In this document: piece by piece, positions 1-64,000 of the stretch
Position numbering within the stretch: the first letter of the stretch is position 1
Layout: every line of letters begins with the position of its first letter
Sequence record: OM362897.1
Length of the DNA stretch: 64,000 nucleotides
Source of the DNA: Escherichia phage SKA64
Reading direction: 5' to 3' (one strand)
Program-made: the position numbers and the translations under genes
Notes under the pieces: model-generated
What the model was told of the DNA's origin: nothing
Databases searched by the model: none
The model's input: the letters and a program-made list of their open reading frames with translations, nothing else

Positions 1-95
1 ACAAGGAGATCGCCACCTGGTTGATCTATAAGCTCAACATGCAAGCCGGATGATTCGGCGGTTTTAACGGCGGTTAATACTGTTGCAATACTCAT
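1..95 (-). CDS. hypothetical protein (N-terminal part; continues past window start)
   Basis: ATG at 93-95 (minus) preceded by AGGAAGGG RBS; frame open to window edge. Confidence 0.35.
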   Translation of the reverse strand, partial: MSIATVLTAVKTAESSGLHVELIDQPGGDLL

Positions 96-116
96 AATCT
101 TTTCCCTTCCTGATGT

Positions 117-132
117 GGGGCGTTGCCGCCCC
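117..132 (-). promoter_or_regulatory. PeSL-like 5' leader stem-loop
   Basis: GGGGCG-TTGC-CGCCCC hairpin between promoter-like hexamers and RBS of minus-strand gene; no U-tract. Confidence 0.5.
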
Positions 133-140
133 TTTGTTGA

Positions 141-440
141 TTAGATCGCTGTTTCCAGTAGTTCGGCTAACGTCTTACCGCCTGATAGTTGGTCTAACGT
201 TTGCTCTTCTGGCAAGAAATTAGCGGATATTAAACCGACCTGGTTCCCTTTGTGCCAGTTAGCCTGACGGGTGATTCCATCCTTCAAGGATTTTACCGCC
301 ATTGTGCAACCATCGCCAAATGATTCATTTTTATGGTCCATCACTTCATAAGCGCCCAGCTTGCTGCTGTTAGGCACCATTAACGCAAATACATCACCAA
401 CAACCAGTTTTTCTACGGTAACAATAGCGATAGTTTCCAT
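141..440 (-). CDS. hypothetical protein (99 aa)
   Basis: ORF track; GAGGAAA RBS before ATG; own promoter and leader hairpin upstream. Confidence 0.6.
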   Translation of the reverse strand: METIAIVTVEKLVVGDVFALMVPNSSKLGAYEVMDHKNESFGDGCTMAVKSLKDGITRQANWHKGNQVGLISANFLPEEQTLDQLSGGKTLAELLETAI

Positions 441-458
441 TTTGTTTTCCTCATTATC

Positions 459-476
459 GGCGGCACCATTGCCGCC
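459..476 (-). promoter_or_regulatory. PeSL-like 5' leader stem-loop
   Basis: GGCGGC-ACCATT-GCCGCC hairpin 20 nt upstream of ATG at 440. Confidence 0.55.
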
Positions 477-487
477 CTACGCATTAA

Positions 488-516
488 ATATAAATTATCT
501 AAGAGATTAGATCAAG
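488..516 (-). promoter_or_regulatory. sigma70-like promoter (minus strand)
   Basis: minus-strand TTGATC-N17-TATATT directly upstream of leader hairpin. Confidence 0.5.
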
Positions 517-518
517 GA

Positions 519-710
519 TTATTTTGTAAAGATTACAGCTTCATCAAAATTTTCAACATAGTAAGCAAGTTTTTCATTTGCTGCAACCAGTTGTAAAAGT
601 TGGTCGTAAGATAATCCATTGATCCCCTCTTCGTTGTTTAAAGCCTCGATGATTTCATCAACGGGCGCAAAAAACATGTTATTCGATTCCAGGTAGGTGA
701 TAGTTTTCAT
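519..710 (-). CDS. hypothetical protein (63 aa)
   Basis: ORF track; AAAGG RBS; own promoter-hairpin cassette. Confidence 0.55.
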   Translation of the reverse strand: MKTITYLESNNMFFAPVDEIIEALNNEEGINGLSYDQLLQLVAANEKLAYYVENFDEAVIFTK

Positions 711-732
711 AATGTTTTACCTTTTTCGGGGA

Positions 733-748
733 GCGGCACCATTGCCGC
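733..748 (-). promoter_or_regulatory. PeSL-like 5' leader stem-loop
   Basis: GCGGC-ACCATT-GCCGC hairpin upstream of ATG at 710. Confidence 0.55.
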
Positions 749-760
749 CCTACGTGGTAA

Positions 761-788
761 ATATTAGCACACTGGCGATCTGTGTCAA
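761..788 (-). promoter_or_regulatory. sigma70-like promoter (minus strand)
   Basis: minus-strand TTGACA-N16-TAATAT. Confidence 0.55.
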
Positions 789-794
789 TACTTT

Positions 795-1181
795 TTATTC
801 AATATAAATCAAATTATCTTCACCAATGTAAGCCGACACGTTCGGCATAAACTTAGCTGCATTGGTTAGGCGGTTCGCCGTGTTAGTGGTGTATATTTCA
901 GGGCGATCCCAAAAGCCTACGCCGTGACCGTTACGGGTAAAATGTAAATCATTCCCGATCTGGTTGGCTGTTGCGCCGTCGCTCATTGCCTCAGAGATAG
1001 CGGCAAGATTAGCATTAATAAAGGCTGTTACATCCTGGGCGATCCGTTCGTCCGCGCTAGGAGAAAAATCATAATCGTCTAAGTTATCAATAAAATTACC
1101 TTCATGATCCCTTGCTGATTCAGCAAAAATAAAGGCTTCTTTATAGCCGTTGATGATTTCAATAATGATTTCTGTTTTCAT
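795..1181 (-). CDS. hypothetical protein (128 aa)
   Basis: ORF track; AAAGAGAGA RBS-like sequence before ATG. Confidence 0.6.
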   Translation of the reverse strand: MKTEIIIEIINGYKEAFIFAESARDHEGNFIDNLDDYDFSPSADERIAQDVTAFINANLAAISEAMSDGATANQIGNDLHFTRNGHGVGFWDRPEIYTTNTANRLTNAAKFMPNVSAYIGEDNLIYIE

Positions 1182-1195
1182 GTTGTGTCTCTCTT

Positions 1196-1300
1196 TTAGC
1201 CGATACCGTGGGAAGATAGGATCATGTTAGCCATAGTTGCAACCACTCCAACCGATAACGCCAGGCCCACTACTACGACCGTGAAAATTTTCTCTAACAT
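1196..1300 (-). CDS. small hydrophobic peptide (34 aa, MLEKIFTVVVVGLALSVGVV...)
   Basis: hand-translated; GAGGG RBS 8 nt before ATG; below ORF-track size cutoff. Confidence 0.35.
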   Translation of the reverse strand: MLEKIFTVVVVGLALSVGVVATMANMILSSHGIG

Positions 1301-1318
1301 GATTCTACCCTCATTAAT

Positions 1319-1342
1319 GGGCGTTGCCTTATTGCCCCGCCC
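1319..1342 (-). promoter_or_regulatory. PeSL-like 5' leader stem-loop (variant)
   Basis: GGGCG...CGCCC inverted repeat preceded on minus strand by TTGACA-N16-TAGAAT. Confidence 0.4.
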
Positions 1343-1381
1343 TACGAAATACATTCTACCCGATTTATAATTGTTGTCAAA

Positions 1382-1651
1382 TTATTTTTTCAAGCTTGAC
1401 CACTCAAAACACGGGGCGATCTCGTTAAAACTTGTGCCCTGTAAAGCACATAATTTTTTAGCAATAGCCGCCGTGACCTGGCGCTGTACGCGCGGATCTG
1501 CTACTGATTGGAGAAAGTAGGCGGCTTTATATGTGATCATGCTTTCACCTGTTTCCTTGTTAACATGATGCACTATTTTAGCCTTATCATCTTTTACCAG
1601 GATGTAACCGGATTCGATGGCCTTGATTGCAACGTCTAATGATATTTTCAT
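1382..1651 (-). CDS. hypothetical protein (89 aa)
   Basis: ORF track; AAGAGG RBS. Confidence 0.6.
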   Translation of the reverse strand: MKISLDVAIKAIESGYILVKDDKAKIVHHVNKETGESMITYKAAYFLQSVADPRVQRQVTAAIAKKLCALQGTSFNEIAPCFEWSSLKK

Positions 1652-1670
1652 GATTTACCTCTTTATTGAC

Positions 1671-1691
1671 GGCGGGGAATACTCCCCCGCC
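1671..1691 (-). promoter_or_regulatory. PeSL-like 5' leader stem-loop
   Basis: GGCGGGG-AATACT-CCCCGCC hairpin upstream of ATG at 1651. Confidence 0.5.
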
Positions 1692-1698
1692 TCATTAA

Positions 1699-1869
1699 TT
1701 ATTCTTCATCGTCGCCGTTATAGTATTCAATGCCATTTTCATCGGTTACGGTGATGTTAACGCCACCGATAGCAACACGATCACGGGCAAACGTCATAGC
1801 TTCATTTAAATCTTCAGACCAAAAAATATTGTGACCTTTGCGCGATACATAAAACATAGTCGGGATCAT
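1699..1869 (-). CDS. hypothetical protein (56 aa)
   Basis: track ORF 1699..1953 trimmed to internal ATG (1867-1869) because the 5' extension translates the leader hairpin; AGAAGAGAAA RBS-like. Confidence 0.5.
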   Translation of the reverse strand: MIPTMFYVSRKGHNIFWSEDLNEAMTFARDRVAIGGVNITVTDENGIEYYNGDDEE

Positions 1870-1890
1870 GATTTGTTTCTCTTCTGTTGT

Positions 1891-1914
1891 GAGCGGTGGA
1901 CCATTCCGCCGCTC
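1891..1914 (-). promoter_or_regulatory. PeSL-like 5' leader stem-loop
   Basis: GAGCGGTGG-ACCATT-CCGCCGCTC hairpin. Confidence 0.5.
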
Positions 1915-1954
1915 TATGTAATAAACTTTACTACGTTGTTTGCCTACTGTCAAA

Positions 1955-2239
1955 TTATTTTTTAATGTTTTGCCCTACAAAATTGATCACTTCCTTAAGC
2001 TGTCTCTCTGTCATGATCGTACCTGGTAACTCTTCTTTAATTTCTTCTGGTAAATAGATATTACCGCGCCAGGTTAACAAACAACCGTTTTGATCTTCGC
2101 AGATAGAATAAGAAAACATCCACTCGCAATCATTCTCAAGCTCCCAAAAACACAAAAAGTCTTCTTTCCCTAAGTTTTCAACGGTTAAGCATAATCCGCG
2201 ACGTGCTGCATAATTAGTTAGGCTTTTTGTAATTTTCAT
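1955..2239 (-). CDS. hypothetical protein (94 aa)
   Basis: track ORF trimmed to ATG at 2237-2239 (upstream extension translates hairpin). Confidence 0.5.
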   Translation of the reverse strand: MKITKSLTNYAARRGLCLTVENLGKEDFLCFWELENDCEWMFSYSICEDQNGCLLTWRGNIYLPEEIKEELPGTIMTERQLKEVINFVGQNIKK

Positions 2240-2260
2240 GATTTTTCTCTCTTCTTGTGA

Positions 2261-2276
2261 GCGGCACCATTGCCGC
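2261..2276 (-). promoter_or_regulatory. PeSL-like 5' leader stem-loop
   Basis: GCGGC-ACCATT-GCCGC hairpin. Confidence 0.55.
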
Positions 2277-2288
2277 CCTACAAGATAC

Positions 2289-2316
2289 ATATTATCAGAC
2301 TACGCGGACTTGTCAA
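2289..2316 (-). promoter_or_regulatory. sigma70-like promoter (minus strand)
   Basis: minus-strand TTGACA-N16-TAATAT. Confidence 0.55.
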
Positions 2317-2317
2317 A

Positions 2318-2428
2318 CTATTTTTTCTTTTTCTTTGCTTCCAACCGTCTAAGGTTACGGCTTGACTTATTGCGCAAGGCGCTTAGATCGTCGTACCCTT
2401 TCCATGCTTGCATATCTTTCGGATTCAT
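2318..2428 (-). CDS. small lysine-rich basic peptide (36 aa, ends KKKKK)
   Basis: AAGGGGG RBS 5 nt before ATG; C-terminal part of track ORF 2318..2590. Confidence 0.35.
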   Translation of the reverse strand: MNPKDMQAWKGYDDLSALRNKSSRNLRRLEAKKKKK

Positions 2429-2438
2429 GTTATCCCCC

Positions 2439-2717
2439 TTAACGATTATAAACATTATGGATGGCTTCAAAGGCAAGATGACCATAAGCCGCCAAATCGG
2501 GATTGATCCAAGCGTTATCCAACATCGTTTCAAGGACTGTGGAATCATCGTATAAAGCATCATAGAAATCTGCACGGATGATCGTTTCAATGTCGTCCGG
2601 TGTTAGTTTGTCGTTCAACTTGCACACTGTTTCAACGTCAACACCAATTTTCCAATTTTGTAAATTAGTGGTTAACATTGTTTTCATTTCTTCGGTTGTT
2701 AATTTAACGATGGTCAT
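2439..2717 (-). CDS. hypothetical protein (92 aa)
   Basis: ORF track; AAGAGAGAAA RBS-like; own promoter-hairpin cassette. Confidence 0.6.
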   Translation of the reverse strand: MTIVKLTTEEMKTMLTTNLQNWKIGVDVETVCKLNDKLTPDDIETIIRADFYDALYDDSTVLETMLDNAWINPDLAAYGHLAFEAIHNVYNR

Positions 2718-2738
2718 GATTTTTTCTCTCTTCTGTTA

Positions 2739-2760
2739 GGCGGGGCGCTTGTCGCCCCTA
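2739..2760 (-). promoter_or_regulatory. PeSL-like 5' leader stem-loop
   Basis: GGGGCG-CTTGT-CGCCCC hairpin. Confidence 0.55.
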
Positions 2761-2768
2761 TGTGATAC

Positions 2769-2796
2769 ATCTTATCAGGTTGATTCAGCTTGTCAA
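2769..2796 (-). promoter_or_regulatory. sigma70-like promoter (minus strand)
   Basis: minus-strand TTGACA-N16-TAAGAT. Confidence 0.55.
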
Positions 2797-2797
2797 A

Positions 2798-2959
2798 CTA
2801 TTTGTTAGCCGGATTATATGCCAGGACCGCGCCGCTTGCTTTCACACTTTCCGCTTCATAGTTGCGCAGATCGTTTTCTGTAAGATTGAGCGCGATCACT
2901 TCCTCGACTTCAACGCCAGCGACAAGGGCGATCTCTTTGATAATGTCTGTTATTTTCAT
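2798..2959 (-). CDS. hypothetical protein (53 aa)
   Basis: track ORF trimmed to ATG at 2957-2959 with AAGGTG RBS. Confidence 0.5.
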   Translation of the reverse strand: MKITDIIKEIALVAGVEVEEVIALNLTENDLRNYEAESVKASGAVLAYNPANK

Positions 2960-2969
2960 GGTGTGCACC

Positions 2970-3089
2970 TTATAAGATGATTGATAAGATAGTGACAACG
3001 AAAGCGATTATACTGATGGCAAATGTCATCTTTTTACCTTCGGATACTGCCGGATTCTCTACCGTGTATTCTACTGTGTACTTGCTCAT
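2970..3089 (-). CDS. small membrane peptide (39 aa, ...FAISIIAFVVTILSIIL)
   Basis: hand-translated; GAGAGGA RBS; stop overlaps RBS of next gene; paralogous to 7448..7552. Confidence 0.45.
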   Translation of the reverse strand: MSKYTVEYTVENPAVSEGKKMTFAISIIAFVVTILSIIL

Positions 3090-3112
3090 CGTGTAATCCT
3101 CTCGTTTGCTTT

Positions 3113-3125
3113 GGGAACTATTCCC
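3113..3125 (-). promoter_or_regulatory. PeSL-like 5' leader stem-loop
   Basis: GGGAA-CTA-TTCCC hairpin; minus-strand TTGCAA-N16-TATATT upstream. Confidence 0.45.
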
Positions 3126-3186
3126 GCCGCCCTATGAATTAAATATACACTATCTCAAAATGATTGCAAGCCTTTTTCTAAATTAT

Positions 3187-3471
3187 TTATGCAGTAAACA
3201 AACCATCATTTACAACGGCGGCGATGATCTCCCGTGCCATTGATTCAGGGAAAGGGGCGCTATAGTCCTGGCTTGTCTCATCGGTATCAGTGATCCAATG
3301 ATAAGCTAACGAGTAAAAGCCTTTACTAACTGTTTTCAGTGAGATGATGATCACTCGGTCAAGCTTATTGGTGAATGTTGCCGTTAATGTGTTACCATCC
3401 TGCGTCATGTTGGACAAGTAAGCGGGATCATTAATCAGGGAAAACATTAGCACGGTGTTAGCTTTACTCAT
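3187..3471 (-). CDS. hypothetical protein (94 aa)
   Basis: track ORF 3187..3501 trimmed to ATG at 3469-3471 (GAGGA RBS); extension overlaps hairpin. Confidence 0.5.
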   Translation of the reverse strand: MSKANTVLMFSLINDPAYLSNMTQDGNTLTATFTNKLDRVIIISLKTVSKGFYSLAYHWITDTDETSQDYSAPFPESMAREIIAAVVNDGLFTA

Positions 3472-3490
3472 GATTGCATCCTCAAAGGGG

Positions 3491-3508
3491 CGCGGCACCA
3501 TTGCCGCC
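3491..3508 (-). promoter_or_regulatory. PeSL-like 5' leader stem-loop
   Basis: GCGGC-ACCATT-GCCGC hairpin. Confidence 0.55.
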
Positions 3509-3518
3509 CTACACGATA

Positions 3519-3546
3519 ACTATAACACAATATAAAACAGGATCAA
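3519..3546 (-). promoter_or_regulatory. sigma70-like promoter (minus strand)
   Basis: minus-strand TTGATC-N16-TATAGT. Confidence 0.5.
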
Positions 3547-3749
3547 CCTTTATTTTTCCACGGTGTCAGCTTGTTAATCATTGGTGATAAATAGCGTTTA
3601 CCAACGTAAAACAGCACGCCAACTGATGCAACGGCGGCGATCTCATGCATAGCCGACGGGAAACGGGTATCATAATAAGATCCAATAATAGCAATAGCGG
3701 CAACGGCTGCAACGTCGATAATGATTTTTTCTTGTTTTGCGGTGATCAT
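3543..3749 (-). CDS. small membrane protein (68 aa)
   Basis: track ORF trimmed to ATG at 3747-3749; hydrophobic stretches AAVAAIAIIG and AAVASVGVLFYVG. Confidence 0.5.
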   Translation of the reverse strand: MITAKQEKIIIDVAAVAAIAIIGSYYDTRFPSAMHEIAAVASVGVLFYVGKRYLSPMINKLTPWKNKG

Positions 3750-3771
3750 AATATTTACCTTTTTGTATGGT

Positions 3772-3788
3772 GGGGGAACTATTCCCCG
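3772..3788 (-). promoter_or_regulatory. PeSL-like 5' leader stem-loop
   Basis: GGGGAA-CTA-TTCCCC hairpin. Confidence 0.5.
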
Positions 3789-3835
3789 CCTGATGTAATA
3801 CAGTTTAACAGGTCCGGTTATGGTGTCAACCACTT

Positions 3836-4021
3836 TTAAAGATATTTTATACTGATAACGTTTTCCGGTTTAACCTTGTTGTGATGTGCATCAACATAGA
3901 TCAAACCATCGTCAGAAAAGCCCAGGATCACGCCCTGCGCGATAAAACCGTATTCGTCACGGTAACGCACGGCTATTTTTAATGTTGCGTTGTAGGCTGT
4001 TTTAAGCTCGTTTAAAGTCAT
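3836..4021 (-). CDS. hypothetical protein (61 aa)
   Basis: ORF track; GAGGA RBS. Confidence 0.55.
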   Translation of the reverse strand: MTLNELKTAYNATLKIAVRYRDEYGFIAQGVILGFSDDGLIYVDAHHNKVKPENVISIKYL

Positions 4022-4040
4022 TTTTGTTTATCCTCTACAT

Positions 4041-4069
4041 GTAAAAAGAAAGGGCGCTTGGTGCGCCCT
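4041..4069 (-). terminator. rho-independent terminator candidate (minus strand)
   Basis: AGGGCGC-TTGGT-GCGCCCT hairpin followed on minus strand by TTCTTTTTAC. Confidence 0.45.
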
Positions 4070-4076
4070 TGTTATG

Positions 4077-4223
4077 TTAATTCTCTAAATCCATCCAATT
4101 ATATTTGTCACTCTTCCCGCGCTTTGTTTTATTGCGCTTGTCGCCTTTGCGGATCACTTCCTCATTCCAGGCCTTGCGGATCTTGGAAGATTGAATTTTT
4201 TCTGCACGATTAGATGTATTCAT
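4077..4223 (-). CDS. small basic protein (48 aa, Lys/Arg-rich)
   Basis: hand-translated; AAAGAGGAAA RBS; followed by terminator-like hairpin. Confidence 0.4.
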   Translation of the reverse strand: MNTSNRAEKIQSSKIRKAWNEEVIRKGDKRNKTKRGKSDKYNWMDLEN

Positions 4224-4242
4224 TTTGTTTCCTCTTTATATG

Positions 4243-4260
4243 AGCGGCACCATTGCCGCT
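4243..4260 (-). promoter_or_regulatory. PeSL-like 5' leader stem-loop
   Basis: AGCGGC-ACCATT-GCCGCT hairpin; minus-strand TTGACA upstream at 4291-4296. Confidence 0.5.
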
Positions 4261-4302
4261 ATATTATTAATTTAAACTGTTTTGTAAAATTGTCAAGGTT
4301 TA

Positions 4303-4656
4303 TCATTCATAAGAGCAAGCAAGGATCACGCCTGCAATATAAAGCCAATAATTTTCCCTTTCTCGTTGGATTTTATCATCGCTGCTATTCTCTTTAATGT
4401 ATCCCCAGGATGTTAACAAGCGATCAATTTCCCAATATTCGAAAGCGATATTAATATCTGATGGCAAACCTTGTAACCATGATGCTATTGCTCTGATAAT
4501 GTTATGATCGTAACGTTTTTGGTTATCGGTATACCAATACTCGGATTTAAAACAGCGCATCAATTCCGCGATCTTCTCTTTATCTTCTGTGATGCCATAC
4601 TTGCTATAATCAATTGAGGCCAGAATATAAAGTTTAATTGCATTTTGTGCTTTCAT
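4303..4656 (-). CDS. hypothetical protein (117 aa)
   Basis: ORF track; AGAAGAGAGA RBS-like. Confidence 0.6.
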   Translation of the reverse strand: MKAQNAIKLYILASIDYSKYGITEDKEKIAELMRCFKSEYWYTDNQKRYDHNIIRAIASWLQGLPSDINIAFEYWEIDRLLTSWGYIKENSSDDKIQRERENYWLYIAGVILACSYE

Positions 4657-4677
4657 GGTGTCTCTCTTCTGTTGTTG

Positions 4678-4694
4678 GCGGCACCATTGCCGCC
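4678..4694 (-). promoter_or_regulatory. PeSL-like 5' leader stem-loop
   Basis: GGCGGC-ACCATT-GCCGCC hairpin. Confidence 0.55.
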
Positions 4695-4733
4695 CTACTT
4701 GTTACATCTTACTGGATTTTTAAAACTTGTCAA

Positions 4734-4955
4734 TCATTTTTCTACTATCATTTGATACCCTGTTTCAACGTTAGAAAACACTGTTATCCCGTCCTGGCGT
4801 TCACTCATTAACATACAAGGCGCTAACATCCTTTCTACTGCCTTGCACTCGTTGTAAACGGCGGTTATATCTCCTGCTGCCTTGTCTTCTGTAGTAAATG
4901 TCTCATTTACGTAAACTTGACCAGCGACAACGGCGACAATAGCGAAAGTGATCAT
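4734..4955 (-). CDS. hypothetical protein (73 aa, N-terminus MITFA)
   Basis: ORF track; AAGGAAA RBS; first 18 nt identical to start of 5029..5196. Confidence 0.55.
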   Translation of the reverse strand: MITFAIVAVVAGQVYVNETFTTEDKAAGDITAVYNECKAVERMLAPCMLMSERQDGITVFSNVETGYQMIVEK

Positions 4956-4989
4956 GATGTTTCCTTGTTAGTAGTGGTTTCTCTTCTCT

Positions 4990-5012
4990 ATAGCGCCCAT
5001 TATAGGCGCTAT
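4990..5012 (-). promoter_or_regulatory. leader stem-loop (variant)
   Basis: AGCGCC-CATTAT-AGGCGCT hairpin upstream of 4955. Confidence 0.4.
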
Positions 5013-5028
5013 AACGAAAAGTCAACTA

Positions 5029-5196
5029 TTATTTTTTAAGGCTTAAAGTGCCTAGCTTATCAGCGTGACGCAGACCAGGGAAGATCCATTTTCCTGATTC
5101 ATCTTTCACCGGGGCTTTAAAAGTAGCGCCCAGGTTGGCGGCGTTAACTTTACGTGCAACGTTGCGAGCGGCTTCACGGGTAGCGAAAGTGATCAT
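5029..5196 (-). CDS. hypothetical protein (55 aa, N-terminus MITFATREAA)
   Basis: hand-translated; GAGGAAAA RBS; below ORF-track cutoff. Confidence 0.45.
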   Translation of the reverse strand: MITFATREAARNVARKVNAANLGATFKAPVKDESGKWIFPGLRHADKLGTLSLKK

Positions 5197-5220
5197 GATA
5201 TTTTCCTCTTCTCTTTGTTA

Positions 5221-5242
5221 GGCGGTGGACCATTCCGCCGCC
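5221..5242 (-). promoter_or_regulatory. PeSL-like 5' leader stem-loop
   Basis: GGCGGTGG-ACCATT-CCGCCGCC hairpin. Confidence 0.5.
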
Positions 5243-5288
5243 TTGATGTAATACAGTTTACTTTATTTTTGCAGTATTGCAAGCGGTT

Positions 5289-5504
5289 TTATGAAATAAA
5301 TGTCAAAGTAAAATCATAATCTTTTGACAGTTTATATTGCACCTTGTTACCGTATATGTCACCTTTACGTAAAGATCCACGGATACCGATAACATCCTTC
5401 ACGTCTTTTAAATTTTTCACGCCTGTAATGTCTTTGTTGAAATACTCGTCATCTGAAAATAAAACTTGCTTTGCATTTTTTAACAAGGTGCGGATATTAG
5501 CCAT
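5289..5504 (-). CDS. hypothetical protein (71 aa)
   Basis: track ORF trimmed to ATG at 5502-5504. Confidence 0.5.
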   Translation of the reverse strand: MANIRTLLKNAKQVLFSDDEYFNKDITGVKNLKDVKDVIGIRGSLRKGDIYGNKVQYKLSKDYDFTLTFIS

Positions 5505-5525
5505 TTTGATAATCTCTCTTACTAG

Positions 5526-5545
5526 GGGCGGCAATAGTGCCGCCC
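5526..5545 (-). promoter_or_regulatory. PeSL-like 5' leader stem-loop
   Basis: GGGCGGC-AATAGT-GCCGCCC hairpin. Confidence 0.5.
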
Positions 5546-5591
5546 TATGAATTACATTTTACTAATTTTAGTTGTCTTGTCAATATTATTT

Positions 5592-5819
5592 TTAGTTTAA
5601 TTGATCCAGGCATAACAGACGATCAACGTTGAGATCGGTCAGGCTAATCGTTGGCACCTGGTAGGATTCGATGTACTCAACGCTCGACCATTGCCCAAAG
5701 TTAGCGACCGCCCAGCTATTCAATGAGGAGTGAAGATCATCCCCTTTCTTCTCGGTGATAACTGCTACTACCTGGGAGATTCCAACCGTGCCGGATACGC
5801 GAACAATAACGATAGCCAT
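5592..5819 (-). CDS. hypothetical protein (75 aa)
   Basis: ORF track; AAAGG RBS. Confidence 0.55.
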   Translation of the reverse strand: MAIVIVRVSGTVGISQVVAVITEKKGDDLHSSLNSWAVANFGQWSSVEYIESYQVPTISLTDLNVDRLLCLDQLN

Positions 5820-5841
5820 AATGATAACCTTTCTTTGATTT

Positions 5842-5862
5842 GGCGGGAAACCATTTCCCGCC
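5842..5862 (-). promoter_or_regulatory. PeSL-like 5' leader stem-loop
   Basis: GGCGGGAAA-CCA-TTTCCCGCC hairpin. Confidence 0.5.
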
Positions 5863-5910
5863 CTATGCGATAAACTACACCAGATTAAAAAACGTTGTCA
5901 ACTGCTTTTA

Positions 5911-6150
5911 TTACATTCCTACCATAGCGGCACGGATTGCAGTTTTACTATACTTGAAACCATCAGGTGTATGAGTGATTCCATCCTGTTTTAATCTGTA
6001 GCACATCAGATCCGCCGCTTTATCTTTATTGCCGCACTCATTTATTAAACCTACAGCGTATAAGTATAACGATTCATCATTATTAATCCAAAGGCTTACA
6101 TTCCAATGAGTTTTATTTTTGTGACCGTTGTACATTTTAGATTTAGCCAT
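5911..6150 (-). CDS. hypothetical protein (79 aa)
   Basis: ORF track. Confidence 0.55.
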   Translation of the reverse strand: MAKSKMYNGHKNKTHWNVSLWINNDESLYLYAVGLINECGNKDKAADLMCYRLKQDGITHTPDGFKYSKTAIRAAMVGM

Positions 6151-6171
6151 GATGTTAATCTCTTTTTCAGT

Positions 6172-6193
6172 GAGGCGGGAACTATTCCCGCTC
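6172..6193 (-). promoter_or_regulatory. PeSL-like 5' leader stem-loop
   Basis: GCGGGAA-CTA-TTCCCGC hairpin. Confidence 0.5.
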
Positions 6194-6238
6194 TCGATAT
6201 AAGTATTATATGCTTTTTATTCGTGCTGTCAATGCTTT

Positions 6239-6604
6239 TTATAAATCTTTTTTACGTTTTACATCGCTTGCATGACTGTATACAGCGATCCCATTATCAC
6301 GGCAAAAGCGGGAAAGGTAGGCATAATTTGAAAACTCTTTACCTTCCAGGTTGATAACCTTGCTAAACTCTTCTAGGGCGACGGTATCAAAATGATCACC
6401 ATAGCCATATTGAAACGGAACGTTAACCACCTCGATCAGTTTACCGCCGATCTCAACGTCAACCATTAAAGAAAAATATGTATTACCGTAGGACCGTTGA
6501 AACCAGCGACGGGCGCTAATATGCACCGCCTCAATGCTGGATAATTCAATTTTAGCCGTGTTAGCCAGGGTAGCATAAGCGGAAACATTAATATTAATAG
6601 CCAT
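6239..6604 (-). CDS. hypothetical protein (121 aa)
   Basis: track ORF; start moved to ATG at 6602-6604 which has AAAGG RBS. Confidence 0.5.
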   Translation of the reverse strand: MAININVSAYATLANTAKIELSSIEAVHISARRWFQRSYGNTYFSLMVDVEIGGKLIEVVNVPFQYGYGDHFDTVALEEFSKVINLEGKEFSNYAYLSRFCRDNGIAVYSHASDVKRKKDL

Positions 6605-6626
6605 GATGATAACCTTTTTCATTGTT

Positions 6627-6647
6627 GGCGGGAAACCACTTCCCGCC
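6627..6647 (-). promoter_or_regulatory. PeSL-like 5' leader stem-loop
   Basis: GGCGGGAA-ACCAC-TTCCCGCC hairpin. Confidence 0.5.
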
Positions 6648-6692
6648 CTATGTGGTAAACTATACTAGAATTTTAAACAATGTCAACCGTTT

Positions 6693-7055
6693 TTATTCGT
6701 AAATTTTACCGCTTTCAGCCCATACCATAACGCGGCGCATACTATCCCAAGTGTTTTGATCCAGGTTTAAGCCGTGCAACTCTTCGGTACTTTCCAGACC
6801 AGGTACCGCCTTGTTGTAAGTCGCATATAAGCGCCCTTGATACTCATACGCCAGAGTAAGATCCGTTTGAATCATCTTTTTAAGCATAGCATTAAGCATC
6901 ATATTAGCGGCATGTTGATCACGTTTTAGCGGTAACATATCAATAAAGGCGCGATAAGCTGAAACATGAATATCAACCGTTTCACGTGGTAAATTTTTCA
7001 TGTCATCGCGGAAAGATACCAGATTAAACATGATAGTATTGATTTGCTTGCTCAT
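6693..7055 (-). CDS. hypothetical protein (120 aa)
   Basis: track ORF trimmed to ATG at 7053-7055 with AAAGGG RBS. Confidence 0.5.
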   Translation of the reverse strand: MSKQINTIMFNLVSFRDDMKNLPRETVDIHVSAYRAFIDMLPLKRDQHAANMMLNAMLKKMIQTDLTLAYEYQGRLYATYNKAVPGLESTEELHGLNLDQNTWDSMRRVMVWAESGKIYE

Positions 7056-7076
7056 TGTGTTACCCTTTTTTGTTTT

Positions 7077-7098
7077 GGCGGGGAAGTATTCCACCGCC
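7077..7098 (-). promoter_or_regulatory. PeSL-like 5' leader stem-loop
   Basis: GGCGGGGAA-GTA-TTCCACCGCC hairpin. Confidence 0.5.
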
Positions 7099-7155
7099 CT
7101 ATGTGTTACATCTTATCAGATTAAAAAACGTTGTCAAGAATATTTTTAGATAATT

Positions 7156-7437
7156 TTAACTGTATGATCCACATCGTTCGCAGTAGTGATCATCGTCGTC
7201 ATCAGCTACCTGGCTGATAAAGTGATCTACTTTTGCTTTTAGGTTATTATAATTATTTTCTACTTCCTTTAATCGCTCCTGATAGTATCCCAGGGCTTCA
7301 ATATACGCCGCCTCTTCTGTTTTTTCACGCATGGCTAAATTCATGCCGCGCGTATCATCATACAGCCAAAAACCATCGGTGCACTCACTCATTGAAAGGG
7401 TAGGGCTTAACTCTTTATGATTAATTACCTTGCTCAT
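7156..7437 (-). CDS. hypothetical protein (93 aa, C-terminal CERCGSYS)
   Basis: track ORF trimmed to ATG at 7435-7437 with AAGG RBS. Confidence 0.5.
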   Translation of the reverse strand: MSKVINHKELSPTLSMSECTDGFWLYDDTRGMNLAMREKTEEAAYIEALGYYQERLKEVENNYNNLKAKVDHFISQVADDDDDHYCERCGSYS

Positions 7438-7447
7438 AGTGTGCGCC

Positions 7448-7552
7448 TTATAGAATGATTGAAACAACAATTGCTACAGTGATCCACACTGGAACGGCTA
7501 ACAAAATAGCGTTAATCGTTCCAACCGTCAAACTATTTTCTTTATTAATCAT
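7448..7552 (-). CDS. small membrane peptide (34 aa, ...VWITVAIVVSIIL)
   Basis: hand-translated; AGAGG RBS; paralog of 2970..3089 with the same downstream junction. Confidence 0.45.
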   Translation of the reverse strand: MINKENSLTVGTINAILLAVPVWITVAIVVSIIL

Positions 7553-7579
7553 TGTAAGCCTCTTGCATAATTTCACTAT

Positions 7580-7599
7580 GAGCGGCACCATTGCCGCCC
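7580..7599 (-). promoter_or_regulatory. PeSL-like 5' leader stem-loop
   Basis: GCGGC-ACCATT-GCCGC hairpin. Confidence 0.55.
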
Positions 7600-7634
7600 T
7601 ACGTGGTAAATATTATGCCAGTGGCGGCGATATG

Positions 7635-8192
7635 TCAAAGACTATTTTCAAAGTTTTCTAGTGCGATCCTTTTTTCTTCCTCTGTTGGCTGATAATCAGG
7701 AAAAGCATCAACACACAACAACGGCGGGATCTCTTCGTACTCTTCCTCTTCCGTTGTCTCCTCGTCTTCCTCCTGGGCTATGGCTGCAATTTTGGCTAAT
7801 TTTCTTTCAGCTTGAATCAATTTACCATCAAGTACGTTTTTTGCCATATTGTAAGCGGTCCAGGTTATGCGCTTACTTTCTAATGCTTCCTCAAGCGCCG
7901 CTATCTTGCTGGGGTATTCATCCAGGACACGAAAAGCCGGATCAACTTTGTACAAAGGATTATCTTTCGCGCCGTCGCTCGCATCTTCCGCACTGGATAA
8001 ATCAGCGTTACCATTTGCCAGCCAGCCAGGGCGCACATAACGCGCTTTTACGTTGCCGTTACTACGTGCTAATCTGTTACCTATTTGCTCACCGCTATAT
8101 CCCGTGGATTCATCGATAAGATGATCGGTAATGATGCGCGGATCATCTGCTTCATGTTTTACCCAAGACTGGATCACATATTCGCGGCCCAT
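7635..8192 (-). CDS. hypothetical acidic protein (185 aa)
   Basis: ORF track; start set to ATG at 8190-8192 (AAGGTGG RBS 5 nt upstream); Glu/Asp-rich C-terminal region. Confidence 0.55.
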   Translation of the reverse strand: MGREYVIQSWVKHEADDPRIITDHLIDESTGYSGEQIGNRLARSNGNVKARYVRPGWLANGNADLSSAEDASDGAKDNPLYKVDPAFRVLDEYPSKIAALEEALESKRITWTAYNMAKNVLDGKLIQAERKLAKIAAIAQEEDEETTEEEEYEEIPPLLCVDAFPDYQPTEEEKRIALENFENSL

Positions 8193-8193
8193 A

Positions 8194-8451
8194 TTAACCA
8201 CCTTTTTTCAACAATTGGCATACTTTAAAAAGACTTGCTGAATCCTTGCAAGGGTAGAAAGATGTACGATAGTCACGTACGCCAACCTTGCGGATCTCGA
8301 TGTTCTCGCATGTTGTTTGATCAAAGATATTTATTTCATCATGCCCCCTTATATAAACATAGTGGGGATGTATTAACGCATATTTTGCTAATCTGTAAAA
8401 AGCGTTATCTTTGAACGCGATCACGTGACCTTTTAATTTGATGTAAAACAT
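8194..8451 (-). CDS. hypothetical protein (85 aa)
   Basis: ORF track; AAGGTGG RBS. Confidence 0.6.
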   Translation of the reverse strand: MFYIKLKGHVIAFKDNAFYRLAKYALIHPHYVYIRGHDEINIFDQTTCENIEIRKVGVRDYRTSFYPCKDSASLFKVCQLLKKGG

Positions 8452-8468
8452 TCTACCACCTTACAAAT

Positions 8469-8487
8469 AGCGGGAACTATTCCCGCT
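8469..8487 (-). promoter_or_regulatory. PeSL-like 5' leader stem-loop
   Basis: AGCGGGAA-CTA-TTCCCGCT hairpin. Confidence 0.5.
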
Positions 8488-8527
8488 TTATGTAACATAT
8501 TAACAAATTATTCGTTAATGTCAAGCC

Positions 8528-8800
8528 TTAAAGCAAAAACGCTACATCTTGCGCTTTTAGTGTAGTATCAACCATTTTCGGGCTTTTATAATCAACAAAG
8601 CGCGCGGTTTTTTCAATAGCGAAACCGAGATAATCTTGTTTATTGAATTTACATTCTTTCTTAAATGTTTCCCGCGCCACGGTGATCGCTGCGTCCAGGG
8701 ATAAACGCCCGTCAATGTTGATATTTGCGAAAGATCCGCCACCGCTCATAGGTTTACCAGTGGTGCCAGTTACGATCATTGTTGCGCTATATGATGCCAT
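8528..8800 (-). CDS. hypothetical protein (90 aa)
   Basis: ORF track; AAGAGAGAAA RBS-like. Confidence 0.55.
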   Translation of the reverse strand: MASYSATMIVTGTTGKPMSGGGSFANINIDGRLSLDAAITVARETFKKECKFNKQDYLGFAIEKTARFVDYKSPKMVDTTLKAQDVAFLL

Positions 8801-8821
8801 GATGATTTCTCTCTTCTGTTA

Positions 8822-8842
8822 GGCGGGGCGCTTGTCGCCCCT
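8822..8842 (-). promoter_or_regulatory. PeSL-like 5' leader stem-loop
   Basis: GGGGCG-CTTGT-CGCCCC hairpin, near-identical to copy at 2739-2760. Confidence 0.55.
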
Positions 8843-8884
8843 ATGTGATACATCTTATCAGGTTGTGGCTTGTTGTCAAGACTT

Positions 8885-9082
8885 TTATTCTATTCCTGCA
8901 ATCTGCTTAACGCGCTTGCATTTTGCAGTATGCTGATCTTCTGTAATTACTCCCATTTCTAACAGTGAATCAATGAAAGATAAAACCGTTTCATGATCAT
9001 CTTGGGGATGACTGAACTCAGTAAAACCGTTTACTATTACGTTGATTTGTCCAGCTTTCGCCACAATGTGCAATGTTGCCAT
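8885..9082 (-). CDS. hypothetical protein (65 aa)
   Basis: track ORF trimmed to ATG at 9080-9082 with GGAG RBS. Confidence 0.5.
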   Translation of the reverse strand: MATLHIVAKAGQINVIVNGFTEFSHPQDDHETVLSFIDSLLEMGVITEDQHTAKCKRVKQIAGIE

Positions 9083-9101
9083 GATCTTAACTCCAAATAG
9101 T

Positions 9102-9121
9102 GAGCGGCACCATTGCCGCCC
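9102..9121 (-). promoter_or_regulatory. PeSL-like 5' leader stem-loop
   Basis: GCGGC-ACCATT-GCCGC hairpin; minus-strand TTGACG-N17-TAATAT upstream. Confidence 0.55.
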
Positions 9122-9268
9122 TACGTGGTAAATATTATGCCGCCACCTGGCGAACGTCAACCACTTTTTCAATCTTTTTATTTTCTTTTTGCTTGCTATA
9201 TATAAAGGAAAGGGCTATCATCTTTCTACCGCGCCAACCAGGGCGCACAACAAAGAAAGGGCGACACC

Positions 9269-9535
9269 ATGACAAATACTACATTACACCTTATGCACTC
9301 ATTGGGCTGGCAAGGCGGCACGGTGCACCAGGTAGCAAGCGCAACGGGCTTAAAGGTTGAAACCGTTCTCAACCTATCAGATTATAAGGTCGAGGATAGT
9401 TATCAATTACAAAGTTACACGGGCGGTTTTACCTGGGCGCGTGAAGGTGGGAAAGAAAGCAATATACCACATTGGGGAAAAGGTGATATTCATTTTTGGC
9501 TAGGTGTCCTGACCTGGCAAGAAAACAAAAAATAA
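9269..9535 (+). CDS. hypothetical protein (88 aa)
   Basis: ORF track; AAAGGG 8 nt before ATG; isolated plus-strand gene. Confidence 0.45.
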   Translation: MTNTTLHLMHSLGWQGGTVHQVASATGLKVETVLNLSDYKVEDSYQLQSYTGGFTWAREGGKESNIPHWGKGDIHFWLGVLTWQENKK

Positions 9536-9537
9536 TC

Positions 9538-9566
9538 TTGACAAGCCCAGGGATCGGGCTTATACT
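9538..9566 (+). promoter_or_regulatory. consensus sigma70 promoter
   Basis: TTGACA-N17-TATACT; spacer is a GATC-centred palindrome AGCCCAGGGATCGGGCT. Confidence 0.65.
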
Positions 9567-9573
9567 GTTTTAC

Positions 9574-9790
9574 ATACAGAAGAGGAAGCGCCACCCCACG
9601 GCGTAAAGGCGGGGCTAACATACCAGGGGCACTGGTTGGAAGGTTGATCGCCGGTAGGCTGGGCGCTATATATTTGTAAAGAAATGTAAAGATAAAATAA
9701 TCGCTTGCTTTCCTGGGTGGATCTGTTATTCTTATTACATGGCGAGGGGACACGGGAGCGCGAGACAAACACCGCCCCTGCGCGTCATTC
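9574..9790 (+). ncRNA. candidate structured non-coding transcript (GC-rich leader)
   Basis: starts at consensus promoter; GC-rich islands with local hairpins (ACCAG-GGGCA-CTGGT at 9621-9635) in an AT-rich genome; no RBS-led ORF. Confidence 0.3.
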
Positions 9791-9797
9791 TCTAAAT

Positions 9798-9816
9798 GAG
9801 AATGATTATCATTTAC
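9798..9816. promoter_or_regulatory. Fur-box-like palindrome
   Basis: GAGAATGATTATCATTTAC matches 15 of 19 positions of GATAATGATAATCATTATC. Confidence 0.35.
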
Positions 9817-9855
9817 CTTATCAAATAAGAATCAATCTCATTTATAAACCTAAAT

Positions 9856-9874
9856 GCGAATCATTATCATTTGC
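9856..9874. promoter_or_regulatory. Fur-box-like palindrome (second copy)
   Basis: GCGAATCATTATCATTTGC; AAATGC...GCATTT inverted repeat. Confidence 0.3.
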
Positions 9875-9919
9875 ATTTCCATATGAGAACTCTTCTCATT
9901 CCCATCTGCATAAATTTTT

Positions 9920-9980
9920 GTAAACTTTAAATTTTGCTTTTGTACTTTCATTTTTGTAAAAGCAAAAAAACTTTAAATAC
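9920..9980. repeat. AT-rich direct repeat, copy 1
   Basis: about 58 bp, roughly 80% identical to 10058-10118. Confidence 0.55.
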
Positions 9981-10012
9981 TGTGGGCGCGCAAAATTTTT
10001 AAAATTTTCCTT

Positions 10013-10160
10013 GATTTTTGAGTTTTGTTTTGTATCTGACATTTTAAGATAATTTTCCTAAACTTTAAATTTTGGTTTTCAACTTTCACTTTTGTAAATT
10101 CTTAAAAAGTTTAAATAATTTGAGGGATTTTTGAGATAATAGGTAATGGGAATTTGAGAT
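10013..10160. repeat. iteron-like short repeats (GATTTTTGAG x3)
   Basis: GATTTTTGAG at 10013-10022 and 10126-10135, ATTTGAGAT at 10152-10160. Confidence 0.4.
10058..10118. repeat. AT-rich direct repeat, copy 2
   Basis: second copy of AAACTTTAAATTTTG...TTTTGTAAA...TTTAAATA block. Confidence 0.55.
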
Positions 10161-10246
10161 AACCTTTAATCTTATTGGCAGACCTTCAGGAACCCACTCA
10201 GATCGAATCCTAGTGATGCAAACTGAAAAAGACAAGGGTTTGTATA

Positions 10247-10296
10247 GGACAAAATAATAGGCTCTCTACGGTGCTGTAGGAGCCTTATTTCTGTGC
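10247..10296. terminator. bidirectional rho-independent terminator candidate
   Basis: AGGCTCTCTAC...GTAGGAGCCT hairpin (10259-10285) flanked by A-tract and T-tract; sits after minus-strand gene ending at 10341. Confidence 0.5.
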
Positions 10297-10340
10297 TACA
10301 AAGTGACGCCTTTGTTCTAAAAATGAAAAAAGTTAAAATA

Positions 10341-10883
10341 TCACAAATATCGTCTTTGCGGTATTTTGTCTGGGAAAAGTATTTCGATCAGTTTGTTATG
10401 ATATTTACCTAAAAGATTTTGCCCTTTCCAGTTGACCGGATTTAGCACCCCTGGTTCATACATTCCCATTCCAATACCGTAAACCTTATCGTAAGGACTT
10501 GCTTCAACAAACGTTTTGTATTGGTAAAGGTGTAAGTCTGCATACAAATCTGGATTCTGTACATATTTCAAGCATAAACCTCGCATAACAATACGCTCAC
10601 GGTTCTCTTCCCATACATTGTTATCAAAATCCGACACTGCCCTACCCATACGTTTGTAATAAGCCTGGATCTTCTCATCTTTCCGTATCAAACTATGAGT
10701 CAGAATAGCCTGTGCAGTGTTGTGATCATTAAAAAGCAAAGCTTTACGCCACATCATGTATTGTTCGACACAATTAAATGTCTGATTGTAACCTGGTTCG
10801 GTTTCTGTAAAGGGTGCAATATACCAATTACTAAAAACATCTTTATGTGAAAAGAAGAATACATAATCATCAGTTATTCGCAT
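10341..10883 (-). CDS. NADAR-domain protein (YbiA-like, putative ADP-ribose N-glycosidase)
   Basis: motifs FFFSHKDVFSNWY, EQYMMWRKALLF, YDKVYGIGMG resemble NADAR/YbiA family. Confidence 0.65.
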   Translation of the reverse strand: MRITDDYVFFFSHKDVFSNWYIAPFTETEPGYNQTFNCVEQYMMWRKALLFNDHNTAQAILTHSLIRKDEKIQAYYKRMGRAVSDFDNNVWEENRERIVMRGLCLKYVQNPDLYADLHLYQYKTFVEASPYDKVYGIGMGMYEPGVLNPVNWKGQNLLGKYHNKLIEILFPDKIPQRRYL

Positions 10884-11058
10884 TTTTCATACTCTCCAAA
10901 ATTTCACGTTGCCCTTGCTGATAGGCTTTCATCAGAACTACTTTAAGGTTTGTCTCCAAGAGGTCTTCATTGTAATTATACCGCTCCACAACATATGTCA
11001 ATTCATCATAAAGATCAAGAACGGGGTAGAATACAGGGTTATCTGCTAAACGTGCCAT
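10870..11058 (-). CDS. hypothetical protein (62 aa)
   Basis: track ORF trimmed to ATG with AAAGGAGAAA RBS. Confidence 0.5.
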   Translation of the reverse strand: MARLADNPVFYPVLDLYDELTYVVERYNYNEDLLETNLKVVLMKAYQQGQREILESMKNANN

Positions 11059-11071
11059 AGTTTCTCCTTTG

Positions 11072-11437
11072 TTAATCCATCCACCAGTAGCCATAAACTG
11101 CGTCTGCGTCGATGAGTTTGTGTTTGTTGTTCCGCATGTAGTCTAAGATAAGTAGACGTTTATTGTATCTGGAGAGATTATGACCCTCTTTTCCGCCATA
11201 GTCAAAATATTTTGCAAGATCTTTGCACTCAAACAAAATTAGTTCGGGAGTTTCTTCACACTGGTCTGTCTGGTACACTTGACGAATGATCATGTATACA
11301 TCATCGTCTTCCGCTAAATGCTCTACTGGTCCACATCCAGCAGGAACAAATTCATAGTCCCATCTGATCAGATGTTTCTCTACTGCTTCAAAGAAGTCCA
11401 TTCTTTCGTTGCGCATAATTTGAACGTCAACTAACAT
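11072..11437 (-). CDS. hypothetical protein (121 aa)
   Basis: ORF track; CAGGAGGAAAC RBS; start overlaps upstream stop. Confidence 0.6.
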   Translation of the reverse strand: MLVDVQIMRNERMDFFEAVEKHLIRWDYEFVPAGCGPVEHLAEDDDVYMIIRQVYQTDQCEETPELILFECKDLAKYFDYGGKEGHNLSRYNKRLLILDYMRNNKHKLIDADAVYGYWWMD

Positions 11438-12411
11438 GTTTCCTCCTGTAATATTCCACCATAAAGTTTATAAATGTTTTGTATTGATGCCATGCAAGAT
11501 AACTCTACTGTTTCTGTGTAGCCATCTGGCATAGCATATTTGCTCACTGCTTCCGTATCAAGAATACGCTTACAACGACTCTCTGCATCTTTGCACTGCT
11601 TAACAGTAGGGAAGTGCCACACTTGGTGTTGTTTCATAGTTAACACATTATGGCTATTTTGTTCTTTAATACGCCTATCGCTATCTTTAGTAATGCCAAA
11701 TTTCAAGGCACAGAGAACACCTTGTTCATCATAGACATAGTTAATGTAACATTGCTGTTGATTTTTGTTAGCACAATGCGGACAACCTTGACCCAGGTTT
11801 AATAAGCTATTAGCACTCCCTATATGCTCCCCGTGATCCTTACACCCATATTTAAACTTCCCTATTGATGAGGGTTTACTGATCCACTCTATCCAGATAT
11901 ATCCTTTACTTTCTAAACCTTTTCTCACTTTGTAGGTGATTTGTTCGTCTGTATAATGATAATTTTTAGAACAACGGCAAGGGAGACTCCCTCTTTTAAG
12001 GTTATTCCCTTGTGCATAAAACCTGCCATCACAGACGTGAGCTTGCACATATTCATCATGGGAACATTTAGGACATTCAACCATCCAGATAATACTCTTC
12101 CCTTTACGTTTGCCTGTATTGGTGAAGATAGTTCCAGGCTTAAACTTCCCTGTACTTATGAAATTTTGTATGTGCTGATTGTCTGGAATAGCTTTTGCTT
12201 TACTTATTTTATCATACACACAGGTAGGGCAACCAGTACCCCGTTTAAAGTTATAAAAACAGCATGTATTCCATTCATGACCATGACTACAACGTAGGAT
12301 CATCTTCGTATGCGCACCTTTAAACGGCTCTACGATACCTATAATGGTAATCCCCTTAGTTTCCGCTATTGGTTTACATTCTTCCATGTACTGTTCTAAC
12401 GTCTTTGCCAT
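11431..12411 (-). CDS. Zn-ribbon repeat protein with C-terminal GIY-YIG/T5orf172-like domain
   Basis: three CxxC/CxxH pairs; C-terminal YINYVYDEQG...KFGITKDSDRRIKE resembles GIY-YIG-like nuclease folds. Confidence 0.4.
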   Translation of the reverse strand: MAKTLEQYMEECKPIAETKGITIIGIVEPFKGAHTKMILRCSHGHEWNTCCFYNFKRGTGCPTCVYDKISKAKAIPDNQHIQNFISTGKFKPGTIFTNTGKRKGKSIIWMVECPKCSHDEYVQAHVCDGRFYAQGNNLKRGSLPCRCSKNYHYTDEQITYKVRKGLESKGYIWIEWISKPSSIGKFKYGCKDHGEHIGSANSLLNLGQGCPHCANKNQQQCYINYVYDEQGVLCALKFGITKDSDRRIKEQNSHNVLTMKQHQVWHFPTVKQCKDAESRCKRILDTEAVSKYAMPDGYTETVELSCMASIQNIYKLYGGILQEETC

Positions 12412-12440
12412 CTCTAACGATCCTCTCTCTCTATTAAACT

Positions 12441-12475
12441 AAAATCAATATAACAAAACCCGCCGAAGCGGGTTT
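12441..12475 (-). terminator. rho-independent terminator candidate (minus strand)
   Basis: AAACCCGC-CGAA-GCGGGTTT hairpin followed on minus strand by TGTTATATTGATTTT. Confidence 0.55.
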
Positions 12476-12491
12476 AATAAATCTCAACTTA

Positions 12492-13631
12492 TTAGAACAC
12501 GCTACCTAATGTGGTGGAACGTTGTGTTACAGGCTCCAGCACCACTCGCAGAGTGTTTCCTGGTGTAGTGCTCATCACCAGAATCTTACCACCTTCAATC
12601 AGATCACAAGTTAGACCATCAGCAGTTGCACATAGATCAATATGTGGATCACCATCTTCATCCAGGATAACATAACTGTTGGTTTCCATTGCTTCCACTT
12701 CATCATCTTTCAAACTTTGTAGATAGATGTTCAGGGAACAAGCACCCGACAAAAACTTAGTAGGGGTGAAGTCGTGCCAGTTATTGATCCAATTCACCTT
12801 CAAGGTTTTGCCATTAGCTACGATAGAAGCCACATTCCATTTAGCATCGTTCCCTAAAGAAATACCCATCATTTCAAGACATTCTTTAAAAGTCATTTTT
12901 GGATAGAAATTCAATTCTTCTACAATGCCTTGAATAACATCGAAAGACAACTCTGTGCTAACATCCCATAAACGTTGGAAGTTATCTACGTGCTTTTTAT
13001 TTACCAAGTTCTTATCCAAGTAATCTAACATAGTTTCACTAGACAGTTTATCGTAATTGAAACTGTAGTAGATACGACTAGGACGGTTTACAAAATATTC
13101 CGAGATATAGCCACTATTTTTAGTGAGGATGTAAAGTTTATTTCCACTTCCTGTTCCATCCAACAAGGTCAACAGTGCTTCCTGATCTTCTTTCTTAGCG
13201 TACACTTTATCAAACTCGTCAAATAAAACAACAGCACGATCTGTAATTTTACTCATAAATTCTAAGAATCCAGCGTCTGTGTAAGGCTGTGTCACCAAAA
13301 TGGTTGGAATACCTAAACCTTCTGTGGACATTAGGGACATGCTAATCAGTTTAGCTAACATCGTCTTACCACTGCCCTTTGTCCCTGTCAGTAACACCCC
13401 AGTATTTTTACCTTCTTTACTACGACGAGCAAATGTTTTAATAACATGTGCGGCGCGGTCTTTAGTTTCCCCATAAAGAGTGTTCGGAAGAGAGAAACTT
13501 TCGCCACGCACTAAAGAGTAGTTACCGTGCGGATCGCAGTTGACAACCCAAACTCCAGCAGGAAGTTTATTAGCTTCAACACCATATTCCTTATTTACAA
13601 CAGCCACATCTCCAAAAATAGTGTATTTCAT
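12492..13631 (-). CDS. AAA+ family ATPase
   Basis: Walker A GTKGSGKT, Walker B VVLFDEFDK; 379 aa. Confidence 0.65.
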   Translation of the reverse strand: MKYTIFGDVAVVNKEYGVEANKLPAGVWVVNCDPHGNYSLVRGESFSLPNTLYGETKDRAAHVIKTFARRSKEGKNTGVLLTGTKGSGKTMLAKLISMSLMSTEGLGIPTILVTQPYTDAGFLEFMSKITDRAVVLFDEFDKVYAKKEDQEALLTLLDGTGSGNKLYILTKNSGYISEYFVNRPSRIYYSFNYDKLSSETMLDYLDKNLVNKKHVDNFQRLWDVSTELSFDVIQGIVEELNFYPKMTFKECLEMMGISLGNDAKWNVASIVANGKTLKVNWINNWHDFTPTKFLSGACSLNIYLQSLKDDEVEAMETNSYVILDEDGDPHIDLCATADGLTCDLIEGGKILVMSTTPGNTLRVVLEPVTQRSTTLGSVF

Positions 13632-13987
13632 TAGAACGTTTCTCCTTTTAAAATAATTACTGTAAACTTTGCAGTTTTTTCACTCTTAATATTCTTGATT
13701 AATAAGTACTCTCCTCCAGGTGCATCTTTGTATTGTTTAATAGCTACTATTTCATTTTTGCAAGTAGCTATAATCGAATAAAAAGGACGTTCCGTGTTAT
13801 CTTCTTTTCCTGTATATGCCTCAACATCTTTGCACTCTTCTAGAACACCATTCCCAGGTGTATAGTAAAACTTGTTGCCTGTGATCACAACATCTTTACC
13901 AATATCCGTTTTAACTGCTACAAATTTTTGAGCATAAGTGGTGAAGCTTACGGTAGCCAGCAATGTGGCTAAGATTAATTTTTTCAT
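13631..13987 (-). CDS. secreted/periplasmic protein (118 aa)
   Basis: start set to ATG at 13985-13987 (AGGAGGGAAG RBS); signal peptide MKKLILATLLATVSFTTYAQ. Confidence 0.55.
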   Translation of the reverse strand: MKKLILATLLATVSFTTYAQKFVAVKTDIGKDVVITGNKFYYTPGNGVLEECKDVEAYTGKEDNTERPFYSIIATCKNEIVAIKQYKDAPGGEYLLIKNIKSEKTAKFTVIILKGETF

Positions 13988-13998
13988 AAACTTCCCTC

Positions 13999-14163
13999 CT
14001 ATTCCCACAACATACAAATCGCAGCGACAAACATATTAGCAATAGCCGCACCAAGAACTATAAACATCGCCAGTTCAGAACAATATTCACCAACCAGAGG
14101 GGATACTATTGCACAGAGTAATCCCAATGTCAAACACAAGTTGATGATGAAGTTTAAAATCAT
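13999..14163 (-). CDS. small membrane protein (54 aa)
   Basis: hand-translated; TAAGGAGAGAAT RBS; two hydrophobic segments. Confidence 0.45.
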   Translation of the reverse strand: MILNFIINLCLTLGLLCAIVSPLVGEYCSELAMFIVLGAAIANMFVAAICMLWE

Positions 14164-14172
14164 ATTCTCTCC

Positions 14173-14337
14173 TTACAACCAACCTTTTGCCTGATAGCCT
14201 TTAGAAAATCCATCTTCCCATTCTTCGAATTCCTTTTTGTGTGTCATTGGACAATATGGATTTACTTTATTAAACATACCAAACTTGAACCCTGCGGTAT
14301 ACCCCTTCTTAAAAGCTATTGATTCTAAAGAGATCAT
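14173..14337 (-). CDS. hypothetical protein (54 aa)
   Basis: track ORF trimmed to ATG with AAGAGGAGAAAG RBS. Confidence 0.5.
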   Translation of the reverse strand: MISLESIAFKKGYTAGFKFGMFNKVNPYCPMTHKKEFEEWEDGFSKGYQAKGWL

Positions 14338-14350
14338 ATTCTTTCTCCTC

Positions 14351-14602
14351 TTAGAACTCGACAATGATTTTGTCTAAGTGTTCTGCTTCAACTTGGGATA
14401 ATGTTAACACCTGCACCAAACCTCTGTCAATACCAATTTTAATGACTTGCAAATAATTACCAAAAAGATCTGATAAAGAAATAGCATGTTCCGTAACTAC
14501 AATAACTTCATTACCTTTAGTGTATTCTTTCCACACCCGACCACATTTATAAATGTAATCTTTTTGATCTTCAGTAATCATTTTAGGTTTGATACTTAAC
14601 AT
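14351..14602 (-). CDS. hypothetical protein (83 aa)
   Basis: ORF track; start overlaps upstream stop (TAATG). Confidence 0.55.
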   Translation of the reverse strand: MLSIKPKMITEDQKDYIYKCGRVWKEYTKGNEVIVVTEHAISLSDLFGNYLQVIKIGIDRGLVQVLTLSQVEAEHLDKIIVEF

Positions 14603-14940
14603 TACATACTCCCGTATTCTGGTTCAATATTATGTTTACGACAAATGGTATCCCAACGTTCATTACCAAAACTTCTTCCATGTAGAGCGTTAAATGCGAA
14701 ATGCTCTGCCAACCACAATACTACATCATCAGGATCTGTGTCAAGAGGAATTCTAAACTCTCGATCATAACGCATACGCAGAATAAAATCCTTATCATCT
14801 TCAAGGAGATACATGTGACTTTTAGCCCGTGATGCCAAATCAAAGAAAGGAGGCTCATCTTTCCAAATGTGACGCTCAACTTCAACACCATGATCAACTA
14901 CCAGAGTAGCGATCACCTCTCTCATTTCTTTACTAAACAT
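14602..14940 (-). CDS. hypothetical protein (112 aa)
   Basis: track ORF trimmed to ATG with GGAGG RBS. Confidence 0.55.
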   Translation of the reverse strand: MFSKEMREVIATLVVDHGVEVERHIWKDEPPFFDLASRAKSHMYLLEDDKDFILRMRYDREFRIPLDTDPDDVVLWLAEHFAFNALHGRSFGNERWDTICRKHNIEPEYGSM

Positions 14941-14950
14941 ATTACCTCCA

Positions 14951-15127
14951 TTAACCAATTAGTTCAACCGATTTGCAAATGTAAATCCAAACTGGAGTGA
15001 GCATAAGAGCTATACCGAATACACAATTCCACTTAATTCCCATTTCCTCTATTAGAGACATGATTAAGCCAACAGCACTAATAATCAGATAGATCCCTAA
15101 GAAAGCCATTGTGAAGAATTCAGACAT
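14951..15127 (-). CDS. small membrane protein (58 aa)
   Basis: track ORF trimmed to ATG with GGAG RBS; hydrophobic helices. Confidence 0.5.
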   Translation of the reverse strand: MSEFFTMAFLGIYLIISAVGLIMSLIEEMGIKWNCVFGIALMLTPVWIYICKSVELIG

Positions 15128-15129
15128 AT

Positions 15130-15486
15130 TTAGCTCCAAAGATTATCAAAATAACTAGCGAATAAAAGACGGCCCTCTAATCGTGCCTTCCTTTGATCTT
15201 CAGCATACACGATTTCTGGATTACCACTATCAATAAAAGCATTCTCCATCTTTTCTAAAATATTTAACCACTCTCTTCTACCTGTCTCCTCTTCTTCATC
15301 TGTATACGGCGCACTTCTATTTGGATACAAAACACGCATCAGTTTAGTGGGGATCATGACAAACGTGCTATTGTTTGCCTTCTCACGGAAGGCTTTAATT
15401 CCTGCATAGATTACCTTCCCCAAAGCTGCATCCAAATCCATCAGGTCACTTTCTTCTATTTGAATTTCATCGTGTACAATTTTCAT
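15130..15486 (-). CDS. hypothetical protein (118 aa)
   Basis: ORF track; GGAGAAGG RBS. Confidence 0.6.
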   Translation of the reverse strand: MKIVHDEIQIEESDLMDLDAALGKVIYAGIKAFREKANNSTFVMIPTKLMRVLYPNRSAPYTDEEEETGRREWLNILEKMENAFIDSGNPEIVYAEDQRKARLEGRLLFASYFDNLWS

Positions 15487-15770
15487 CGTGCCTTCTCCCG
15501 ATCTGCATCTAATTTCAACAAGAAAGCTGTATACTCTTCCGAACCTTGGTGTAAAAACATGCGATAAGAGCTTACCAGTTTCTTGGTCGTTGTATAACGT
15601 TCCATTTCCCCAACAACACCTCCACCTAGTGTGTAGAGCACAATACCTTCAACTCCAACATGGGTTACTACTTCAACCAAGTCTGTGTTATCCCAATGAT
15701 AGTTAGGTGACACAATAAGATCGCCAACTGCCAGTTTAATGTTTGCTACTTCATTTTGTGAATAATACAT
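15483..15770 (-). CDS. hypothetical protein (95 aa)
   Basis: track ORF trimmed to ATG with AGAGGAGGA RBS. Confidence 0.5.
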   Translation of the reverse strand: MYYSQNEVANIKLAVGDLIVSPNYHWDNTDLVEVVTHVGVEGIVLYTLGGGVVGEMERYTTTKKLVSSYRMFLHQGSEEYTAFLLKLDADREKAR

Positions 15771-15807
15771 TTGGTCCTCCTCTCTTAATTGATGGAAGTA
15801 GTATACC

Positions 15808-16299
15808 TTACCACATAATCTCGCGCAACTCTTTTTCTTCTTTAAAATTACGTAAGTTTTCCAGTGCACGATTTAGGTCTTCTTCCGTCTCTGCTTTCTG
15901 GACTTTTTCCATCATTTTCGCAACAATATTTTTCTTAACTTGCAAATCTGGAACAGGTATACGTTTTTCCATTTCATAAGCTTCTCGTTTATGACGTTCC
16001 TCCATCTCTGCTTTTTCTTTCACCCAATCCGCCTCGTCCATTGCACCTTTGCAGACACAAGTGTAACCTTTAATAGTATAATCACCATGTTCAATACCAG
16101 GTTGAAGAGCTAAGGCTTCATTACCACAATACGCGCACAACGGACGACCTGGCATTTTCAAAGTTTTGGTAGCCTTAGCGCCACATTGACTATCCCAGCT
16201 TGTTTTATAACTGGAACCGTTGTCTCCGTGAGAACGACCAACCAAGAAGTTACGGAAGAAACCCATAGCACGTTCGTCAATGTAATCAGGGTAAGCCAT
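15808..16299 (-). CDS. Zn-finger protein (163 aa)
   Basis: ORF track; CAYCGN...CVCKG cysteine pairs; AAAGGAGAA RBS. Confidence 0.6.
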   Translation of the reverse strand: MAYPDYIDERAMGFFRNFLVGRSHGDNGSSYKTSWDSQCGAKATKTLKMPGRPLCAYCGNEALALQPGIEHGDYTIKGYTCVCKGAMDEADWVKEKAEMEERHKREAYEMEKRIPVPDLQVKKNIVAKMMEKVQKAETEEDLNRALENLRNFKEEKELREIMW

Positions 16300-16311
16300 T
16301 ATATTCTCCTT

Positions 16312-16605
16312 TCACATTAAGACACGTTTTGTGTCGATGGGTGCATTATCAAACATGTTAAGAACATTGTCAAGCAGTTTTACTAATTCATTTGTAATTT
16401 GTTCTTTTGAACGGGAGGAAGTGAGCACTTTGCTTTCACCAACGATATGCATAACTTTTATAGGAGCGTCTAAAATGATGTTGTGTTGACGATCCTCTTC
16501 AAAAGAAGCCAACCATTTCTCATTGTTACCGTGCAAGGCTACAATCACACCAAAACCGTTAATTGTTTCAGAAATATTCTTAGTTGCTAAAGTAATGTTC
16601 ATCAT
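16312..16605 (-). CDS. hypothetical protein (97 aa), first gene of minus-strand operon
   Basis: ORF track; AGAGAGG RBS; divergent promoter region upstream. Confidence 0.6.
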   Translation of the reverse strand: MMNITLATKNISETINGFGVIVALHGNNEKWLASFEEDRQHNIILDAPIKVMHIVGESKVLTSSRSKEQITNELVKLLDNVLNMFDNAPIDTKRVLM

Positions 16606-16629
16606 CTACCTCTCTTGTTAATGTTCATA

Positions 16630-16657
16630 CATGATACCTGAAAATAATTTCAGATCA
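16630..16657 (-). promoter_or_regulatory. sigma70-like promoter (minus strand, divergent pair)
   Basis: minus-strand TTGATC-N16-TATCAT. Confidence 0.45.
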
Positions 16658-16660
16658 AGT

Positions 16661-16688
16661 GTTGACATGCTTTTTAGTCCTGTTAAGA
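16661..16688 (+). promoter_or_regulatory. sigma70-like promoter (plus strand, divergent pair)
   Basis: TTGACA-N16-TAAGAT, 31 nt before ATG at 16720. Confidence 0.6.
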
Positions 16689-16719
16689 TCAACTCATACA
16701 AAACGAGAGGAGAAAACAA

Positions 16720-17148
16720 ATGCAAAACATGACTTGGACCGAAGCTAAAGAAGCGATGCAGAATGGCAAACGTGTGAAGCACGAATACTTCTGTAGTGAT
16801 GAGTGGTTTGAGATGCAATACGGTGTTATTCTGGATGAGCATGGCTACAATATGTCAAACTGGTTCCGAGGGGAAGCTTGGCAAGAACAGGGTTGGTTTG
16901 TAATTGAAAAAGAAGACAGTAAGGAAGAAGGCGTGTTGTCTAATGTAGAACGCGAGATGAGGGAAACAAAGATACCTGCTTTGGATTTTGTATACCTGGA
17001 AGAACTTGTGGCAGCATCTTTTGTAGCAGGAAACCTTTGGAATACACCTGTTAGCCGACTGGAGAACCAAAATAACCCGTCTGCTCGTAATCACAAGCTT
17101 TATAAGGGTAAAGGTCACAACAAATTAAAGAAAGGAAAGAAGAAATGA
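16720..17148 (+). CDS. DUF2829-like protein (Tad2-like candidate) with basic C-terminal tail
   Basis: N-terminus MTWTEAKEAMQNGKRVKHEYF and GEAWQEQGWFVIEK resemble DUF2829 pattern; ends KLKKGKKK. Confidence 0.4.
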   Translation: MQNMTWTEAKEAMQNGKRVKHEYFCSDEWFEMQYGVILDEHGYNMSNWFRGEAWQEQGWFVIEKEDSKEEGVLSNVEREMRETKIPALDFVYLEELVAASFVAGNLWNTPVSRLENQNNPSARNHKLYKGKGHNKLKKGKKK

Positions 17149-17294
17149 TCTACAAAAACAAGTTCACTGGTTGTCTCCGTAAATTTATCGATAAGAAAGG
17201 GTTTGTTTCTCTTGACAAGGGTGTTACGTGGGTGCAAAATGGCACTTCAGAACAACTGATCAAGGCTTTACCTTACTATGAGGAGGTTTTATGA
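17145..17294 (+). CDS. hypothetical protein (49 aa)
   Basis: hand-translated; AAAGGAAAGAAGAA RBS; ATGA overlaps at both ends. Confidence 0.4.
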   Translation: MIYKNKFTGCLRKFIDKKGFVSLDKGVTWVQNGTSEQLIKALPYYEEVL

Positions 17295-17551
17295 CACTTT
17301 ATCACGTAACTACAGAAGGCGACTGTGAAGGCCGCACTACAAAAGATTTGGGGTATGTTGAAGCAGATTCACCTGAACATGCTATCAAATACCTGCATTC
17401 CATCGGGAAGTATGCGGGTTATGAGTATACTATCTACGAGGTTGAAATTATTAACCTTATACAAGTGGCAACTCCTATGGCAGAGTTGAAACATCTTAAG
17501 GCAAAAGTAAGACCTGGTGTAGTGTCCGATTACAAAGGGGAAGTAAAGTGA
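17291..17551 (+). CDS. hypothetical protein (86 aa)
   Basis: ORF track; GAGGAGG RBS. Confidence 0.6.
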   Translation: MTLYHVTTEGDCEGRTTKDLGYVEADSPEHAIKYLHSIGKYAGYEYTIYEVEIINLIQVATPMAELKHLKAKVRPGVVSDYKGEVK

Positions 17552-17760
17552 GTGGATGGATTAAAGTATCTGGTACCGAGAATGTTCCTATCGGAGAGTG
17601 GCTTGTAATCATGGCAAACGGCAAGAAGGGATTCTGTGAAGTTAACAAAACACGCAATGGCACGATAGCTGTTATCAATGGTCATTTTTATTTTGACTTG
17701 GCACCTGTGATCGCATACCATGCACTACCAACATATGAAGAGGAGATTAACAATGGCTAA
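17548..17760 (+). CDS. hypothetical protein (70 aa)
   Basis: ORF track; start overlaps upstream stop. Confidence 0.55.
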   Translation: MSGWIKVSGTENVPIGEWLVIMANGKKGFCEVNKTRNGTIAVINGHFYFDLAPVIAYHALPTYEEEINNG

Positions 17761-18076
17761 CAAAGAACCACACGTATATACTGCACTGGTAAAGCACTTG
17801 AACAAAGAACGTAACAGGATCATTGCAGATTATCGTAAATTTAAACGTAGTAGTCTAAATCGTAAATACATGCCACATGCAGCTTTTGACGCTACACGTG
17901 CAGTATTTCGTGCAAAGATTGCGGAAATGGATAATCTGCTTAAGCTTGCACGATTATCTATTCAGGCATCCAAAGTAACAGGGGTCACTCACTTCTTTGA
18001 CTTCGATACTAAAGCACTATATGCACCAGAAGCAGGTGAACAATTGATTTATCTACTTACCAAAAATAAGTGTTGA
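17753..18076 (+). CDS. hypothetical protein (107 aa)
   Basis: track ORF trimmed to ATG at 17753 with GAGGAG RBS. Confidence 0.55.
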   Translation: MANKEPHVYTALVKHLNKERNRIIADYRKFKRSSLNRKYMPHAAFDATRAVFRAKIAEMDNLLKLARLSIQASKVTGVTHFFDFDTKALYAPEAGEQLIYLLTKNKC

Positions 18077-18148
18077 CTTTTTTCAAAAAATATGCTACCC
18101 TAACCCCGAAGGGTCGAGCGATAGCGAGTATAGATTATGTAATAGATT

Positions 18149-18228
18149 AATCTCTATCGTTAGATGTTCGAAGAATAGAGATTTAAGTACTTGTTCTTAT
18201 CGGTAGATGATCGTAAGATCAAGAACAA
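18149..18228 (+). promoter_or_regulatory. tandem pair of stem-loops with conserved loop core TAGATG
   Basis: AATCTCTAT-N17-ATAGAGATT (18149-18183) and TTGTTCTT-N22-AAGAACAA (18191-18228). Confidence 0.4.
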
Positions 18229-18245
18229 TAATAGGAGAGTATGTT

Positions 18246-18443
18246 ATGTTAGTCAGTGAAATACTACCTGACTCTAATGGTAATCAGATCACTGTTGATT
18301 GGTTTCCTGGTACTGGTACACTAGATCTAACTGCTGAATGGTCTGGTGATATTTATGGAGAAGGTGTATTATCATTGTCTACAGAACAAATGATCATCCT
18401 TCGTGACTTCTTAATTAGTTTAGATCTAGGAGAAAACAAATGA
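18246..18443 (+). CDS. hypothetical protein (65 aa)
   Basis: track ORF trimmed to ATG at 18246 with AGGAGAG RBS. Confidence 0.5.
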   Translation: MLVSEILPDSNGNQITVDWFPGTGTLDLTAEWSGDIYGEGVLSLSTEQMIILRDFLISLDLGENK

Positions 18444-18709
18444 GTAAAACTTCTGTTGAGTTTATCGAGAAATCCCCTGTTCCAAAGTTATACCGTTTAT
18501 CTGAAATTGAACCTATGTCTGTTTTCTACTACTACGATTCAGAAGTAAGTGAACAAGAACGGGACTACTACTTAGCTACAGATACAGGTGCAGTGTGCTT
18601 AACAGGTTCTCGTGCAGGAGAATACATTGTGACTAGTCGTTTTAATGAAGCAGATTACTGTTGGGCTAAGGTTGAAACTAAGATTGTCATCAACATCACT
18701 AATCATTAA
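18440..18709 (+). CDS. hypothetical protein (89 aa)
   Basis: ORF track; GGAGAAAACAA RBS. Confidence 0.6.
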   Translation: MSKTSVEFIEKSPVPKLYRLSEIEPMSVFYYYDSEVSEQERDYYLATDTGAVCLTGSRAGEYIVTSRFNEADYCWAKVETKIVINITNH

Positions 18710-18731
18710 GACTAATCTGACAAAGAGTTAC

Positions 18732-18761
18732 TTGACATGTGCAAAGCTCTTTGTGTAGAAT
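18732..18761 (+). promoter_or_regulatory. sigma70-like promoter embedded in inverted repeat
   Basis: TTGACA-N18-TAGAAT; ACAAAGAG...CTCTTTGT inverted repeat spans the -35. Confidence 0.55.
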
Positions 18762-18791
18762 AAAGATTCACTTACTAAGGAGATTTTATAA

Positions 18792-18989
18792 ATGGCTACA
18801 AAGAAACAGAAAATGAAATGTCTTACTCTCACTGAACTGGGTCAAGCTTCCAACTGCGTTACTGTTGGTAAGATTTATTCTACAGTTCTTGATAAAGACA
18901 ACAACAGTTTTACTTTCAAAGATGATAACGGAAACCCTCAAGTTGGAATCTACCCTTCCTGTGCTTTTGGTACTTGGGAAAAAGTGTAA
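18792..18989 (+). CDS. hypothetical protein (65 aa)
   Basis: ORF track; TAAGGAG RBS. Confidence 0.6.
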   Translation: MATKKQKMKCLTLTELGQASNCVTVGKIYSTVLDKDNNSFTFKDDNGNPQVGIYPSCAFGTWEKV

Positions 18990-19032
18990 CTAATTAGAGG
19001 GTATACTTGTAAACAAGATTAAGGAGGCATTT

Positions 19033-19206
19033 ATGGGAGATAAACAAAGTAACATCCGTTACGCGCTTTATGGAAGAATGGGTGCAGATTGTGAATGGAT
19101 GCTTCTGTCGCAACGTATACCCTCTTACAAAGAGGCTCTTGAAAAAAGAGACTATTATAAACAAACATGGCGTTTTGTCATTTGTAAACACTATTTGGAG
19201 GCGTGA
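19033..19206 (+). CDS. hypothetical protein (57 aa)
   Basis: hand-translated; TAAGGAGG RBS; preferred over track ORF 19070..19294. Confidence 0.45.
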   Translation: MGDKQSNIRYALYGRMGADCEWMLLSQRIPSYKEALEKRDYYKQTWRFVICKHYLEA

Positions 19207-19514
19207 TGAGTACATTATCATTAGCAGTTACGGTGCACCAGTATTACGAAGAAGCTGTAAAAGATTCAGAAAACCCATCTACATTAGTATTTGAAGATCG
19301 GACTGGTCTTAAATGGGTAGAATATGGGGATGAACTCTACTTTTGGTATCCACAAGGTTGCACAAGTAATTCTAATTTGTATAGTTATGAACTGGAGTAT
19401 CGTGCGCCTGTAGACGAAGATGACAATTACATCATGTATTATGTTAATAATGGTTGCGGTGAAACGTTTAATGTAGTATTCTCTAAAGCCTTGAAGTCCG
19501 ACGAGGAGATGTAA
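19206..19514 (+). CDS. hypothetical protein, paralog A (102 aa)
   Basis: ORF track (ATG at 19206); tandem paralog of next gene (TLSLAV...YEL(E)YRAP..DD.(Y/F)IM). Confidence 0.6.
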   Translation: MSTLSLAVTVHQYYEEAVKDSENPSTLVFEDRTGLKWVEYGDELYFWYPQGCTSNSNLYSYELEYRAPVDEDDNYIMYYVNNGCGETFNVVFSKALKSDEEM

Positions 19515-19819
19515 TGCAGCACAATACGACTTTAAGTTTGGCAGTTGCAGCCCACATGCTGTACAATGATTCTGTGAAGGATGAGTTGTCGCCTGTGAGT
19601 TTAGCTTTCTATCTGATAGACAGGGATTGGATGTTCTCTGGTGAGGATGAAATCTACTACGTAAATTCACGCGGTTTTATTGAAAGTTTTGAACTTGAAC
19701 ATCGTGCACCAACAGCAGAAGATGATCGTTTTATTATGTTTTGTGTAAAAGATGGTTACGGAGAGGTATATGACGTAGTATTCTTCAAAAACCGACAGAA
19801 GACTGAAGAGGAATTCTAA
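19514..19819 (+). CDS. hypothetical protein, paralog B (101 aa)
   Basis: ORF track; AGGAG RBS. Confidence 0.6.
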   Translation: MQHNTTLSLAVAAHMLYNDSVKDELSPVSLAFYLIDRDWMFSGEDEIYYVNSRGFIESFELEHRAPTAEDDRFIMFCVKDGYGEVYDVVFFKNRQKTEEEF

Positions 19820-20182
19820 ATGAAAAGGCTACTTTGTGTCCTGATGTTGATGATTGCCACCAATGCTACAGCCGCCCGTGATGGTTTCAAGATTGGGGTG
19901 GAAGGTAGCCAATTCTTCACTTGGTATGGTGGTGAAGCTGTCTACCAAGTGGATGATAAAAAGTATAACTGCAAGTTTGATCGTATAGATCGTGGAGTGG
20001 ATAATTGGGGTGACGCTTACAAAGCCACAGGTTTCTATTGCACAAAAGATTTATATATTACAGTCAAAGAACCACAAGACAATAGAAAGGTGTTGTTCAT
20101 TGTGGTAAACCCTGCTAAATTTGAAGAACGTAAAGCTTACTATGCAGATATGTTCATTGAATACAAAAAGGAGGAAAAATGA
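19820..20182 (+). CDS. secreted protein (120 aa)
   Basis: ORF track; signal peptide MKRLLCVLMLMIATNATAA. Confidence 0.6.
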   Translation: MKRLLCVLMLMIATNATAARDGFKIGVEGSQFFTWYGGEAVYQVDDKKYNCKFDRIDRGVDNWGDAYKATGFYCTKDLYITVKEPQDNRKVLFIVVNPAKFEERKAYYADMFIEYKKEEK

Positions 20183-20541
20183 GAGAAACAATCGTAGATG
20201 TTGTTATTAATGGTCAACGTTATGTGCCTGTTGTAGAGAAAGCTGAACCAGATGCTTTAGATGTTGTTTTTGAAGACGATGATCTTGGCACTGTTACTGT
20301 ACGTGAATATTTCAGACGACTGCTCTCTACGCTTTGGGAAGAAGAAGATAGTTTCAGTGGAAAACGCCCTTTCGGTAACTCTTGCTGGCAGTTCGATTTG
20401 ATTATTGGTTTGATCGATGCTGGGTACCTGGAAGGTAAAGTTTATCGTGACGAAGATGGTGGTATAGAAGATACCGACTATGATCGTGAAGAAGCAGATA
20501 AGCTCATCCAGGGTCTGATCGCACGTATGTGTTTAGGTTAA
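20179..20541 (+). CDS. hypothetical acidic protein (120 aa)
   Basis: ORF track; AAGGAGGAAAA RBS. Confidence 0.6.
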   Translation: MRETIVDVVINGQRYVPVVEKAEPDALDVVFEDDDLGTVTVREYFRRLLSTLWEEEDSFSGKRPFGNSCWQFDLIIGLIDAGYLEGKVYRDEDGGIEDTDYDREEADKLIQGLIARMCLG

Positions 20542-20542
20542 T

Positions 20543-20911
20543 ATGAAGGTATTAAACTTTTACCATTTAGGCAAAACAATCCCAGAAGGTGCTGTTTATA
20601 TTGGTAGAGCAATGCCACACATGGGGCTAAAAGCCTCCAAGTTTGCAAACCCTTTTAAGTTAAAAGATGATGAACCACGAGGATCAACTATACAAAGGTA
20701 TAAAGAGTGGTTGTGGGAGCAAATTCGTTGTGGTAAGATCACTCTTGAAGATTTATTAGAGTTAGAAGGGAAAGATTTAGTTTGCTTCTGCTCACCTCAA
20801 CCTTGTCATGGAGATGTATTGGTAGCAGCCGTAGCTTGGGCTAGAAAAGAGTGGGACAAAAGGCATCCTACTTATGTAGACAATTATTGGATTTGGGAGG
20901 AGAATTTTTGA
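20543..20911 (+). CDS. DUF4326-like protein (122 aa)
   Basis: ORF track; CFCSPQPCHGDVL motif typical of a conserved phage family of unknown function. Confidence 0.45.
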   Translation: MKVLNFYHLGKTIPEGAVYIGRAMPHMGLKASKFANPFKLKDDEPRGSTIQRYKEWLWEQIRCGKITLEDLLELEGKDLVCFCSPQPCHGDVLVAAVAWARKEWDKRHPTYVDNYWIWEENF

Positions 20912-21261
20912 AAAATATTATTGATGTGGATGTGTTTGGTATCACAACACTACAAGACAAACAAGCAACATTGTATTATCATAAAAAAGAGGACCAAGCT
21001 TACATCTACATCGGGGCAGAAAAGTTTGGTGTCGGAGATATGGTTTTAAATGTTGAAGGAGATCTTCCTTTAGAACAAAAGTTGAAAGTTTTTCGTTTCA
21101 CAGGAGATGTTAAACTAGACGGCGTTATCGCAATCCTACAAGAAGACCATTATTATATGGTAACTTTCGTTACTCCTGCTTTCTCTGGCCTTAATGGAGA
21201 AGAAGCTCTTAATGATGTTATTATCTTAAAGATTGGTAATGCTTTAAACGATGTAAACTAA
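20908..21261 (+). CDS. hypothetical protein (117 aa)
   Basis: start set to TTG at 20908 after GGGAGGAGAA. Confidence 0.5.
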   Translation: MKNIIDVDVFGITTLQDKQATLYYHKKEDQAYIYIGAEKFGVGDMVLNVEGDLPLEQKLKVFRFTGDVKLDGVIAILQEDHYYMVTFVTPAFSGLNGEEALNDVIILKIGNALNDVN

Positions 21262-21275
21262 AGGAGGGAGTGAGT

Positions 21276-21785
21276 ATGTTCTTTGATGCAAATTCTCTTT
21301 TTGTATCTACAGCAGGGCAGTCTGCTGTTAATGCAGAATTTGAGGAAAGAGAAGAATGGATTGATAATCACAACTACGATCCAAGTAATTTAAACTGGTG
21401 CAGTTTGGATGTTGGTAATCTTAGTAGAGATAATGCACTTAGAGCATACTACTCTGTATATACTGTTGACAATCTTTATCAATACTACGTGTTTCGTAGT
21501 CTTATTGTTAATCTTAATTTAGCTGGACGTTTAAAGAACAATAAGGCATTCACATTGGGACATTATATTCCCTTCCGTAAAGGTGGTGTGCATTTCCCAT
21601 GTAATTGGATTATTCAAACACGAAAAGAAAACAGTTTAGCAGGAGACACCATGCCAAGATTTAAAGATAAGTGGACATGGGAAAAACAAATGGGGTACAT
21701 TAATGCACATTTGCCACCTAATCTAAAAGAACCTTACGCCAGCAGAGCTAAGGAAATGATGAGGATTGTCAAGAGTTTTTATTAA
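21276..21785 (+). CDS. HNH-like endonuclease domain protein
   Basis: AAGGAGGGAG RBS; C-terminal GHYIPFRKGGVHFPCNWIIQTRKEN resembles HNH motif. Confidence 0.4.
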   Translation: MFFDANSLFVSTAGQSAVNAEFEEREEWIDNHNYDPSNLNWCSLDVGNLSRDNALRAYYSVYTVDNLYQYYVFRSLIVNLNLAGRLKNNKAFTLGHYIPFRKGGVHFPCNWIIQTRKENSLAGDTMPRFKDKWTWEKQMGYINAHLPPNLKEPYASRAKEMMRIVKSFY

Positions 21786-21799
21786 GAGAGGAGAAATAC

Positions 21800-23392
21800 G
21801 TGTCTACACAATTGAGTTTTACACCTACTGATGAACAATACGCTATTGAAAGCGGGTATAAAGAAAATCGTTTCGTTACAATTCAAGCTAAATCTGGATC
21901 AGGTAAAACGTCAACACTGTATATGTTGGCTAATGGCACAAATGATAGTATTCTATATTTGGCATTTAACAAAAGTATGGCAGAGGAAGCTCGACGTAAA
22001 ATGCCACCCAATGTTATGTGCCGAACGCTACATTCTATCTGTTACCAACGTCTTCCACAAAACCTTCGACACAAATTGTCTCGTCCAGAAGGTCAATATG
22101 TTAACGTAGCTGGAACTGGTAGCGAGATTGCCAAAAAATTCAAGATTCAGAACTTGATTGATAAGAATGGTAAAGTGCTACTGACTCGTGCAATGATCGG
22201 GTTAATGGTAAAACAAACTTTAGCTAAATATGAGTTTTCTGACGATGAACATATTGGACATAAACATTTTCCTAAAGTGCATATGTCAGATCTTAAACGT
22301 AAGAACATCAACGAACAAAAACTTATTAACGAAGTTGTTAAATATGCGAAGCAACTTTGGCGTGAGCGTATCGATCCTAAATCAGAAACCATTATGACTC
22401 ATGACACCTATGTGAAACTCTTTGAATTGAGCAAAGAAGACTTAGGATACGATATTATTTTTGGAGATGAATTCCAAGATGTTAACCCTGCATTCCTGTC
22501 TATCCTTCGCAATGCTAAATCGGCTAAACGTATTGTTGTTGTGGGTGATGAATTTCAGAGTATTTATCAGTTCCGTGGAAGCCAGAACATGATGAAGCAA
22601 ACGGCTACATATGGGGTTGAGTTGCCTCTGACAGCTTGTTTTCGCTTTGGTCCTAAAGTTGCGGACATTGCTAATGCGATCCTTTCTGATCGTTCACCTC
22701 TGAAGCATCCGCTGGTAGGCAAAGGTTATGATACTGTCACTGGAAGTTTTCATTCTGATGTGGTAGATTATAGTAAACCTTACACCATTATTTTCCGTAA
22801 GAATTTGACTCTGTTGCTCGAAGCTATGGACCGAATCGCTAACGGAGAAGAGATTATTATTAACGTAGATACCAAAGATTTCATTTCTATGGTTGATAGT
22901 GTTAATGCTTTACGTAGAGGCGATTTGGACAAAGTTAAGCATGAGACAGTTCTCCCTTACACTTCTTGGGAAGAATTTGTAGAGTGTGCAGAATCAGATC
23001 CTGATGCAAAAAGACTTTTAAACATTGTTGTTTCTGGTAAAGCTAATAATATTGCATACACTTTACGTATGCACCGTAACTCTCCAACAGCTAAAGTTAC
23101 TTTAACTACAGCCCACAAATCAAAAGGTTTGGAGTGGGATCAGGTTATTGTTGCAAATGACTTCCCTTCCAATTATGATAAGAAGGGTGAGTGGGTAGGT
23201 CTTGAAGAATCAGAACGAAATCTTCTGTATGTTGCACATACACGTTGTATTAAATGTCTGCAATGGAACCGGACTGTTCAAGAGATTTTAGACATGCATC
23301 GTTTAGGTAAGAGCACGGCTCCTGTATCCGAAGAAGATAAGCTTATAGCTGCCCTTGCTCGTAAGATTAATCAAATCAGAGAGGATCGTTAA
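21800..23392 (+). CDS. UvrD/Rep-type SF1 DNA helicase
   Basis: GTG start after GAGAGGAG; Walker A AKSGSGKTS, motif II GDEFQD, motif III VVGDEFQSIYQFRG, motif VI TTAHKSKGLEWD. Confidence 0.8.
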   Translation: MSTQLSFTPTDEQYAIESGYKENRFVTIQAKSGSGKTSTLYMLANGTNDSILYLAFNKSMAEEARRKMPPNVMCRTLHSICYQRLPQNLRHKLSRPEGQYVNVAGTGSEIAKKFKIQNLIDKNGKVLLTRAMIGLMVKQTLAKYEFSDDEHIGHKHFPKVHMSDLKRKNINEQKLINEVVKYAKQLWRERIDPKSETIMTHDTYVKLFELSKEDLGYDIIFGDEFQDVNPAFLSILRNAKSAKRIVVVGDEFQSIYQFRGSQNMMKQTATYGVELPLTACFRFGPKVADIANAILSDRSPLKHPLVGKGYDTVTGSFHSDVVDYSKPYTIIFRKNLTLLLEAMDRIANGEEIIINVDTKDFISMVDSVNALRRGDLDKVKHETVLPYTSWEEFVECAESDPDAKRLLNIVVSGKANNIAYTLRMHRNSPTAKVTLTTAHKSKGLEWDQVIVANDFPSNYDKKGEWVGLEESERNLLYVAHTRCIKCLQWNRTVQEILDMHRLGKSTAPVSEEDKLIAALARKINQIREDR

Positions 23393-23644
23393 ATGGCGGG
23401 GTATCACATAACAGACATTAAGAAACAACCTTATGGCAGCATAGAAAAGATTAAAGAGGAAGTAGAAGAACTTTTTGATGCTGTTGAGCAGGATTGCAAA
23501 ATAATGCAACTTGTTGAATTGTCAGATATTATAGGTGCTGTCGAGGGAGTTTTAGAACAACAGTTCCCAGATATGACTTTACAAGATTTAATCATTATGT
23601 CCAACATTACTAAACGTGCGTTTCGCACAGGAGGAAGGTCATGA
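23393..23644 (+). CDS. small acidic protein, MazG-like candidate
   Basis: ORF track; EEVEELFDAVEQD resembles MazG-type EExxE motif; weak. Confidence 0.3.
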   Translation: MAGYHITDIKKQPYGSIEKIKEEVEELFDAVEQDCKIMQLVELSDIIGAVEGVLEQQFPDMTLQDLIIMSNITKRAFRTGGRS

Positions 23645-24198
23645 ATACAGGTGTGATTGCCGAAGCCATCCAGAGTTATGGACGCTTTGCTGAAATGTTA
23701 GATGTTCCTTATTTAGTGGATGCAGATATTTTGGCATTCACACTGCCACCTGGCAAAGAAGATGCTCCTTTGGGGCATCCTAATGGGAAGTTTTATGTTG
23801 CCAGTGCCGAGCAATCATTCTTGCAAATGGAAAAGGATGGCTACGAGTTTATCGCTGGTCATCCCTACATGGCCCTGACACCATGTTACCGCACAGAGGA
23901 AGTGTTGGATGATTTTCACTTCAACATCTTCTTGAAGCTGGAGTTGATTGAGTTCTATCCCAGCTTTGGTGAAGTGAAAGAGTATGCCGAAGAAATGCGA
24001 TACTTCTTCTGGACCTACTACAAAGTCCAAACAAGAATTGTAGAAACAGAAATAGGGCTTGACGTGGAAGACATGAATGGTTTAGAATTAGGGTCATTCG
24101 GAACAAGATTGTCCCCACAAGGTCATCCATATATTTATGCAACAGCCATAGCCGAACCTCGTGCATCTATGGCAATTAACAGGAGGAATCATGATTAA
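23641..24198 (+). CDS. hypothetical protein (185 aa)
   Basis: ORF track; GGAGGAAGG RBS. Confidence 0.6.
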   Translation: MNTGVIAEAIQSYGRFAEMLDVPYLVDADILAFTLPPGKEDAPLGHPNGKFYVASAEQSFLQMEKDGYEFIAGHPYMALTPCYRTEEVLDDFHFNIFLKLELIEFYPSFGEVKEYAEEMRYFFWTYYKVQTRIVETEIGLDVEDMNGLELGSFGTRLSPQGHPYIYATAIAEPRASMAINRRNHD

Positions 24199-25579
24199 TA
24201 AATTTGCCCGTAAACAGGAAGTTGCTGAAGCAGCACGTCGCGCTGGTGTGTATGACAAATTGTGTGAAGGTATTGTGAAGGTGTATGGCTGGGAGGGAGA
24301 AGATGATCCAACCTGTTCAGGTGATTTTGCAATGAACGATATGACCTTCCCATATATTTCCTACAATGCCTCCACTGGTGAAATAAACGGTGTAACCAGC
24401 ACCAGTGTTGATCGTTATCCAGACGCAGAACAAACCACAGGAGGTTACATGTTAGATCTGATTCTTAAGAAATCAGGGTTATTGGGAATCGAAGACGTTT
24501 TCGTAGATGCAGATAGTTTATCATTAGGAGATGTTGTTAAACTACTGGTAGACTTTAGATTTGCAACAGGTAAAAGCTTCTGGAAGCCAGAAGATGCTGA
24601 ACGTTTGAAGACAATCGATCCAAGTATGTATGAACTGCCACAATATAAAGATAAACAATTCCGCAAGGTTATCTTCTTTGATCGTCAAGCAGGCTTAGAT
24701 GCAATGCATATTGAAGTTGGGGATTTACCACGCCCACACTCTGCTGCTACTGGTGATCGCGGCCTTGTAGAAGTCACGGCTCAAGAATTTAAAAATATGT
24801 TTGCTGCGAAATACGATGAAGCTGCGCCTGTGCCAAGTATTGAGGAGCAAGAGGAAGAACAGTTTGTAGCGGAAGATACTGCATTTGAATATCTGCCGAA
24901 CACAGGTGTTATGCCTTCAGAAGATTTCGTGCAGGTTCGCTTCAACAATGGTCAAACAGATGTTGCTAAGGGAACAGTATTCACTTGGAATATCGACAAT
25001 CTGGAAGAGTGGGCGATTAAAGAATACTTCATTCTCCCGCGCACGGCAAAATACAACTATAATAATGGTGGACACCGCCCTTGTGGTGGTCACGTAGAAG
25101 TTCTCTTTCGTGACGGAACTACGGATAGTGGATCGGCTACGCATTTCACTTGGGGTCATGTTGGATATGATCGGGATATTGTTGGTTGGCTTCCAACTAA
25201 CAACCCTAAACCACGTTACCGTAAGCCTCGTAAGAAGCCTCCGGTAGGTAAGAAGAGTGTCGTTCGTGTCCTCTACACTACACAACAGACATACACATTT
25301 AAAAATGTGGTTGATGTGCAAGTAACCGAGGAGCGGGTTTATATTCAATATGATCGTGAAGTTACAGAGGGTATCAAAGAATCGGTTACTACCGAAATTG
25401 AAAATAAGCTTGTTATGGCTATCATTGTGGAAGAAAGTAAAGTAGAGAACGGTAAAGCCTATACTGTTCGTGATAGCTTCTTGCGTAATATCGATGGAAC
25501 TTGGGATTATAATGGACACGATGGGACCGCTGTAAAGAACGGTAAGATCATGGGAAGACAATTCCTCTCCAAACGATAA
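24191..25579 (+). CDS. hypothetical protein (462 aa)
   Basis: start set to ATG at 24191 after AGGAGGAATC. Confidence 0.6.
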   Translation: MINKFARKQEVAEAARRAGVYDKLCEGIVKVYGWEGEDDPTCSGDFAMNDMTFPYISYNASTGEINGVTSTSVDRYPDAEQTTGGYMLDLILKKSGLLGIEDVFVDADSLSLGDVVKLLVDFRFATGKSFWKPEDAERLKTIDPSMYELPQYKDKQFRKVIFFDRQAGLDAMHIEVGDLPRPHSAATGDRGLVEVTAQEFKNMFAAKYDEAAPVPSIEEQEEEQFVAEDTAFEYLPNTGVMPSEDFVQVRFNNGQTDVAKGTVFTWNIDNLEEWAIKEYFILPRTAKYNYNNGGHRPCGGHVEVLFRDGTTDSGSATHFTWGHVGYDRDIVGWLPTNNPKPRYRKPRKKPPVGKKSVVRVLYTTQQTYTFKNVVDVQVTEERVYIQYDREVTEGIKESVTTEIENKLVMAIIVEESKVENGKAYTVRDSFLRNIDGTWDYNGHDGTAVKNGKIMGRQFLSKR

Positions 25580-25585
25580 AACTTA

Positions 25586-25610
25586 AAGGCGCACTTTGCG
25601 CCTTTTTTGA
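25586..25610 (+). terminator. rho-independent terminator
   Basis: AAAGGCGCA-CTT-TGCGCCTTTTTTGA. Confidence 0.7.
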
Positions 25611-25679
25611 TTTTCCTCAAAGCTTTTTTCGGTTGGAAGAGGTAGAATAATAGTTCTACTCACAAAATAAGGATTAATA

Positions 25680-27494
25680 ATGAAAGATTTGTACCAAGAT
25701 GTTTTTTCTTTTTTAGATCGCACTTCAGAAACATACACTAGAGAGAATGCAAACAAACCTTCCCACCTCGTTAACACACATAGGGATCTCTTGGCGGGGA
25801 TTTTAAGCAAACATATGGCAATGACACAGATACTGCCAAAAAACTTGTCAGAATGGCATACAGAAGGTTTTGGACATATTCACGACTTGGATTATCTGCT
25901 CTCTCCTCTTACAAACTGTTGTCTTGTTAATTATCAAGATATGTTAGAAAATGGTTTTAAGATCGGTGCCGCACAAATAGAAAAACCAAAATCTATTGGA
26001 GTAGCTACCACAGTGCTAACTCAAATCATCCAAGCTGTTGCCTCCAGTCAGTATGGAGGTCAGACGTGTGCGCACATTGATAAAGGTCTTAGTCCTTATG
26101 TTGAAGCTAGTTTCCTTAAAAACATGGAGATAACCAAACGTCGCTACGGTTGTTATGCAAGGAAAGAAGCCCTAGAAATGACCGAACAAGATGTATACGA
26201 TGCTATGCAAACTCTCTTGTATCAGGTTAATACTTTAATGAGTGTTAATGGACAATCTCCTTTTATTACAATCAGTATGGGTCTGGATACCTCTGTTTTT
26301 GGCAGAATGATCACAGCTAACTATCTTAAAGTGCATAGTAATGGTCTAGGCAAAGATCATGTAACGCCTGTATTCCCTAAAGTTATTTTCTTTTTACAAG
26401 AAGGTGTTAACATGAAACCTAGTGATCCTAACTATGACCTTAAGCAACAAGCTTTGGCATGTTGTGCTGATCGTATTTATCCAGATTTTATTTCTGTTCC
26501 TTTGAACAAAGAAGTTACGGGATCAGCAGATGGCACTGTTACGAGTATGGGTTGTCGTTCCTTTTTGTCGTACTATGCCACCGAACAAGGAGAAAAATAC
26601 GATGGACGATTCAACCTTGGAGTAGTTTCTATCAACTTACCTCTGATCGCTGCGGAAGCGAGAAGTAAAGGAGAATCTTTCACCGATCTTCTTAATAAAC
26701 ATATGGAGATAGCCTACGATGCTCACATGCTACGTGTAAACCGTATCAGACATACCAAAGCATCTGAAAACCCTATTCTTTTCATGGAAGGGGCTTTAGC
26801 TCGTTTAAATGCCAACGATGAAATTGGTGTTTTGTTTGAAGGTGGTTATGCTTCTATTAGTATTGGTTATGTAGGTCTTGCCGAAGCTTTGGAAATCCTT
26901 TATCCAGAAGAAAAAGATAAAAAGGAACTTGGTAAAAACATTCTGCAACATATGAAAGATGTGTGTGCTGTGTTTAAAGAACGATCTAATTTGGCGTTTA
27001 GTCTCTATGGAACTCCAGCAGAATCTTTGTGCTATAAGTTTGCAACAGCTTTAAATGAAAAATACCCAGGTTTGGTAGAAAGAGACTATCTTACTAACTC
27101 TTTTCATCAACCTGTGTGGTTGGTAACAAACCCTTTTGAAAAATGGGATTATGAAGCAGGTTTTGCACAGATTAGTAATGGTGGTAACATAAGTTATGTC
27201 GAAACACCAAACTTAAAGAATAACTTAGAAGCTTTGGAGACTTTAGTAGACTACGCTTATGAACATATTCACTATTTTGGTATTAATCAGCCCGTGGATC
27301 AATGCTTTAAGTGTGGTTTTCATGGGGAATTTAAGGCAACGGCTAAAGGGTTTGAGTGTCCTGATTGTGGCAACCATGAAGAAGAAACTATTTCTGTAGT
27401 TAGACGTGTGTCAGGGTATCTTTCTGCCCCTAACTCACGCCCTTACAACAAAGGTAAAATGCAGGAAGTTTTGCAAAGGGAGAAACATCTTTGA
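25680..27494 (+). CDS. nrdD: anaerobic (class III) ribonucleoside-triphosphate reductase
   Basis: 604 aa; C-terminal Cys4 ribbon CFKCG...CPDCG and glycyl-radical motif RRVSGYL. Confidence 0.85.
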   Translation: MKDLYQDVFSFLDRTSETYTRENANKPSHLVNTHRDLLAGILSKHMAMTQILPKNLSEWHTEGFGHIHDLDYLLSPLTNCCLVNYQDMLENGFKIGAAQIEKPKSIGVATTVLTQIIQAVASSQYGGQTCAHIDKGLSPYVEASFLKNMEITKRRYGCYARKEALEMTEQDVYDAMQTLLYQVNTLMSVNGQSPFITISMGLDTSVFGRMITANYLKVHSNGLGKDHVTPVFPKVIFFLQEGVNMKPSDPNYDLKQQALACCADRIYPDFISVPLNKEVTGSADGTVTSMGCRSFLSYYATEQGEKYDGRFNLGVVSINLPLIAAEARSKGESFTDLLNKHMEIAYDAHMLRVNRIRHTKASENPILFMEGALARLNANDEIGVLFEGGYASISIGYVGLAEALEILYPEEKDKKELGKNILQHMKDVCAVFKERSNLAFSLYGTPAESLCYKFATALNEKYPGLVERDYLTNSFHQPVWLVTNPFEKWDYEAGFAQISNGGNISYVETPNLKNNLEALETLVDYAYEHIHYFGINQPVDQCFKCGFHGEFKATAKGFECPDCGNHEEETISVVRRVSGYLSAPNSRPYNKGKMQEVLQREKHL

Positions 27495-27961
27495 ATTTTG
27501 CAGGATATGAACCTGTAGATCTTATTAATGGCGAGGGAGTTAGGTGCTCCCTCTGGGTTAGTGGTTGTAGCCACGGTTGTCGTGGCTGTTTTAACCAAAA
27601 AGCCTGGTCTTATTCTTATGGGAAACCGTTCACTCACGAAAATGTAGAGCAAGTTTTAAAAGATTTGTCAAGACCGTTTGTAAAAGGTTTAACAATTTTA
27701 GGAGGAGAGCCATTAGATCCACAGAATATTTACAATGTTAAAAACCTTATAGAAAAGGTTAGAGACGTTTATGGGTCAAGCAAAGATATAATGGTGTATA
27801 CAGGGTATACTTTTGAGGAAGTGCCTTTGTATATTAAAAATCTTGTTGACATTATTGTAGACGGAAAGTATGAAATAAACAATCCAACTACAAAACCTTT
27901 CAGAGGGTCAGATAATCAAAGATTATGGACCAAAACGGCAAGTGGTTGGCAATCAGATTAA
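27491..27961 (+). CDS. nrdG: anaerobic ribonucleotide reductase activating protein (radical SAM)
   Basis: CSHGCRGCFN cluster near N-terminus; TTG start overlapping nrdD stop. Confidence 0.8.
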   Translation: MNFAGYEPVDLINGEGVRCSLWVSGCSHGCRGCFNQKAWSYSYGKPFTHENVEQVLKDLSRPFVKGLTILGGEPLDPQNIYNVKNLIEKVRDVYGSSKDIMVYTGYTFEEVPLYIKNLVDIIVDGKYEINNPTTKPFRGSDNQRLWTKTASGWQSD

Positions 27962-27974
27962 CTTAGGAGGTTTC

Positions 27975-28166
27975 ATGGTTACATATTTTGCTGTAGGAGA
28001 TAGAGTAGGGACGGCAGGAGAACTTTTGAAGAACAGTGATCGGGACGTTAAGGACATTCTTGCAACCCTTGTGGATATTTTACAAAGAAAAGAGTTGCTT
28101 TCTGATCGAGATGTTGCTAAATTACTTGATATCGGAGGAGATGAACTTCAAAGACTTCCATTTTAA
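27975..28166 (+). CDS. hypothetical protein (63 aa)
   Basis: track ORF trimmed to ATG at 27975 after TTAGGAGG. Confidence 0.5.
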   Translation: MVTYFAVGDRVGTAGELLKNSDRDVKDILATLVDILQRKELLSDRDVAKLLDIGGDELQRLPF

Positions 28167-28181
28167 GTGAGGAGATAAGTA

Positions 28182-28787
28182 ATGCAACATAGTGTAGTAG
28201 TCAACATGCCGAATAGTGGGGATAAATCTTTTGGTGTCCCTGCTAAAAAAGTGTGGAAAGCCCATTTTCATCTTACTTTATCTAACGTTAGTTCTGAAGA
28301 GTTGATGAAAGCAGCTAAGATTATTGGTGCCAAATGCACAACAATTGATTTACATCGGGATACAAAGTCTCAACGTGATCGTATGTTAACAAAGTATCAA
28401 AGCGATCTCGACACTACTTTAATGTTGCAGTGTGTAGAAAAACTTGAGAATGCAGGTTTCAATGTTGTTCGTTACAAACTGGAACGAATGTTTAAACATG
28501 TTGCCTGTGTTCTTTTCATGGATCTAAGTAAAGAAAATTACGGAGAAGTTCACATTAAGACTTCAGCAAGTGATCCCGAAGTAGAAACAAACTTCTTCCG
28601 TATTTCTTCTAATGCTGAAGAAATTGATTACCGATTTTATAATGCTCGCTTATATTCCGCAGAAGATAAGTTGCGTTTCAATGAAGCGTATGATATGCTC
28701 TTGAACAGTGGGATACAGATAAAAGGCTACCACATAGAACAAGTGGTAGTGGACAGTAATCTTAACTTAGACGCATGGTGGGCTTAA
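28182..28787 (+). CDS. hypothetical protein (201 aa)
   Basis: ORF track; GAGGAGA RBS; single HLTL motif, no confident family. Confidence 0.55.
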   Translation: MQHSVVVNMPNSGDKSFGVPAKKVWKAHFHLTLSNVSSEELMKAAKIIGAKCTTIDLHRDTKSQRDRMLTKYQSDLDTTLMLQCVEKLENAGFNVVRYKLERMFKHVACVLFMDLSKENYGEVHIKTSASDPEVETNFFRISSNAEEIDYRFYNARLYSAEDKLRFNEAYDMLLNSGIQIKGYHIEQVVVDSNLNLDAWWA

Positions 28788-28788
28788 T

Positions 28789-29445
28789 ATGACTATTAAA
28801 CATATCTCTTTTGATGTATGGAACACACTGATCACAGCAAACTCCAATTACGCAGACATGCGAGCCTGGACTATCGCAAAATATGGAGATATTACGGAAG
28901 TTGAAGCAAGAGCAGCTTATAAAAAGATCAAAAAGGAACTGGATAATGCAGCACTTCAAGGCAAAGCCGAGTGTGCAGCATACGCCTGGGAAAGACTTGG
29001 TTCTGAACTTGGGATAACGCCTTGGAAGTCTGCAAAGCTTCGTTTCGAGTGTGAACAGTGGTTCCTTAAGTTTCCACCACACGTAGCCGTAGATCTGCCG
29101 ATGTACTTGCTGTATCTTTCTGGGCGTTATGATTTGAGTATTAAGAGCAATACCAACTTCATATCAGGGGATATTCTGCGTCGTGCTTGTAAGTTTGATA
29201 GTTGGAATTGTTTTGAGTTCACCCATTTCTCGGATGAAGCTTTACTTTGTAAACCAGATCCGCGATTCTTTGCTCGCACGCTCACGTATTCTCCGATCCC
29301 TCTGTTAGGGCACGAAGTGTTGCACGTAGGCGATAGTGAAGAATATGATGGAAAATGTGTTGACTTAGGGTTTAACTTCTGTCATATTAAGAACCCTAAC
29401 GACTTACTAGAGAAACTTAAAAGAGGAGAAATTGTAAATGCGTAA
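28789..29445 (+). CDS. HAD-superfamily hydrolase-like protein
   Basis: motif I FDVWNTL (dehalogenase-type DxYGT-like), motif IV VGDSEEYDG. Confidence 0.55.
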   Translation: MTIKHISFDVWNTLITANSNYADMRAWTIAKYGDITEVEARAAYKKIKKELDNAALQGKAECAAYAWERLGSELGITPWKSAKLRFECEQWFLKFPPHVAVDLPMYLLYLSGRYDLSIKSNTNFISGDILRRACKFDSWNCFEFTHFSDEALLCKPDPRFFARTLTYSPIPLLGHEVLHVGDSEEYDGKCVDLGFNFCHIKNPNDLLEKLKRGEIVNA

Positions 29446-30265
29446 TCAAACTCAAATTTTTGCAAATAAATTTGATGACCTGGAAACTGCTACTTTTGAT
29501 ATCCAAGATTATTCAAAATTGAAATTTGGTAGTAACCAAGCTGCGCGTCGTATGGGTAAAGAATTGGCACTTCAGTTTTTTGCTCAAGTGGCAATGAAAC
29601 ATATTGGGGAACAATTTGTTATCATTCCTTCTCCTTACAACCATGTGCATAATGCTGCAACAATGATGACAGATCATTTTATTAATTACTTCAATATGTT
29701 GCAAGCACAATATGATCAAGGTCGTTCAGCAGAACTGGACATTATTCATCGTAAAGTTAGCTATATCAACGATTATGGTTTCTTGGATAAAGCTAGTCGT
29801 AAGAAACTTATTGATGGGGATACATTCTACTGTAACAAAGAATTCTGGGGTGATAAGAAGCTTGTGTTTATTGATGATGTAAATATCACTGGAACTCATG
29901 AAGACAAACTGATTGAGATCCTTGATGAAAATCAAGTTAAAAATGATGTTTACTTCTTGTATTTTGCAAAATACGAAGGTAATCAAGCAGATACCGAAGC
30001 TAAACTGAATTTTAATTATATTAATACACCAGAAGCGTTTGTTAAAATGATTAATGAAGAACGTGATGCACAGTGTCTTGTTCGTCCTATTAAGTATCTT
30101 ATGGGCCAAAATCACGAAGACTTCAAAATCATTCTTAGCCAATTACCACACTACTATGTAGAGCAACTTTTCTTCGGATGTTTGGGAGAAGGTTACAACC
30201 GAATTTCAAAGTATGCCGAAAACTTTGAATTCTTGGATCGTTACACAAAACAACACATTCTGTAA
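29438..30265 (+). CDS. phosphoribosyltransferase (type I PRTase fold)
   Basis: PRPP-binding motif KKLVFIDDVNITGT. Confidence 0.6.
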   Translation: MRNQTQIFANKFDDLETATFDIQDYSKLKFGSNQAARRMGKELALQFFAQVAMKHIGEQFVIIPSPYNHVHNAATMMTDHFINYFNMLQAQYDQGRSAELDIIHRKVSYINDYGFLDKASRKKLIDGDTFYCNKEFWGDKKLVFIDDVNITGTHEDKLIEILDENQVKNDVYFLYFAKYEGNQADTEAKLNFNYINTPEAFVKMINEERDAQCLVRPIKYLMGQNHEDFKIILSQLPHYYVEQLFFGCLGEGYNRISKYAENFEFLDRYTKQHIL

Positions 30266-30278
30266 TAAGGAGCTAAAA

Positions 30279-30752
30279 ATGCTTAAAATGAAAACAGGTA
30301 ATCTTATTGATGCCGCTAAAGCAGGTGAAGTAACTGTTATTGCTCATTGTTGCAATTGTATGTGTAATATGGGGGCAGGTATTGCCCCACAAATCAAACG
30401 AGCATTTCCTTACGCATATGCAGCAGACTTAGACACAATGGCTGGTGATCAAAGTAAACTAGGTTGTTTTAGTTTAGGGGTGCCAGACGAACAATCAGAT
30501 CCTTTGGTATATAATCTATACGGGCAGTATCGTTATGGATACAATGCTAAAGGTCGTCAGTTGGACTATGATGCACTTTACGATGCACTAATAGCTATGG
30601 CTAACGATTTGCTTCTCCGTGACCAAAAATGTAAGATCGGCTTACCTATGATTGGCGCTGGATATGCTGGAGGTAATTGGGCTATCATCCAAGTGATGAT
30701 TGAAGAAACTTTAGTAAAAACAGGTCACGATGTGACTATTTATAAACTTTAA
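30279..30752 (+). CDS. macro-domain protein (ADP-ribose binding/processing)
   Basis: start at ATG 30279 after TAAGGAG; N-terminal segment NLIDAAKAGEVTVIAHCCNCMCNMGAGIAPQI and C-terminal LPMIGAGYAGGNW resemble macro-domain signatures. Confidence 0.5.
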   Translation: MLKMKTGNLIDAAKAGEVTVIAHCCNCMCNMGAGIAPQIKRAFPYAYAADLDTMAGDQSKLGCFSLGVPDEQSDPLVYNLYGQYRYGYNAKGRQLDYDALYDALIAMANDLLLRDQKCKIGLPMIGAGYAGGNWAIIQVMIEETLVKTGHDVTIYKL

Positions 30753-30764
30753 GAGGAGATTAGT

Positions 30765-30986
30765 ATGGGTGTTTTTGCAGGTATTGTTGCAGTGGTAAGC
30801 TTTTTTGTTATTGCTTTTATGCTTAGTTTGATTCCAGCTTGGTTACTGTTGCTGGCTTACAACTATGTTGCTGAAGTTATGGGTCATGCAGATATCACTG
30901 TCCCAGTAACCTTCTGGACCGTGGTTTGTGTTTCGTTTATTCTGGCTGTATTACGAGGAATCTTTTCCTCTCATTCAACAAAATAA
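30765..30986 (+). CDS. small membrane protein (73 aa)
   Basis: ORF track; GAGGAGA RBS; two hydrophobic helices. Confidence 0.6.
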   Translation: MGVFAGIVAVVSFFVIAFMLSLIPAWLLLLAYNYVAEVMGHADITVPVTFWTVVCVSFILAVLRGIFSSHSTK

Positions 30987-30989
30987 GTG

Positions 30990-31017
30990 TTGACATAGTT
31001 CTTAAAAAGAGTAAGAT
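30990..31017 (+). promoter_or_regulatory. sigma70-like promoter
   Basis: TTGACA-N16-TAAGAT. Confidence 0.6.
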
Positions 31018-31029
31018 ATATCACATGAA

Positions 31030-31048
31030 GCGGGGAATAGTTCCCCGC
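31030..31048 (+). promoter_or_regulatory. PeSL-like 5' leader stem-loop (only plus-strand copy)
   Basis: GCGGGGAA-TAG-TTCCCCGC between promoter and AGAGGAGAAAAG RBS. Confidence 0.55.
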
Positions 31049-31065
31049 AAAGAGAGGAGAAAAGA

Positions 31066-32040
31066 ATGCAACTTGGTTTCCCCATTATTGATGTAGTTGT
31101 TTTAGTTGGTATTTTAGCATTGTCTATTGGTATCGATTTCTTTGGTCACAAAGAAAATAAAGAAATTTCATTCAAATCCGCAGTTGATTGGTCGATCTTT
31201 TGGATTGGTGTATCATTAGCTTATTATGGTTTTGTATACTTCCAACATGGTGCCGATTTTGCTAACTTGTTTTTAAGTGGATATGTGTTGGAAAAATCTT
31301 TGTCGGTAGATAACTTAGTAGTATTTGTAGCAGTATTCGCAAGTTTTGGTATTAAAAGCACACACTTGCAGCACAAGATTCTACTTTGGGGTATTGCAGG
31401 TGCGATTGTCTTCCGAGGTGTGTTTGTAGCAGTAGGCACTTACTTGTTAAGTTTGGGCTGGTATGTTAATATCTTCTTCGGTGCGGTCATCCTTTTCTGT
31501 GCAGCTAAAATGGTATTTGCTGGAGATAATGACGCAGAAGTTGATTACTCTAAACACTGGGCTACCCGTATTGTTCGTAAACTGTTCCCTGTATCTAATA
31601 AAATGGATGGGGAGAAGTTCTTCACAATCGAAAATGGTGTTCGTGTAGCAACTCCAGCTTTGGTTTGCGTATTCGTGATGGAAATGGTGGATGTAATCTT
31701 TGCAGTAGATTCGGTTCCAGCGGTGATCGCAGTGACACAAGAACCCCTACTTGTATTCTCTTCGATGTTATGTGCAATCTTAGGTCTACGTGCTCTGTTC
31801 TTTGTTCTTAGTGTCGCACTGAAGTATCTGGTTCACTTGGAGAAAGCAGTTATTGTGGTTCTGGTGTTTGTAGGCGTTAAACTGATGTATCACCCGTTTG
31901 CAGAAACATTGCATGAGAAAATGAGTTTCCTGCCAGCACATATTGATCCAACTATTAGTATGTATATCGTGCTTGGTACTTTGGCCCTTGGTGTTATTGC
32001 AAGCTTTATCTTCCCTGAAAAAGAAGAAGCTACTATTTAA
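31066..32040 (+). CDS. TerC/Alx-family integral membrane protein
   Basis: multi-pass membrane protein; LSGYVLEKSLSVDNLVVFVAVF and FGAVILFCAAKMVFAGD blocks resemble TerC/Alx family. Confidence 0.8.
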   Translation: MQLGFPIIDVVVLVGILALSIGIDFFGHKENKEISFKSAVDWSIFWIGVSLAYYGFVYFQHGADFANLFLSGYVLEKSLSVDNLVVFVAVFASFGIKSTHLQHKILLWGIAGAIVFRGVFVAVGTYLLSLGWYVNIFFGAVILFCAAKMVFAGDNDAEVDYSKHWATRIVRKLFPVSNKMDGEKFFTIENGVRVATPALVCVFVMEMVDVIFAVDSVPAVIAVTQEPLLVFSSMLCAILGLRALFFVLSVALKYLVHLEKAVIVVLVFVGVKLMYHPFAETLHEKMSFLPAHIDPTISMYIVLGTLALGVIASFIFPEKEEATI

Positions 32041-32045
32041 TAAAT

Positions 32046-32070
32046 GAGCCTCCTTCGGGAGGCTATTTTA
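32046..32070 (+). terminator. rho-independent terminator
   Basis: AGCCTCC-TTCG-GGAGGCT followed by ATTTTAT. Confidence 0.65.
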
Positions 32071-32082
32071 TAGGAGAGACTT

Positions 32083-32433
32083 ATGAGTAATTTTGATGAA
32101 ATTCAAGAACTTGTTTGGGATTTATCTGGTGATGTGGATTACATTTCAGATTATCTTTCAAAAGTTTACCCTGGGGTAAGCGTTATGATTGTGACCAAAG
32201 ATCCAATTAGTTTGCCTCCCAATGTTGTAGCTTGTTGTGGAAGTGGTTCAGGAGAAGTAGAGCCTGTATCTCGTTGGGAATTAACTAAAGCTGTTTCAAA
32301 ACGAAACGGTGAAGTTTTGAATATTGATATTGAGCAAATATGGACTTCTCCAGCAGCCAAATGGAATGATCCAAATGGTTGGGATTTGTTCTTCTGGGAT
32401 AATGAGACTGATGATGAGGTGTTTTTAAAATGA
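32083..32433 (+). CDS. hypothetical protein (116 aa)
   Basis: ORF track; AGGAGAGA RBS. Confidence 0.6.
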   Translation: MSNFDEIQELVWDLSGDVDYISDYLSKVYPGVSVMIVTKDPISLPPNVVACCGSGSGEVEPVSRWELTKAVSKRNGEVLNIDIEQIWTSPAAKWNDPNGWDLFFWDNETDDEVFLK

Positions 32434-32675
32434 AATACTTGTTGGTTGTGTTTGAAAATATCTGTTTTGCAATAGGGTTGTTTGTTGTAATTTTTGTATT
32501 GACAAGCGTAATCAACGGCAGTAAAGTGAGTTTATACCGAGATGGAGAGCAACTTTATTGCTTCTCTGGAGATTTCAAACACAGATGTATTAATAGCCAA
32601 AACGAGGAAAGCAAATATGAAAAAACTAGCCCTGATTTTAATTGGTTGTATCTTTTTAACAGCTTGCGAGGATGA
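32430..32675 (+). CDS. small membrane protein (81 aa), overlaps next gene
   Basis: ORF track; ATGA start overlap; hydrophobic N-terminus; 3' end overlaps lipoprotein gene by 59 nt. Confidence 0.35.
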   Translation: MKYLLVVFENICFAIGLFVVIFVLTSVINGSKVSLYRDGEQLYCFSGDFKHRCINSQNEESKYEKTSPDFNWLYLFNSLRG

Positions 32676-33054
32676 AACAAATCCTGCACAATACCAACAA
32701 CCTCCTCAACAATACGCTCAACAAGGATCTGACGGAGATACAACTATTATCAACAATGGTGGCGGTTCTAGTAGTAGCGGTGTTGGTGAGTTTGCTACAG
32801 GTATGTTGTTAGGGCATATGATGAGTGGCGGTAGTAATCGTAGCAGTGGGGATTATAACGATAACAGAACGATTATTAATAAGCATTATAATACACCTAA
32901 ACCGAAAACTAATTTTTATGGTAAGCCTAAACAAGAGATAAAAACTTATGAAAAGCCGAGACAAACTTTTAAAACAAATAGTAGCTATACAACTCGTAAA
33001 TCTTACAATAGCCCTTTAAGTAAAAAGAGTTCATCTCGTAGCAAGCGACGTTAA
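32617..33054 (+). CDS. lipoprotein with Gly/Ser-rich linker
   Basis: start ATG 32617 after GAGGAAAG; signal peptide plus lipobox LTAC; GGGSSSSG low-complexity segment. Confidence 0.6.
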   Translation: MKKLALILIGCIFLTACEDETNPAQYQQPPQQYAQQGSDGDTTIINNGGGSSSSGVGEFATGMLLGHMMSGGSNRSSGDYNDNRTIINKHYNTPKPKTNFYGKPKQEIKTYEKPRQTFKTNSSYTTRKSYNSPLSKKSSSRSKRR

Positions 33055-33068
33055 TAAGGAGAAAAACA

Positions 33069-33662
33069 ATGACAATTTCTATTCGTACTTCCATTACAGG
33101 TGTTAAAAGTTTGCCTAATGCTTTGCAAATCACACGTGCTTTGAGGGATACGTTCTCTGCTGTGGATGAGCATAAGATGCTCGATAATCTCTCAAATTGG
33201 CCCTATTTTCATTATTTTAAAAATGAAGACGACGAGTTTATAGACGCTGTTTCTTACGGTTATGATTTCGGTAAGGAGGTTTCCCCTGAAGAATTTGTAG
33301 CTACGGTGTTCCCAAACGGTTTGCCTACTCGCAGTAAACGTAAAAAAGGACCAAAAAACAAGAAACGTGCTACTAATAAAGCTACCATTTTCTTTACTGA
33401 TGGCACACAATATACGATTAAAGACTTTGAAGAGGTATCTTATACAGCAGGTGGGAGTCTTTCTTTCTACACCATCAAAAAACAAAACTATACGTTCAGC
33501 CATGTTTCTAACATGATTGAAATGTTAGTAGAAGATATTGAAAGCGTGGCTGTGTTAGGTATGCATAAAAGCTTTTTAATTACAAATATTTCAGATTTCA
33601 GTGCAAGTTTATCTGGCCCTGATTTTGAAGCCACGACCACGCATTTCGCTTTTAAGGTGTAA
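33069..33662 (+). CDS. hypothetical protein (197 aa)
   Basis: ORF track; TAAGGAGAAAA RBS. Confidence 0.6.
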   Translation: MTISIRTSITGVKSLPNALQITRALRDTFSAVDEHKMLDNLSNWPYFHYFKNEDDEFIDAVSYGYDFGKEVSPEEFVATVFPNGLPTRSKRKKGPKNKKRATNKATIFFTDGTQYTIKDFEEVSYTAGGSLSFYTIKKQNYTFSHVSNMIEMLVEDIESVAVLGMHKSFLITNISDFSASLSGPDFEATTTHFAFKV

Positions 33663-33665
33663 GTT

Positions 33666-34256
33666 ATGCATACCGAGAGAGACTTGCAACTCTTGTGGTG
33701 GGAAGTGATGCAGGAAATAAAAGAAGATTTTCCTGTTTACTACAACATGTTACGTGAAGCAGGATATAAAGCTTGTGTTAGAAACAAAGTGAATAACTCT
33801 TTCGGTTGGTGCAACTACCGAGATAAAATTGTTGTTGTAAATTGGCACTTGCATAAGAACTCCACAAGAGATATGATCGTGGATACAATGAAGCACGAAA
33901 TTGCTCATGCTATTGATGGTTGTATGGGTAAGTTTAGTAGGCACGGTGCTCATTGGCAAAAACTGGCAGCAGAATTAGGGGCTAATCCTAAAGCCACTTC
34001 CAAAGAGCCGTTGAACCACGAATATAAATATGTTCTTGTTCTGGTAGATAGGTTTGCGACAAGATGTGTTAGAGGTTATAATCGTAAACCTAATCGCATG
34101 TACCCAGGTAAGCAACCTAATATGTGGTTGAAATCAGATAAAGAAGGGACCGAAGGAAAATTATGGTTGTATAAATGGGACGATTGGGTTAAAGTAGCTA
34201 AAGAGTACGGTGTTTCACCATATATAAGAGATGCAGAAGAGGAGAATGAAGAATGA
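33666..34256 (+). CDS. SprT-like zinc metalloprotease domain protein
   Basis: HExxH motif in MKHEIAHAIDG followed by HGAHW. Confidence 0.5.
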   Translation: MHTERDLQLLWWEVMQEIKEDFPVYYNMLREAGYKACVRNKVNNSFGWCNYRDKIVVVNWHLHKNSTRDMIVDTMKHEIAHAIDGCMGKFSRHGAHWQKLAAELGANPKATSKEPLNHEYKYVLVLVDRFATRCVRGYNRKPNRMYPGKQPNMWLKSDKEGTEGKLWLYKWDDWVKVAKEYGVSPYIRDAEEENEE

Positions 34257-35365
34257 CAAGTCCATTTTTAAAAGCAGCTACTGGTGGTCAGAAGAAGCCT
34301 GAAATGAGCGTATTTGCTGCAACAACAGATGCAAGTAAATCTGTATTCGCTCCAAGCGTGTTAGATGCCAGTCCTGTTTATGCACCAGCGGCACCGCAAG
34401 AAGTTCCAGTTTTGCCTTCTATGACCCGACAAGAGATTGAAGAGATTGGGGCAGAGGCAGGAACAACCTTGCGTTCCTTGAATGCCGAGGTGTTAAAACA
34501 TCAACGTAGTAATCAAGGCGATCAGATGAGTGAACGACTCACAGCTTTGATTAAACAGGCAAAACAACTTGATCCAAACTCTATTAAACAAAGCAAGGGT
34601 ATTACTAAACTCATTAAAAAAGTTATGGGTATGAAAGAAGACCTGTTCGGGGAGTTTGATAATGTTAATAACCGTATTGAAGAGTTGGTAAAGAACCTTC
34701 AAATGGATATTCGCAAAGAAGAAGATTCCTTGGTATATCTTGAAAAGCTACATCAAGCTATTGGACAATATGCTGCAAGTTTGAACCGAGATATGCAGCT
34801 TCTAACAGCAACCTATGAAAAAGAAGAACAAGCTTTGGCTGCTCTTCCAGAAGATGCAGTAGAACAGCGACAAGTGATCCGAGATACTTTGGATCTTCTG
34901 GAGATTCGTATTGCAGATTTAAAAGCATTGCGCCTACTGTGTGTCCAAATGGGACCGCGTGTACAAGGTATGCAAAAAGTTTCTGCAAGCTTAATGCGAT
35001 CTGCGCGTAACATAGTAAATAATGTTATTCCTGCTTACTCTGCTAACTTCTCAATGTATATCGAGAGCTTACGTCAAATGAAAGCAGCAGAGACGCAGAA
35101 TAACGTTCTTGATGAATTTAACCTGGCAATTAAACTGGGTAGCGATCTTGCCACACAGAATCAGATCGAAGCAGCAGCACTGGCTAACCGTCAAGTGTTG
35201 GATATTGAAACTCTGCGTCACGATCAGGAAAACTTGGTTAAGATGCTGGAAGAAACTAACCGCATCAATACGGAAGCCCGTGCTGCTCGTGTTGATTATA
35301 TTAATGAAGTTCAATCTCTGGAAGACGGGATGGTAGCTGCTGTGAAACGAGGGCTTGGTAAATGA
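34253..35365 (+). CDS. coiled-coil protein, TelA-like candidate
   Basis: 370 aa, largely helical with heptad-like repeats; assignment is contextual (sits in Ter-type cluster). Confidence 0.3.
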   Translation: MTSPFLKAATGGQKKPEMSVFAATTDASKSVFAPSVLDASPVYAPAAPQEVPVLPSMTRQEIEEIGAEAGTTLRSLNAEVLKHQRSNQGDQMSERLTALIKQAKQLDPNSIKQSKGITKLIKKVMGMKEDLFGEFDNVNNRIEELVKNLQMDIRKEEDSLVYLEKLHQAIGQYAASLNRDMQLLTATYEKEEQALAALPEDAVEQRQVIRDTLDLLEIRIADLKALRLLCVQMGPRVQGMQKVSASLMRSARNIVNNVIPAYSANFSMYIESLRQMKAAETQNNVLDEFNLAIKLGSDLATQNQIEAAALANRQVLDIETLRHDQENLVKMLEETNRINTEARAARVDYINEVQSLEDGMVAAVKRGLGK

Positions 35366-35559
35366 GAATCCGTATCTATATAATTGATGAAGACATTGGT
35401 GTCCGTTATGATGACGAAAAACGATTCGCACCGATGGGAGGCATATATCCCCCAAGTGTTCTAGCAGTTTGTCGTGATTGTTATATTTATGAAGGTTGTC
35501 GTAACTTCCGTAAATTCGAACTCCTTGCAGATATTGACTTCAATGAGGAGGAGGAGTAA
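35362..35559 (+). CDS. hypothetical protein (65 aa)
   Basis: ORF track; overlapping start/stop. Confidence 0.5.
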   Translation: MRIRIYIIDEDIGVRYDDEKRFAPMGGIYPPSVLAVCRDCYIYEGCRNFRKFELLADIDFNEEEE

Positions 35560-35732
35560 TGAAAATATTACGAGTGAATATTGAAACTGCTTGGTGTGGA
35601 TGCAATGAGGTTGTGGATATCGAAATTGAAGATGATATGTCTCAAGAGGATATAGAAGATCTTGCACACGAAACCTTTCAGGATTATTGTAATTACGGGT
35701 TCCATATTTTAGAGGAGGAAGAAGATGTATAA
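35559..35732 (+). CDS. hypothetical protein (57 aa)
   Basis: hand-translated; GGAGGAGGAG RBS; start overlaps upstream stop, and stop overlaps the next start. Confidence 0.4.
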   Translation: MKILRVNIETAWCGCNEVVDIEIEDDMSQEDIEDLAHETFQDYCNYGFHILEEEEDV

Positions 35733-36123
35733 TCCAACAGGTATTCTTTTAAAACTTACAGTAACAGACCCTACTCTTTTCATCAAGTTAGCAAGTGGTG
35801 AAGTTTATGAAGTAATGAAAGATGATGACGGTTGGTGTTATCTTTGTGGCTACTTCCTCTGTGATGCAGAAGAGTTAGAATCCATTGTAACTAAAGGTTT
35901 TTATGAAGAACCAGGGTTCCGTGTGGAAACTACGCAGAAACCTGATACCATTACGTTGACTCGACAGGAACTGATCACAATCATTGAAGATGCTTTTATT
36001 GATGGCTGGAATACACAAGATAATGACTGGGGTGGACCCGAAGCTTTTCTGGAACATCATAAAGCTTATGGAGAATTTTGTGAAACCACTGTAGCTCTTG
36101 ATAATCTGAAGGAGGGTTTGTAA
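35725..36123 (+). CDS. hypothetical protein (132 aa)
   Basis: ORF track; GAGGAGGAAGAAG RBS. Confidence 0.6.
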   Translation: MYNPTGILLKLTVTDPTLFIKLASGEVYEVMKDDDGWCYLCGYFLCDAEELESIVTKGFYEEPGFRVETTQKPDTITLTRQELITIIEDAFIDGWNTQDNDWGGPEAFLEHHKAYGEFCETTVALDNLKEGL

Positions 36124-36686
36124 TGGGTTGTTTTAGCTTTTTGTGCAAAGAATCGGGCAAAGCTGCCCTTTCTACTTCTTTCGACGGATCACCTTGCTAC
36201 CTCTTTCTTTTGAAGGACGGTGTTGTTATTGAAGAGATGTATGGCAACTATGATAGTTATGGTTGTGTTTTCTCTGGAAAGGAGGATGAAAATGGTGTTC
36301 GTGAACGATTTGAATGGGCTATGGATTGGAGTAAGGTTTGTGATTTGATGCATTCCTCAAATCCAAGAGACGGTATCGCTATGGTGCTGGAAGAGTACTT
36401 TACAGGTGAAATCCCTACAGAACAATCTGACGGAGATCCTAACCAAGGTTGGGGTGATGGTGAAGAAGATCCAGATTGTTTTTTCAGCACAGAAAAGAAT
36501 AAGTTTAAACGTGTTGACAACCCTTATCACAAAGTGCATAATACTCTCATTGAAACAGAAGATGACAAGATGGAAATTGAAGAAGATGATCCTCTTGTAA
36601 CACTTCCTATAAGTGAGTTACAAAAGATCACTAAGGAAGCTTACGATTTGGGCTTCAAAATTGGTAGAGGAGGTATGCGTGTTTAG
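36123..36686 (+). CDS. hypothetical acidic protein (187 aa)
   Basis: ORF track; GGAGGG RBS. Confidence 0.6.
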   Translation: MGCFSFLCKESGKAALSTSFDGSPCYLFLLKDGVVIEEMYGNYDSYGCVFSGKEDENGVRERFEWAMDWSKVCDLMHSSNPRDGIAMVLEEYFTGEIPTEQSDGDPNQGWGDGEEDPDCFFSTEKNKFKRVDNPYHKVHNTLIETEDDKMEIEEDDPLVTLPISELQKITKEAYDLGFKIGRGGMRV

Positions 36687-36957
36687 ATTCAATATTCAAG
36701 AAGAAAAAAGTCAAGATTTACCTATTGCTTTCGAAGATCTTGACGTAGGGGCAACATTCATGTATTATGATGCCTATGAAGACGCAGGGTTGGATACGTA
36801 CCGTAACTTGGTGTTCATTAAAAATTCCACAAACAGTGCGATTTGTATTAATGGATCACTAGCACAACGAGGCTATACTCATTGCATCCCACCAGATACA
36901 AATATGGTGGAAGTAGATTTAGAAGTTACCAATATTACACTTAAGAAGGAGAAATAA
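36679..36957 (+). CDS. small protein, paralog 1 (92 aa)
   Basis: GTG start after AGAGGAGG; paralog of 37979..38248 (DLDVG.TF.Y...). Confidence 0.5.
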   Translation: MFRFNIQEEKSQDLPIAFEDLDVGATFMYYDAYEDAGLDTYRNLVFIKNSTNSAICINGSLAQRGYTHCIPPDTNMVEVDLEVTNITLKKEK

Positions 36958-36958
36958 T

Positions 36959-37753
36959 ATGTCCGAGAAAATCAGCCTGAAAAAACGTCAAGAAAACCTT
37001 GCTTTCTCTCTGAAAAAGAATAAGAACCTGAATGAAGGTAAGATTGTTCTTCGTGTAGCATGTGCTCTAGATATTTCTGGTAGTATGCATGGTCTATATT
37101 CTAGTGGGGTAGTGAGTGATTTTGTAGGTAAACTGCTTCCTTTTGGTATGTTGTTCGACGATAATCAACAAATTGATATGTGGGCCTTCAATACGAGTTC
37201 CCAAGAGCTTACTCCAGCAACAGCAGACGTTTACGACGACTATGTTGGTAAATGTATGCGTAATGTTCGTATCGGAGGTGGAACAAATTACGCCCCTGTA
37301 ATGGCAGATATCTACGATGAGTATTTTGGCACTGTTACCAAATATATTACCACTAAACAAGTGGTACAAGAGGAGGCTCCAAAGAAAGGCTTCTTTAATC
37401 GTCTGCTTGGTAAAACTGAAACAGTGTCTGTAGAGCGTGAAAAAGTTGTAGCTGTATCAGAACCAGGTGCTGACGTTACCCCTGGTGTTGTATTCTTCCA
37501 GACGGATGGTGAGAATGGTGATCCTAGTGCTGTTCGTCGTCTTATCGAAGAGAATAAGAATAAACCTATTTATTGGTTCATGGTTGGCGTTGGTAATGAG
37601 AAGTTTGGCTTCCTGAAAGAACTGGCAAATGCTTATGATAATGTTGGTTTTATTGGCATTAAAGATTTAGACTTGACAGATTCAGAGCTTTATGACAAAC
37701 TCTTATCTGAAGAGTTCGGAGAGTGGGTTGTTAAAGTAGGTGCTAAAAAATGA
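36959..37753 (+). CDS. von Willebrand factor A domain protein (TerY-like)
   Basis: MIDAS motif DISGSM; N-terminal ISLKK/FSLKK repeat shared with TerD gene. Confidence 0.7.
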   Translation: MSEKISLKKRQENLAFSLKKNKNLNEGKIVLRVACALDISGSMHGLYSSGVVSDFVGKLLPFGMLFDDNQQIDMWAFNTSSQELTPATADVYDDYVGKCMRNVRIGGGTNYAPVMADIYDEYFGTVTKYITTKQVVQEEAPKKGFFNRLLGKTETVSVEREKVVAVSEPGADVTPGVVFFQTDGENGDPSAVRRLIEENKNKPIYWFMVGVGNEKFGFLKELANAYDNVGFIGIKDLDLTDSELYDKLLSEEFGEWVVKVGAKK

Positions 37754-37998
37754 TCGACGAGCTTGCCTCTCAAGTCATAGAAAATTATTGGCGCGAGAGA
37801 GAAGCTTTCATTATGCGCAGTCTCAAAGAGTATTTCATTGGGACTGTGCGAATGGAAGATATTGTAAGTAGAGTGGAGATTCATGTATGGCCCGATTATG
37901 AAGAATGGGTTGACAAAGAAAATGAAAATGCTATAATTCTTCGTATATACAAACCGGAGATAACATTAGGAGGAAGAAGTGTTAAACTTCGAAATTGA
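37750..37998 (+). CDS. hypothetical protein (82 aa)
   Basis: ORF track. Confidence 0.55.
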   Translation: MIDELASQVIENYWREREAFIMRSLKEYFIGTVRMEDIVSRVEIHVWPDYEEWVDKENENAIILRIYKPEITLGGRSVKLRN

Positions 37999-38248
37999 TG
38001 AGCAAAAAGTAAATAAACGATGCCTTACCATTAAAGATTTGGATGTAGGAGATACTTTCGTCTATGAAAATGCATTTGACGAAAATGGTTTAGACCTTAG
38101 TGAAATCATTGTTTATTTAAAAGTAGATGATGGGGAAAATGATTATTCTGCTGTAGAACTAAACCATCATGCACAATTAGTATCAATCCAAAGCACATCT
38201 AAGCTTTTGGAAGTAGAATTGACTGTAACTGGTATTACACTTAAATAA
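37979..38248 (+). CDS. small protein, paralog 2 (89 aa)
   Basis: GTG start after GGAGGAAGAA. Confidence 0.5.
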   Translation: MLNFEIDEQKVNKRCLTIKDLDVGDTFVYENAFDENGLDLSEIIVYLKVDDGENDYSAVELNHHAQLVSIQSTSKLLEVELTVTGITLK

Positions 38249-38263
38249 TAGAGGAGACAAAAG

Positions 38264-38866
38264 ATGACTGATAAAATTTCCCTGAAAAAAGGCTCTAGCG
38301 AAAAAATTTCCCTGAAGAAGGTTGCTCCGGCTCTGAAAGAACTGCGCCTGGAATTCTCTTGGAAGTCTGATTCTAAACTGGATCTGGATGTAAGTGCACT
38401 GGTTTGTCGTCACAATGCCGCTGGCAATCCTGAAATGCTGTCTGCACGTCATCTTGTTTGCTATGCTAACAAGTTTGATCCTGAACGTTCTACCTTCGCT
38501 GGTGACGATGTTCGTGATGGCACTGGCAGCATGGAGCAGATCGATATTACTCTGGCTAAAATCTCTCCTGATGCACAAGAGATTGCCTTTGTTCTGACCA
38601 TTGATGATGATACAGGTCTGAAACGTTTTGGTCATGCTTCTGAAGGTATGCTTAAAATCTTCGACTCCGAGCGCAATGTGGAAATTCTGGATTTTGACTT
38701 CCTGGCTCCTGAAGTAGCTGGCAACACAATCTGCCACGTGGCTTCCTTGGTTCGTGAAGATGGGGAATGGAAGCTGAAAGCATATGGTGTAGGCAAAGCT
38801 GGTCTGGATATTTGTGATGTGGTGATGGCCTTCGGTGGTAAAAAAGAATGGTATGAATGTCCATAA
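38264..38866 (+). CDS. TerD-domain protein
   Basis: ISLKKGSSEKISLKK...LDLDVSALVC N-terminus and GEWKLKAYGVGKAGL C-terminus resemble TerD family. Confidence 0.8.
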   Translation: MTDKISLKKGSSEKISLKKVAPALKELRLEFSWKSDSKLDLDVSALVCRHNAAGNPEMLSARHLVCYANKFDPERSTFAGDDVRDGTGSMEQIDITLAKISPDAQEIAFVLTIDDDTGLKRFGHASEGMLKIFDSERNVEILDFDFLAPEVAGNTICHVASLVREDGEWKLKAYGVGKAGLDICDVVMAFGGKKEWYECP

Positions 38867-38885
38867 TAATTAACAAATGATTTTG

Positions 38886-38912
38886 AGGGGGAGAAATCCC
38901 CCTCTTGCAATA
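38886..38912 (+). terminator. rho-independent terminator candidate
   Basis: GAGGGGG-AGAAAT-CCCCCTC then TTGCAAT. Confidence 0.5.
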
Positions 38913-38933
38913 AAGCCTCTATCGTGTTATACT
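38905..38933 (+). promoter_or_regulatory. sigma70-like promoter
   Basis: TTGCAA-N17-TATACT ahead of lysin gene. Confidence 0.55.
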
Positions 38934-38965
38934 AGAAATTCGTTAACTTAAAAAGGAGGCAAAAT

Positions 38966-39487
38966 TTGCTGATAAAAAACTTTGTAACAGTTGCGTTACT
39001 ATCCTTAACTGCTTTTACATTTACACCTGTTGTGGCGAAAGCCGAAGCTGCAAACGTAAAAACCGCTAAAGTAGTTCACAAATGTACAAAGCAATATAAT
39101 GATAAAATTCTATTAGCTTGTGCAATTTACGCAGAAGGTCGCGGTCTGGGTAAAAAAGGAATGAATGCCGTTGGGAATGTGGTAATCAACAGAAGAAATG
39201 ATACCTACTTCCCTAACACAGTCAGAGGGGTCTTGTTCCAGAAAGGGCAATTCTCATATGCGAAAACTTTTAACGTAACAGAGAAAGATAAGTGGCAGGA
39301 AGCAAAAGCAATAGCGGAGCGTTTACTTTATTTAGAGAAACATTTTCCTGAATTGCGGTCTGTTTTAGATGTTACTAAAGGTGCTCTATACTTCAAGAAA
39401 CGGAATATAAGGACACACTGGGAACGTGATATGCGTCTTGTTTATCGAGATAAAGTGCATGGTTTCTATCTACCAAAGGGGAGTTAA
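38966..39487 (+). CDS. SleB-like cell-wall hydrolase with N-terminal signal/anchor (endolysin candidate)
   Basis: TTG start after AAAGGAGG; hydrophobic N-terminus; AIYAEGRGLGKKGMNAVGNVVINR and VLFQKGQFS resemble SleB-type hydrolase. Confidence 0.65.
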   Translation: MLIKNFVTVALLSLTAFTFTPVVAKAEAANVKTAKVVHKCTKQYNDKILLACAIYAEGRGLGKKGMNAVGNVVINRRNDTYFPNTVRGVLFQKGQFSYAKTFNVTEKDKWQEAKAIAERLLYLEKHFPELRSVLDVTKGALYFKKRNIRTHWERDMRLVYRDKVHGFYLPKGS

Positions 39488-39488
39488 A

Positions 39489-39773
39489 ATGCAAGAAGAT
39501 AATACTGTTGTTGTAGCAAGTTACCTGGTTGTCGGTCTTACTGAAGAGGATGTATACTACACCCGTAAGCATTTAGAAGCATACGCTACTTTGTTTATGG
39601 AAGATGAAAAGGATGTAGATAAATATAGCATTGACATGATCAACGACAGTATTTATCCTTGTATGGTTCTTAAAGTAGATGCTGTGTTGTGGGAGCGTTT
39701 TGCAAGGACTCATGATGCTGTAGAATGCTCCGCAGTAATGTCTCAAAACAACATTTTAGGGGAGATTCATTGA
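39489..39773 (+). CDS. hypothetical protein (94 aa)
   Basis: ATG at 39489 after GGGGAG; C-terminal part of track ORF 39426..39773. Confidence 0.5.
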   Translation: MQEDNTVVVASYLVVGLTEEDVYYTRKHLEAYATLFMEDEKDVDKYSIDMINDSIYPCMVLKVDAVLWERFARTHDAVECSAVMSQNNILGEIH

Positions 39774-40003
39774 TGGGAGAAGTCATTGAAGTCAATTTTC
39801 GCACTAAACAGAAAGTGCAAAAATATGTCGTTATTAAAAACATTTGCGTTGTCTGCTTCAATACAGTAATATACGACTCACGACGCGGAGAAAACGAAAA
39901 TGAACCTTACATTGAAATTTCTAAGAACAAAGGTCAATGTATTTGTAAGAACTGTGCAGTAGCTATTAAGGAGGTTGTAAATGAAAACGCTTGGGACCAA
40001 TGA
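39773..40003 (+). CDS. Zn-ribbon protein (76 aa)
   Basis: ATG at 39773 (TGATG overlap); CVVCF...CKNC. Confidence 0.5.
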   Translation: MGEVIEVNFRTKQKVQKYVVIKNICVVCFNTVIYDSRRGENENEPYIEISKNKGQCICKNCAVAIKEVVNENAWDQ

Positions 40004-40172
40004 AACTGGCGAGATCTCTCTTCAAGAAGTGACAAACGACAAACTGATTAAACTACGGGACGTAGCCCGTGACCATCTCCAAGAATCTTTTAAAGAATAT
40101 ATGGAAGCACGAGATCGTGTGATTCAGATCCAACAAGAAATGATTAAACGTGGGATTGTAGCTGACAGTTAA
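39981..40172 (+). CDS. hypothetical protein (63 aa)
   Basis: ORF track; TAAGGAGG RBS. Confidence 0.55.
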   Translation: MKTLGTNETGEISLQEVTNDKLIKLRDVARDHLQESFKEYMEARDRVIQIQQEMIKRGIVADS

Positions 40173-40188
40173 TATAACGGAGGGGAGA

Positions 40189-40752
40189 ATGATTTATTAT
40201 ATTACTCCCTATCTGACAGGAAATATCGGCAAGGCTATCAATGAAGCCATTGCCGTTCTTCCAGATGATAGTTGGGTGTGTTTAAGAGATACCGATACAA
40301 TGTTCCTCCTACCTGATCAACCATCTATGCTTGAAGAGCTTGTTATGTCAAACCCGCCTTTTGATGTAATAGGTGCAACTTGTAACAGGTTAGGTAGTGG
40401 TTATCAGCTTTTCTCTAACCAAATTAACGATGATCCCGATATTCTAAACCATATAGAATATGCTAAGATTGCAAGAGAATATCATAAAGTGAGTGTTGAA
40501 GAAGTTCCTTTCGGAACACCTCTGGCAGGTTTCTTTTTGCTTTTTAGAAAATCATTGTGGAATGAAATTCCTTTCGAAGAAAAATCTATCCAATTCGACT
40601 TAATTTTCTCTCGCACTTTACATGAAAAAGGAAAGAGGTTAGGATTGATGCGGGGAATGTATCTGTTTCACATTTACAGATTAGGTCAAACAAATCCTCA
40701 ACGGTCTATACATCATTTATTACACTGTCATGATCACAGTAAAACTATTTAG
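40189..40752 (+). CDS. putative glycosyltransferase-like protein
   Basis: ORF track; GGAGGGGAGA RBS; LRDTDTMF possible DxD-like motif; weak. Confidence 0.35.
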   Translation: MIYYITPYLTGNIGKAINEAIAVLPDDSWVCLRDTDTMFLLPDQPSMLEELVMSNPPFDVIGATCNRLGSGYQLFSNQINDDPDILNHIEYAKIAREYHKVSVEEVPFGTPLAGFFLLFRKSLWNEIPFEEKSIQFDLIFSRTLHEKGKRLGLMRGMYLFHIYRLGQTNPQRSIHHLLHCHDHSKTI

Positions 40753-40760
40753 GAGAGAAA

Positions 40761-41444
40761 ATGGAAAATATTAAAATCGGAGTGGGTGTTATCACTGTAG
40801 GTGTCCGTCCACTTAAAGACTACCTTGTAACAGATCCACGTGCAGATTTTCGAGTATTCAACGATCCAGATCGTAAAGGTGTAGCTTATGCCAGGAATGA
40901 ACTTATGCACCAGTTTTATGAAGAAGGTTATGATTATTGGTTTATTTTTGACGATGATTGCTACCCAGTCATGGAGGGATGGGAAACATACTTTGTAGAT
41001 CAAGCTGTCTCTGGAGGATGGGATTTCTTTGGTATGCCGGAGTATTTCAAAGATAAAGTTGTTGGAAGCAAAGGAGAAGTTATTCTCTGGGAACTTGCAA
41101 TGTGTCAATTTGCAATGTATTCTCGTGCCGTTGTTGAGAAGATGGGTTATTTCCGTCCTTACACTCACGGTTATGGTTTTGAAGATGCTGAATGGGGACA
41201 CCGTTTGCAAGCTGCTGGTTTGAATCATGGTATTCAGGCAACACCTTGTCCACTTCGTATCATGGCTTATATCCACCCAGACGATGTTTTTGGAAACAAT
41301 CCTATGCCTTTTGCTAACCTGACAAAAGAAGAGAAAGAGGCTGCTATTGGGATTAACTGGGAAGAATATAAAGCATCTTTAGAGGATATTAAAAATGGGA
41401 AAATCCGAATTTCCTATGAGGAGGCACTAGCACATGTCAAATAA
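40761..41444 (+). CDS. family-2-like glycosyltransferase (GT-A fold)
   Basis: GVAYARNELMHQF, DxD-type FIFDDDCYP, GYGFEDAEWGHRL. Confidence 0.55.
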   Translation: MENIKIGVGVITVGVRPLKDYLVTDPRADFRVFNDPDRKGVAYARNELMHQFYEEGYDYWFIFDDDCYPVMEGWETYFVDQAVSGGWDFFGMPEYFKDKVVGSKGEVILWELAMCQFAMYSRAVVEKMGYFRPYTHGYGFEDAEWGHRLQAAGLNHGIQATPCPLRIMAYIHPDDVFGNNPMPFANLTKEEKEAAIGINWEEYKASLEDIKNGKIRISYEEALAHVK

Positions 41445-42381
41445 AAAATGGTCTAAACTAAAAATTGATGCAAAACCTCACAGCGGTTGTGACTATCATC
41501 GTATTGTTATACCATTTAACAACAATAATATTCAACCTAAGAAAGATGTTGTTGTGTTTAACCGTATCCACTCTAAAGGTGCAGAATACGTTTTATCTTT
41601 GAAACGTCAAGGTGTTAAGGTTGTTGTAGACTTAGATGATTTTTACCAACTTAATCCAGAACATTATTTAGCAAGTCTATACGAGTCAAACACTCATGCT
41701 ATTGTAGCTATGGTTAAGCTTGCTGATGTGGTTATTGTGACTACGGAATATTTGGCATATAAGATCCGTCACTTAAATAGGAATGTTGTTGTGATCCGAA
41801 ATGCACTTCCTTTTGATAGCGGACAATTCACTTTGTCAAATGATCGTTCATCCGGTACCCCTGTTGTATGGGCTGGCGGTGCTAGTCACGAACCAGACTT
41901 ACGACTAGTCTCTAATACTTTCGATGATGAACTTCTTACTATTGCGGGATATGAAGCATCACAAAGCATCACGGGACAAGAGTGGATTAAGATTCGCAGA
42001 AATTTACCAAATGCCAAATATAAAGCCGCTGTAAAAGATTTAGATAATTACATGAGTGTTTACGAAAGTCATGCTATTGCTATAGCTCCTTTGGTAGATA
42101 ATGATTTTAATAATTGTAAAAGTAATCTCAAAATCCTGGAAGCTGGAGCAAAAGGTATTCCAATTGTTTGTTCTAAGGTATTACCTTATTTTAACCCTGT
42201 AGATGCTCGCGCTGTTGCTTACGCAGAGAATAAAGCAGAATGGCATTACGAAATTGTTAAGCTTCTTCGCAATCCAAACTATCGGGAAGATCGTGGCTTG
42301 TTCTTGGCTGAACATGTTCGAACACATTATAATCTGGCAGATGCAAACGAGTTGCGACGCCAGGTTATTGAAAGTTTGTAG
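41434..42381 (+). CDS. putative glycosyltransferase, paralog 1
   Basis: ORF track; shares CD(Y/F)HR(I/V)V(I/L)P, LDD, VWAG, APL(V/I)DN.FNN.KSNLKILEAGAKG with next gene. Confidence 0.4.
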   Translation: MSNKKWSKLKIDAKPHSGCDYHRIVIPFNNNNIQPKKDVVVFNRIHSKGAEYVLSLKRQGVKVVVDLDDFYQLNPEHYLASLYESNTHAIVAMVKLADVVIVTTEYLAYKIRHLNRNVVVIRNALPFDSGQFTLSNDRSSGTPVVWAGGASHEPDLRLVSNTFDDELLTIAGYEASQSITGQEWIKIRRNLPNAKYKAAVKDLDNYMSVYESHAIAIAPLVDNDFNNCKSNLKILEAGAKGIPIVCSKVLPYFNPVDARAVAYAENKAEWHYEIVKLLRNPNYREDRGLFLAEHVRTHYNLADANELRRQVIESL

Positions 42382-42388
42382 GTGAAGT

Positions 42389-43333
42389 ATGGGACAAATA
42401 ATTCTTGACAATCGTAACGGAATCAATTATAGTGTCTGCGATTTCCATAGGGTAGTGCTGCCTTACTCAAGGCAGTTCTCTTCACAACCTAAACACAACG
42501 TTTTCGTTTTTAACGGAGTGCCAACAAAAGGTAAAGAGGGCTTTTTAGCCCTTAAAAACCTAGGCTTTAAAATGGTTATGGATTTGGATGACTCTTTAGT
42601 TATTCCAAAAGGACACATGTTAGAAGGTATTTTTGAATCAGGTATTCGTGAACATTTAAAATGGTTTTTAGAGCACAGCGATCTTGTTACAACTACGACA
42701 CCTGCTTTGCAAGTTGAACTTTCACAATACAATGATAATGTGCACATAATCCCTAATGGTCTTCCTTACGATGAAGGTCAATTTGTGTTGACCCGTGATC
42801 GCTACTCCAAAACTCCATTAGTCTGGGCGGGAAGTGAAACACATAAACAAGATTTGGCTATCTTGCCCGATTTTGGTAAAGATCTTACGATATGTGGTTT
42901 TCGTAGGGATTCTGAAGTTTTAAGTAGTCGTGAATGGTCTGTGATCAGAGAAAATGTAGCACCAACTTGTGTTTATGAAGGTGTAAGACCATATGCCAAC
43001 TACATGGAATCTTACGATGGTCATCAAATCAGTCTTGCGCCATTGATTGATAACGTGTTTAATAATGCAAAAAGCAATCTTAAAATTCTTGAGGCAGGTG
43101 CTAAGGGTTTACCTTTGATCTGTTCTCCTCGTGAGAATTATCATACACAAGAGTTTAAAGATTTGTTATTCTTTGCTGAAACGCCTTCCGAGTGGAAAGA
43201 TATTACGGAATACTTATTAAGTGCTCCCGATGTTTGCATGGAGAAAGGATTAGCATTAGCTAAGTATGTCAGGACTCATTATCACATTGATGTGTTGAAT
43301 GAGCGTCGTAGACTTTTATTTGAGGAGCTATAA
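42389..43333 (+). CDS. putative glycosyltransferase, paralog 2
   Basis: ORF track; tandem paralog of 41434..42381. Confidence 0.4.
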   Translation: MGQIILDNRNGINYSVCDFHRVVLPYSRQFSSQPKHNVFVFNGVPTKGKEGFLALKNLGFKMVMDLDDSLVIPKGHMLEGIFESGIREHLKWFLEHSDLVTTTTPALQVELSQYNDNVHIIPNGLPYDEGQFVLTRDRYSKTPLVWAGSETHKQDLAILPDFGKDLTICGFRRDSEVLSSREWSVIRENVAPTCVYEGVRPYANYMESYDGHQISLAPLIDNVFNNAKSNLKILEAGAKGLPLICSPRENYHTQEFKDLLFFAETPSEWKDITEYLLSAPDVCMEKGLALAKYVRTHYHIDVLNERRRLLFEEL

Positions 43334-43611
43334 TGATTAACACTTTTGATTTTGAATACACCACTCGTAACGGGAAAGCTTTAGTCGTGGAGGTGGATTA
43401 CTATTATGAAGAGCCTAACCCGCTTTCTCGTGAAAGTGATTGGGATTACCACGGAGGGCTTTTAATTGACGGTATTCGTTTTTATGAAGGCTCTACAGAA
43501 GTTTTTGAAAAAGATTTAAATGTGACTGTAGCAGAAATTGCTTTCCAATTTAGAAAGCATATGGAAGAACTAGAAGCAGAATATATGATGGAGACTAACG
43601 AACCATTTTAA
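43333..43611 (+). CDS. hypothetical protein (92 aa)
   Basis: ORF track; GAGGAG RBS. Confidence 0.6.
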   Translation: MINTFDFEYTTRNGKALVVEVDYYYEEPNPLSRESDWDYHGGLLIDGIRFYEGSTEVFEKDLNVTVAEIAFQFRKHMEELEAEYMMETNEPF

Positions 43612-43623
43612 CAGGAGAACAAA

Positions 43624-45402
43624 GTGTCGCACATTATAACTAAATATGGATTTGATGTTGATCTTAGCAAGGAAGGGCATACAGGTTGTCCGCGCTGCAT
43701 GAAAAATGGCAAGGATCGCTCTCGTAATAACCTGATGGTTTATGGATTAGATTCTAATGGAGAGCATAAAGGTGCTAAGTGCTTTGCGTGTGAATACACT
43801 ATTCCTAGCGTAGAATGGTTACGAGAAAATGGTGAAGTTTTAGAAGAAGAGGAGGAGATTGTGGGTTCGGAATTTAATAAACAGATTCATCGTAAAATTG
43901 TTCAAGAAACATCAACCAACCCACGTGGTTATCGAGGCATTAAAGAAAAAGTTTCATCTTTCTATGGTGTTCGTTATGAATACCGTCAGGAAGGGGATCA
44001 GATGGTAGTAGAAAGTTGTTTATATCCAACTACTATCGGTAAAGAGTTGGTTGGTTTTAAGCGTCGTATTCATCCTAAAGATTTCAGTAAACCTATTGGT
44101 CAAGTAGGTAAAGATGTAGATCTTTTTGGACAAATTCGTTTTGCAGACCGTTCTCATACTGTGGTAATTACAGGTGGTGAACACGATGCTCTGGCAGCTT
44201 ATCAAATGCTGTCTGAAAACTTGGACAACAAATATGAACTTCCAGCAGTAGTTAGTGGCACAACTGGTGAAACCAGTATGTATAAACAAGTTCAGGCACA
44301 ATATCCTTTCTTTGAAAAATTTAAGAAGATTATTGTTTGCATGGATAATGACAAAGCAGGTAATGAGGCATTTGAAAATATTGTTAAGGTGCTGCCTCGT
44401 AACAAAGTCTACCGTATGCAGATGGATCTTAAGGATGCCAATCAGTATCTGGAAGAAGGTCGTGCAAAAGATTTCGTAAAAGCTTTTTGGAGTGCTCGTC
44501 TATACACCCCAGCAGGTGTTTATGCTTCTAATGTCTTGTATGAAGCTGCATTAGAATGCTTGGAATCCAAGATGATTACCTTGCCTCCTTTTATGCGTGT
44601 TGCTGCAAATATGCTGGGTGGTGGTTTAGTAGAGGAAGAGATTACAGTCATCCTGGCAAAGACCAGTATCGGTAAAACTTTGATGGTGAATGAGATCACC
44701 AAACATATTATTGTTGCACACCCAGAACATACCCTAGGTATTCTGTCCTTGGAAGCAACTTATAAGAAATATTCTCGTAACCTGTTGTCCTCGTTCCTGC
44801 ATATTCCTCTACACAGGAAAACACCGGAAGAGAAATTTCAAATCTTGGAAGAGAATAAAGAAAAAATCTTAGATTTTTACGAAAGAGAAGATGGATCGCC
44901 ACGTTTTTATGTGTGTGATGATCGTGGAGCAGATGTGGAGTCTATCAAAGAAAAAGTTTTGGAGATGATCATCTATTTTGGAGTAACAATTCTTGTTATC
45001 GACCCTTATTCTGATTTGCTTTCTGGTATGGATGTTCAAGCCCAGGAAGAGTTAGCAACATGGTTGAAGCGCATCATGAAAGAGTATGCTATAACTATTA
45101 TCGTCATCTCACACGTTAAGAAATCGGCTAATGGTGGCAATGAACACTTAACAGAGGACGATGCAATGGGTAGTAGTTTCTTGGCTAAAGGTGCTGGTAT
45201 TACCTTGGCTTTGGAACGAGATAAAGCCGCTGAAGATCCTGTAGAACGTAATACGACTCATTGCTTTATCCTAAAAAACCGTGAGTTCTCGGAAACTGGT
45301 CCGGCAGGGCAGTTTTACTATGACATTAGAACTGCAACTCTGCATGACAAAGAGCAGTATTTCAACAATCCTGCTAATTTGCCTACGGATAGCAACTATT
45401 AA
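43624..45402 (+). CDS. T7 gp4-type bifunctional DNA primase-helicase
   Basis: GTG start; N-terminal Cys4 Zn-ribbon (CPRC...CFAC), TOPRIM acidic motifs (ITGGEHD, CMDNDKAG), helicase P-loop AKTSIGKT. Confidence 0.85.
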   Translation: MSHIITKYGFDVDLSKEGHTGCPRCMKNGKDRSRNNLMVYGLDSNGEHKGAKCFACEYTIPSVEWLRENGEVLEEEEEIVGSEFNKQIHRKIVQETSTNPRGYRGIKEKVSSFYGVRYEYRQEGDQMVVESCLYPTTIGKELVGFKRRIHPKDFSKPIGQVGKDVDLFGQIRFADRSHTVVITGGEHDALAAYQMLSENLDNKYELPAVVSGTTGETSMYKQVQAQYPFFEKFKKIIVCMDNDKAGNEAFENIVKVLPRNKVYRMQMDLKDANQYLEEGRAKDFVKAFWSARLYTPAGVYASNVLYEAALECLESKMITLPPFMRVAANMLGGGLVEEEITVILAKTSIGKTLMVNEITKHIIVAHPEHTLGILSLEATYKKYSRNLLSSFLHIPLHRKTPEEKFQILEENKEKILDFYEREDGSPRFYVCDDRGADVESIKEKVLEMIIYFGVTILVIDPYSDLLSGMDVQAQEELATWLKRIMKEYAITIIVISHVKKSANGGNEHLTEDDAMGSSFLAKGAGITLALERDKAAEDPVERNTTHCFILKNREFSETGPAGQFYYDIRTATLHDKEQYFNNPANLPTDSNY

Positions 45403-45425
45403 GGGCTTCGGCCCTTTTATTAAAA
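45401..45425 (+). terminator. rho-independent terminator
   Basis: AAGGGC-TTCG-GCCCTT then TTATT. Confidence 0.65.
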
Positions 45426-45432
45426 ATACCTG

Positions 45433-45461
45433 TTGACAACTTTACGGAAGGGACTTATACT
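45433..45461 (+). promoter_or_regulatory. consensus sigma70 promoter
   Basis: TTGACA-N17-TATACT. Confidence 0.65.
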
Positions 45462-45494
45462 TGTCTCATCAACCAAACAAGAGGAGAAGTAAAA

Positions 45495-45926
45495 ATGCGT
45501 ATGACAATCGATCTGAATGCAAAAGTTAAAGCTGCTGGTGCTCTGGGTGCTGGTGTTATTAAACACAAACAAGCGTTGGCATTTGCCATCCCACATATGA
45601 TTGTTGAGGATCATCCTGAAGAGTTTGCTGTAAAAGTTGTTGAGAACAATGTCTCTGTTATTGAACATCTTCCAACTGGACGTTCTTACCGTGTTGTTTC
45701 TTCTAAAGGTTTCCGTTTCGATGTAAGCCCTTCTTTCACAAAAGGTGCTGGTCGTAGTAAAGTGGGTATTCTTTCTTACAAATATTATATCGATAAAGTT
45801 GCAGATGGTGTCGCATTCTGTCGTGTAAGTGAAGGTAAAGTAGATATCATCTTTAAAAATACCAAAAACATGGTTATTTCTGACGATGGTAAAGTTGACC
45901 TCACTATTGAGTTCGCTAACAACTAA
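45495..45926 (+). CDS. hypothetical protein (143 aa), likely abundant
   Basis: ORF track; strong promoter and GAGGAGAAG RBS. Confidence 0.6.
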   Translation: MRMTIDLNAKVKAAGALGAGVIKHKQALAFAIPHMIVEDHPEEFAVKVVENNVSVIEHLPTGRSYRVVSSKGFRFDVSPSFTKGAGRSKVGILSYKYYIDKVADGVAFCRVSEGKVDIIFKNTKNMVISDDGKVDLTIEFANN

Positions 45927-45935
45927 GGAGGACTA

Positions 45936-46730
45936 TTGAGCAAGTTGAATACACTTGATCAATATTACACTAACCCCGCTTATGCGGGGTTCTTATGTGA
46001 TAAGATCAAAGAAATTTTTGGAGAGGAAGCTAACTACGTAGAACCATCTGCGGGAGAAGGAGCTTTCTCTTCTTGTTTTAAAAACATAACTTCTTTTGAT
46101 ATTGACCCTAAGTTTGAAGATTGTATTGAGGCAGATTTTTTAGCTCAATCTGTTGAGTCTGTTGGCAGTGTAACTGCTTTTGTCGGTAATCCTCCGTTTG
46201 GAAAAAATGCCAGTCTTGCCATTAAGTTCTTTAACCATTGTGCTGAAATGTTGGATAACGAAGGTGGTATTTGTTTTATCTTGCCTCGCACATTTCAAAA
46301 AATCTTTTTTGCACACAAACTAAATCCCCACATGCATCTTCTTTACGAAGAAGAATGTCCAAAAGGATCTTTTATTCTTCATGGAGAACCTTGGGATGTT
46401 CCTTGTGTATTCCAGATATGGATTAAACGCAACGAGAAGCGTTCTCCCGTTGTTTTAGGAGAGAATCGACTGTTCGTATTAGGTAACAGTAAAGACTACG
46501 ATATAGCCGTTAGGAGAGCGGGAGCAAGTGCAGGTAAAGTGTTATCAGAAGAGGATTCTTTATCTGAAGCATCTACCTATTTTTTAAAAACCTTGACTTC
46601 TGATCTTAAAACGCGTATCATTGAGGCTTACCCGTTACTTAAAGCTGAAGCTAGTAAAACTGCGGGAGTAAGAAGTTTAAGTTTAAAAGAACTTCAGTGG
46701 GTTCTGGAGAACATTAGAAAGGAGGAATAG
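45936..46730 (+). CDS. DNA N6-adenine methyltransferase (orphan)
   Basis: TTG start after AAGGAGG; motif I EPSAGEGAF and motif IV VGNPPFGK. Confidence 0.65.
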   Translation: MSKLNTLDQYYTNPAYAGFLCDKIKEIFGEEANYVEPSAGEGAFSSCFKNITSFDIDPKFEDCIEADFLAQSVESVGSVTAFVGNPPFGKNASLAIKFFNHCAEMLDNEGGICFILPRTFQKIFFAHKLNPHMHLLYEEECPKGSFILHGEPWDVPCVFQIWIKRNEKRSPVVLGENRLFVLGNSKDYDIAVRRAGASAGKVLSEEDSLSEASTYFLKTLTSDLKTRIIEAYPLLKAEASKTAGVRSLSLKELQWVLENIRKEE

Positions 46731-49327
46731 TGAGTAAGTTTACATGGGATATTGAAGCAAACGGATTGTTGAATAATGACACTATTGATTATTTAGCTAG
46801 TCCTTATCGTCTCAAAGACACATTTCAAATGCACTGTATTGTCTTAGAGAACCATGAAACAGGAGAAATAGTAGCTTTCCACGATGGCCCTAAATACATC
46901 TTTGATGGGCGTCCTTATGAAGAGTCAGATGGTAAATACACATATGTTCTTAAAGAGTATGTGGCGCAAGATTACACACATTTTCAACTAAAAGATTTCC
47001 CAGATTTTATTAATCATGAAGGTTATTTTAAAGACAAGCCTGAATATCTGGTTGAAATGGCTGTGGCTCACAACGGTATCAACTACGACTGGTTGGCTAC
47101 AAAACTGTTTTATGGATTAGATTACAGTGTTAAATATAATACGTGGGGCAAAAATAAGGTAAAACTTATTGACTCCTTGATTTTGAGTAAAGTGTTAAAC
47201 CCAGATCGAAAGATTGAGGGCAAATCAGGACATAGCTTGGCAGCACTTTCTCGAAAAGCAGGTGGTGATGTAAAAATAGATTTCCGTAAAGAGATCCCAG
47301 AAGAAGATCGATTTAAGACTTTTGCTGCGGATATGCTTTATTACTGTATCTATGACAACAAAGCCAATACGAGCGTATATAATTACCTTATGGAAGAATG
47401 GGGTGATTATGATAAATGGGAAGGTCCATTTGAACTTGAACAACGGGTAGCAGACATTATTACACGCCAGGAACACCGTGGGTTTGCTTTTAACATGAAA
47501 CAAGCAGAAGAGAACCTTGCTTTTTTGGATGCAGAAATGGAGCGTCTTCGTTTACTCGTTGAGCCTATTTTGCCACCTAAACCAGCAACAAAAGGTTATC
47601 TTAAGGCTTTTATTCCACCTAAGTTGCAAATTAAAAAGAACTTAGAGCCAACTAACCATATGATCAATTTTGCTAAGAAACATGATGGTCATTTGGAAGA
47701 GAGGGATGGCGATTGGTGGTTAGTTATGTTGGGGAAAGAGTGGAAACTGCCAGTTGCAGCAGATGAGCCTCTATGTGATCCTAACATTCCTGCAACATTG
47801 AACGATACAACCCATATTAAAAACTGGCTTGTAGGATTAGGTTGGGTACCGTCTGAATATAAAGATAAAGACTTGACTCTTAAATCTGGCACCAAGATTA
47901 AAAAGAGCGAGGAAGAACTTCAGAAAGGTATTCGAGCTTACGTTGAGCAAACTCTATCTTCTAATTTTTGTCAGGATCGTTGTGATCATCTGGAGTGCAC
48001 ACCGGAAACCCTGGAAAGGAAGATTCAAGAGCGTATAGCAAAAGGTAAAGGTCGCGGTCTTAAAGTATTGACTAACCCATGTTTTACCAAAGGTCAGGAA
48101 AAAGAAATTTGTCCTAACCTGCAAGCTTTGGGTGAGAAGTTTCCTTATGCTACACAGATTGTAGAATACTTAACGTATAAACATCGTAGGAACTCTATTT
48201 TAGGTGGCGGTGCTGATTGGGAAGAAGATGAAGAAGATCAAGAATACGATAAAGGTTTCTTAGCCGCAGTAAGGGCGGATGGGCGTATTCCTACCCCAGC
48301 CGCTACATGTGATGCTGCAACCTCTCGTATGAAGCATAGATCTGTAGCTAATATTCCTCGTGTCACATCTTTGTTTGGATGGGAGATGCGTAACTTGTTT
48401 GGTGTAGAGGTTCCTAAATACTTCCAGATCGGCTACGACTTCGACTCTTTGGAAGCAAAAATTGAATCACACTACTGTTGGCGGTACGAGCCGGAGCCAC
48501 ACGAATATTGTAACGCTCTGTTGTTAGAGAAACCTAACGATGTTCACACAATGATGGCAAAACGTATCACTGAAACTATTGGACGTAAATTTGAACGTAG
48601 TCCTGCTAAATCTGTTAAGTATGGTATTACCTATGGTGCACAAGCCGACAAGGTTGCTAAAACAATTGGTAGCGATAAGTTTACAGGTCAATTAGTGTTT
48701 GATGCTTTCTGGGAAGCTGCATTCCCATTGGCGCGTCTTAAAGAACGTTTAAACGATTTCTGGGTTAAGACTGGTAAACAATATGTTTTGGGTATTGACG
48801 GTCGTAAGGTTCCTACTCGTTCTGCTCACGCGATTCTTAACTCTCTGTTCCAAAGTGGTGGGGTTATCTGTGCTAAACGTGCAATGGTTATTTATGACGA
48901 CATGATCGAAGAAGAAGGACTAAGTGTTGACTTCTTTAAAGATGACTGGAAGAATAAAGACTTCGTGCAACAAATGATTGCATATCACGATGAAGCCCAG
49001 CTTGAAGTTTCTCGTAACCTCGTAGAATTTAAATGGTTTTCACCTGAATCATTAGGTTGGAAGAAAGTAGACGATCCTGAAGAACAAAAGAAAATTGATA
49101 AAGAATGCCTTGCTAAAGTTGAAGAATGGAAGCATAATAAGGAAAAAGAGACGGGACAAATTTGGGCTAACATTCATGAATCTCCCAAAGGTGGATGGTT
49201 TACAGCCTATAGTCGGGCAGGTGAACTTGCTGCCTTAGCTGTTACTAAGGCTGGAGAATTTTACAATCTTAATGTTCAGCTTACTGCCGGATATGATGTG
49301 GGTAATTCCTGGGCATCCTGTCATTGA
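46730..49327 (+). CDS. T7-like family A DNA polymerase
   Basis: 865 aa; 3'-5' exo motif FTWDIEANGLL at N-terminus; GIDGRKVPTRSAHAILNSLFQSGG and C-terminal NSWASCH parallel T7 gp5. Confidence 0.9.
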   Translation: MSKFTWDIEANGLLNNDTIDYLASPYRLKDTFQMHCIVLENHETGEIVAFHDGPKYIFDGRPYEESDGKYTYVLKEYVAQDYTHFQLKDFPDFINHEGYFKDKPEYLVEMAVAHNGINYDWLATKLFYGLDYSVKYNTWGKNKVKLIDSLILSKVLNPDRKIEGKSGHSLAALSRKAGGDVKIDFRKEIPEEDRFKTFAADMLYYCIYDNKANTSVYNYLMEEWGDYDKWEGPFELEQRVADIITRQEHRGFAFNMKQAEENLAFLDAEMERLRLLVEPILPPKPATKGYLKAFIPPKLQIKKNLEPTNHMINFAKKHDGHLEERDGDWWLVMLGKEWKLPVAADEPLCDPNIPATLNDTTHIKNWLVGLGWVPSEYKDKDLTLKSGTKIKKSEEELQKGIRAYVEQTLSSNFCQDRCDHLECTPETLERKIQERIAKGKGRGLKVLTNPCFTKGQEKEICPNLQALGEKFPYATQIVEYLTYKHRRNSILGGGADWEEDEEDQEYDKGFLAAVRADGRIPTPAATCDAATSRMKHRSVANIPRVTSLFGWEMRNLFGVEVPKYFQIGYDFDSLEAKIESHYCWRYEPEPHEYCNALLLEKPNDVHTMMAKRITETIGRKFERSPAKSVKYGITYGAQADKVAKTIGSDKFTGQLVFDAFWEAAFPLARLKERLNDFWVKTGKQYVLGIDGRKVPTRSAHAILNSLFQSGGVICAKRAMVIYDDMIEEEGLSVDFFKDDWKNKDFVQQMIAYHDEAQLEVSRNLVEFKWFSPESLGWKKVDDPEEQKKIDKECLAKVEEWKHNKEKETGQIWANIHESPKGGWFTAYSRAGELAALAVTKAGEFYNLNVQLTAGYDVGNSWASCH

Positions 49328-49345
49328 TCTAACGTATTGTTTTAT

Positions 49346-49368
49346 AAGGGGCTTCTGCCCCTTTATAG
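49346..49368 (+). terminator. rho-independent terminator candidate
   Basis: AAGGGGC-TTCT-GCCCCTT then TATAGG. Confidence 0.5.
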
Positions 49369-49377
49369 GAGAAGATA

Positions 49378-49568
49378 TGAGTTACGATTTAGATTATTTT
49401 GGTATGCCTTACCTACCAGATGAATTTGAAGGTGAAGAAGAACGTGAATGGGACGATGGGGATATCCGTTGTTGGTCTTGTGGTAAAGATATGTCTTATG
49501 AACAACATATGCACAATGATGGTTTCTGTATACATTGTTATAATGAAATTGATCTGGAGGAAGATTAA
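49378..49568 (+). CDS. Zn-ribbon protein (63 aa)
   Basis: ATG after ATAGGAGAAG; CWSCG...CIHC. Confidence 0.5.
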
Positions 49569-49726
49569 TGGGAAATGGTATCATGATTTGCTATAAAATT
49601 GTGCGTATTGTCGGAGACGAAGTTACCACTCGGTATTTTATGATAGAGTCTCAAGCCGATGAGGTTTACAATGACTGGCTTGAAAAGGTGGATACGATTT
49701 TGTATCTAAAGAAACTTTCCGTTTAG
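49568..49726 (+). CDS. hypothetical protein (52 aa)
   Basis: hand-translated; GGAGGAAG RBS; TAATG overlap. Confidence 0.4.
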   Translation: MGNGIMICYKIVRIVGDEVTTRYFMIESQADEVYNDWLEKVDTILYLKKLSV

Positions 49727-49744
49727 AAGTATAAGGAGAAAACA

Positions 49745-49963
49745 ATGCGTAAATTAGTGAGCTTTAATGTTTCAATTCTTGTTGATGAACAAAATGAAGA
49801 TGTTATTAAAGGTCTTGCAAATAAGATTGCAGGTGGAATGACGGAAGCTGAAGTGTGGGAAGAATGCGCTCGACTTTATGAGGAAGGTGTTATTGAGGTC
49901 TTGGGGGATGAGATTAATATGGACGATGTTGTAAAAGTAACTGTGGAGCGTATCAATGACTAA
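49745..49963 (+). CDS. hypothetical protein (72 aa)
   Basis: ORF track; TAAGGAGAAAA RBS. Confidence 0.6.
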   Translation: MRKLVSFNVSILVDEQNEDVIKGLANKIAGGMTEAEVWEECARLYEEGVIEVLGDEINMDDVVKVTVERIND

Positions 49964-50549
49964 ATCAAAACAAATCAATATTGCCAAAGAAATTCTTACC
50001 ATACTAAAGATCGCTGATCCTAATTCTGTCTTGGCTGGCGGTGCTGTTCGTGATTGGCGTATTCTTGATATTGCTGGACGTGATCTGGATTTCTATACAT
50101 CCCTTCCTGCACATCGGACTGAAGAACAAATACAAGGATTAATTGCATCTGCTTTAATGGGAACCAATATTCGTAAACTAGGAAACAAAGAGGCTTCTGA
50201 CAATTATGAAGGTGTTACTGGTCTTAAACACGTTTTTGAGTTTGAACGTGATGGTCAGCTTTGCAACCTTATGATTATGGAACCAAGCGTAATGACAACC
50301 TTTCTAAATGAGTTCGATCTGTCCATCTGCCAGGCTGCATTTGATGGGAAGGACTGTTATTATTCTAAAGATTTTGAAACAACCTTGGAAACAGGGATCT
50401 GCTTCTTGCACAAAGATGTTAGAGAAGATGCCAAACATGTTATTAAAATTGCTACACGTTTCCCATATCTTCGTTTTGTGAAAGAGGTTAAGGTTCCACG
50501 TCCACCTCAAGTAGATACCAGATTGGAAGAAGATGATATTCCTTGGTAA
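49956..50549 (+). CDS. minimal nucleotidyltransferase of the CCA-adding/poly(A) polymerase head-domain type
   Basis: LAGGAVRDWRILDIAGRDLDF matches GGxVRD...DxD signature of tRNA nucleotidyltransferases; only 197 aa. Confidence 0.55.
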   Translation: MTKSKQINIAKEILTILKIADPNSVLAGGAVRDWRILDIAGRDLDFYTSLPAHRTEEQIQGLIASALMGTNIRKLGNKEASDNYEGVTGLKHVFEFERDGQLCNLMIMEPSVMTTFLNEFDLSICQAAFDGKDCYYSKDFETTLETGICFLHKDVREDAKHVIKIATRFPYLRFVKEVKVPRPPQVDTRLEEDDIPW

Positions 50550-50556
50550 TTAAAGC

Positions 50557-50586
50557 TTGACAATATTAAACATTTTATGATAGGAT
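50557..50586 (+). promoter_or_regulatory. sigma70-like promoter candidate (near-leaderless)
   Basis: TTGACA-N18-TAGGAT ending 8 nt before ATG at 50595. Confidence 0.35.
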
Positions 50587-50594
50587 AGCATTCA

Positions 50595-50987
50595 ATGACT
50601 GAACGTTCTAAGATAGCTGTTGAAACTGTTTATGGAAACTATACCAGTTTGACACTAGTTGAGAAAAATGTTGTAGGTCTTGACAACTCTTTTTATTTTC
50701 AAATTTTGGTTATTCAAGGTGGAAACAAGAAGCTAACTGCTCGTGTCGAAACATCTGAAATAATTGAAACCACTGTTACAAACAAAGAATTCATTTCACT
50801 GCAAGATACAATCCGAAACGTTATAGACGAAGAAGGCAAAGCTGCCACAATTAAACTCGGAGGTTTCCCAGTGCAAATAGTTCATTTTCCTAATGGTGAA
50901 ATTGGAGTTGGAATAGGTAAAGGTAAATACCTGTTAGAGCAAGATGATATGGAAAGACTCCGCTCTTTCTGTGCAAAATTAATGTAA
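50595..50987 (+). CDS. hypothetical protein (130 aa)
   Basis: ORF track; weak RBS. Confidence 0.5.
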   Translation: MTERSKIAVETVYGNYTSLTLVEKNVVGLDNSFYFQILVIQGGNKKLTARVETSEIIETTVTNKEFISLQDTIRNVIDEEGKAATIKLGGFPVQIVHFPNGEIGVGIGKGKYLLEQDDMERLRSFCAKLM

Positions 50988-51003
50988 TGTAGAGGAGATA
51001 ATA

Positions 51004-51891
51004 ATGTCCGTAATTAATACTGAAACTGATCGTAAAGGCAAAACCGTAACTTATGCAACTGGTATCGTAGACTACGTTAAACTGGATAAATTCGCTGAAC
51101 CTAAAACCTTCCATTGGGAAGGAAAAACGATTGTTTCAACTCACCGAGCTTCTCTTGTTCTGAAAGAGAAAGGTGCTAAACCAGATGAGAAAGGTGTTTG
51201 GATTTCTCTTGGTGACATTGAACTGAAAGAAGGTTATGAAAACCTGCAAGTCAAAGAAGGTGATAATTGGATCACTATTGAAAAAGGTGTAGAAGTAAGT
51301 ATTGATATTGATCGCGTTGATAATAAAGGCGGTAAAACTTACTACAATACTAAAAAATCTCGTATTACAGTATTGTCTACCGATGGTGTTCAGAAGTCTA
51401 ACAAATCTTCTGGCAATAAAGGTTCCAACGATGCTGCTCCTAAGCAGTCCTATAAAAAACGTGATACCGTAGGTCTGGAAACTGGTCACGCAGTAAATGG
51501 TGCACTGGAACTGATTCGTAATGGTGTTAAAGGCGATGCTTTCGATATCGCTGGGGTTGTTCAATCTGCAACTGTCACGCTGAAATCTGAAATTGCTGAA
51601 TCTCGTGGCGTTGATATTAATGATTATGATCTTGGGGCATCTGTTGGTCACGCTATTCTCAATGCTTGTAAAGACCATACCATTAAGACTGTCTCTGTAG
51701 AAGATCTGATTGATTCTGCTCGTAAAGTTCTGGCTCTGTCTGATAAAGTTGCTGCTGCCATTCGTGGTTCCGCAGAACAACCTAAGAAAGAAGAGAAGAA
51801 AGAAGTTAAGAAACCTGAACCACAACCAGAACCAACTCCAAGCAATCAAGAAGAACCTCCAATGGACTTCGACGATGATATTCCGTTCTGA
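51004..51891 (+). CDS. single-stranded DNA-binding protein candidate
   Basis: C-terminus MDFDDDIPF identical to the acidic tip of bacterial SSB; Pro/Glu-rich linker before it. Confidence 0.55.
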   Translation: MSVINTETDRKGKTVTYATGIVDYVKLDKFAEPKTFHWEGKTIVSTHRASLVLKEKGAKPDEKGVWISLGDIELKEGYENLQVKEGDNWITIEKGVEVSIDIDRVDNKGGKTYYNTKKSRITVLSTDGVQKSNKSSGNKGSNDAAPKQSYKKRDTVGLETGHAVNGALELIRNGVKGDAFDIAGVVQSATVTLKSEIAESRGVDINDYDLGASVGHAILNACKDHTIKTVSVEDLIDSARKVLALSDKVAAAIRGSAEQPKKEEKKEVKKPEPQPEPTPSNQEEPPMDFDDDIPF

Positions 51892-51924
51892 TCTTATTGA
51901 TTTATAAAGAGTTTTTATAAAAGA

Positions 51925-51956
51925 AAAGGGAACCTTTGCTGGTTCCCTTTTTTATT
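51925..51956. terminator. bidirectional rho-independent terminator
   Basis: AAAAGGGAACC-TTTGCT-GGTTCCCTTTTTTATT between convergent genes. Confidence 0.7.
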
Positions 51957-54630
51957 AGTCGTAATATTTCAAACCTGTAATGAACTTCGATCCCCAATCC
52001 GCACTTGCGGCGGTGAACGTCAACATCCAAGTTGTAGCTGTACCAGTGAAGACCTCTCGTTGCACAGTACCATCAGTGTGGTAAATGTCCACGCCAGTAT
52101 GTCCATTCTTAGGAATAGTGAAGGTAACAGCACTGGTAGTGTCTCGTGCATAAGAACAAACAAATGGTGTCCCCGCCCAAACTGGATTTGTCATATCGCC
52201 CATCTCAAGCTGTGGAACCCAAGCAATAAGACCTGCCGTACCATCTCCTGCGAAAGTGTCTGATCCACTTGCATTCAAAGCTATAATCTCATAGGTTATA
52301 GATGCTTGTTTGGCAACTGTCACTTTGTGTAGAATTACACGATACCAACCATTCCCCATATCGATTATGTTTGCATCTGCACCTGTAAATGTTCCAGCTA
52401 CAAGATCATAAGTCCCTTCGTTAATCTCATCTCCTGAAGTCAATTTGAGTTTCACTTTAGTGATCCCATCTGGCTTCAAGAATACGGATGCCGCCCAGTG
52501 CTTACCTGCTGTAATATCAGAAGCTGTATTCACTGCTGATAAAATATGTTGTCCTGAAGTTGTAGAAGGTGTTAACTTGTAAGTGTTAGCTGTAGTTCCA
52601 ACCGGAGAGTTGATTGTTGATGCTGTGACTGTCAAGTTCGTCTTCAACCACGGGGAAGCTGTTGTCAAGTTATTGTTGATAAAGATATGTGTACGGTTGG
52701 CTGCTACAACACGTCTACCTTGTGGAGTTGTACCAACATATTCTAAAGGTGCTACGGGAGCAGAACTCTCTGTAGGTACAAGGATATCTCCAGAAGCCCT
52801 GGCATAACGGTTACTCCTGTTGACCTTTACATCCGCCGGAATAGTTTCTTGCGTCAAATCATAGTCCATCACAATCACCACAGCATTCACTGTGAGATAA
52901 GAACTATCTTCGGCAGTTACCACACCTTGATAAGTTGCTCTACAACCGATACGACAACCTCCATCAGCAACCGCTGTAATAACGCCTGTAACGGGGTCAA
53001 CTGTTGCTACCGTAGGGTCATTAGAGAAATACTCAACAACCATACCAGGTAAGCTTGCTGCTCCTGTTGGCGTTATTTCTGCTACCATTGTTTGTGTTGT
53101 TCCTACATCCATCGCAGATAAGCTAGGAGTGTAAACGCTCAATGTTGAAGCATATCCTCCAGAGGTATCTGATAAAGTTGTTCCTTCGGCGTTTAAGGCT
53201 GTCATACCTGCATCAAAACCACCTTCTGCATGGAAAGTCATTAAACCAGTAGATGATATTGTCATGTTTGCAGGGGCAGAAGAAGTGTATTTAATATTGA
53301 AAAGTTTACCTCCTTCTGGGCTAACAGAATGTGTCAACTGTTTAGTTCCACCTACAATACAAATTCCTAAAGAATCTGTAGTTAAGCCAGTTGCCAGAAT
53401 ATCACCCGTAATCACGGAGCTTGCTATTGGTGTGAATTTATTATAGTTTAGACCGCTATTGAACAGATACGAGGCTTTCCCATCTTTCCAAATACCGGAA
53501 TAATACATATCTCCATTATAAACGAAAAAGGTTCCTTGATAACCTAATTGGTTAGTAACATCCATATTCAGCGTATGAACGCTTGTGAGCTTGTTTATAT
53601 CCCAAGAACCCACTCCTTCAGGTTTAACTGGTTTTCCCACTTGGAGTGGATCTCCGCTCGCAGAATCATACCCCAAACCTAAGTTTGCAGTGTAGTTCTT
53701 ACCAATAGCCCACAAGGAATTATTGATCCCAACGAAAAAAGAGTGGCGGCTTGGTGGAAACTTCCATGTTGAGAAACCTGCTGCAAAGGTATCCAGTTTA
53801 GTGTAGGTTGTTTCTGTATTAGACCTAACATATAAGTAGTTTACTGTACCCGTGCCACCGGAGGTATCTCCTACAACTATTGTCTGGGAAACTGTATTGA
53901 TGTAATCTTTGACATACACTGTTTCAGTAGCGGATATCTTAGCATTGACAAAAGCTGTTGTTGTGTTATTATTACCTGCTAAACCTTTACTAGCTCCACA
54001 AACACGCAAGGTTCCCACATTGTTGACATAAGAGCATTGGTTGTAACCTGCATCAAAAGCAACTGCTGCACTTGTTATCTGACGAGGAGTAGAAACTTCG
54101 TTAGTAGTACTTGCACCTAAACTACCTACTGTGTTTTGACCAGATCCGTAAAGAACACCACTATTCATTAACCAGAGAGTGTTGTTATATCCTCCCTTAA
54201 CCTCTTTAAGATTGGCTAAAGAGATAGTCCCTGTTATTACAGATGGAAAGCTGGTCCAAGTAGTTACACATGCGTCCGTACCACCTGCTGCTATAGATCC
54301 TACCAATCCTGCTGTCAATCCTGAATATTGCCATCCCCCACTGTTAGTTTTAATAACAAAACAACGATCTGCGGTAAACACATCCGCTACTACAGTAGAA
54401 GCTAAGTGGAAATTATTGAATCGTGCACTACGAGTTCCATCTGCAATTTCACCAAAAAGGTTTGCGCCTTGAGTAAACAATCTACCATCATTAAGCAAAA
54501 TTGCTAAACTGCTATTAGAATTACCAGCATTATCTGGGTAATCTAAAGTGATTACTTTTTTAACAATACCCGCTGGCAGAGGAACGACACCAGTGCTGGT
54601 CATAATAGTAAATATTGGAATTGGAAACAT
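51955..54630 (-). CDS. tail fibre / receptor-binding protein (891 aa)
   Basis: ORF track; TATGGAGGG RBS; Gly/Thr/Ser-rich, follows fibre genes. Confidence 0.5.
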   Translation of the reverse strand: MFPIPIFTIMTSTGVVPLPAGIVKKVITLDYPDNAGNSNSSLAILLNDGRLFTQGANLFGEIADGTRSARFNNFHLASTVVADVFTADRCFVIKTNSGGWQYSGLTAGLVGSIAAGGTDACVTTWTSFPSVITGTISLANLKEVKGGYNNTLWLMNSGVLYGSGQNTVGSLGASTTNEVSTPRQITSAAVAFDAGYNQCSYVNNVGTLRVCGASKGLAGNNNTTTAFVNAKISATETVYVKDYINTVSQTIVVGDTSGGTGTVNYLYVRSNTETTYTKLDTFAAGFSTWKFPPSRHSFFVGINNSLWAIGKNYTANLGLGYDSASGDPLQVGKPVKPEGVGSWDINKLTSVHTLNMDVTNQLGYQGTFFVYNGDMYYSGIWKDGKASYLFNSGLNYNKFTPIASSVITGDILATGLTTDSLGICIVGGTKQLTHSVSPEGGKLFNIKYTSSAPANMTISSTGLMTFHAEGGFDAGMTALNAEGTTLSDTSGGYASTLSVYTPSLSAMDVGTTQTMVAEITPTGAASLPGMVVEYFSNDPTVATVDPVTGVITAVADGGCRIGCRATYQGVVTAEDSSYLTVNAVVIVMDYDLTQETIPADVKVNRSNRYARASGDILVPTESSAPVAPLEYVGTTPQGRRVVAANRTHIFINNNLTTASPWLKTNLTVTASTINSPVGTTANTYKLTPSTTSGQHILSAVNTASDITAGKHWAASVFLKPDGITKVKLKLTSGDEINEGTYDLVAGTFTGADANIIDMGNGWYRVILHKVTVAKQASITYEIIALNASGSDTFAGDGTAGLIAWVPQLEMGDMTNPVWAGTPFVCSYARDTTSAVTFTIPKNGHTGVDIYHTDGTVQREVFTGTATTWMLTFTAASADWGSKFITGLKYYD

Positions 54631-54640
54631 TTAAACCCTC

Positions 54641-54669
54641 CATAAAAAGAAAGCCCCTTTCGGGGCTTC
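54641..54669 (-). terminator. rho-independent terminator candidate (minus strand)
   Basis: GAAAGCCCC-TTTC-GGGGCTTC followed on minus strand by TTTTTATG. Confidence 0.45.
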
Positions 54670-54671
54670 TG

Positions 54672-56321
54672 TTATCGTGTTACAACAACCATGTCCACGA
54701 TATCACCCACACCAGGATACGTTAATTGCAAAATTGTTACTGCGTTAGCAGTAGTTGCTATTTCTGTATCATTTAGTGCTCCATAAGACGCATCTAGTGT
54801 AACCGTGTGTCCCGTTGTATCTTGAATCAAATAAATCATTGCTGAAAACGCTTTAGGTTTTGTAGAGCCAGTGACACCAGGCCATGCTCCAACTGTCAGA
54901 GCGTCAGTTACTGTAACAACATACATATTGGAAGTTCCAGAAGGAGTCCAAGATGCTCCAGAGTTGGCAGTAGTTGTTTCAAGTTCCATGAAACCTGCTG
55001 TAACTCTAGTTGGTGTTATAGCTTCCGTAGGATCTGATCCTGATATTTCGATCCAGTTTCCATCAGAACGACCATACGTCAAGCCGTCTTGAGGGGCTTC
55101 TGGTATACTAGGAAGAGTTCCTATAAGTGTCCACGTAGAAGAATCTGTTTTCTTAAACACTGCTCCAGTGGTAGTATTGAAGGCGTAATCATTGATAACA
55201 CCGTCTCCTGCGACTGGATTAGTTGTTGCTACAAACCACTGTGCGCCGTCCTTACCGTTGGTCCCATCAGTACCGTTGGTTCCGTTTGTTCCAGGATCAC
55301 CCTTATCTCCTTTATCCCCTTTTTCACCTTTGTCGCCTTTAATACTTCCCATGTCAACAAAAGATGCGGAATTGGTGTCTTGATCGTAGGTATAGATGTA
55401 AAGATTACTAGTGTCTTCAGTTAAGTAAGCATCACCATAGTTATTGTAAACAGGGAGAGCTTCACTGTTCGGAACATGACCTTTAGCTGTAATTGATGTT
55501 CCTCCGAGACTGCCAACATTCATCCATTCCGTAGCATCTTGGACCCAAACATACAAATCATTATTAATTTTATATGCATCACCTACTTCTCCCGTCGGAG
55601 GAAGTTCAGCTTCGCTGTTCAGAACCCCGATAATCTCTAAGCCTGATCCTGTTGCGCCTACTGGTCCTTGTGGACCTAATTCGCCTTGTGGACCTCGCTC
55701 TCCTTGATCACCCTTGTCTCCTTTTGGACCTTTAAGCGAGGCAATAAAATCTACTTCTGTCCCTTCATTACCAGCATCCAGCCAACTTTGATATGCAGAT
55801 TTCCCTTCATCTCCATCTGTTCCATCTAGACCGTCTTTACCTGCCTCACCTTGTGGACCTTGAGGACCAACAATATTACCCATGTTGACCCAAGCTGTCC
55901 CATTAGAGACATAAAGATTACCACTGATAGAATAAGCTTGGCTTACGTTTTCAGAGTTAGGTTGTGGTAAGTTACTTGTAGAAGGCAAATCTCCACGATA
56001 ATCAAAACCGTTGGCGTTAACACCAGGTGCTCCCTGTGGCCCTGTAGGACCAACATCGCCTTTATCACCTTTTATAGAGGTAAGAAAATCATAAACAGAT
56101 CCTGTATTACCATCTGCCAACCATACCTCGTAAGCTGATTTACCTTCTGGTCCAAGAGAAGAAATAAGTTTCCAAACAGAACCATCCCAAGCGTAGATTA
56201 CATCGCCTACGATATAACCATCCCCTGCAACGTTACCTGTAGATGGTAGTTCACTAGTGCTTGCTAATGATCCTTTAATATTGAGTTGAGCACCAGTATC
56301 CCTTTCAAAGAGGCAAGCCAT
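54672..56321 (-). CDS. collagen-like tail fibre protein (C-terminal portion; frame broken at 5' end)
   Basis: Gly-X-Y runs (GDKGDVGPTGPQGAPG, GPQGPQGEAGKDGLDGTDG, GDKGEKGDKGDKGDPGTNG); ATG lies inside a 77-bp tandem repeat. Confidence 0.55.
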   Translation of the reverse strand: MACLFERDTGAQLNIKGSLASTSELPSTGNVAGDGYIVGDVIYAWDGSVWKLISSLGPEGKSAYEVWLADGNTGSVYDFLTSIKGDKGDVGPTGPQGAPGVNANGFDYRGDLPSTSNLPQPNSENVSQAYSISGNLYVSNGTAWVNMGNIVGPQGPQGEAGKDGLDGTDGDEGKSAYQSWLDAGNEGTEVDFIASLKGPKGDKGDQGERGPQGELGPQGPVGATGSGLEIIGVLNSEAELPPTGEVGDAYKINNDLYVWVQDATEWMNVGSLGGTSITAKGHVPNSEALPVYNNYGDAYLTEDTSNLYIYTYDQDTNSASFVDMGSIKGDKGEKGDKGDKGDPGTNGTNGTDGTNGKDGAQWFVATTNPVAGDGVINDYAFNTTTGAVFKKTDSSTWTLIGTLPSIPEAPQDGLTYGRSDGNWIEISGSDPTEAITPTRVTAGFMELETTTANSGASWTPSGTSNMYVVTVTDALTVGAWPGVTGSTKPKAFSAMIYLIQDTTGHTVTLDASYGALNDTEIATTANAVTILQLTYPGVGDIVDMVVVTR

Positions 56322-56454
56322 TGTGCTTCTGTTCCAACAAAACCATTATCAAGTGCGATCTGATAAGCCGATTTACCCCTTTCAAAGAGGCAAGCCATTG
56401 TGCTTCTGTTCCAACAAAACCATTATCAAGTGCGATCTGATAAGCCGATTTACC
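56301..56454. repeat. perfect 77-bp tandem duplication (2 copies)
   Basis: 56301-56377 identical to 56378-56454; 77 is not a multiple of 3. Confidence 0.9.
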
Positions 56455-56772
56455 AGCTTCAGGTATTGTTTCCGACAGATCATCAATTTGTTGCTGCATT
56501 GCCGTAAACTTGGCATTGATAATTGCTATGTCATCAGCGGTCCCAACACTTTGCCATGCAAGGGAAGAAATACCACCTGTGGTGGCTGGCGTAGAGTTTG
56601 CTGGAACTACTTTAGGAAAAGTTCCTTTCCATTGGTAATAATTCCCTTCTGCTGCTAACAGCAAAACTTCACGGGAATTACGTAATGTAAAACCTGCCTC
56701 AAAGCTGCGACGTTTTCGATAAGTAGCTTCTACCAGATCGGCTATCGCACTATTAGGTCTTGTTAAATTCAT
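56305..56772 (-). CDS. tail fibre N-terminal fragment (155 aa), reads into the 77-bp repeat
   Basis: AGGAGAGATAA RBS; ends in GKSAYQIALDNGFVGTEAQWLASLKG motif that recurs in downstream collagen-like ORF, then out-of-frame tail. Confidence 0.45.
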   Translation of the reverse strand: MNLTRPNSAIADLVEATYRKRRSFEAGFTLRNSREVLLLAAEGNYYQWKGTFPKVVPANSTPATTGGISSLAWQSVGTADDIAIINAKFTAMQQQIDDLSETIPEAGKSAYQIALDNGFVGTEAQWLASLKGVNRLIRSHLIMVLLEQKHNGLPL

Positions 56773-56808
56773 TTATCTCTCCTATCATTAGACCATTCTA
56801 TTGGAAGA

Positions 56809-56827
56809 AGAGGGGAGATTCCCCTCT
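56809..56827 (-). terminator. hairpin, weak terminator candidate
   Basis: AGAGGGGA-GATT-CCCCTCT between tailspike and fibre genes; poor U-tract. Confidence 0.25.
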
Positions 56828-56833
56828 ATTCCA

Positions 56834-59800
56834 TTAGGTTGTTGGCACATCTACTACTGGCGTTGGGCGAATAACCGCAGTATTACCTACAGAAACATTA
56901 CTGGAATCATTAGGTATGGTTTTAATTCTAACTCCAGCACTTGTAGGCGTTACAATTGGATCTGCAATGTCTATTTTAACTGGGTTAGTCCACGTATCAT
57001 TATCTTGATAAGGTGCACGAGTAATAACTGTGTCCAAATCTGCTCCACCTACGCCAGCACCAGGAATACGAATACGTGTCCCTGCTGACAGAGGGTAATG
57101 ATACAACCAAGAAGCATTTGTTGCTGTCCCGTTAGGAGTCAAGTTCTGTGTCAGGAAGGTATCTCCTGCCTGTGTAGCTCGAATACCGAAAGCTGGGATA
57201 TCTGGAATATATGCCCCACTTGTTGTTACAAGGAAGAACGTATTATCCGCCTTGACTATCATATCACCTTTGTCAAACTCTTTCCCTGTTGGGAAATGCA
57301 TTCCATCAATGTTTCGACTAGGATTAGGCTCTAAGTAATAAACTTTGCCCGTTGTCCCTACAATAGCTCCAATACCACCTGCGATATTGGTATACATATT
57401 AGCTTCAACATTACAGTTGACACGATGAATATCCGAGTAACGGCAACGGCTCCACTGTGGACGACCAGTAACCATCGTCTTGCCATCTGGGTAACAGTTT
57501 ACGTTAACCATTTCAAGAACAGATTTTTCTCTACGGAAGAATCCATCATAAAATGTCCCTGGACCAGATTCAGGTTGACCAACACAATCGAAGATATTAC
57601 AGGTGATGTTAGACATTGAAAGCCAAGAAGCTATACCGAACAACTGCAATGCAGCGCAACGAATATTTTCAAAGCTAACTCTGTTTTCATAACCTGGCCC
57701 AGCGGAAACTCCCGCAAAAACACGCCCAGTTTTGGTGTGAATGTTACGAACAGAATAGTTAAAGCATGGGTTTGAAGGTCTACCCTGTGCCGGAACTACC
57801 GGATTACCCTCTTCGTCCAGAACTGCGTTAGTTCCCCACTCCAAATAAATCATACGGATATTACTTGCAAGTGTGCTACCGTCTGTTTTAGGCTCTCCGT
57901 AAACACCGTCAATCGTAAAATCTTTACTTCCATACATTACAACTGCGCCAGTTGCCAAACCTGTCCCAACAGATACGGTCTGGTCTGGATCGCCATGAAT
58001 GTTTTCGATAGAGATATTACGACCAACTTCTACGTGGACAATCTGACGACAACGTTTTGCAAAAACGTTACGAATTGTAATATTCTTACAATATTGATCA
58101 TCAGGGATTCCGTAACCATATGGTCCTTTACCAGCTACACCGATACCGATACCCCAGTTGGACAGAGGAATAGGAGCGTTAGTCCCATCGATATTAGACA
58201 GGTAAATATTCTCAATCACACAACCATCGTCATAATGTTTATTGATGACGTTCAGTTCTATTGCATCACCTTGCATGTCCATGAAGGTAAGGTTACGGAA
58301 GACACCACGTGTTACTGGTTCCCCTGTTCCTTGTTGAAGGATGCCATACAACCCGTTTTTAAAAGTACAGTTATCAATTTCAAAAGTACCTGATATTGGG
58401 TTGCCTTGGAATACCAAGCTACCAACTTGACCTGCGCGAGGAGCACCGTCCCACAAACAATCGAACATGCGCACAGCACCACCCCAATACATAACACGAG
58501 AGTTACGGAAAGTTGTGCCTTCTACTGTAGCATTTTGCACACGATAGTCGCGTTGACCACGGAACACACCCCCACGCAAAGTGATACCTTGAATATCAAA
58601 AGAGCTTGTCGTGAAAGTCATATCGCAACCGTAAGCATCGAGAATCTTGCTTTTCGAAGCTTTTGCTGCTAACAGTGCCGCCTGGAAAGCTGCTTCTGGT
58701 GTGGTATAGGTAGTTGTATTGTTAGCAAATTCTGACAAGTAGACAACATCGAATAAATCGTTGTATGTTCCACCACGAGGGGTTAACAGTCCTTCCGTAT
58801 TAGTTAGAACCCATGCGTTTGGACCTAATCCACCGCTTGTCTCTAATGTGTCAGAGGCCAAAATACTTTTTGGTAAACTTCCAGCCCAACGATAACGACC
58901 AGCACCACGTCCAATCGTCTGATTTTTAGCTGTCAGGGTTACGTTATTACCAAAGCTTGTAGGCAAATGGACAAATTGTCCACGTTCAACAGCCAGTGCG
59001 GAAAGATCTACAGATCCCCCAGAATAAGTCATTACTCCAGAAACAGACAAAGATGTTAAAGTTCCTGTGATGTTAGGAGGTAATGTGTAGGAAGACTGTG
59101 CTACCGGATCATACAGAGCTTTAATCCCTGTTAACGATTGCCCTGCTGTTGCGTAAGCCACCTCATCATCTAACAAACCATATTTACGAGCAATAGTTTG
59201 CAGAGGGACTTTATCCATGCTTTCTGTTAGTTCTTCCGTTTTTGTTTCTAAACTAACAAGACGGTTCTCTAGATTAGGATCTGTATCTGCTGAAGCTACG
59301 ATTTTACCAATATAAGCGAAAAGCTTGTTTGGCAGTCCTGTTGCAGGATCGTGTCCCAAAGGTTCAGATAAGATGATCTTACTATCTTCTATACGGAAAG
59401 CTTCCCCCAGAACCTGAATAACACCATTGATCGTAACAATAGCACTATCAAAGATGTAAGGAGGACTGATTACTGTTTCATAACCAGTTGCACCAGAATA
59501 TACCCAAGGTGTGACTTCTGTTGCCAATTGTTCTGTCTTCAATCCCCACAATACCCAGTTGTTATCTCCTACTGGAGTACCTTGCATAGGGATTGGGTTT
59601 ACCAATGTAGCATTAGGAGCATAATAATAACCGCTCAATACCCCATTCTGAAAATAACGAAGTTGGTTAAAAACTGTTTCGTTTGTGCCTTGCGCCCAAT
59701 CCAATGGGCTTTTAAAGAAAAAGTTGTCAACAAGGGCTTTTCTCAGGGTTGGTATCAACCCTGATTCTGTTTCAATACTCTCTGTAGCACTTCCATTAAT

Positions 59801-59887
59801 AACATCATGGAGTTGGTTAGATGAGAAAATAACCAGGTCTACGCCCTGTTCGAGAGACGTTGCTGGATATGTTGGGAATGTTGCCAT
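56834..59887 (-). CDS. tailspike / tail fibre with beta-helix-like repeats (1017 aa)
   Basis: ORF track; repetitive N/G/T-rich strands (NCTFKNGLYGILQQG, NITIRNVFAKRC) suggestive of parallel beta-helix. Confidence 0.5.
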   Translation of the reverse strand: MATFPTYPATSLEQGVDLVIFSSNQLHDVINGSATESIETESGLIPTLRKALVDNFFFKSPLDWAQGTNETVFNQLRYFQNGVLSGYYYAPNATLVNPIPMQGTPVGDNNWVLWGLKTEQLATEVTPWVYSGATGYETVISPPYIFDSAIVTINGVIQVLGEAFRIEDSKIILSEPLGHDPATGLPNKLFAYIGKIVASADTDPNLENRLVSLETKTEELTESMDKVPLQTIARKYGLLDDEVAYATAGQSLTGIKALYDPVAQSSYTLPPNITGTLTSLSVSGVMTYSGGSVDLSALAVERGQFVHLPTSFGNNVTLTAKNQTIGRGAGRYRWAGSLPKSILASDTLETSGGLGPNAWVLTNTEGLLTPRGGTYNDLFDVVYLSEFANNTTTYTTPEAAFQAALLAAKASKSKILDAYGCDMTFTTSSFDIQGITLRGGVFRGQRDYRVQNATVEGTTFRNSRVMYWGGAVRMFDCLWDGAPRAGQVGSLVFQGNPISGTFEIDNCTFKNGLYGILQQGTGEPVTRGVFRNLTFMDMQGDAIELNVINKHYDDGCVIENIYLSNIDGTNAPIPLSNWGIGIGVAGKGPYGYGIPDDQYCKNITIRNVFAKRCRQIVHVEVGRNISIENIHGDPDQTVSVGTGLATGAVVMYGSKDFTIDGVYGEPKTDGSTLASNIRMIYLEWGTNAVLDEEGNPVVPAQGRPSNPCFNYSVRNIHTKTGRVFAGVSAGPGYENRVSFENIRCAALQLFGIASWLSMSNITCNIFDCVGQPESGPGTFYDGFFRREKSVLEMVNVNCYPDGKTMVTGRPQWSRCRYSDIHRVNCNVEANMYTNIAGGIGAIVGTTGKVYYLEPNPSRNIDGMHFPTGKEFDKGDMIVKADNTFFLVTTSGAYIPDIPAFGIRATQAGDTFLTQNLTPNGTATNASWLYHYPLSAGTRIRIPGAGVGGADLDTVITRAPYQDNDTWTNPVKIDIADPIVTPTSAGVRIKTIPNDSSNVSVGNTAVIRPTPVVDVPTT

Positions 59888-59890
59888 TAA

Positions 59891-60226
59891 TTACCCCTTA
59901 TTCTGTGTACGTTTAACTATGTCATCTAGCATCATTTGGATAGTCGCATTCTTGAGGTCCATAATCTTTTCAATTTTTTGCTCAAGGGTGTTGTTATTTG
60001 CCATTAATGTAGAGTTAATTTGATTTAGCATCTGGGTAAGTTCGGCTTTAGTTGCGTAAGTTGATTCAACAAAGACCAACTTCTTCTCTAGCTCTCGACT
60101 TTTCTCCTCCATTTCCTCAAGATCAGAGCCGAATTTATCCATTTTTTGTTTGAAAAAGAACCAGATGACTCCGATTAAAGGGATTATTGCATCCTTTGCA
60201 AGTCCCCATGCTTCTTGAAATTCCAT
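59891..60226 (-). CDS. membrane-anchored coiled-coil protein (111 aa)
   Basis: ORF track; hydrophobic IIPLIGVIWFFF then helical region. Confidence 0.5.
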   Translation of the reverse strand: MEFQEAWGLAKDAIIPLIGVIWFFFKQKMDKFGSDLEEMEEKSRELEKKLVFVESTYATKAELTQMLNQINSTLMANNNTLEQKIEKIMDLKNATIQMMLDDIVKRTQNKG

Positions 60227-60235
60227 AGTGATCCC

Positions 60236-60781
60236 TTATTCCGTCGGTAATGTAGGCCAATCTATAGTGTAAGGATAATCTTTTTGAAGCGGAACACGAT
60301 TTAGTTTAACCACATAAACTTGAAGATTTTTAAGATAAGCTAATTCTTCTTCAGTAGCCATTTCTAAATCTTTAGCATACTGTAAAGGTGTTATAAGTGC
60401 TACCGCTGTTTCTTGTAAAGAGCGAATTTTTGCACTAGCTTGTGTCATCAACTCTTCACGGGAATACTCTTTATCCTTAAGAGTCAAAGTTTCTAAATCC
60501 AGAACCTTGTTTCTAATATCCTCAAAAGTGTCTATATTAAAGTCCACTTGTGCTATAGAAAGATCTTCAGGGCAAAGTAATGTAGGATCAGTGTTCCAAA
60601 ACACAATACGATTTTGATCGTCAAAAACGACTTTCATTTTATCGTTATTGAATTCTGTGCTACGTAAATCATACCAATCGTAACCTTGATCGCAACGAAG
60701 AAAAAGAATGTTCTCTACTTCTACCAATTCTTTTAGTTCGGGATCTTCGGGAATATATCTTTTAAAATTTGTAAATATCAT
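60236..60781 (-). CDS. tail fibre assembly protein (Tfa family)
   Basis: C-terminus ITPLQYAKDLEMATEEELAYLKNLQVYVVKLNRV...DWPTLP resembles Tfa chaperones. Confidence 0.75.
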   Translation of the reverse strand: MIFTNFKRYIPEDPELKELVEVENILFLRCDQGYDWYDLRSTEFNNDKMKVVFDDQNRIVFWNTDPTLLCPEDLSIAQVDFNIDTFEDIRNKVLDLETLTLKDKEYSREELMTQASAKIRSLQETAVALITPLQYAKDLEMATEEELAYLKNLQVYVVKLNRVPLQKDYPYTIDWPTLPTE

Positions 60782-61843
60782 TTAGCCTCCGATATCGTAC
60801 CAGTTTCCGTTAACGTTGCGCTGGAGGCGTTTGAAATAAACCCCACCGATGTTATCCGCAGAACTACGCCCTGTTTCCTGGACAATAATACCAGAAAGAA
60901 CATAACCAGAAGAACAGATATAAGTCCAAGAAACTTCGTTCCCTGGTGGATAATACACACCTTGGCTAGTGTAACGAATATCTCTTACAAAGGTTCCGTT
61001 AGCATAATTGTAGTTGTTTGTAATCTGACTTTGATGATTACTTTCTACATTGTTTATACGGGAAGAGAGGTTGCTGTTAACACTATTCAGGTTGTTTTGA
61101 ACAGTGTTAATATTCGTCTGCAATGTGTTCTGAAGAGAAGTCAAACGAGAATTCAGATAATCTAAGCGAACTAAAGCATTTCCGTTAGAAGTATCTTGTC
61201 CACTGTTTGATCTTGGACTGTCTATTAGAACATAACCTGCATCATATAAACGAACACCTGCTGATACACTACCTGTGCTAGGATTTCTACGATAAATATA
61301 AAGCTGACCTCCACTTTGGTATTCGGCAGAAATCTCACCATTAGTTTGTCCTGCAAAGTTTTTGAAAAACAGTGTCGCAGGATCTGTTGTGGAAGTACCG
61401 TTAACATAAACATCACCACCATAAATAGCACCACCCGCATCACGTTTTACCAACACGTTTGGTGTTACTGTTGAACTAGTGGCATCTGTAATGTTTGCCG
61501 ACAAGTGATTATGACTGTTATCTTGAACTTGGATAGATAAAGTAACTTCTTTATTACCATTCCAAGTAGCCTCACCAGTAGCATCACCTGCCATTGTAAT
61601 CTTAGTTCCAACTAAAGGCAAGTAAGTATCAGGTAAAGTTGGAAGAAAGTCATCCACCAAATAGCGAATCCATAAACCGATATTATTAAGAATCCAGTTC
61701 ATTTCTTCGCAAGTCATGATTTGACCATAATCCATACCAACTGTGCGGATGGTTTCTTTAGGTCTAATTTTGTTTGTGTTTAAAGTTCCTGGGAGCGTTA
61801 CAGTTTGTGTAGCCCAGTCAGGATAATATATTGGCTTCGCCAT
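60782..61843 (-). CDS. tail fibre protein (353 aa)
   Basis: ORF track; immediately upstream of Tfa gene; N/S/T-rich repeats. Confidence 0.6.
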   Translation of the reverse strand: MAKPIYYPDWATQTVTLPGTLNTNKIRPKETIRTVGMDYGQIMTCEEMNWILNNIGLWIRYLVDDFLPTLPDTYLPLVGTKITMAGDATGEATWNGNKEVTLSIQVQDNSHNHLSANITDATSSTVTPNVLVKRDAGGAIYGGDVYVNGTSTTDPATLFFKNFAGQTNGEISAEYQSGGQLYIYRRNPSTGSVSAGVRLYDAGYVLIDSPRSNSGQDTSNGNALVRLDYLNSRLTSLQNTLQTNINTVQNNLNSVNSNLSSRINNVESNHQSQITNNYNYANGTFVRDIRYTSQGVYYPPGNEVSWTYICSSGYVLSGIIVQETGRSSADNIGGVYFKRLQRNVNGNWYDIGG

Positions 61844-61852
61844 TTAAACTCC

Positions 61853-62482
61853 TTAATCTATTTGCTTGAGAAGCGTACACATGCGTCCTGTTTCATCCCC
61901 AGTAGATTCCATGTACAGGGAACCTAAACCACCAATACCATGAGGCGGTTTGGTAGCATAATAAGAACTAAAACCAAAAGCTGATCCTGCTTTTGCTCCA
62001 AGACGGTAGCTACTAATAATAGGGAAAACACTTAGCAACTGCTCTAAAGCTTGATCAGATTGAAGACACAGGTTGTAGAAAAACACATCAAAGGTTTTAT
62101 TCAAACCTACGTAAGTATTAAGCGTTTCACGCTCTGTTCCTGTGAAACGGGCGAAGATATCAATTATGTCACCACGAGTCCCCGATGAGGCTACGCGGTA
62201 AGCCCTGATTTTTAATATTGTTCTATACTCTTCATCATCAGAGCCATTACGTTCGATCCCCATTTCTTCTCCTAAGATATCTAGGTATTTGCCTGTGGCT
62301 GTGGAGATCAAGCGGTGTTTAGCAAGATAGATCATTGCCTGATCTATCTTTTGCTTTTCACTGGATACGATGTAGAGGAGCTTGACAATGTTAGGAGAAG
62401 ATTTAAAATCTTCAATCAGAAGGTTTTTAACATCTTCATTGATACTGGCCCAAGTTGTTACATGGTCAACACTCACTGCCAT
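61853..62482 (-). CDS. baseplate protein (P2 gpI-like position)
   Basis: ORF track; between J-like and fibre genes as in P2-type J-I-H-G order. Confidence 0.45.
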   Translation of the reverse strand: MAVSVDHVTTWASINEDVKNLLIEDFKSSPNIVKLLYIVSSEKQKIDQAMIYLAKHRLISTATGKYLDILGEEMGIERNGSDDEEYRTILKIRAYRVASSGTRGDIIDIFARFTGTERETLNTYVGLNKTFDVFFYNLCLQSDQALEQLLSVFPIISSYRLGAKAGSAFGFSSYYATKPPHGIGGLGSLYMESTGDETGRMCTLLKQID

Positions 62483-62484
62483 TT

Positions 62485-63972
62485 TTACACTCCATACTCG
62501 TAAGAAATGTTATCAAGGTCAAAAGAAGGGACAACATTATAAGCAGGAACTATATTATTCTCTGTATATTTACTGTCATCCTCAGTATTAAGTTTAACAT
62601 AAACACGAAGAGAAGTCAAGCGTCCAAAAGCAAGTGCTGCATAAATAACACCTTTGATTTGATCGTTCGTTACTGAAGAACCTAACTCAAAGTAAGCTTG
62701 CAGGTTTTGTAAAGCTTCTACGATGTTTTGTTTTTCTGTTCCACTTAAAGTTGTTCCGTTGACAGTTTGATAAACAAGTTTTACGGAATACGTAGCAGAA
62801 GCACCAGGAGAAAAACGAATAATTTCTTGTCCTCCGTCTTCTGTTGTAACAGTTATGTTGGTTGTTCCATGTGTCAAACTGTTGATTGGTTTAGTTTTGT
62901 AAATAACTTCAGCAACTTCTTCAGCACTCCCTCCATAAACTATAGTCTGGAAAGTCATAGCTGGAGCATGTTCTTGATCATGTAACGTAGGGTTATCATA
63001 AATCTTCACCTTAGTAACACCATCTGTAAGTAGCAGAGCTTTCACAATAGCTGCTCGTGTCCCTGCGTTAGCTTCATCAACGTTGTCATTGAAACGAGAG
63101 CGGAATTCTGCGTCTGTCTCAACATCTCGACCAGGAGAAAATGAATAGAAGTTACCACTGTCAAGATAACCTGTAAAGGTAGAAGATATCCCTGTAATAG
63201 ACTCCACACCAACAGGATTGTATCCTTTCTCTGCTGCAACTACCGGAATCTCACTCCACTTGGTTCCAACCGGAACACTAGCATAAAATTTAATGGGAGT
63301 TACCAGTCCCACTGGCGTATCACTGGTTAAAGAAGTAAAACCAACTGATAAGTTACCCGAATCAGAAAATACAAGACTACGATCAGCTTCTGTTAAATTC
63401 GCCTTGATAAAAGTTTCAAGATCTGTTATAAATGTAGAAGAACCAGGTGCAAGTGTTTTACTGTTTAGTCCTCCGTCTACCGCACTTTGTGCATAAAAAG
63501 TAATATTTGGAACACCTGTAGCAGTTGCATTAGCACGAGAGATTTGATAAGCTGCAATCTTAGCATTCAACATAGTTGGTGTGCTAACATAGTAGTTCAT
63601 ATCACTATCAGAGTTGAAGTAAATATCCGTGCCTAACTCATAAGTCCAAGCTGCTTTGTTATTACTCTTAACATAGGCATAACCTGTACTTGCTGCTGCC
63701 CCTGCTCGATAGAAACCGCGTTTAGAAAAGATTTCGTCAAGATAAATACCTTCTGCACCATCCAGTGTTTGAGTATTATAAACCCCTTGCATACCTTCCC
63801 ACAATGTGTAATCTGTGTATGCAATTATTCTAAACAGTTGTCCGATCACAGTATCTTCCGAAGTGGCTGCATCTGCACCAAATGTGTTTTTTACTGCTGT
63901 CATGTAGTTGTTTAAAACATCGTCAAAAGTCGGGATTACAAATCCCGCATCTGTCAAACCATATTCGTCCAT
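62485..63972 (-). CDS. baseplate J-like protein
   Basis: 495 aa; position and size; internal RDVETDAEFRSRF block as expected for baseplate J-like proteins. Confidence 0.55.
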   Translation of the reverse strand: MDEYGLTDAGFVIPTFDDVLNNYMTAVKNTFGADAATSEDTVIGQLFRIIAYTDYTLWEGMQGVYNTQTLDGAEGIYLDEIFSKRGFYRAGAAASTGYAYVKSNNKAAWTYELGTDIYFNSDSDMNYYVSTPTMLNAKIAAYQISRANATATGVPNITFYAQSAVDGGLNSKTLAPGSSTFITDLETFIKANLTEADRSLVFSDSGNLSVGFTSLTSDTPVGLVTPIKFYASVPVGTKWSEIPVVAAEKGYNPVGVESITGISSTFTGYLDSGNFYSFSPGRDVETDAEFRSRFNDNVDEANAGTRAAIVKALLLTDGVTKVKIYDNPTLHDQEHAPAMTFQTIVYGGSAEEVAEVIYKTKPINSLTHGTTNITVTTEDGGQEIIRFSPGASATYSVKLVYQTVNGTTLSGTEKQNIVEALQNLQAYFELGSSVTNDQIKGVIYAALAFGRLTSLRVYVKLNTEDDSKYTENNIVPAYNVVPSFDLDNISYEYGV

Positions 63973-64000
63973 TAGTCATCCTCTTTGGTAGATTGTGATC

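Follow-up and report, generated by a model that had tools for sequence, protein, structure and literature searches.

The early region of the coliphage SKA64 raises the question of why most of its small transcription units begin with a promoter followed by a GC-rich hairpin. The window, which is the whole 64,000-nt stretch that was analysed (OM362897.1), derives from an rV5/phAPEC8-like phage of the genus Phapecoctavirus (Stephanstirmvirinae). Positions 1-9200 comprise, on the minus strand, a hyperplastic early ORFan block, approximately 9 kb of tiny early genes whose array products (30/30) were all ORFans.

Organisation of the early cassettes

Most transcription units in the array were headed by one modular, near-identical unit of approximately 75-85 bp (Table 1). 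In order, this cassette consists of an A-rich tract (76% A+T over the 20 nt preceding the -35 box, compared to 59% for the region), a near-consensus sigma70 promoter in which the -10 box is often extended, a conserved start region (consensus ...CAYRTAG), a GC-rich hairpin of 16-24 nt and a purine-rich, unstructured leader of 17-27 nt that includes the Shine-Dalgarno site and precedes the ATG. The order of promoter, hairpin just past the predicted start site, RBS and ATG had been proposed in a sequence-only reading of the window and was borne out, the start sites being placed from the -10 spacing.

The 24 hairpins listed in that reading were all recovered to within a few bases, on the minus strand, by reading that strand and by an unbiased search of the whole 64 kb, both strands included, for GC hairpins. 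A strict scan gave 21 sense-strand hairpins in positions 1-9130 and approximately 14 in the next 55 kb, which were mostly T-tract terminators. In 21 of the 24 cases a sigma70-type -10 box preceded the hairpin by 9-11 nt, and 21 hairpins had both a TTGACA-like -35 and a TAnnnT -10 box upstream, separated by 16-17 nt and in several cases with an extended -10 TG. Fifteen minus-strand promoters matched at least 10 of 12 positions in the promoter scan. The array also contains families of direct repeats (9 x 61 nt, 10 x 55 nt, 3 x 108 nt and 2 x 82 nt); an 82-nt repeat is common to c8833 and c2750.

Table 1. Positions and components of the cassettes and related elements in the SKA64 window
Feature	Position	Strand	Promoter	Hairpin	Start codon and remarks
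Cassette c9111	9083..9160	-	TTGACG-N17-TAATAT	9102-9121 GGGCGGCAATGGTGCCGCTC	SD; ATG 9082
Cassette c8833	8801..8879	-	TTGACA-N16-(TGa)TAAGAT	8825-8841 GGGGCGACAAGCGCCCC	ATG 8800
Cassette c8478	8452..8524	-	TTGACA-N16-TAATAT	8469-8487 AGCGGGAATAGTTCCCGCT	ATG 8451
Cassette c7590	7553..7638	-	TTGACA-N17-TAATAT	7580-7599 GGGCGGCAATGGTGCCGCTC	ATG 7552 (tiny membrane protein)
Cassette c7088	7056..7137	-	TTGACA-N16-TAAGAT	7077-7098 GGCGGTGGAATACTTCCCCGCC, bulged	ATG 7055
Cassette c6637	6605..6686	-	TTGACA-N16-TATAGT	6627-6647 GGCGGGAAGTGGTTTCCCGCC	ATG 6604
Cassette c6183	6151..6232	-	TTGACA-N16-TATAAT (12/12)	6172-6195 GAGAGCGGGAATAGTTCCCGCCTC	ATG 6150
Cassette c5852	5820..5901	-	TTGACA-N16-TGTAGT	5842-5862 GGCGGGAAATGGTTTCCCGCC	ATG 5819
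Cassette c5536	5505..5583	-	TTGACA-N16-TAAAAT	5526-5545 GGGCGGCACTATTGCCGCCC	ATG 5504
Cassette c5232	5197..5282	-	TTGCAA-N16-TAAACT	5220-5243 AGGCGGCGGAATGGTCCACCGCCT, C.A mismatch (sense strand)	ATG 5196
Variant unit	4956..5025	-	TTGACT-N15-TATAAT	palindrome 4988-5014 TTATAGCGCC-TATAAT-GGGCGCTATAG	ATG 4955
Cassette c4686	4657..4733	-	TTGACA-N16-TAAGAT	4677-4694 GGCGGCAATGGTGCCGCC	ATG 4656
Cassette c4252	4224..4296	-	TTGACA-N16-TAAATT	4243-4260 AGCGGCAATGGTGCCGCT	ATG 4223
Intrinsic terminator	4050..4070	.		AAGGGCGCACCAAGCGCCCTT + TCTTTTT	sole T-tract hairpin of the array on the sense strand; contrast case
Cassette c3780	3750..3829	-	TTGACA-N16-TAAACT	3769-3790 GGCGGGGAATAGTTCCCCCACC, C.A mismatch	ATG 3749
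Cassette c3500	3472..3546	-	TTGATC-N16-TATAGT	3490-3509 GGGCGGCAATGGTGCCGCGC	ATG 3471
Cassette c3120	3090..3169	-	TTGCAA-N16-TATATT	3108-3130, degenerate, core GGGAATAGTTCCC, -7.8 kcal/mol	ATG 3089
Cassette c2750	2718..2796	-	TTGACA-N16-TAAGAT	2742-2758 GGGGCGACAAGCGCCCC	ATG 2717
Cassette c2269	2240..2316	-	TTGACA-N16-TAATAT	2259-2278 GGGCGGCAATGGTGCCGCTC	ATG 2239
Cassette c1903	1870..1953	-	TTGACA-N17-TAAAGT	1891-1914 GAGCGGCGGAATGGTCCACCGCTC	ATG 1869
Promoter-less hairpin	1671..1691	-		GGCGGGGGAGTATTCCCCGCC	7 nt past upstream stop codon; 19 nt before ATG 1651 (ORFan, no PHROG)
Cassette c1325	1301..1380	-	TTGACA-N16-TAGAAT	1318-1341 GGGCGGGGCAATAAGGCAACGCCC, two-tier	ATG 1300
Cassette c741	711..788	-	TTGACA-N16-TAATAT	731-750 GGGCGGCAATGGTGCCGCTC	ATG 710 (ORFan missing from most relatives)
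Cassette c468	441..515	-	TTGATC-N17-TATATT	459-476 GGCGGCAATGGTGCCGCC	ATG 440
Promoter-less hairpin	117..132	-		GGGGCGGCAACGCCCC	11 nt past upstream stop codon; 21 nt before ATG 95
Divergent unit, like design	9193..9268	+	TTGCTA-N17-TATCAT, then 9 nt	9231-9246 GCGCCAACCAGGGCGC	SD; ATG 9269
Full cassette, isolated, outside array	30990..31066	+	TTGACA-N16-TAAGAT	31030-31048 GCGGGGAATAGTTCCCCGC	AGGAG; ATG 31067 (orthologue of phAPEC8 TerC-like gene)

The proposal of at least 24 promoter-plus-hairpin units held for 21 complete units; the other three were incomplete. No promoter was found upstream of the hairpins at 117-132 and 1671-1691, which would therefore not be 5'-terminal unless the mRNA is processed. 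The palindrome at 4988-5014 holds the -10 box (TATAAT) of its own unit in its loop and so is absent from its own transcript; its possible action is limited to DNA and read-through RNA. Similarly, most genes had a cassette of their own, as had been claimed for almost all of them, but 6 of the 30 lacked one and were coupled to the gene upstream (starts 8192, 7437, 4021, 2959, 2427 and 1181). Suspected spurious extension of reading frames was confirmed for ORFs 7591, 3501 and 2290, which begin upstream of the hairpin or at the ATG within its AATGGT loop.

Conservation of hairpin position and structure

A hairpin of -9 kcal/mol or lower was present within 42 nt for 111 of the 133 two-mismatch promoter matches in early regions (83%), compared to 15/400 and 8/300 random 42-mers (3-4%), which excluded a chance association. 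The distance from -10 box to hairpin was 9-11 nt in 117 of 167 cases from 10 phages. The layout recurred, with different stem and loop sequences, in Justusliebigvirus (alia) and Vequintavirus (nimi), and 42 distinct hairpin sequences occupied the one position across these two genera and Phapecoctavirus. Orthologous cassettes diverged by 2.9% in the stems, 9.1% in the loops, 8.2% in the 5' tail and 3.6% at the start of the coding sequence; at four orthologous positions the relatives carried another hairpin type. As judged from these comparisons, it is the structure of the hairpin, not its sequence, that is kept. The hairpin is not obligatory, since none accompanied several of the good promoters of alia and nimi.

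Such a palindrome could also be a double-stranded DNA operator at +4 to +25, on which a dimeric phage repressor would shut the early promoters. Protein bound there would block RNA polymerase, most copies share the outer half-sites GGCGG/CCGCC, and the palindrome at 4988-5014 overlaps a -10 box. However, GGCGG and CCGCC were 8-12 bp apart, and the half-sites were different in several copies (such as GGGGCG, GGGGAG or GGGGCAA), a variability that fits poorly with a single rigid dimer; the palindrome also tolerates bulges and mismatches. An operator is accordingly very improbable.

When sense and antisense folding energies of the 42 hairpins were compared, the RNA (sense) strand was not favoured (sense in 18, antisense in 11, equal in 13; Wilcoxon p = 0.12). 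In two conserved hairpin families, a sense-strand C.A mismatch corresponds to what would be an antisense G.U pair.

Recombination between cassettes

The phages Mt1B1_P17 and nieznany each carried a single cassette that matched c741 or c2269 as far as the hairpin and c468 beyond it, the switch point falling within GTAGGGCGGCAATGGTGCCGC, inside the hairpin. The upstream partner in nieznany was c2269, and c468 was the downstream partner of both chimeras; phAPEC8 carried the same chimera. These clean crossovers in two relatives indicate that the cassettes double as recombination linkers. Of 87 synteny-block ends, 38 fell in cassettes, which make up 20% of the region, and gene order in the annotation tables varied between subfamilies. 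The repeated cassettes are sites of gene gain, loss and reshuffling between related phages. As direct repeats every 0.3-1.5 kb, cassette stretches of 20-60 bp would permit homologous recombination, and exchange between cassettes could delete, insert or reorder genes while leaving the expression signals intact.

The crossovers within hairpins, the exchange of hairpin types between orthologous positions and the long near-identical repeats would also be expected if the hairpin had no selected function, with cassettes copied by recombination or gene conversion and the palindrome a passenger or recombination hotspot. This explanation is improbable: the stems were more conserved than the adjoining coding starts, each swap retained a hairpin, its position was kept in three genera despite sequence drift, and the background hairpin frequency was low.

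Proposed function of the hairpin

The fixed position of the hairpin downstream of the -10 box points to a role in the 5' leader. With a probability of about 0.5, the unit is a PeSL-like modular early-expression cassette in which the hairpin would form a 5'-terminal mRNA stem-loop that acts as a stabiliser or insulator. Assuming a start site 7 nt past the -10 box, the predicted 5' tail was 2-5 nt (mean 4.1), the hairpin began at approximately +3 to +6 of the transcript and lay 17-27 nt from the ATG, and the UTR was 39-52 nt. On the same assumption, the computed probability was 0.93 that the stem is paired and 0.70 that the Shine-Dalgarno site is unpaired, so that the modelled fold would leave this site free.

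Host RNA polymerase would fire at each cassette immediately post-infection, and the first 25 nt or so of each mRNA would fold as a hairpin behind a single-stranded tail of only 2-5 nt. This stem-loop may shield the message against 5'-end-dependent decay (RppH/RNase E) and may stop the 5' end from pairing with whichever ORFan follows; any gene placed behind a cassette would then gain equally strong, context-independent expression. A 5'-terminal stem-loop is a classic means of mRNA protection in E. coli (ompA, papA and clpQY type). There is precedent for such stabilisers (PMC2681174 and the ompA/papA work cited there); RNase E/G favour accessible 5' ends, and phages induce host mRNA decay (PMC3014915). 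Several observations count against this reading, namely the folding energies that do not favour the RNA strand, the C.A mismatches, the palindrome around its own -10 box, the two promoter-less hairpins, the good promoters of alia and nimi that have no hairpin, and the terminator activity measured for one PeSL stem-loop in RB49 (PMC2839356).

Alternatively, the hairpin, which has a G-rich 5' arm and often the loop AAT(G/A)GT, may be a tag that is bound or cut by a phage or host protein; all early mRNAs would thereby be co-ordinately silenced, protected or localised, in a manner likened to the action of T4 RegB/RegA on early messages. Consistent with this possibility, the loop was AAT(G/A)GT or AGTGGT in 17 of the 24 window hairpins although the adjoining stem pairs varied, eight copies were identical over 18-20 nt, the element was confined to one temporal gene class, and phage-directed inactivation of early mRNA has a precedent in T4 (PMC3014915). 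A tag is nevertheless unlikely, given that the loop was the least conserved part of orthologous cassettes, that Vequintavirus loops were very different (TGT, AAC, ACA, AGACG) and that the c5536 loop was inverted relative to AATAGT in relatives. No RNA-binding or nuclease families were recognised among the 30 array proteins and their neighbours.

Hairpin promoters exist for the virion RNA polymerase of phage N4. The hairpin 20-mer gtagggcggcaatggtgccg has already been annotated in the phAPEC8 GenBank record (JX561091), where it is marked at 11 sites as a "putative promoter determined with PHIRE". That the hairpin itself is a phage-specific promoter is the least probable of the explanations considered, since PHIRE output represents only over-represented 20-mers and almost all copies are preceded, at constant spacing, by a canonical sigma70 promoter. 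Furthermore, the rV5 genome paper assigned the rV5 promoters to host holo-RNA polymerase and reported no homologues of gp33, gp45 and gp55, which serve late transcription in T4 (PMC3606486).

Comparison with PeSLs

The sequence-only reading had likened the cassettes to the PeSLs of some T4-related phages. This likeness was upheld, but SKA64 is a Phapecoctavirus and not a T4 relative. The authors of the PeSL study measured terminator activity for one stem-loop: in RB49/phi1, it lowered the expression of lacZ placed behind it to the same extent as rrnB T1 (PMC2839356). By analogy, the SKA64 hairpins might mainly stop or dampen transcription from the upstream cassettes, preventing pile-up of expression along the array, their leader position being incidental. 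Nearly every intergenic gap has a hairpin, and the palindrome at 4988-5014 and the promoter-less hairpins at 117 and 1671 would be visible only to read-through transcripts. Attenuation is doubtful, however. As had been stated in the earlier reading, U-tracts were absent; the sole sense-strand terminator-like hairpin in the array was called at 4070-4050. In addition, a terminator located downstream of the next promoter, 9-11 nt from its -10 box, would abort the cassette's own transcripts, and one that acted on upstream transcription would need no fixed distance from that box.

Like PeSLs (PMC2839356), the SKA64 cassettes precede ORFans, lie in a hyperplastic region and coincide with indel junctions. 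They differ in that the PeSL authors described stem-loops of variable position with a terminator role, whereas that of the SKA64 cassettes is fixed downstream of the -10 box.

The early-gene cassettes

The cassette observation is real. Reading of the minus strand over 1-9600, together with an unbiased search of the full 64 kb, in both orientations, for perfect hairpins rich in GC, recovered every hairpin that had been listed in the sequence-only reading. A strict filter returned 21 sense-strand hairpins within 1-9130 and about 14 in the following 55 kb, the latter mostly with T-tracts; the other three array hairpins (7077, the 5220/1891 type and 3769) carry one bulge or mismatch, with folding energies of -10 to -16 kcal/mol. 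The 24 array hairpins are stable G-run/C-run stem-loops of -7.8 to -20 kcal/mol. When the 24 units were aligned with one another, a common plan emerged: TTGACA, 16-17 nt, TAnnnT, about 10 nt (gTAtCACATA), a hairpin that begins GGGCGG or GCGGG, a purine-rich SD stretch and ATG, with TG upstream of the -10 in eight units. Fifteen minus-strand promoters with at least 10 of 12 consensus positions and six weaker ones were found by a consensus scan, and the A+T content of the 20 nt preceding the -35 is 76%, compared to 59% for the region. Direct-repeat families of 9 x 61 nt, 10 x 55 nt, 3 x 108 nt and 2 x 82 nt were detected in a repeat search.

Of the 24 or more cassettes counted earlier, 21 are complete, one is a variant and two are bare hairpins; the array has 30 genes. 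The proposed order of promoter, hairpin just past the predicted start, ribosome binding site and ATG was borne out in the 21 complete units. The accompanying suggestion, that nearly every gene has its own cassette, has exceptions: six of the 30 genes are cassette-free and translationally coupled to the upstream gene. The bare hairpins keep a distance of 19-21 nt to the ATG.

Atypical units and associated features of the early region
Feature	Position	Strand	Remark
Bare hairpins without promoter	117-132, 1671-1691	-	7-11 nt after upstream stop codon
Variant palindrome	4988-5014	-	-10 TATAAT in loop
Divergent unit of cassette design	9193-9268	+	precedes gene 9269-9535
Isolated unit of cassette design	30990-31066	+	precedes TerC-like gene
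Promoter-like site with spacer hairpin	9538-9566	+	hairpin 9543-9561
Bidirectional intrinsic terminator	4050-4070		mid-array
Junctions of about 35 nt	7448-7470, 2970-2990	-	end of genes 7552..7448 and 3089..2970

Spurious extension of ORFs through the hairpins, also suspected earlier, was confirmed. The loop ATG (AATGGT) extends minus-strand ORFs 7591 and 3501 N-terminally through the hairpin, and minus-strand ORF 2290 begins too early, at an ATG that lies before the hairpin and overlaps the -10 box; the true starts are 7552, 3471 and 2239, with an SD at each. A leader peptide initiated at the loop ATG was ruled out, since it is inconsistent among copies and AATAGT loops have no ATG.

At 4940-4969 and 5181-5210 the cassette repeat runs on into codons 1-5 (MITFA) of genes 4955 and 5196 (30 nt, 87% identical), pointing to an earlier crossover or duplication in which the CDS start was taken along. 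On the plus strand, the strong promoter-like site at 9538 (TTGACA-N17-TATACT, 11/12) faces an ORF-free stretch of about 800 bp (9538-10340), which is GC-rich at 9585-9790 and has an AT-rich part where iteron-like repeats occur (aatgNgaatNattatcattt in two copies, 'aaactttaaat' in about four). A repeat_region is annotated here in relatives, and 9538-10340 had no Rfam match; the stretch may be an origin or a non-coding RNA.

Phage identity and gene content

Megablast with 100-9130 as the query matched 243 phage records. The top matches (tuntematon, 536P1, Mt1B1_P17 and KKP 3954) showed 93-94% identity over about 90% of the query, and all were Phapecoctavirus, Stephanstirmvirinae, the phAPEC8 group of rV5-like myoviruses. 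Because the array matches this genus, SKA64 falls outside the T4-related phages. The resemblance to the promoter-early stem-loop (PeSL) cassettes of some T4-related phages, claimed in the sequence-only reading, was upheld. The whole window gave zero matches to Rfam 15 at gathering score, and no tRNA was found in it by a tRNA scan.

All 30 array genes encode products of unknown function. Two of them, 710..519 and 1651..1382, have no PHROG family; the first is absent from most relatives and the second is swapped for a different gene in them. The gene content of the early block differs among relatives and, as judged from annotation tables, Vequintavirus and Phapecoctavirus have common gene families in a changed order. 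In the parts of phAPEC8 that were covered (1-50 kb and 100-147.7 kb), the elements occur only in one block, 143.7-147.7 kb plus 1-3.2 kb, beyond which lie operon-like gene blocks without them.

In UAB_1, a Salmonella phage of Justusliebigvirus, the array stops (12782-13124) roughly 1 kb short of the direct terminal repeat annotated at the right end, so it may adjoin a physical genome end. Records of the MG0656xx series ('Campylobacter phage A142, A140, C3 ...', about 140 kb) carry rV5-like cassettes with 90-96% identity to coliphage sequences; their Campylobacter host labels look doubtful.

Position and predicted structure of the hairpin

For the window and nine relatives, all sigma70-like matches in the early regions served as anchors, and the next 42 nt were folded. 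A hairpin of -9 kcal/mol or lower followed 111 of 133 two-mismatch promoter matches; equally stable hairpins were present in 15/400 and 8/300 random 42-mers. The first paired base lay 9-11 nt past the -10 in 117 of 167 cases, and a minor peak at 2-4 nt corresponded to the identical hairpin with extra outer pairs. Within the window, 21 of 24 hairpins lie 9-11 nt downstream of the -10 and are therefore predicted to be within the transcript.

With the start site assumed to be 7 nt after the -10, the 21 units have predicted 5' tails of 2-5 nt (mean 4.1, sd 0.8) and UTRs of 39-52 nt. The outer stem is paired with a probability of 0.93. The ribosome binding site is not occluded, since the hairpin ends 17-27 nt upstream of the ATG (mean 20.5, sd 2.5) and the SD region is unpaired with a mean probability of 0.70.

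There was no significant bias between sense and antisense RNA folding energies (18 favoured sense, 11 antisense and 13 were equal; p=0.12). The outer GGCGG-to-CCGCC spacing varies from 8 to 12 nt and is therefore compatible with stems of unequal length, not with a rigid dimeric DNA site; that the palindrome acts as a duplex operator is very improbable.

Two hairpin families (5220-5243, 1891-1914 and 3769-3790) have a C.A mismatch on the transcribed-sense strand, which on the other strand would be a G.U pair. The C.A mismatch is conserved in several relatives.

Conservation among relatives

A 66-nt cassette query gave full-length matches in Phapecoctavirus; in Justusliebigvirus and Vequintavirus only the -10-to-hairpin segment was matched. 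In their early regions, alia (Justusliebigvirus) and nimi (Vequintavirus) keep the cassette layout with different stems and loops, for example GGCGGGAATGTTTCCCGCC, GGGGCAAGACGTTTGCCCC, GGGGAGACACTCCCC and GGGGGGCAACAAGCCCCACC; over the window and its nine relatives, 42 distinct hairpin sequences were found at the same position. Relatives carry a different hairpin type at four orthologous positions (c8833, c4686, c5536 and c5852, named by hairpin position), the hairpin being retained every time. Differences per site were computed among orthologous cassettes of the nine relatives. The stem was the least variable part (2.9% of sites, 62/2162), followed by the CDS start (3.6%), the promoter (4.7%), the 25 nt downstream of the stem (5.8%), the 11 nt upstream of it (8.2%) and the loop or bulge (9.1%). 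The folding and comparison data show that self-complementarity is under selection at a fixed place, without proving RNA to be the active form.

The loop AAT(G/A)GT is present in 17 of the 24 window hairpins. Orthologues do not conserve it, nor does Vequintavirus. That the hairpin is a tag recognised by a protein is unlikely. In c5536 (5526-5545) the loop ACTATT is the reverse complement of AATAGT at the orthologous position in relatives, and this palindrome appears to have been flipped.

RNAalifold on a MAFFT alignment returned no or trivial structures, with 3' arms misregistered where stem lengths differ. Alignment-based covariation is uninformative here because MAFFT aligns the 5' arms and not the 3' arms; promoter-anchored folding and orthologue comparison were used instead. 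A covariance-model scan, one of the checks suggested by the sequence-only reading, confirmed clustering (19 loci in 1-9130, plus 31030; five elsewhere), but primary sequence dominates the model, which was seeded on hairpins with 8 bp and a 3-nt loop and scored the GGCGGC-AATGGT type weakly. Its alignment mixes strands, and therefore no pair counts were drawn from it.

Not one of 5,426 complete E. coli genomes matched a 38-nt cassette core, with E values up to 10 allowed. An origin from host REP/BIME-like elements (GTAG plus GC palindrome) was rejected, as there is no E. coli copy and the RTAG that precedes the stem goes no further than resemblance.

Termination and attenuation

In agreement with the earlier statement that the hairpins lack U-tracts, only 0-4 T were counted in the 10 nt after the cassette hairpins, and the missing T-tract speaks against an intrinsic terminator. 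Attenuation of transcriptional read-through by the hairpins would fit the palindrome that encloses a -10 and the hairpins without promoters; the missing U-tracts and the fixed hairpin position downstream of the promoter argue against this explanation, which we consider doubtful.

The sole sense-strand terminator-like hairpin flagged in the array is at 4070-4050, where there is a bidirectional intrinsic terminator. Gene 4021..3836, which comes next, lacks its own promoter and must therefore depend on read-through for expression.

Recombination at the cassettes

In BLAST comparisons of the window with seven relatives, 38 of 87 synteny-block ends fell in cassettes, which make up 20% of the region. 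In Mt1B1_P17, the lone cassette before the gene-440 orthologue is identical to c741 as far as the hairpin and to c468 beyond it, and gene 710..519 is missing; phAPEC8 also carries this c741/c468 chimera. The lone cassette of nieznany follows c2269 as far as the hairpin and c468 beyond it, with about 1.8 kb missing. In both the c741/c468 and the c2269/c468 chimeras the switch lies within GTAGGGCGGCAATGGTGCCGC. These clean chimeric cassettes are direct evidence that the units are joints of ORFan exchange. A hairpin that is carried along purely as a passenger of such recombination is improbable; stems are the least divergent segment, and a hairpin is kept even where its type is changed.

The pair 5269|5539 was rejected as a third clean chimera, since the -35 region of the relative L003 differs and matches neither window cassette. 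Two tiny membrane-protein genes, 7552..7448 and 3089..2970, end in the same junction of about 35 nt (TCAATCATyyTATAAGGyGCACACyATGA), which couples each to the next gene. The synteny breakpoint at 7484 adjoins one of these junctions, and they may be a second kind of recombination linker.

Interpretation and implications

In the reading with the best support, the unit is a modular early cassette in which the hairpin would form the mRNA 5' end, acting as stabiliser and as insulator against variable ORFan sequence. Its repetition makes it a recombination linker; the whole would be a functional analogue of the PeSL in another phage lineage. The probability of this reading is put at 0.5, because the start sites and any RNA effect are predictions.

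There is a small chance that the leader hairpin is a regulon-wide RNA tag on the early genes of three rV5-like genera, read by a dedicated factor and doubling as an ORFan-recruiting recombination linker. If so, the factor could be a phage protein setting the time at which all early mRNAs are shut off, or the tag could let phage mRNAs escape phage-boosted decay of host mRNA; the hairpin would then be more than a passive stabiliser, and temporal control would have a new layer. For rV5 gp11, an Srd-like anti-sigma/RNase E factor has been reported (PMC3606486); a link to it is speculative, as this family was not recognised among the ORFs around the divergent point (16.7 kb). A sigma54 promoter in GGCAC..TTGC on the antisense strand was rejected on inspection of the sequence, the GG-to-GC spacing appearing to be about 3 nt under the sigma54 consensus.

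Phages related to rV5, phAPEC8 and phi92 are common isolates for therapy and biocontrol, and to our knowledge their early programme has hardly been characterised. The analysis provides a precise and testable map in which each genome has about 22 early transcription units, and it corrects start codons that had been placed within hairpins by gene callers. The promoter, putative stabilising hairpin and ribosome binding site also make a compact, ready part for phage engineering and synthetic biology.

Comparison with known systems

Several 5'-terminal stem-loops stabilise mRNAs, among them the leader hairpin of phage T7 gene 10. In E. coli, those of ompA, papA and clpQY have this effect (PMC2681174), and they share with the SKA64 units a stable hairpin a few nt from the 5' end (here predicted), an unstructured leader, a free SD and the retention of structure rather than sequence. 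They are single-gene cases with measured effects on half-life, whereas the SKA64 hairpin is a regulon-wide repeated module known from sequence, with predicted starts. RNase E/G favour accessible monophosphorylated 5' ends, and T4 infection speeds host mRNA decay through these enzymes (PMC3014915).

Arrays of repeated sigma70 early promoters are known from other virulent myoviruses, such as the 41-nt repeats of PAK_P1-like Pseudomonas phages (PMC4309531). As in SKA64, a variable early region contains a cluster of highly conserved promoter repeats of the host type, but a leader hairpin is not described there and the sequences are unrelated.

The orthologous region of phAPEC8 (JX561091) has been annotated. 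The hairpin 20-mer gtagggcggcaatggtgccg is labelled 'putative promoter determined with PHIRE' at 11 sites and the sigma70 part 'host dependent promoter (MEME)', so that the two annotated motifs correspond to our hairpin and promoter, respectively. In that record the hairpin is treated as a second promoter, and the palindrome, its fixed position and recombination are unmentioned; the repeat had therefore been seen before, though not as a leader hairpin or recombination linker. We regard a phage-specific promoter in the hairpin, the function that the PHIRE label implies, as scarcely credible. Only promoters and terminators are listed in the rV5 genome paper (PMC3606486), and no description of these hairpin elements was found in the Phapecoctavirus, rV5 and phi92 papers searched.

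The closest system is the PeSL, described in RB49/phi1 and later in PST/T4 and nt-1/KVP40, where a sigma70 early promoter, stem-loop, SD and ATG recur in hyperplastic regions (PMC2839356, PMC4122927). The stem-loop occupies five different positions and has been interpreted as a terminator or attenuator, with measurement in one case, and the copies recombine to give indels and mini-circles (PMC2839356, PMC4122927). Both kinds of cassette are about 70-100 bp long, with an AT-rich tract, a near-consensus sigma70 promoter, a G-run/C-run stem-loop, SD and ATG. Both are present in many copies before ORFans in a hyperplastic region, lie at indel junctions of close relatives and have crossovers inside the cassette. 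Of the defining PeSL features, the promoter with AT-rich tract, the stem-loop, the SD and ATG before ORFans and the inter-cassette recombination indels were found here; the variable stem-loop position and the T4-type myovirus lineage were not. Two PeSL sub-classes are represented, the stem-loop over the -10 by the variant palindrome and that between the -35 and -10 by the site at 9538. PeSLs belong to T4-like phages, whereas the present cassettes belong to Stephanstirmvirinae and Vequintavirinae. PeSL stem-loops mostly lie between or over the promoter boxes and are read as terminators; those of SKA64 nearly always lie 9-11 nt past the -10 and have no U-tracts. What is new is the occurrence of PeSL-like cassettes outside T4-like phages, with a fixed leader hairpin, and the sequence-only reading was largely right. 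The PeSL idea, in which a regulatory cassette is also a recombination linker, thus reaches beyond T4-like phages, and the stem-loop would have another role here, as a putative 5' mRNA structure.

Follow-up and report, generated by a model that had tools for sequence, protein, structure and literature searches.

A shared 29-nt linker in the early region of Escherichia phage SKA64: a probable connector and recombination scar rather than a duplicated gene module

Related systems and the setting of the locus

Translational coupling, in which a stop codon overlaps or abuts the next ribosome-binding site, is classical in bacterial and phage operons. The DNA analyzed here (64,000 nucleotides of Escherichia phage SKA64, record OM362897.1; hereafter the window) is similar in that a TAA lies within the Shine-Dalgarno sequence (TAAGGTG or TAAGGCG), with the ATG of a promoter-less gene 10 nt further on. 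It differs in that no occluding structure is predicted at the linkers, coupling being putative, and in that the linker is repeated and appears to act as a recombination joint.

The closest genomic parallel is provided by the promoter-early stem-loop (PeSL) cassettes of the T4-type phages RB49/phi1, PST and nt-1 (Arbiol et al., 2010, PMC2839356; Comeau et al., 2014, PMC4122927). As in the window, a strong sigma-70-like promoter, a stable stem-loop and a Shine-Dalgarno sequence precede small ORFan genes, many repeats lie within a hyperplastic region, and genomes gain or lose whole ORFans with crossovers within cassettes; the difference between the window and phage ukendt at 519..710 fits the scheme in Figure 3 of the PeSL work (PMC2839356; PMC4122927). 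However, the present phage belongs to Stephanstirmvirinae and is not T4-like, its hairpins usually follow the -10 box, at the start of the transcript (only the cassette of gene A has the PeSL hairpin form), and besides the cassettes it uses joints of another type, the stop-overlapping linkers. Because the hairpins of the window are not followed by a T-run, a role as terminators is doubtful. In the phAPEC8 record (JX561091), the motif (A/G)TAGGGCGGCAATGGTGCCG is marked "putative promoter determined with PHIRE" and an upstream TTGACA..TAGAAT is given as a MEME host-dependent promoter; both are present in the window, but there the hairpin motif is taken for a promoter, and neither P2 nor the linkers are annotated. 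Finally, E. coli YohP (27 aa) is a small single-pass membrane protein that is inserted post-translationally (PMC7549839). The micro-proteins described below likewise comprise 30-40 aa with one hydrophobic helix and, because this helix reaches the C-terminus in P1 and P2, their predicted membrane insertion can take place only after the ribosome has released the chain. Unlike YohP, to which they have no sequence relationship, they are encoded by phage early genes, and their insertion and topology are predicted.

With 91-93% identity to genomes of Phapecoctavirus, the window is assigned to that genus (phAPEC8-like, about 150 kb). Bases 1-9200 contain about 29 small genes arranged head to tail, all on the minus strand, and probably constitute a fast-shuffling, hyperplastic early-gene region. 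Most of these genes have a private cassette consisting of a near-consensus sigma-70 promoter, a GC-rich hairpin starting ~9 nt past the -10 box and a purine-rich ribosome-binding site. The promoter of most genes is of the form TTGACA-16/17-TAnnnT, with an exact TTGACA box in at least 17 minus-strand promoters and a hairpin downstream of nearly every -10 box; the leader repeat families comprise 9-10 copies of 55-61 nt each. We infer a host-takeover role for the region solely from these sigma-70 early-type promoters. Early in infection, host RNA polymerase would transcribe the cassettes, each mRNA would be stabilised or insulated by its 5′ hairpin, and a ribosome terminating on a leader ORF would re-initiate ~10 nt downstream on the follower; promoter use, hairpin function, coupling and membrane insertion in this phage are all predictions.

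Five early genes have no promoter. A short linker joins four of them to the gene before, and in three of these linkers the TAA stop overlaps the Shine-Dalgarno sequence (TAAGGNG-N6-ATG); for the remaining gene (7635..8192), the stop directly precedes the ATG. Single-pass membrane micro-proteins of 34-39 aa (P3, P1 and P2) are encoded by three of the five leaders, so that all three fall among 5 leaders of 24 first cistrons (hypergeometric P ~0.005).

Table 1. Positions in the window of the genes, linkers, promoters and sequence patches discussed in the text.
Feature	Positions	Strand	Description
Z	795..1181	-	128-aa acidic protein after P3, without own promoter
P3	1196..1300	-	34-aa membrane micro-protein; phrog_14631
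36-aa gene	2318..2428	-	basic micro-protein; phrog_31652; joined to upstream 2439..2717 by TAAGGGGGATAACATG
D1	2798..2959	-	53-aa acidic protein, without own promoter; phrog_35944
Linker 1	2956..2984	-	TCAATCATCTTA-TAA-GGTGCACACC-ATG-A
P1	2970..3089	-	39-aa predicted single-pass membrane micro-protein, first cistron of a bicistron
P1-D1 promoter and 5′ hairpin	3108..3169	-	TTGCAA-16-TATATT at 3142-3169; GGGAA..TTCCC core at 3113-3125
48-aa gene	4077..4223	-	basic protein; phrog_2490; Pfam PF08200, 49.8 bits (cut-off 21)
Gene A	4734..4955	-	73 aa, starts MITFAIVAVVAG; phrog_25390
Patch at gene A start	4940..4958	-	19 nt, ATCATGATCACTTTCGCTA, exact
Gene B	5029..5196	-	55 aa, basic, starts MITFATREAAR; phrog_13689
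Patch at gene B start	5181..5199	-	19 nt, ATCATGATCACTTTCGCTA, exact, second copy
D2	7156..7437	-	93-aa protein, without own promoter in the window; phrog_19040
Linker 2	7434..7462	-	TCAATCATTCTA-TAA-GGCGCACACT-ATG-A
P2	7448..7552	-	34-aa predicted single-pass membrane micro-protein
P2-D2 promoter and 5′ hairpin	7580..7638	-	TTGACA-17-TAATAT at 7610-7638; hairpin at 7580-7599

Micro-proteins and their followers

P1 (MSKYTVEYTVENPAVSEGKKMTFAISIIAFVVTILSIIL) consists of a polar N-terminal segment of 20 residues and a hydrophobic C-terminal segment of 19 residues (Kyte-Doolittle maximum 2.69 over 19 residues) and matches phrog_10979, "membrane protein" (E 5.9e-23). It is annotated as gp073 in ukendt, has a length of 39 aa in 8 relatives and shows a pN/pS of 0.35 against phage nepoznato. 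P1 and D1 occur together in 62 of 65 phage records, and D1, for which no relatives were found in the PDB, would be translationally linked to P1. P2 (MINKENSLTVGTINAILLAVPVWITVAIVVSIIL; Kyte-Doolittle maximum 2.87) retains its ORF length (pN/pS 0.24), combines a conserved motif, KENSLTVGTIN, with a C-terminal tail that varies, and was found by tblastn as a single copy per record in 113 phage records, the matches listed being from Stephanstirmvirinae or close relatives. Its follower, D2, scores 26.5 bits against Pfam DUF1033 (cut-off 25), and its AlphaFold2 model (mean pLDDT 87), a four-stranded beta-meander with one long helix, gave no fold match in the PDB. D2 is a mobile cassette: the contigs that carry its 184 homologues are about 150 kb or about 350 kb long, and in the jumbo phage 121Q the gene stands behind its own promoter and hairpin. 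A weak promoter-like site within P2 (TTGACG-17-TATTTT, 9 of 12 matches) could permit expression of D2 without coupling.

The sequence-only reading had also pointed to sub-60-aa ORFs with good ribosome-binding sites at 1196..1300, 2318..2428 and 4077..4223. All three are present, with GAGG/AAGG-type sites 6-9 nt upstream, and escaped the ORF track only because they fall below its default threshold of 60 aa. The description of the micro-proteins as unannotated and hidden is not supported, since four of the five match PHROG families and the fifth, P2, which has no PHROG match, carries an annotation in nepoznato, ukendt, JohannJBalmer, KMB37, WPEC4 and Klebsiella phage 05F01. P3 (Kyte-Doolittle maximum 2.46; pN/pS 0.06, ORF length retained) is followed in relatives by TAAGGTGAAACAAATG and a 71-aa gene, Y, which is lacking in the window; P3 and Z form a third membrane-peptide-first bicistron, which the earlier reading had not recognised. 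The ORF at 2318..2428 shows 8 synonymous and 0 non-synonymous differences (pN/pS 0.00). That at 4077..4223 (pN/pS 0.16, ORF length retained) is, on its Pfam match far above the family threshold, a homologue of T7 gene 1.1, which it resembles in being small, very basic and early, although the two phages belong to different families. The frame and the length of all five small ORFs are kept in relatives with pN/pS of 0-0.35, and by this measure the micro-proteins are real genes under selection. Our best guess is that they are post-translationally inserted inner-membrane effectors of early infection, whose functional part is probably the conserved polar N-terminal or juxtamembrane segment and not the C-terminal tail.

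The shared linker and its possible origins

P1 and P2 both end in SIIL followed by TATAAGG(T/C)GCACAC(C/T)ATG, as had been noticed from the sequence. The best local alignment between the P1-D1 and P2-D2 modules covers 29 nt with 25 identities (TCAATCAT..ATGA), comprising the last four codons of the peptide gene, the TAA stop, the overlapping Shine-Dalgarno sequence, the CACAC spacer and the ATG of the follower. The pattern TAAGGNGNACACNATG has 2 exact matches in 64 kb (0.08 expected), the linker alignment score was reached by 0 of 2000 shuffles, and the next best of the other 170-nt minus-strand windows compared with the P2 module scores 16 against 21. Among 406 pairs of start regions, curated by hand, this pair ranks second, the first being a known duplicated leader.

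These repeats are probably short shared connector sequences and recombination scars, not duplicated gene modules. In the fetched loci, TAAGGNGNACACNATG occurs only at the P1>D1, P2>D2, P2>X and X>D2 junctions. Relatives have P2 alone, P2-D2, P2-X-D2 or a hybrid joint: phAPEC8 and phiWec190 have the order P2-X-D2, in which a linker lies on either side of gene X (the one after X in phiWec190 has the sequence of linker 2), and an IMG/VR locus (L003) contains a hybrid linker, GTAAGGGGCACACT. These forms probably arose by linker-linker exchange or by microhomology deletion beside the linkers. The P2 tails of WPEC4 and PD114 end ..FWIVVSVIISIIL, which shows that the standalone P2 of ukendt, ending ..VIIF, differs in having lost SIIL together with the linker and D2 at an ATTAT microhomology. 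The linker would travel with the downstream cassette and rewrite the final codons of any gene upstream, which would explain why both peptides end in SIIL.

Alternatively, an ancestral bicistron of a membrane peptide and its partner may have been duplicated, divergence leaving only the doubly constrained tail and linker recognisable. Three loci do share one architecture, in which a promoter and a hairpin precede a 34-39-aa peptide that is hydrophobic in its C-terminal part, and a TAAGG linker leads on to a small soluble protein; two of the linkers are identical at 25 of 29 positions, and such short peptides quickly lose detectable homology. However, neither BLASTP nor tblastn detected any similarity between P1 and P2 (hhalign probability 4%), no alignment of D1 with D2 was obtained, and the conserved parts of the peptides are unrelated (MxKYTVEY..EN.AV.EG in P1; KENSLTVGTIN and VP.W in P2). 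The SIIL tail is the variable, least conserved end of both families and changes along with the downstream gene, and in most genomes P2 and D2 are each found without the other. Duplication of modules, as proposed in the sequence-only reading, is thus unlikely: the 29-nt linker alone is held in common. The micro-proteins might instead be regulatory leaders whose translation, and not the peptide, matters by opening the follower or delivering ribosomes to it. Each of the three is directly followed by a promoter-less gene, and its stop overlaps the Shine-Dalgarno sequence; in the P2-D2 fold, the linker CACAC is paired to a GUGUG in P2. However, RNA folding of the linkers revealed no significant structure to enforce coupling, the folds being no more stable than shuffles (z between -0.35 and +1.4). 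Purifying selection acts on the amino-acid sequence (pN/pS 0.06-0.35). Moreover, most relatives carry P2 without a follower, which means that a peptide-first bicistron is not obligatory; P2 is intact in this state in most genomes of Phapecoctavirus and of Justusliebigvirus, as well as in Klebsiella phage 05F01 (39% identity). Very little probability can be given to the leader explanation.

The generic TAAGG design and the ACAC spacer are also found at unrelated starts, so part of the linker similarity could reflect shared constraint, not shared descent. Extended to all of the resemblances, this argument would make them convergent or fortuitous: promoter-less genes need a stop, a Shine-Dalgarno sequence, an A/C-rich spacer and an ATG, hydrophobic tails use Ile/Leu codons, and efficient starts favour ATGATCAC. 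TAAGG linkers indeed join unrelated genes (at 2428, between P3 and Y in relatives, and before the gene after B in Klebsiella phage KP13-26), ACAC precedes 6 of 29 starts, and four different genes start with ATGATCAC, three of them in the window (A, B and 3543..3749) and one, Y, in relatives. Nevertheless, the linker identity is without equal in 64 kb, the hybrid linker of L003 and a chimeric hairpin cassette in ukendt are direct traces of exchange between such elements, and the exact patch shared by genes A and B, described below, has 0.02 expected occurrences; convergence or chance as the source of the resemblances is distinctly improbable.

Gene starts and cassette shuffling in relatives

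Genes A and B, which begin with MITFA, had been described as sharing an identical 18-bp start. An exact shared start is present, but its length is 16 nt from the ATG, or 19 nt with three upstream bases; ATCATGATCACTTTCGCTA occurs exactly twice in the window (0.02 expected), the identity of the two starts reaches 26 of 30, and the next most similar pair of starts matches at 15 of 19. After residue 5 there is no relationship between the two proteins: of 1000 shuffles, 930 score at least equally. Distant homologues of A in Cronobacter phage CR9 and Klebsiella phages 05F01 and KP13-26 start with M(I/V)TFAII, which suggests that the hydrophobic start is ancestral to the gene A family. The distant B homologue of KP13-26 starts with MIAMNTREAAR; 8 of the 9 bases in codons 3-5 of gene B differ from it between conserved flanks, which argues for a patch in B and not drift. 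The MITFA identity would then be a short-patch copy of 19-30 nt, most likely from gene A to its neighbour B, a direction that depends on this one distant B homologue.

The suggestion of cassette shuffling is supported by whole-gene insertions and deletions between the window and its relatives, with breakpoints in promoter/hairpin cassettes or stop-overlapping linkers. Gene 519..710 is flanked on both sides by a hairpin cassette, and at the same site ukendt has a single chimeric cassette with the crossover within GTAGGGCGGCAATGGTGCCGC. Similarly, the segment 2438-2798 is missing from ukendt, ECO340P2 and ZCKP1, in which the linker found in the window (TAAGGGGGATAACATG in ukendt and ZCKP1) joins the 36-aa gene straight to D1.

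Layout of the early array and its small genes

Megablast of window 2700-7700 matched 206 phage records, the best of them from Phapecoctavirus (ECO340P2, ukendt, ESCO37 and others; 91-93% identity), and on this basis the window is assigned to a phAPEC8-like myovirus (Stephanstirmvirinae) with a genome of about 150 kb. The 29 small genes of window 1-9200 all lie on the minus strand, and the layout ahead of nearly every one is the same. After the stop of the gene before it come a TTGACA box and, 16-17 nt on, TAnnnT; about 9 nt further lies a GC-rich hairpin (GGGCGGCAATGGTGCCGC and variants), and a purine-rich ribosome-binding site leads to the ATG. A consensus scan located an exact TTGACA box with 10-12 of 12 matches at 17 minus-strand sites or more. 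As in PeSLs, near-consensus sigma-70 promoters lie in the intergenic space ahead of small ORFans, hairpins of 6-9 bp stand in nearly every leader, and the leaders are repetitive, one family having 9 copies of 61 nt and another 10 copies of 55 nt; the T-run after the leader hairpins is absent. Two 82-nt leaders, each composed of a promoter, a GGGGCGACAAGCGCCCC hairpin and a ribosome-binding site, are 90% identical. Five genes (starts at 1181, 2428, 2959, 7437 and 8192) have no promoter of their own, and each begins at most about 15 nt past the preceding stop. The sole classical intrinsic terminator of the array, AAGGGCGCACCAAGCGCCCTT followed by TCTTTTT on the minus strand, separates 4077..4223 from the promoter-less gene 3836..4021. 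Rfam and ARAGORN searches of the window gave no match.

Features of the early region and its surroundings, with pN/pS and PHROG family where available
Feature	Position	pN/pS	PHROG	Remark
P1, membrane peptide	2970..3089	0.35	phrog_10979	window against nepoznato, 39 aa in both
D1, follower of P1	2798..2959			
P2, membrane peptide	7448..7552	0.24		
D2, follower of P2	7156..7437			
P3, membrane peptide	1196..1300	0.06	phrog_14631	
Follower of P3	795..1181			
36-aa gene	2318..2428	0.00	phrog_31652	8 synonymous, 0 non-synonymous
48-aa basic gene	4077..4223	0.16	phrog_2490	
Gene A	4734..4955			
Gene B	5029..5196			
82-nt leader pair	2715-2796; 8798-8879			
Intrinsic terminator	4050-4070			minus strand
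Promoter-like site in P2	7503-7531			
AT-rich segment	9540-10340			
AAATGAGAATnATTATCATTT copies	9792-9900			four copies, 29-nt spacing
72-nt direct repeat	9913-9984; 10051-10122			82% identical
Tandem duplication	56300-56454			77-nt unit, 2.0 copies

The ORFs 1196..1300, 2318..2428 and 4077..4223, listed in the sequence-only reading as missed genes, do exist and have good ribosome-binding sites, and comparison with 8-11 relatives for each of the five small ORFs (these three, P1 and P2) argues that all five are real genes: the reading frame is kept, the length is nearly always kept, and synonymous change is dominant. Their description as hidden or unannotated is not supported, as four match PHROG families and P2, which has no match in PHROG, is annotated in nepoznato, ukendt, JohannJBalmer, KMB37, WPEC4 and Klebsiella phage 05F01. 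They were overlooked only because of a 60-aa ORF threshold, which leaves out roughly one gene in six of the region (5/29). P1 aligns with the 'membrane protein' family of PHROG over its entire length (E 5.9e-23, residues 1-39 on profile positions 1-39 of 39), and a Pfam search with the three membrane peptides gave no match at E <= 0.1. With Pfam PF08200 (Phage_1_1, the T7 gene 1.1 family), the 4077..4223 product scores 49.8 bits (cut-off 21; E 4.9e-13), which puts a podovirus early-gene family within a large myovirus. In full-text paper searches, no study of transcripts, ribosome profiles or the proteome was found that covers these genes.

Peptides shorter than 40 aa with a hydrophobic helix number exactly three by hydropathy, P1, P2 and P3, and each leads a promoter-less follower. 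They thus account for three of the five such leaders among 24 first cistrons, an enrichment with a hypergeometric P of about 0.005 by our own calculation. This peptide-first pattern was only partly recognized in the sequence-only reading. The pairing of peptide and follower is not obligate, because P2 stands alone in most relatives.

The shared junction as a translational linker

The two peptide ORFs, their SIIL ends and the common junction into the next gene are present as had been described. TAAGGNGNACACNATG has two exact matches in the 64 kb, where 0.08 would be expected, and the best local alignment of the P1-D1 and P2-D2 modules is identical at 25 of 29 nt, covering the last four codons, TAA, GG(T/C)GCACAC(C/T), ATG and A. 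No other minus-strand site in the window equals this match to the P2 module, and none of 2000 shuffles attains its score. The shared junction is a translational linker in which the TAA stop overlaps the Shine-Dalgarno sequence, 10 nt ahead of the ATG of the follower.

Duplication of a whole module, as first proposed, is not supported: homology between the two peptides and homology between the two followers were both looked for and rejected. P1 and P2 give no alignment in BLASTP at E <= 100 or in tblastn, and hhalign of the family alignments assigns a probability of 4%; D1 and D2 give no BLASTP alignment at E <= 100 and fall into different PHROGs, and the 113 phage records in which tblastn finds P2 have exactly one copy of it apiece. 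Conservation is N-terminal in both peptide families (MxKYTVEY..EN.AV.EG in P1; KENSLTVGTIN and VP.W in P2), while the tails vary (SIIL or AILL in P1; SIIL, SILL, TIILK, TIIFK, IIF or VIF in P2), so that the shared SIIL, a motif conserved within neither family, lies in the least conserved part of both. A part of the likeness is generic, since TAAGG linkers and an ACAC spacer are found at unrelated starts too; however, the 25/29 identity and the hybrid joints described below exceed generic likeness. Control by an mRNA structure hiding the ribosome-binding site of the follower is unsupported: predicted folds of the P2-D2 and linker RNA show no occluded site and are no more stable than those of shuffles.

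Comparison of the relatives indicates that the linker is a site of gene gain and loss. IMG/VR yielded one related contig for the protein query and two stretches, one of them on that contig, for the linker pattern; these were too few for population analysis, and GenBank phage records were therefore used. P2, the linker and D2 follow one another in the window, nepoznato, ECO340P2, phi92, PD114 and WPEC4. In phAPEC8 and phiWec190, a 63-aa gene, X, likewise ending ..VIL*, is inserted between two linkers (P2-linker-X-linker-D2), and in the IMG/VR locus a hybrid linker joins P2 to D2 by GTAAGGGGCACACT, in which the left linker of phAPEC8 is combined with the right one. P2 alone is found in ukendt, ESCO13, most Phapecoctavirus genomes and several Justusliebigvirus genomes; compared with the WPEC4 and PD114 tails (..FWIVVSVIISIIL), an ATTAT microhomology marks the point at which the standalone form (..VIIF*) has lost D2 together with SIIL and the linker. 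Among the fetched loci, the linker pattern is confined to four kinds of joint: P1 to D1, P2 to D2, P2 to X and X to D2. The other linkers behave alike: in the window, TAAGGGG(G)ATAACATG stands between 2439..2717 and the 36-aa gene, in ukendt and Klebsiella phage ZCKP1 it stands between D1 and that gene, and P3 is followed in relatives by TAAGGTGAAACAAATG and a 71-aa gene absent from the window.

Two relatives carry decayed versions of the modules. In phage AV123 (L026 780-900), the promoter and the start of P2 are gone through a deletion between two copies of TTGACG, one in the promoter and the other in the P2 codons SLTV, and in ZCKP1 (L017 2660-2730) D1 is retained but most of P1 is lost, together with the hairpin and the -10 box. 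A weak promoter-like site (TTGACG-17-TATTTT, 9/12 matches) lies within the conserved SLTVG codons of P2 in the window and could drive D2 without translation of P2.

D2 is a marginal member of Pfam PF06279 (DUF1033; 26.5 bits against a cut-off of 25), and its homologues carry this precomputed domain as well and are named 'DUF1033 family protein' at NCBI. Its structure is confidently predicted to comprise a beta-meander and a long helix. The model has no Foldseek match with E <= 0.001, neither D1 nor D2 has a sequence relative among solved structures, and no structural or sequence relative of D2 with a known function was found. A zinc site considered for D2 was dropped, as the C-terminal CxxC is missing from distant homologues.

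Exchange at promoter/hairpin cassettes and a probable patch copy at gene starts

The proposed shuffling of cassettes is supported, as relatives differ by whole-gene insertions and deletions at the promoter/hairpin cassettes and at the linkers. Gene 519..710 is flanked by two cassettes in the window, in place of which ukendt has one chimeric cassette, whose promoter is that of the 710 leader and whose ribosome-binding site comes from the 440 leader, the crossover lying within the hairpin. Segment 2438-2798 (361 nt), which consists of a cassette, one of the 82-nt leader pair, and gene 2439..2717, is missing from ukendt, ECO340P2 and ZCKP1, and this further indel is bounded by a cassette. Crossovers inside the cassettes at indels between relatives are a feature shared with PeSLs. 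Exchange behaviour like that seen here has been described for the PeSLs of T4-type phages, to whose shuffling the present cassette exchange is similar (PMC2839356; PMC4122927). In contrast to the commonest layout in phi1/RB49, the hairpins of the window are mostly downstream of the -10 box, and the cassette of gene A alone has its hairpin over this box. Both elements are already marked in the phAPEC8 GenBank record, as PHIRE 'promoter' and MEME host promoter.

Jumbo Asteriusvirus phages, 121Q among them, also have D2, there with its own promoter and hairpin. The promoter-plus-hairpin leader of gene 5911..6150 (window 6151-6235) matches the leader of the 121Q homologue of D2 (L006 1484-1575) at 44 of 46 aligned columns, with two single-base gaps and one mismatch, and this near-identity suggests that regulatory cassettes are common to unrelated coliphage groups.

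Genes A and B had been reported to share an identical 18-bp start encoding MITFA; the identity stands, and the exact repeat, ATCATGATCACTTTCGCTA, is 19 nt long (0.02 expected), with 16 nt from the ATG and 3 nt before it. The similarity extends to 26 of 30 positions, and the proteins have no relationship past residue 5, with 930 of 1000 shuffles scoring as high or higher. Both genes begin with MITFA in all close relatives examined except the IMG/VR contig (MITFT in B), with occasional independent synonymous changes. Distant homologues of A in Cronobacter phage CR9 (Vequintavirinae) and Klebsiella phages 05F01 and KP13-26 all start with M(I/V)TFAII, whereas that of B in KP13-26, of the same length, starts with MIAMNTREAAR; against it, codons 3-5 of B differ at 8 of 9 bases between conserved flanks. 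In the simplest reading, a short patch would have been copied from A into its neighbour B, 241 nt away, the direction being indicated by one distant B sequence. ATGATCAC (Met-Ile-Thr), which includes a GATC Dam site, opens four early genes: 3543-3749, A, B and gene Y of a relative (L001 1032-1247).

Expression, significance and adjoining features

The architecture, conservation, polymorphisms and recombinant joints are established from sequence and comparison. The features first noted are real and non-random, and they are a product of the ordinary shuffling of modules within a hyperplastic early region rather than of duplicated modules or undiscovered genes. In this shuffling, the translational linkers probably act as recombination joints by which the C-terminal ends of the micro-proteins ahead of them are rewritten. 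Early transcription would be performed by the host sigma-70 polymerase, and the 5′ hairpin may stabilize or insulate each mRNA. Termination and re-initiation at the linker would then lead to translation of the follower, and the peptides, once the ribosome has released them, would enter the inner membrane.

A further proposal, which we consider speculative and rather unlikely, is that the linkers with overlapping stop and Shine-Dalgarno sequence, together with the last two to four hydrophobic codons upstream, constitute a second class of portable recombination joint beside the promoter/hairpin cassettes. By such joints, promoter-less ORFan cassettes would land behind other genes, preferentially membrane micro-proteins, rewriting their C-terminus, and micro-protein and follower might then act as a two-component early effector.

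The mechanism extends PeSL-mediated shuffling from T4-like phages and does not overturn current understanding. It provides a base-by-base view of how early ORFans are gained and lost, via cassettes and short translational linkers, in large coliphages used in therapy, with the same cassettes apparently circulating between the unrelated Phapecoctavirus, Justusliebigvirus and jumbo Asteriusvirus groups, and the three conserved membrane micro-proteins of 34-39 aa are concrete targets for work on early infection.

The early array adjoins an AT-rich segment with no convincing ORF, which contains the 72-nt direct repeat and the AAATGAGAATnATTATCATTT copies. These copies include the best match of the window to the E. 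coli Fur-box consensus (16/19 at 9798, with 14/19 at 9856); single matches at this level are common in shuffles, and the clustering alone is notable. Far from the early region, the 77-nt tandem duplication is perfect, with a 100% match between its copies.
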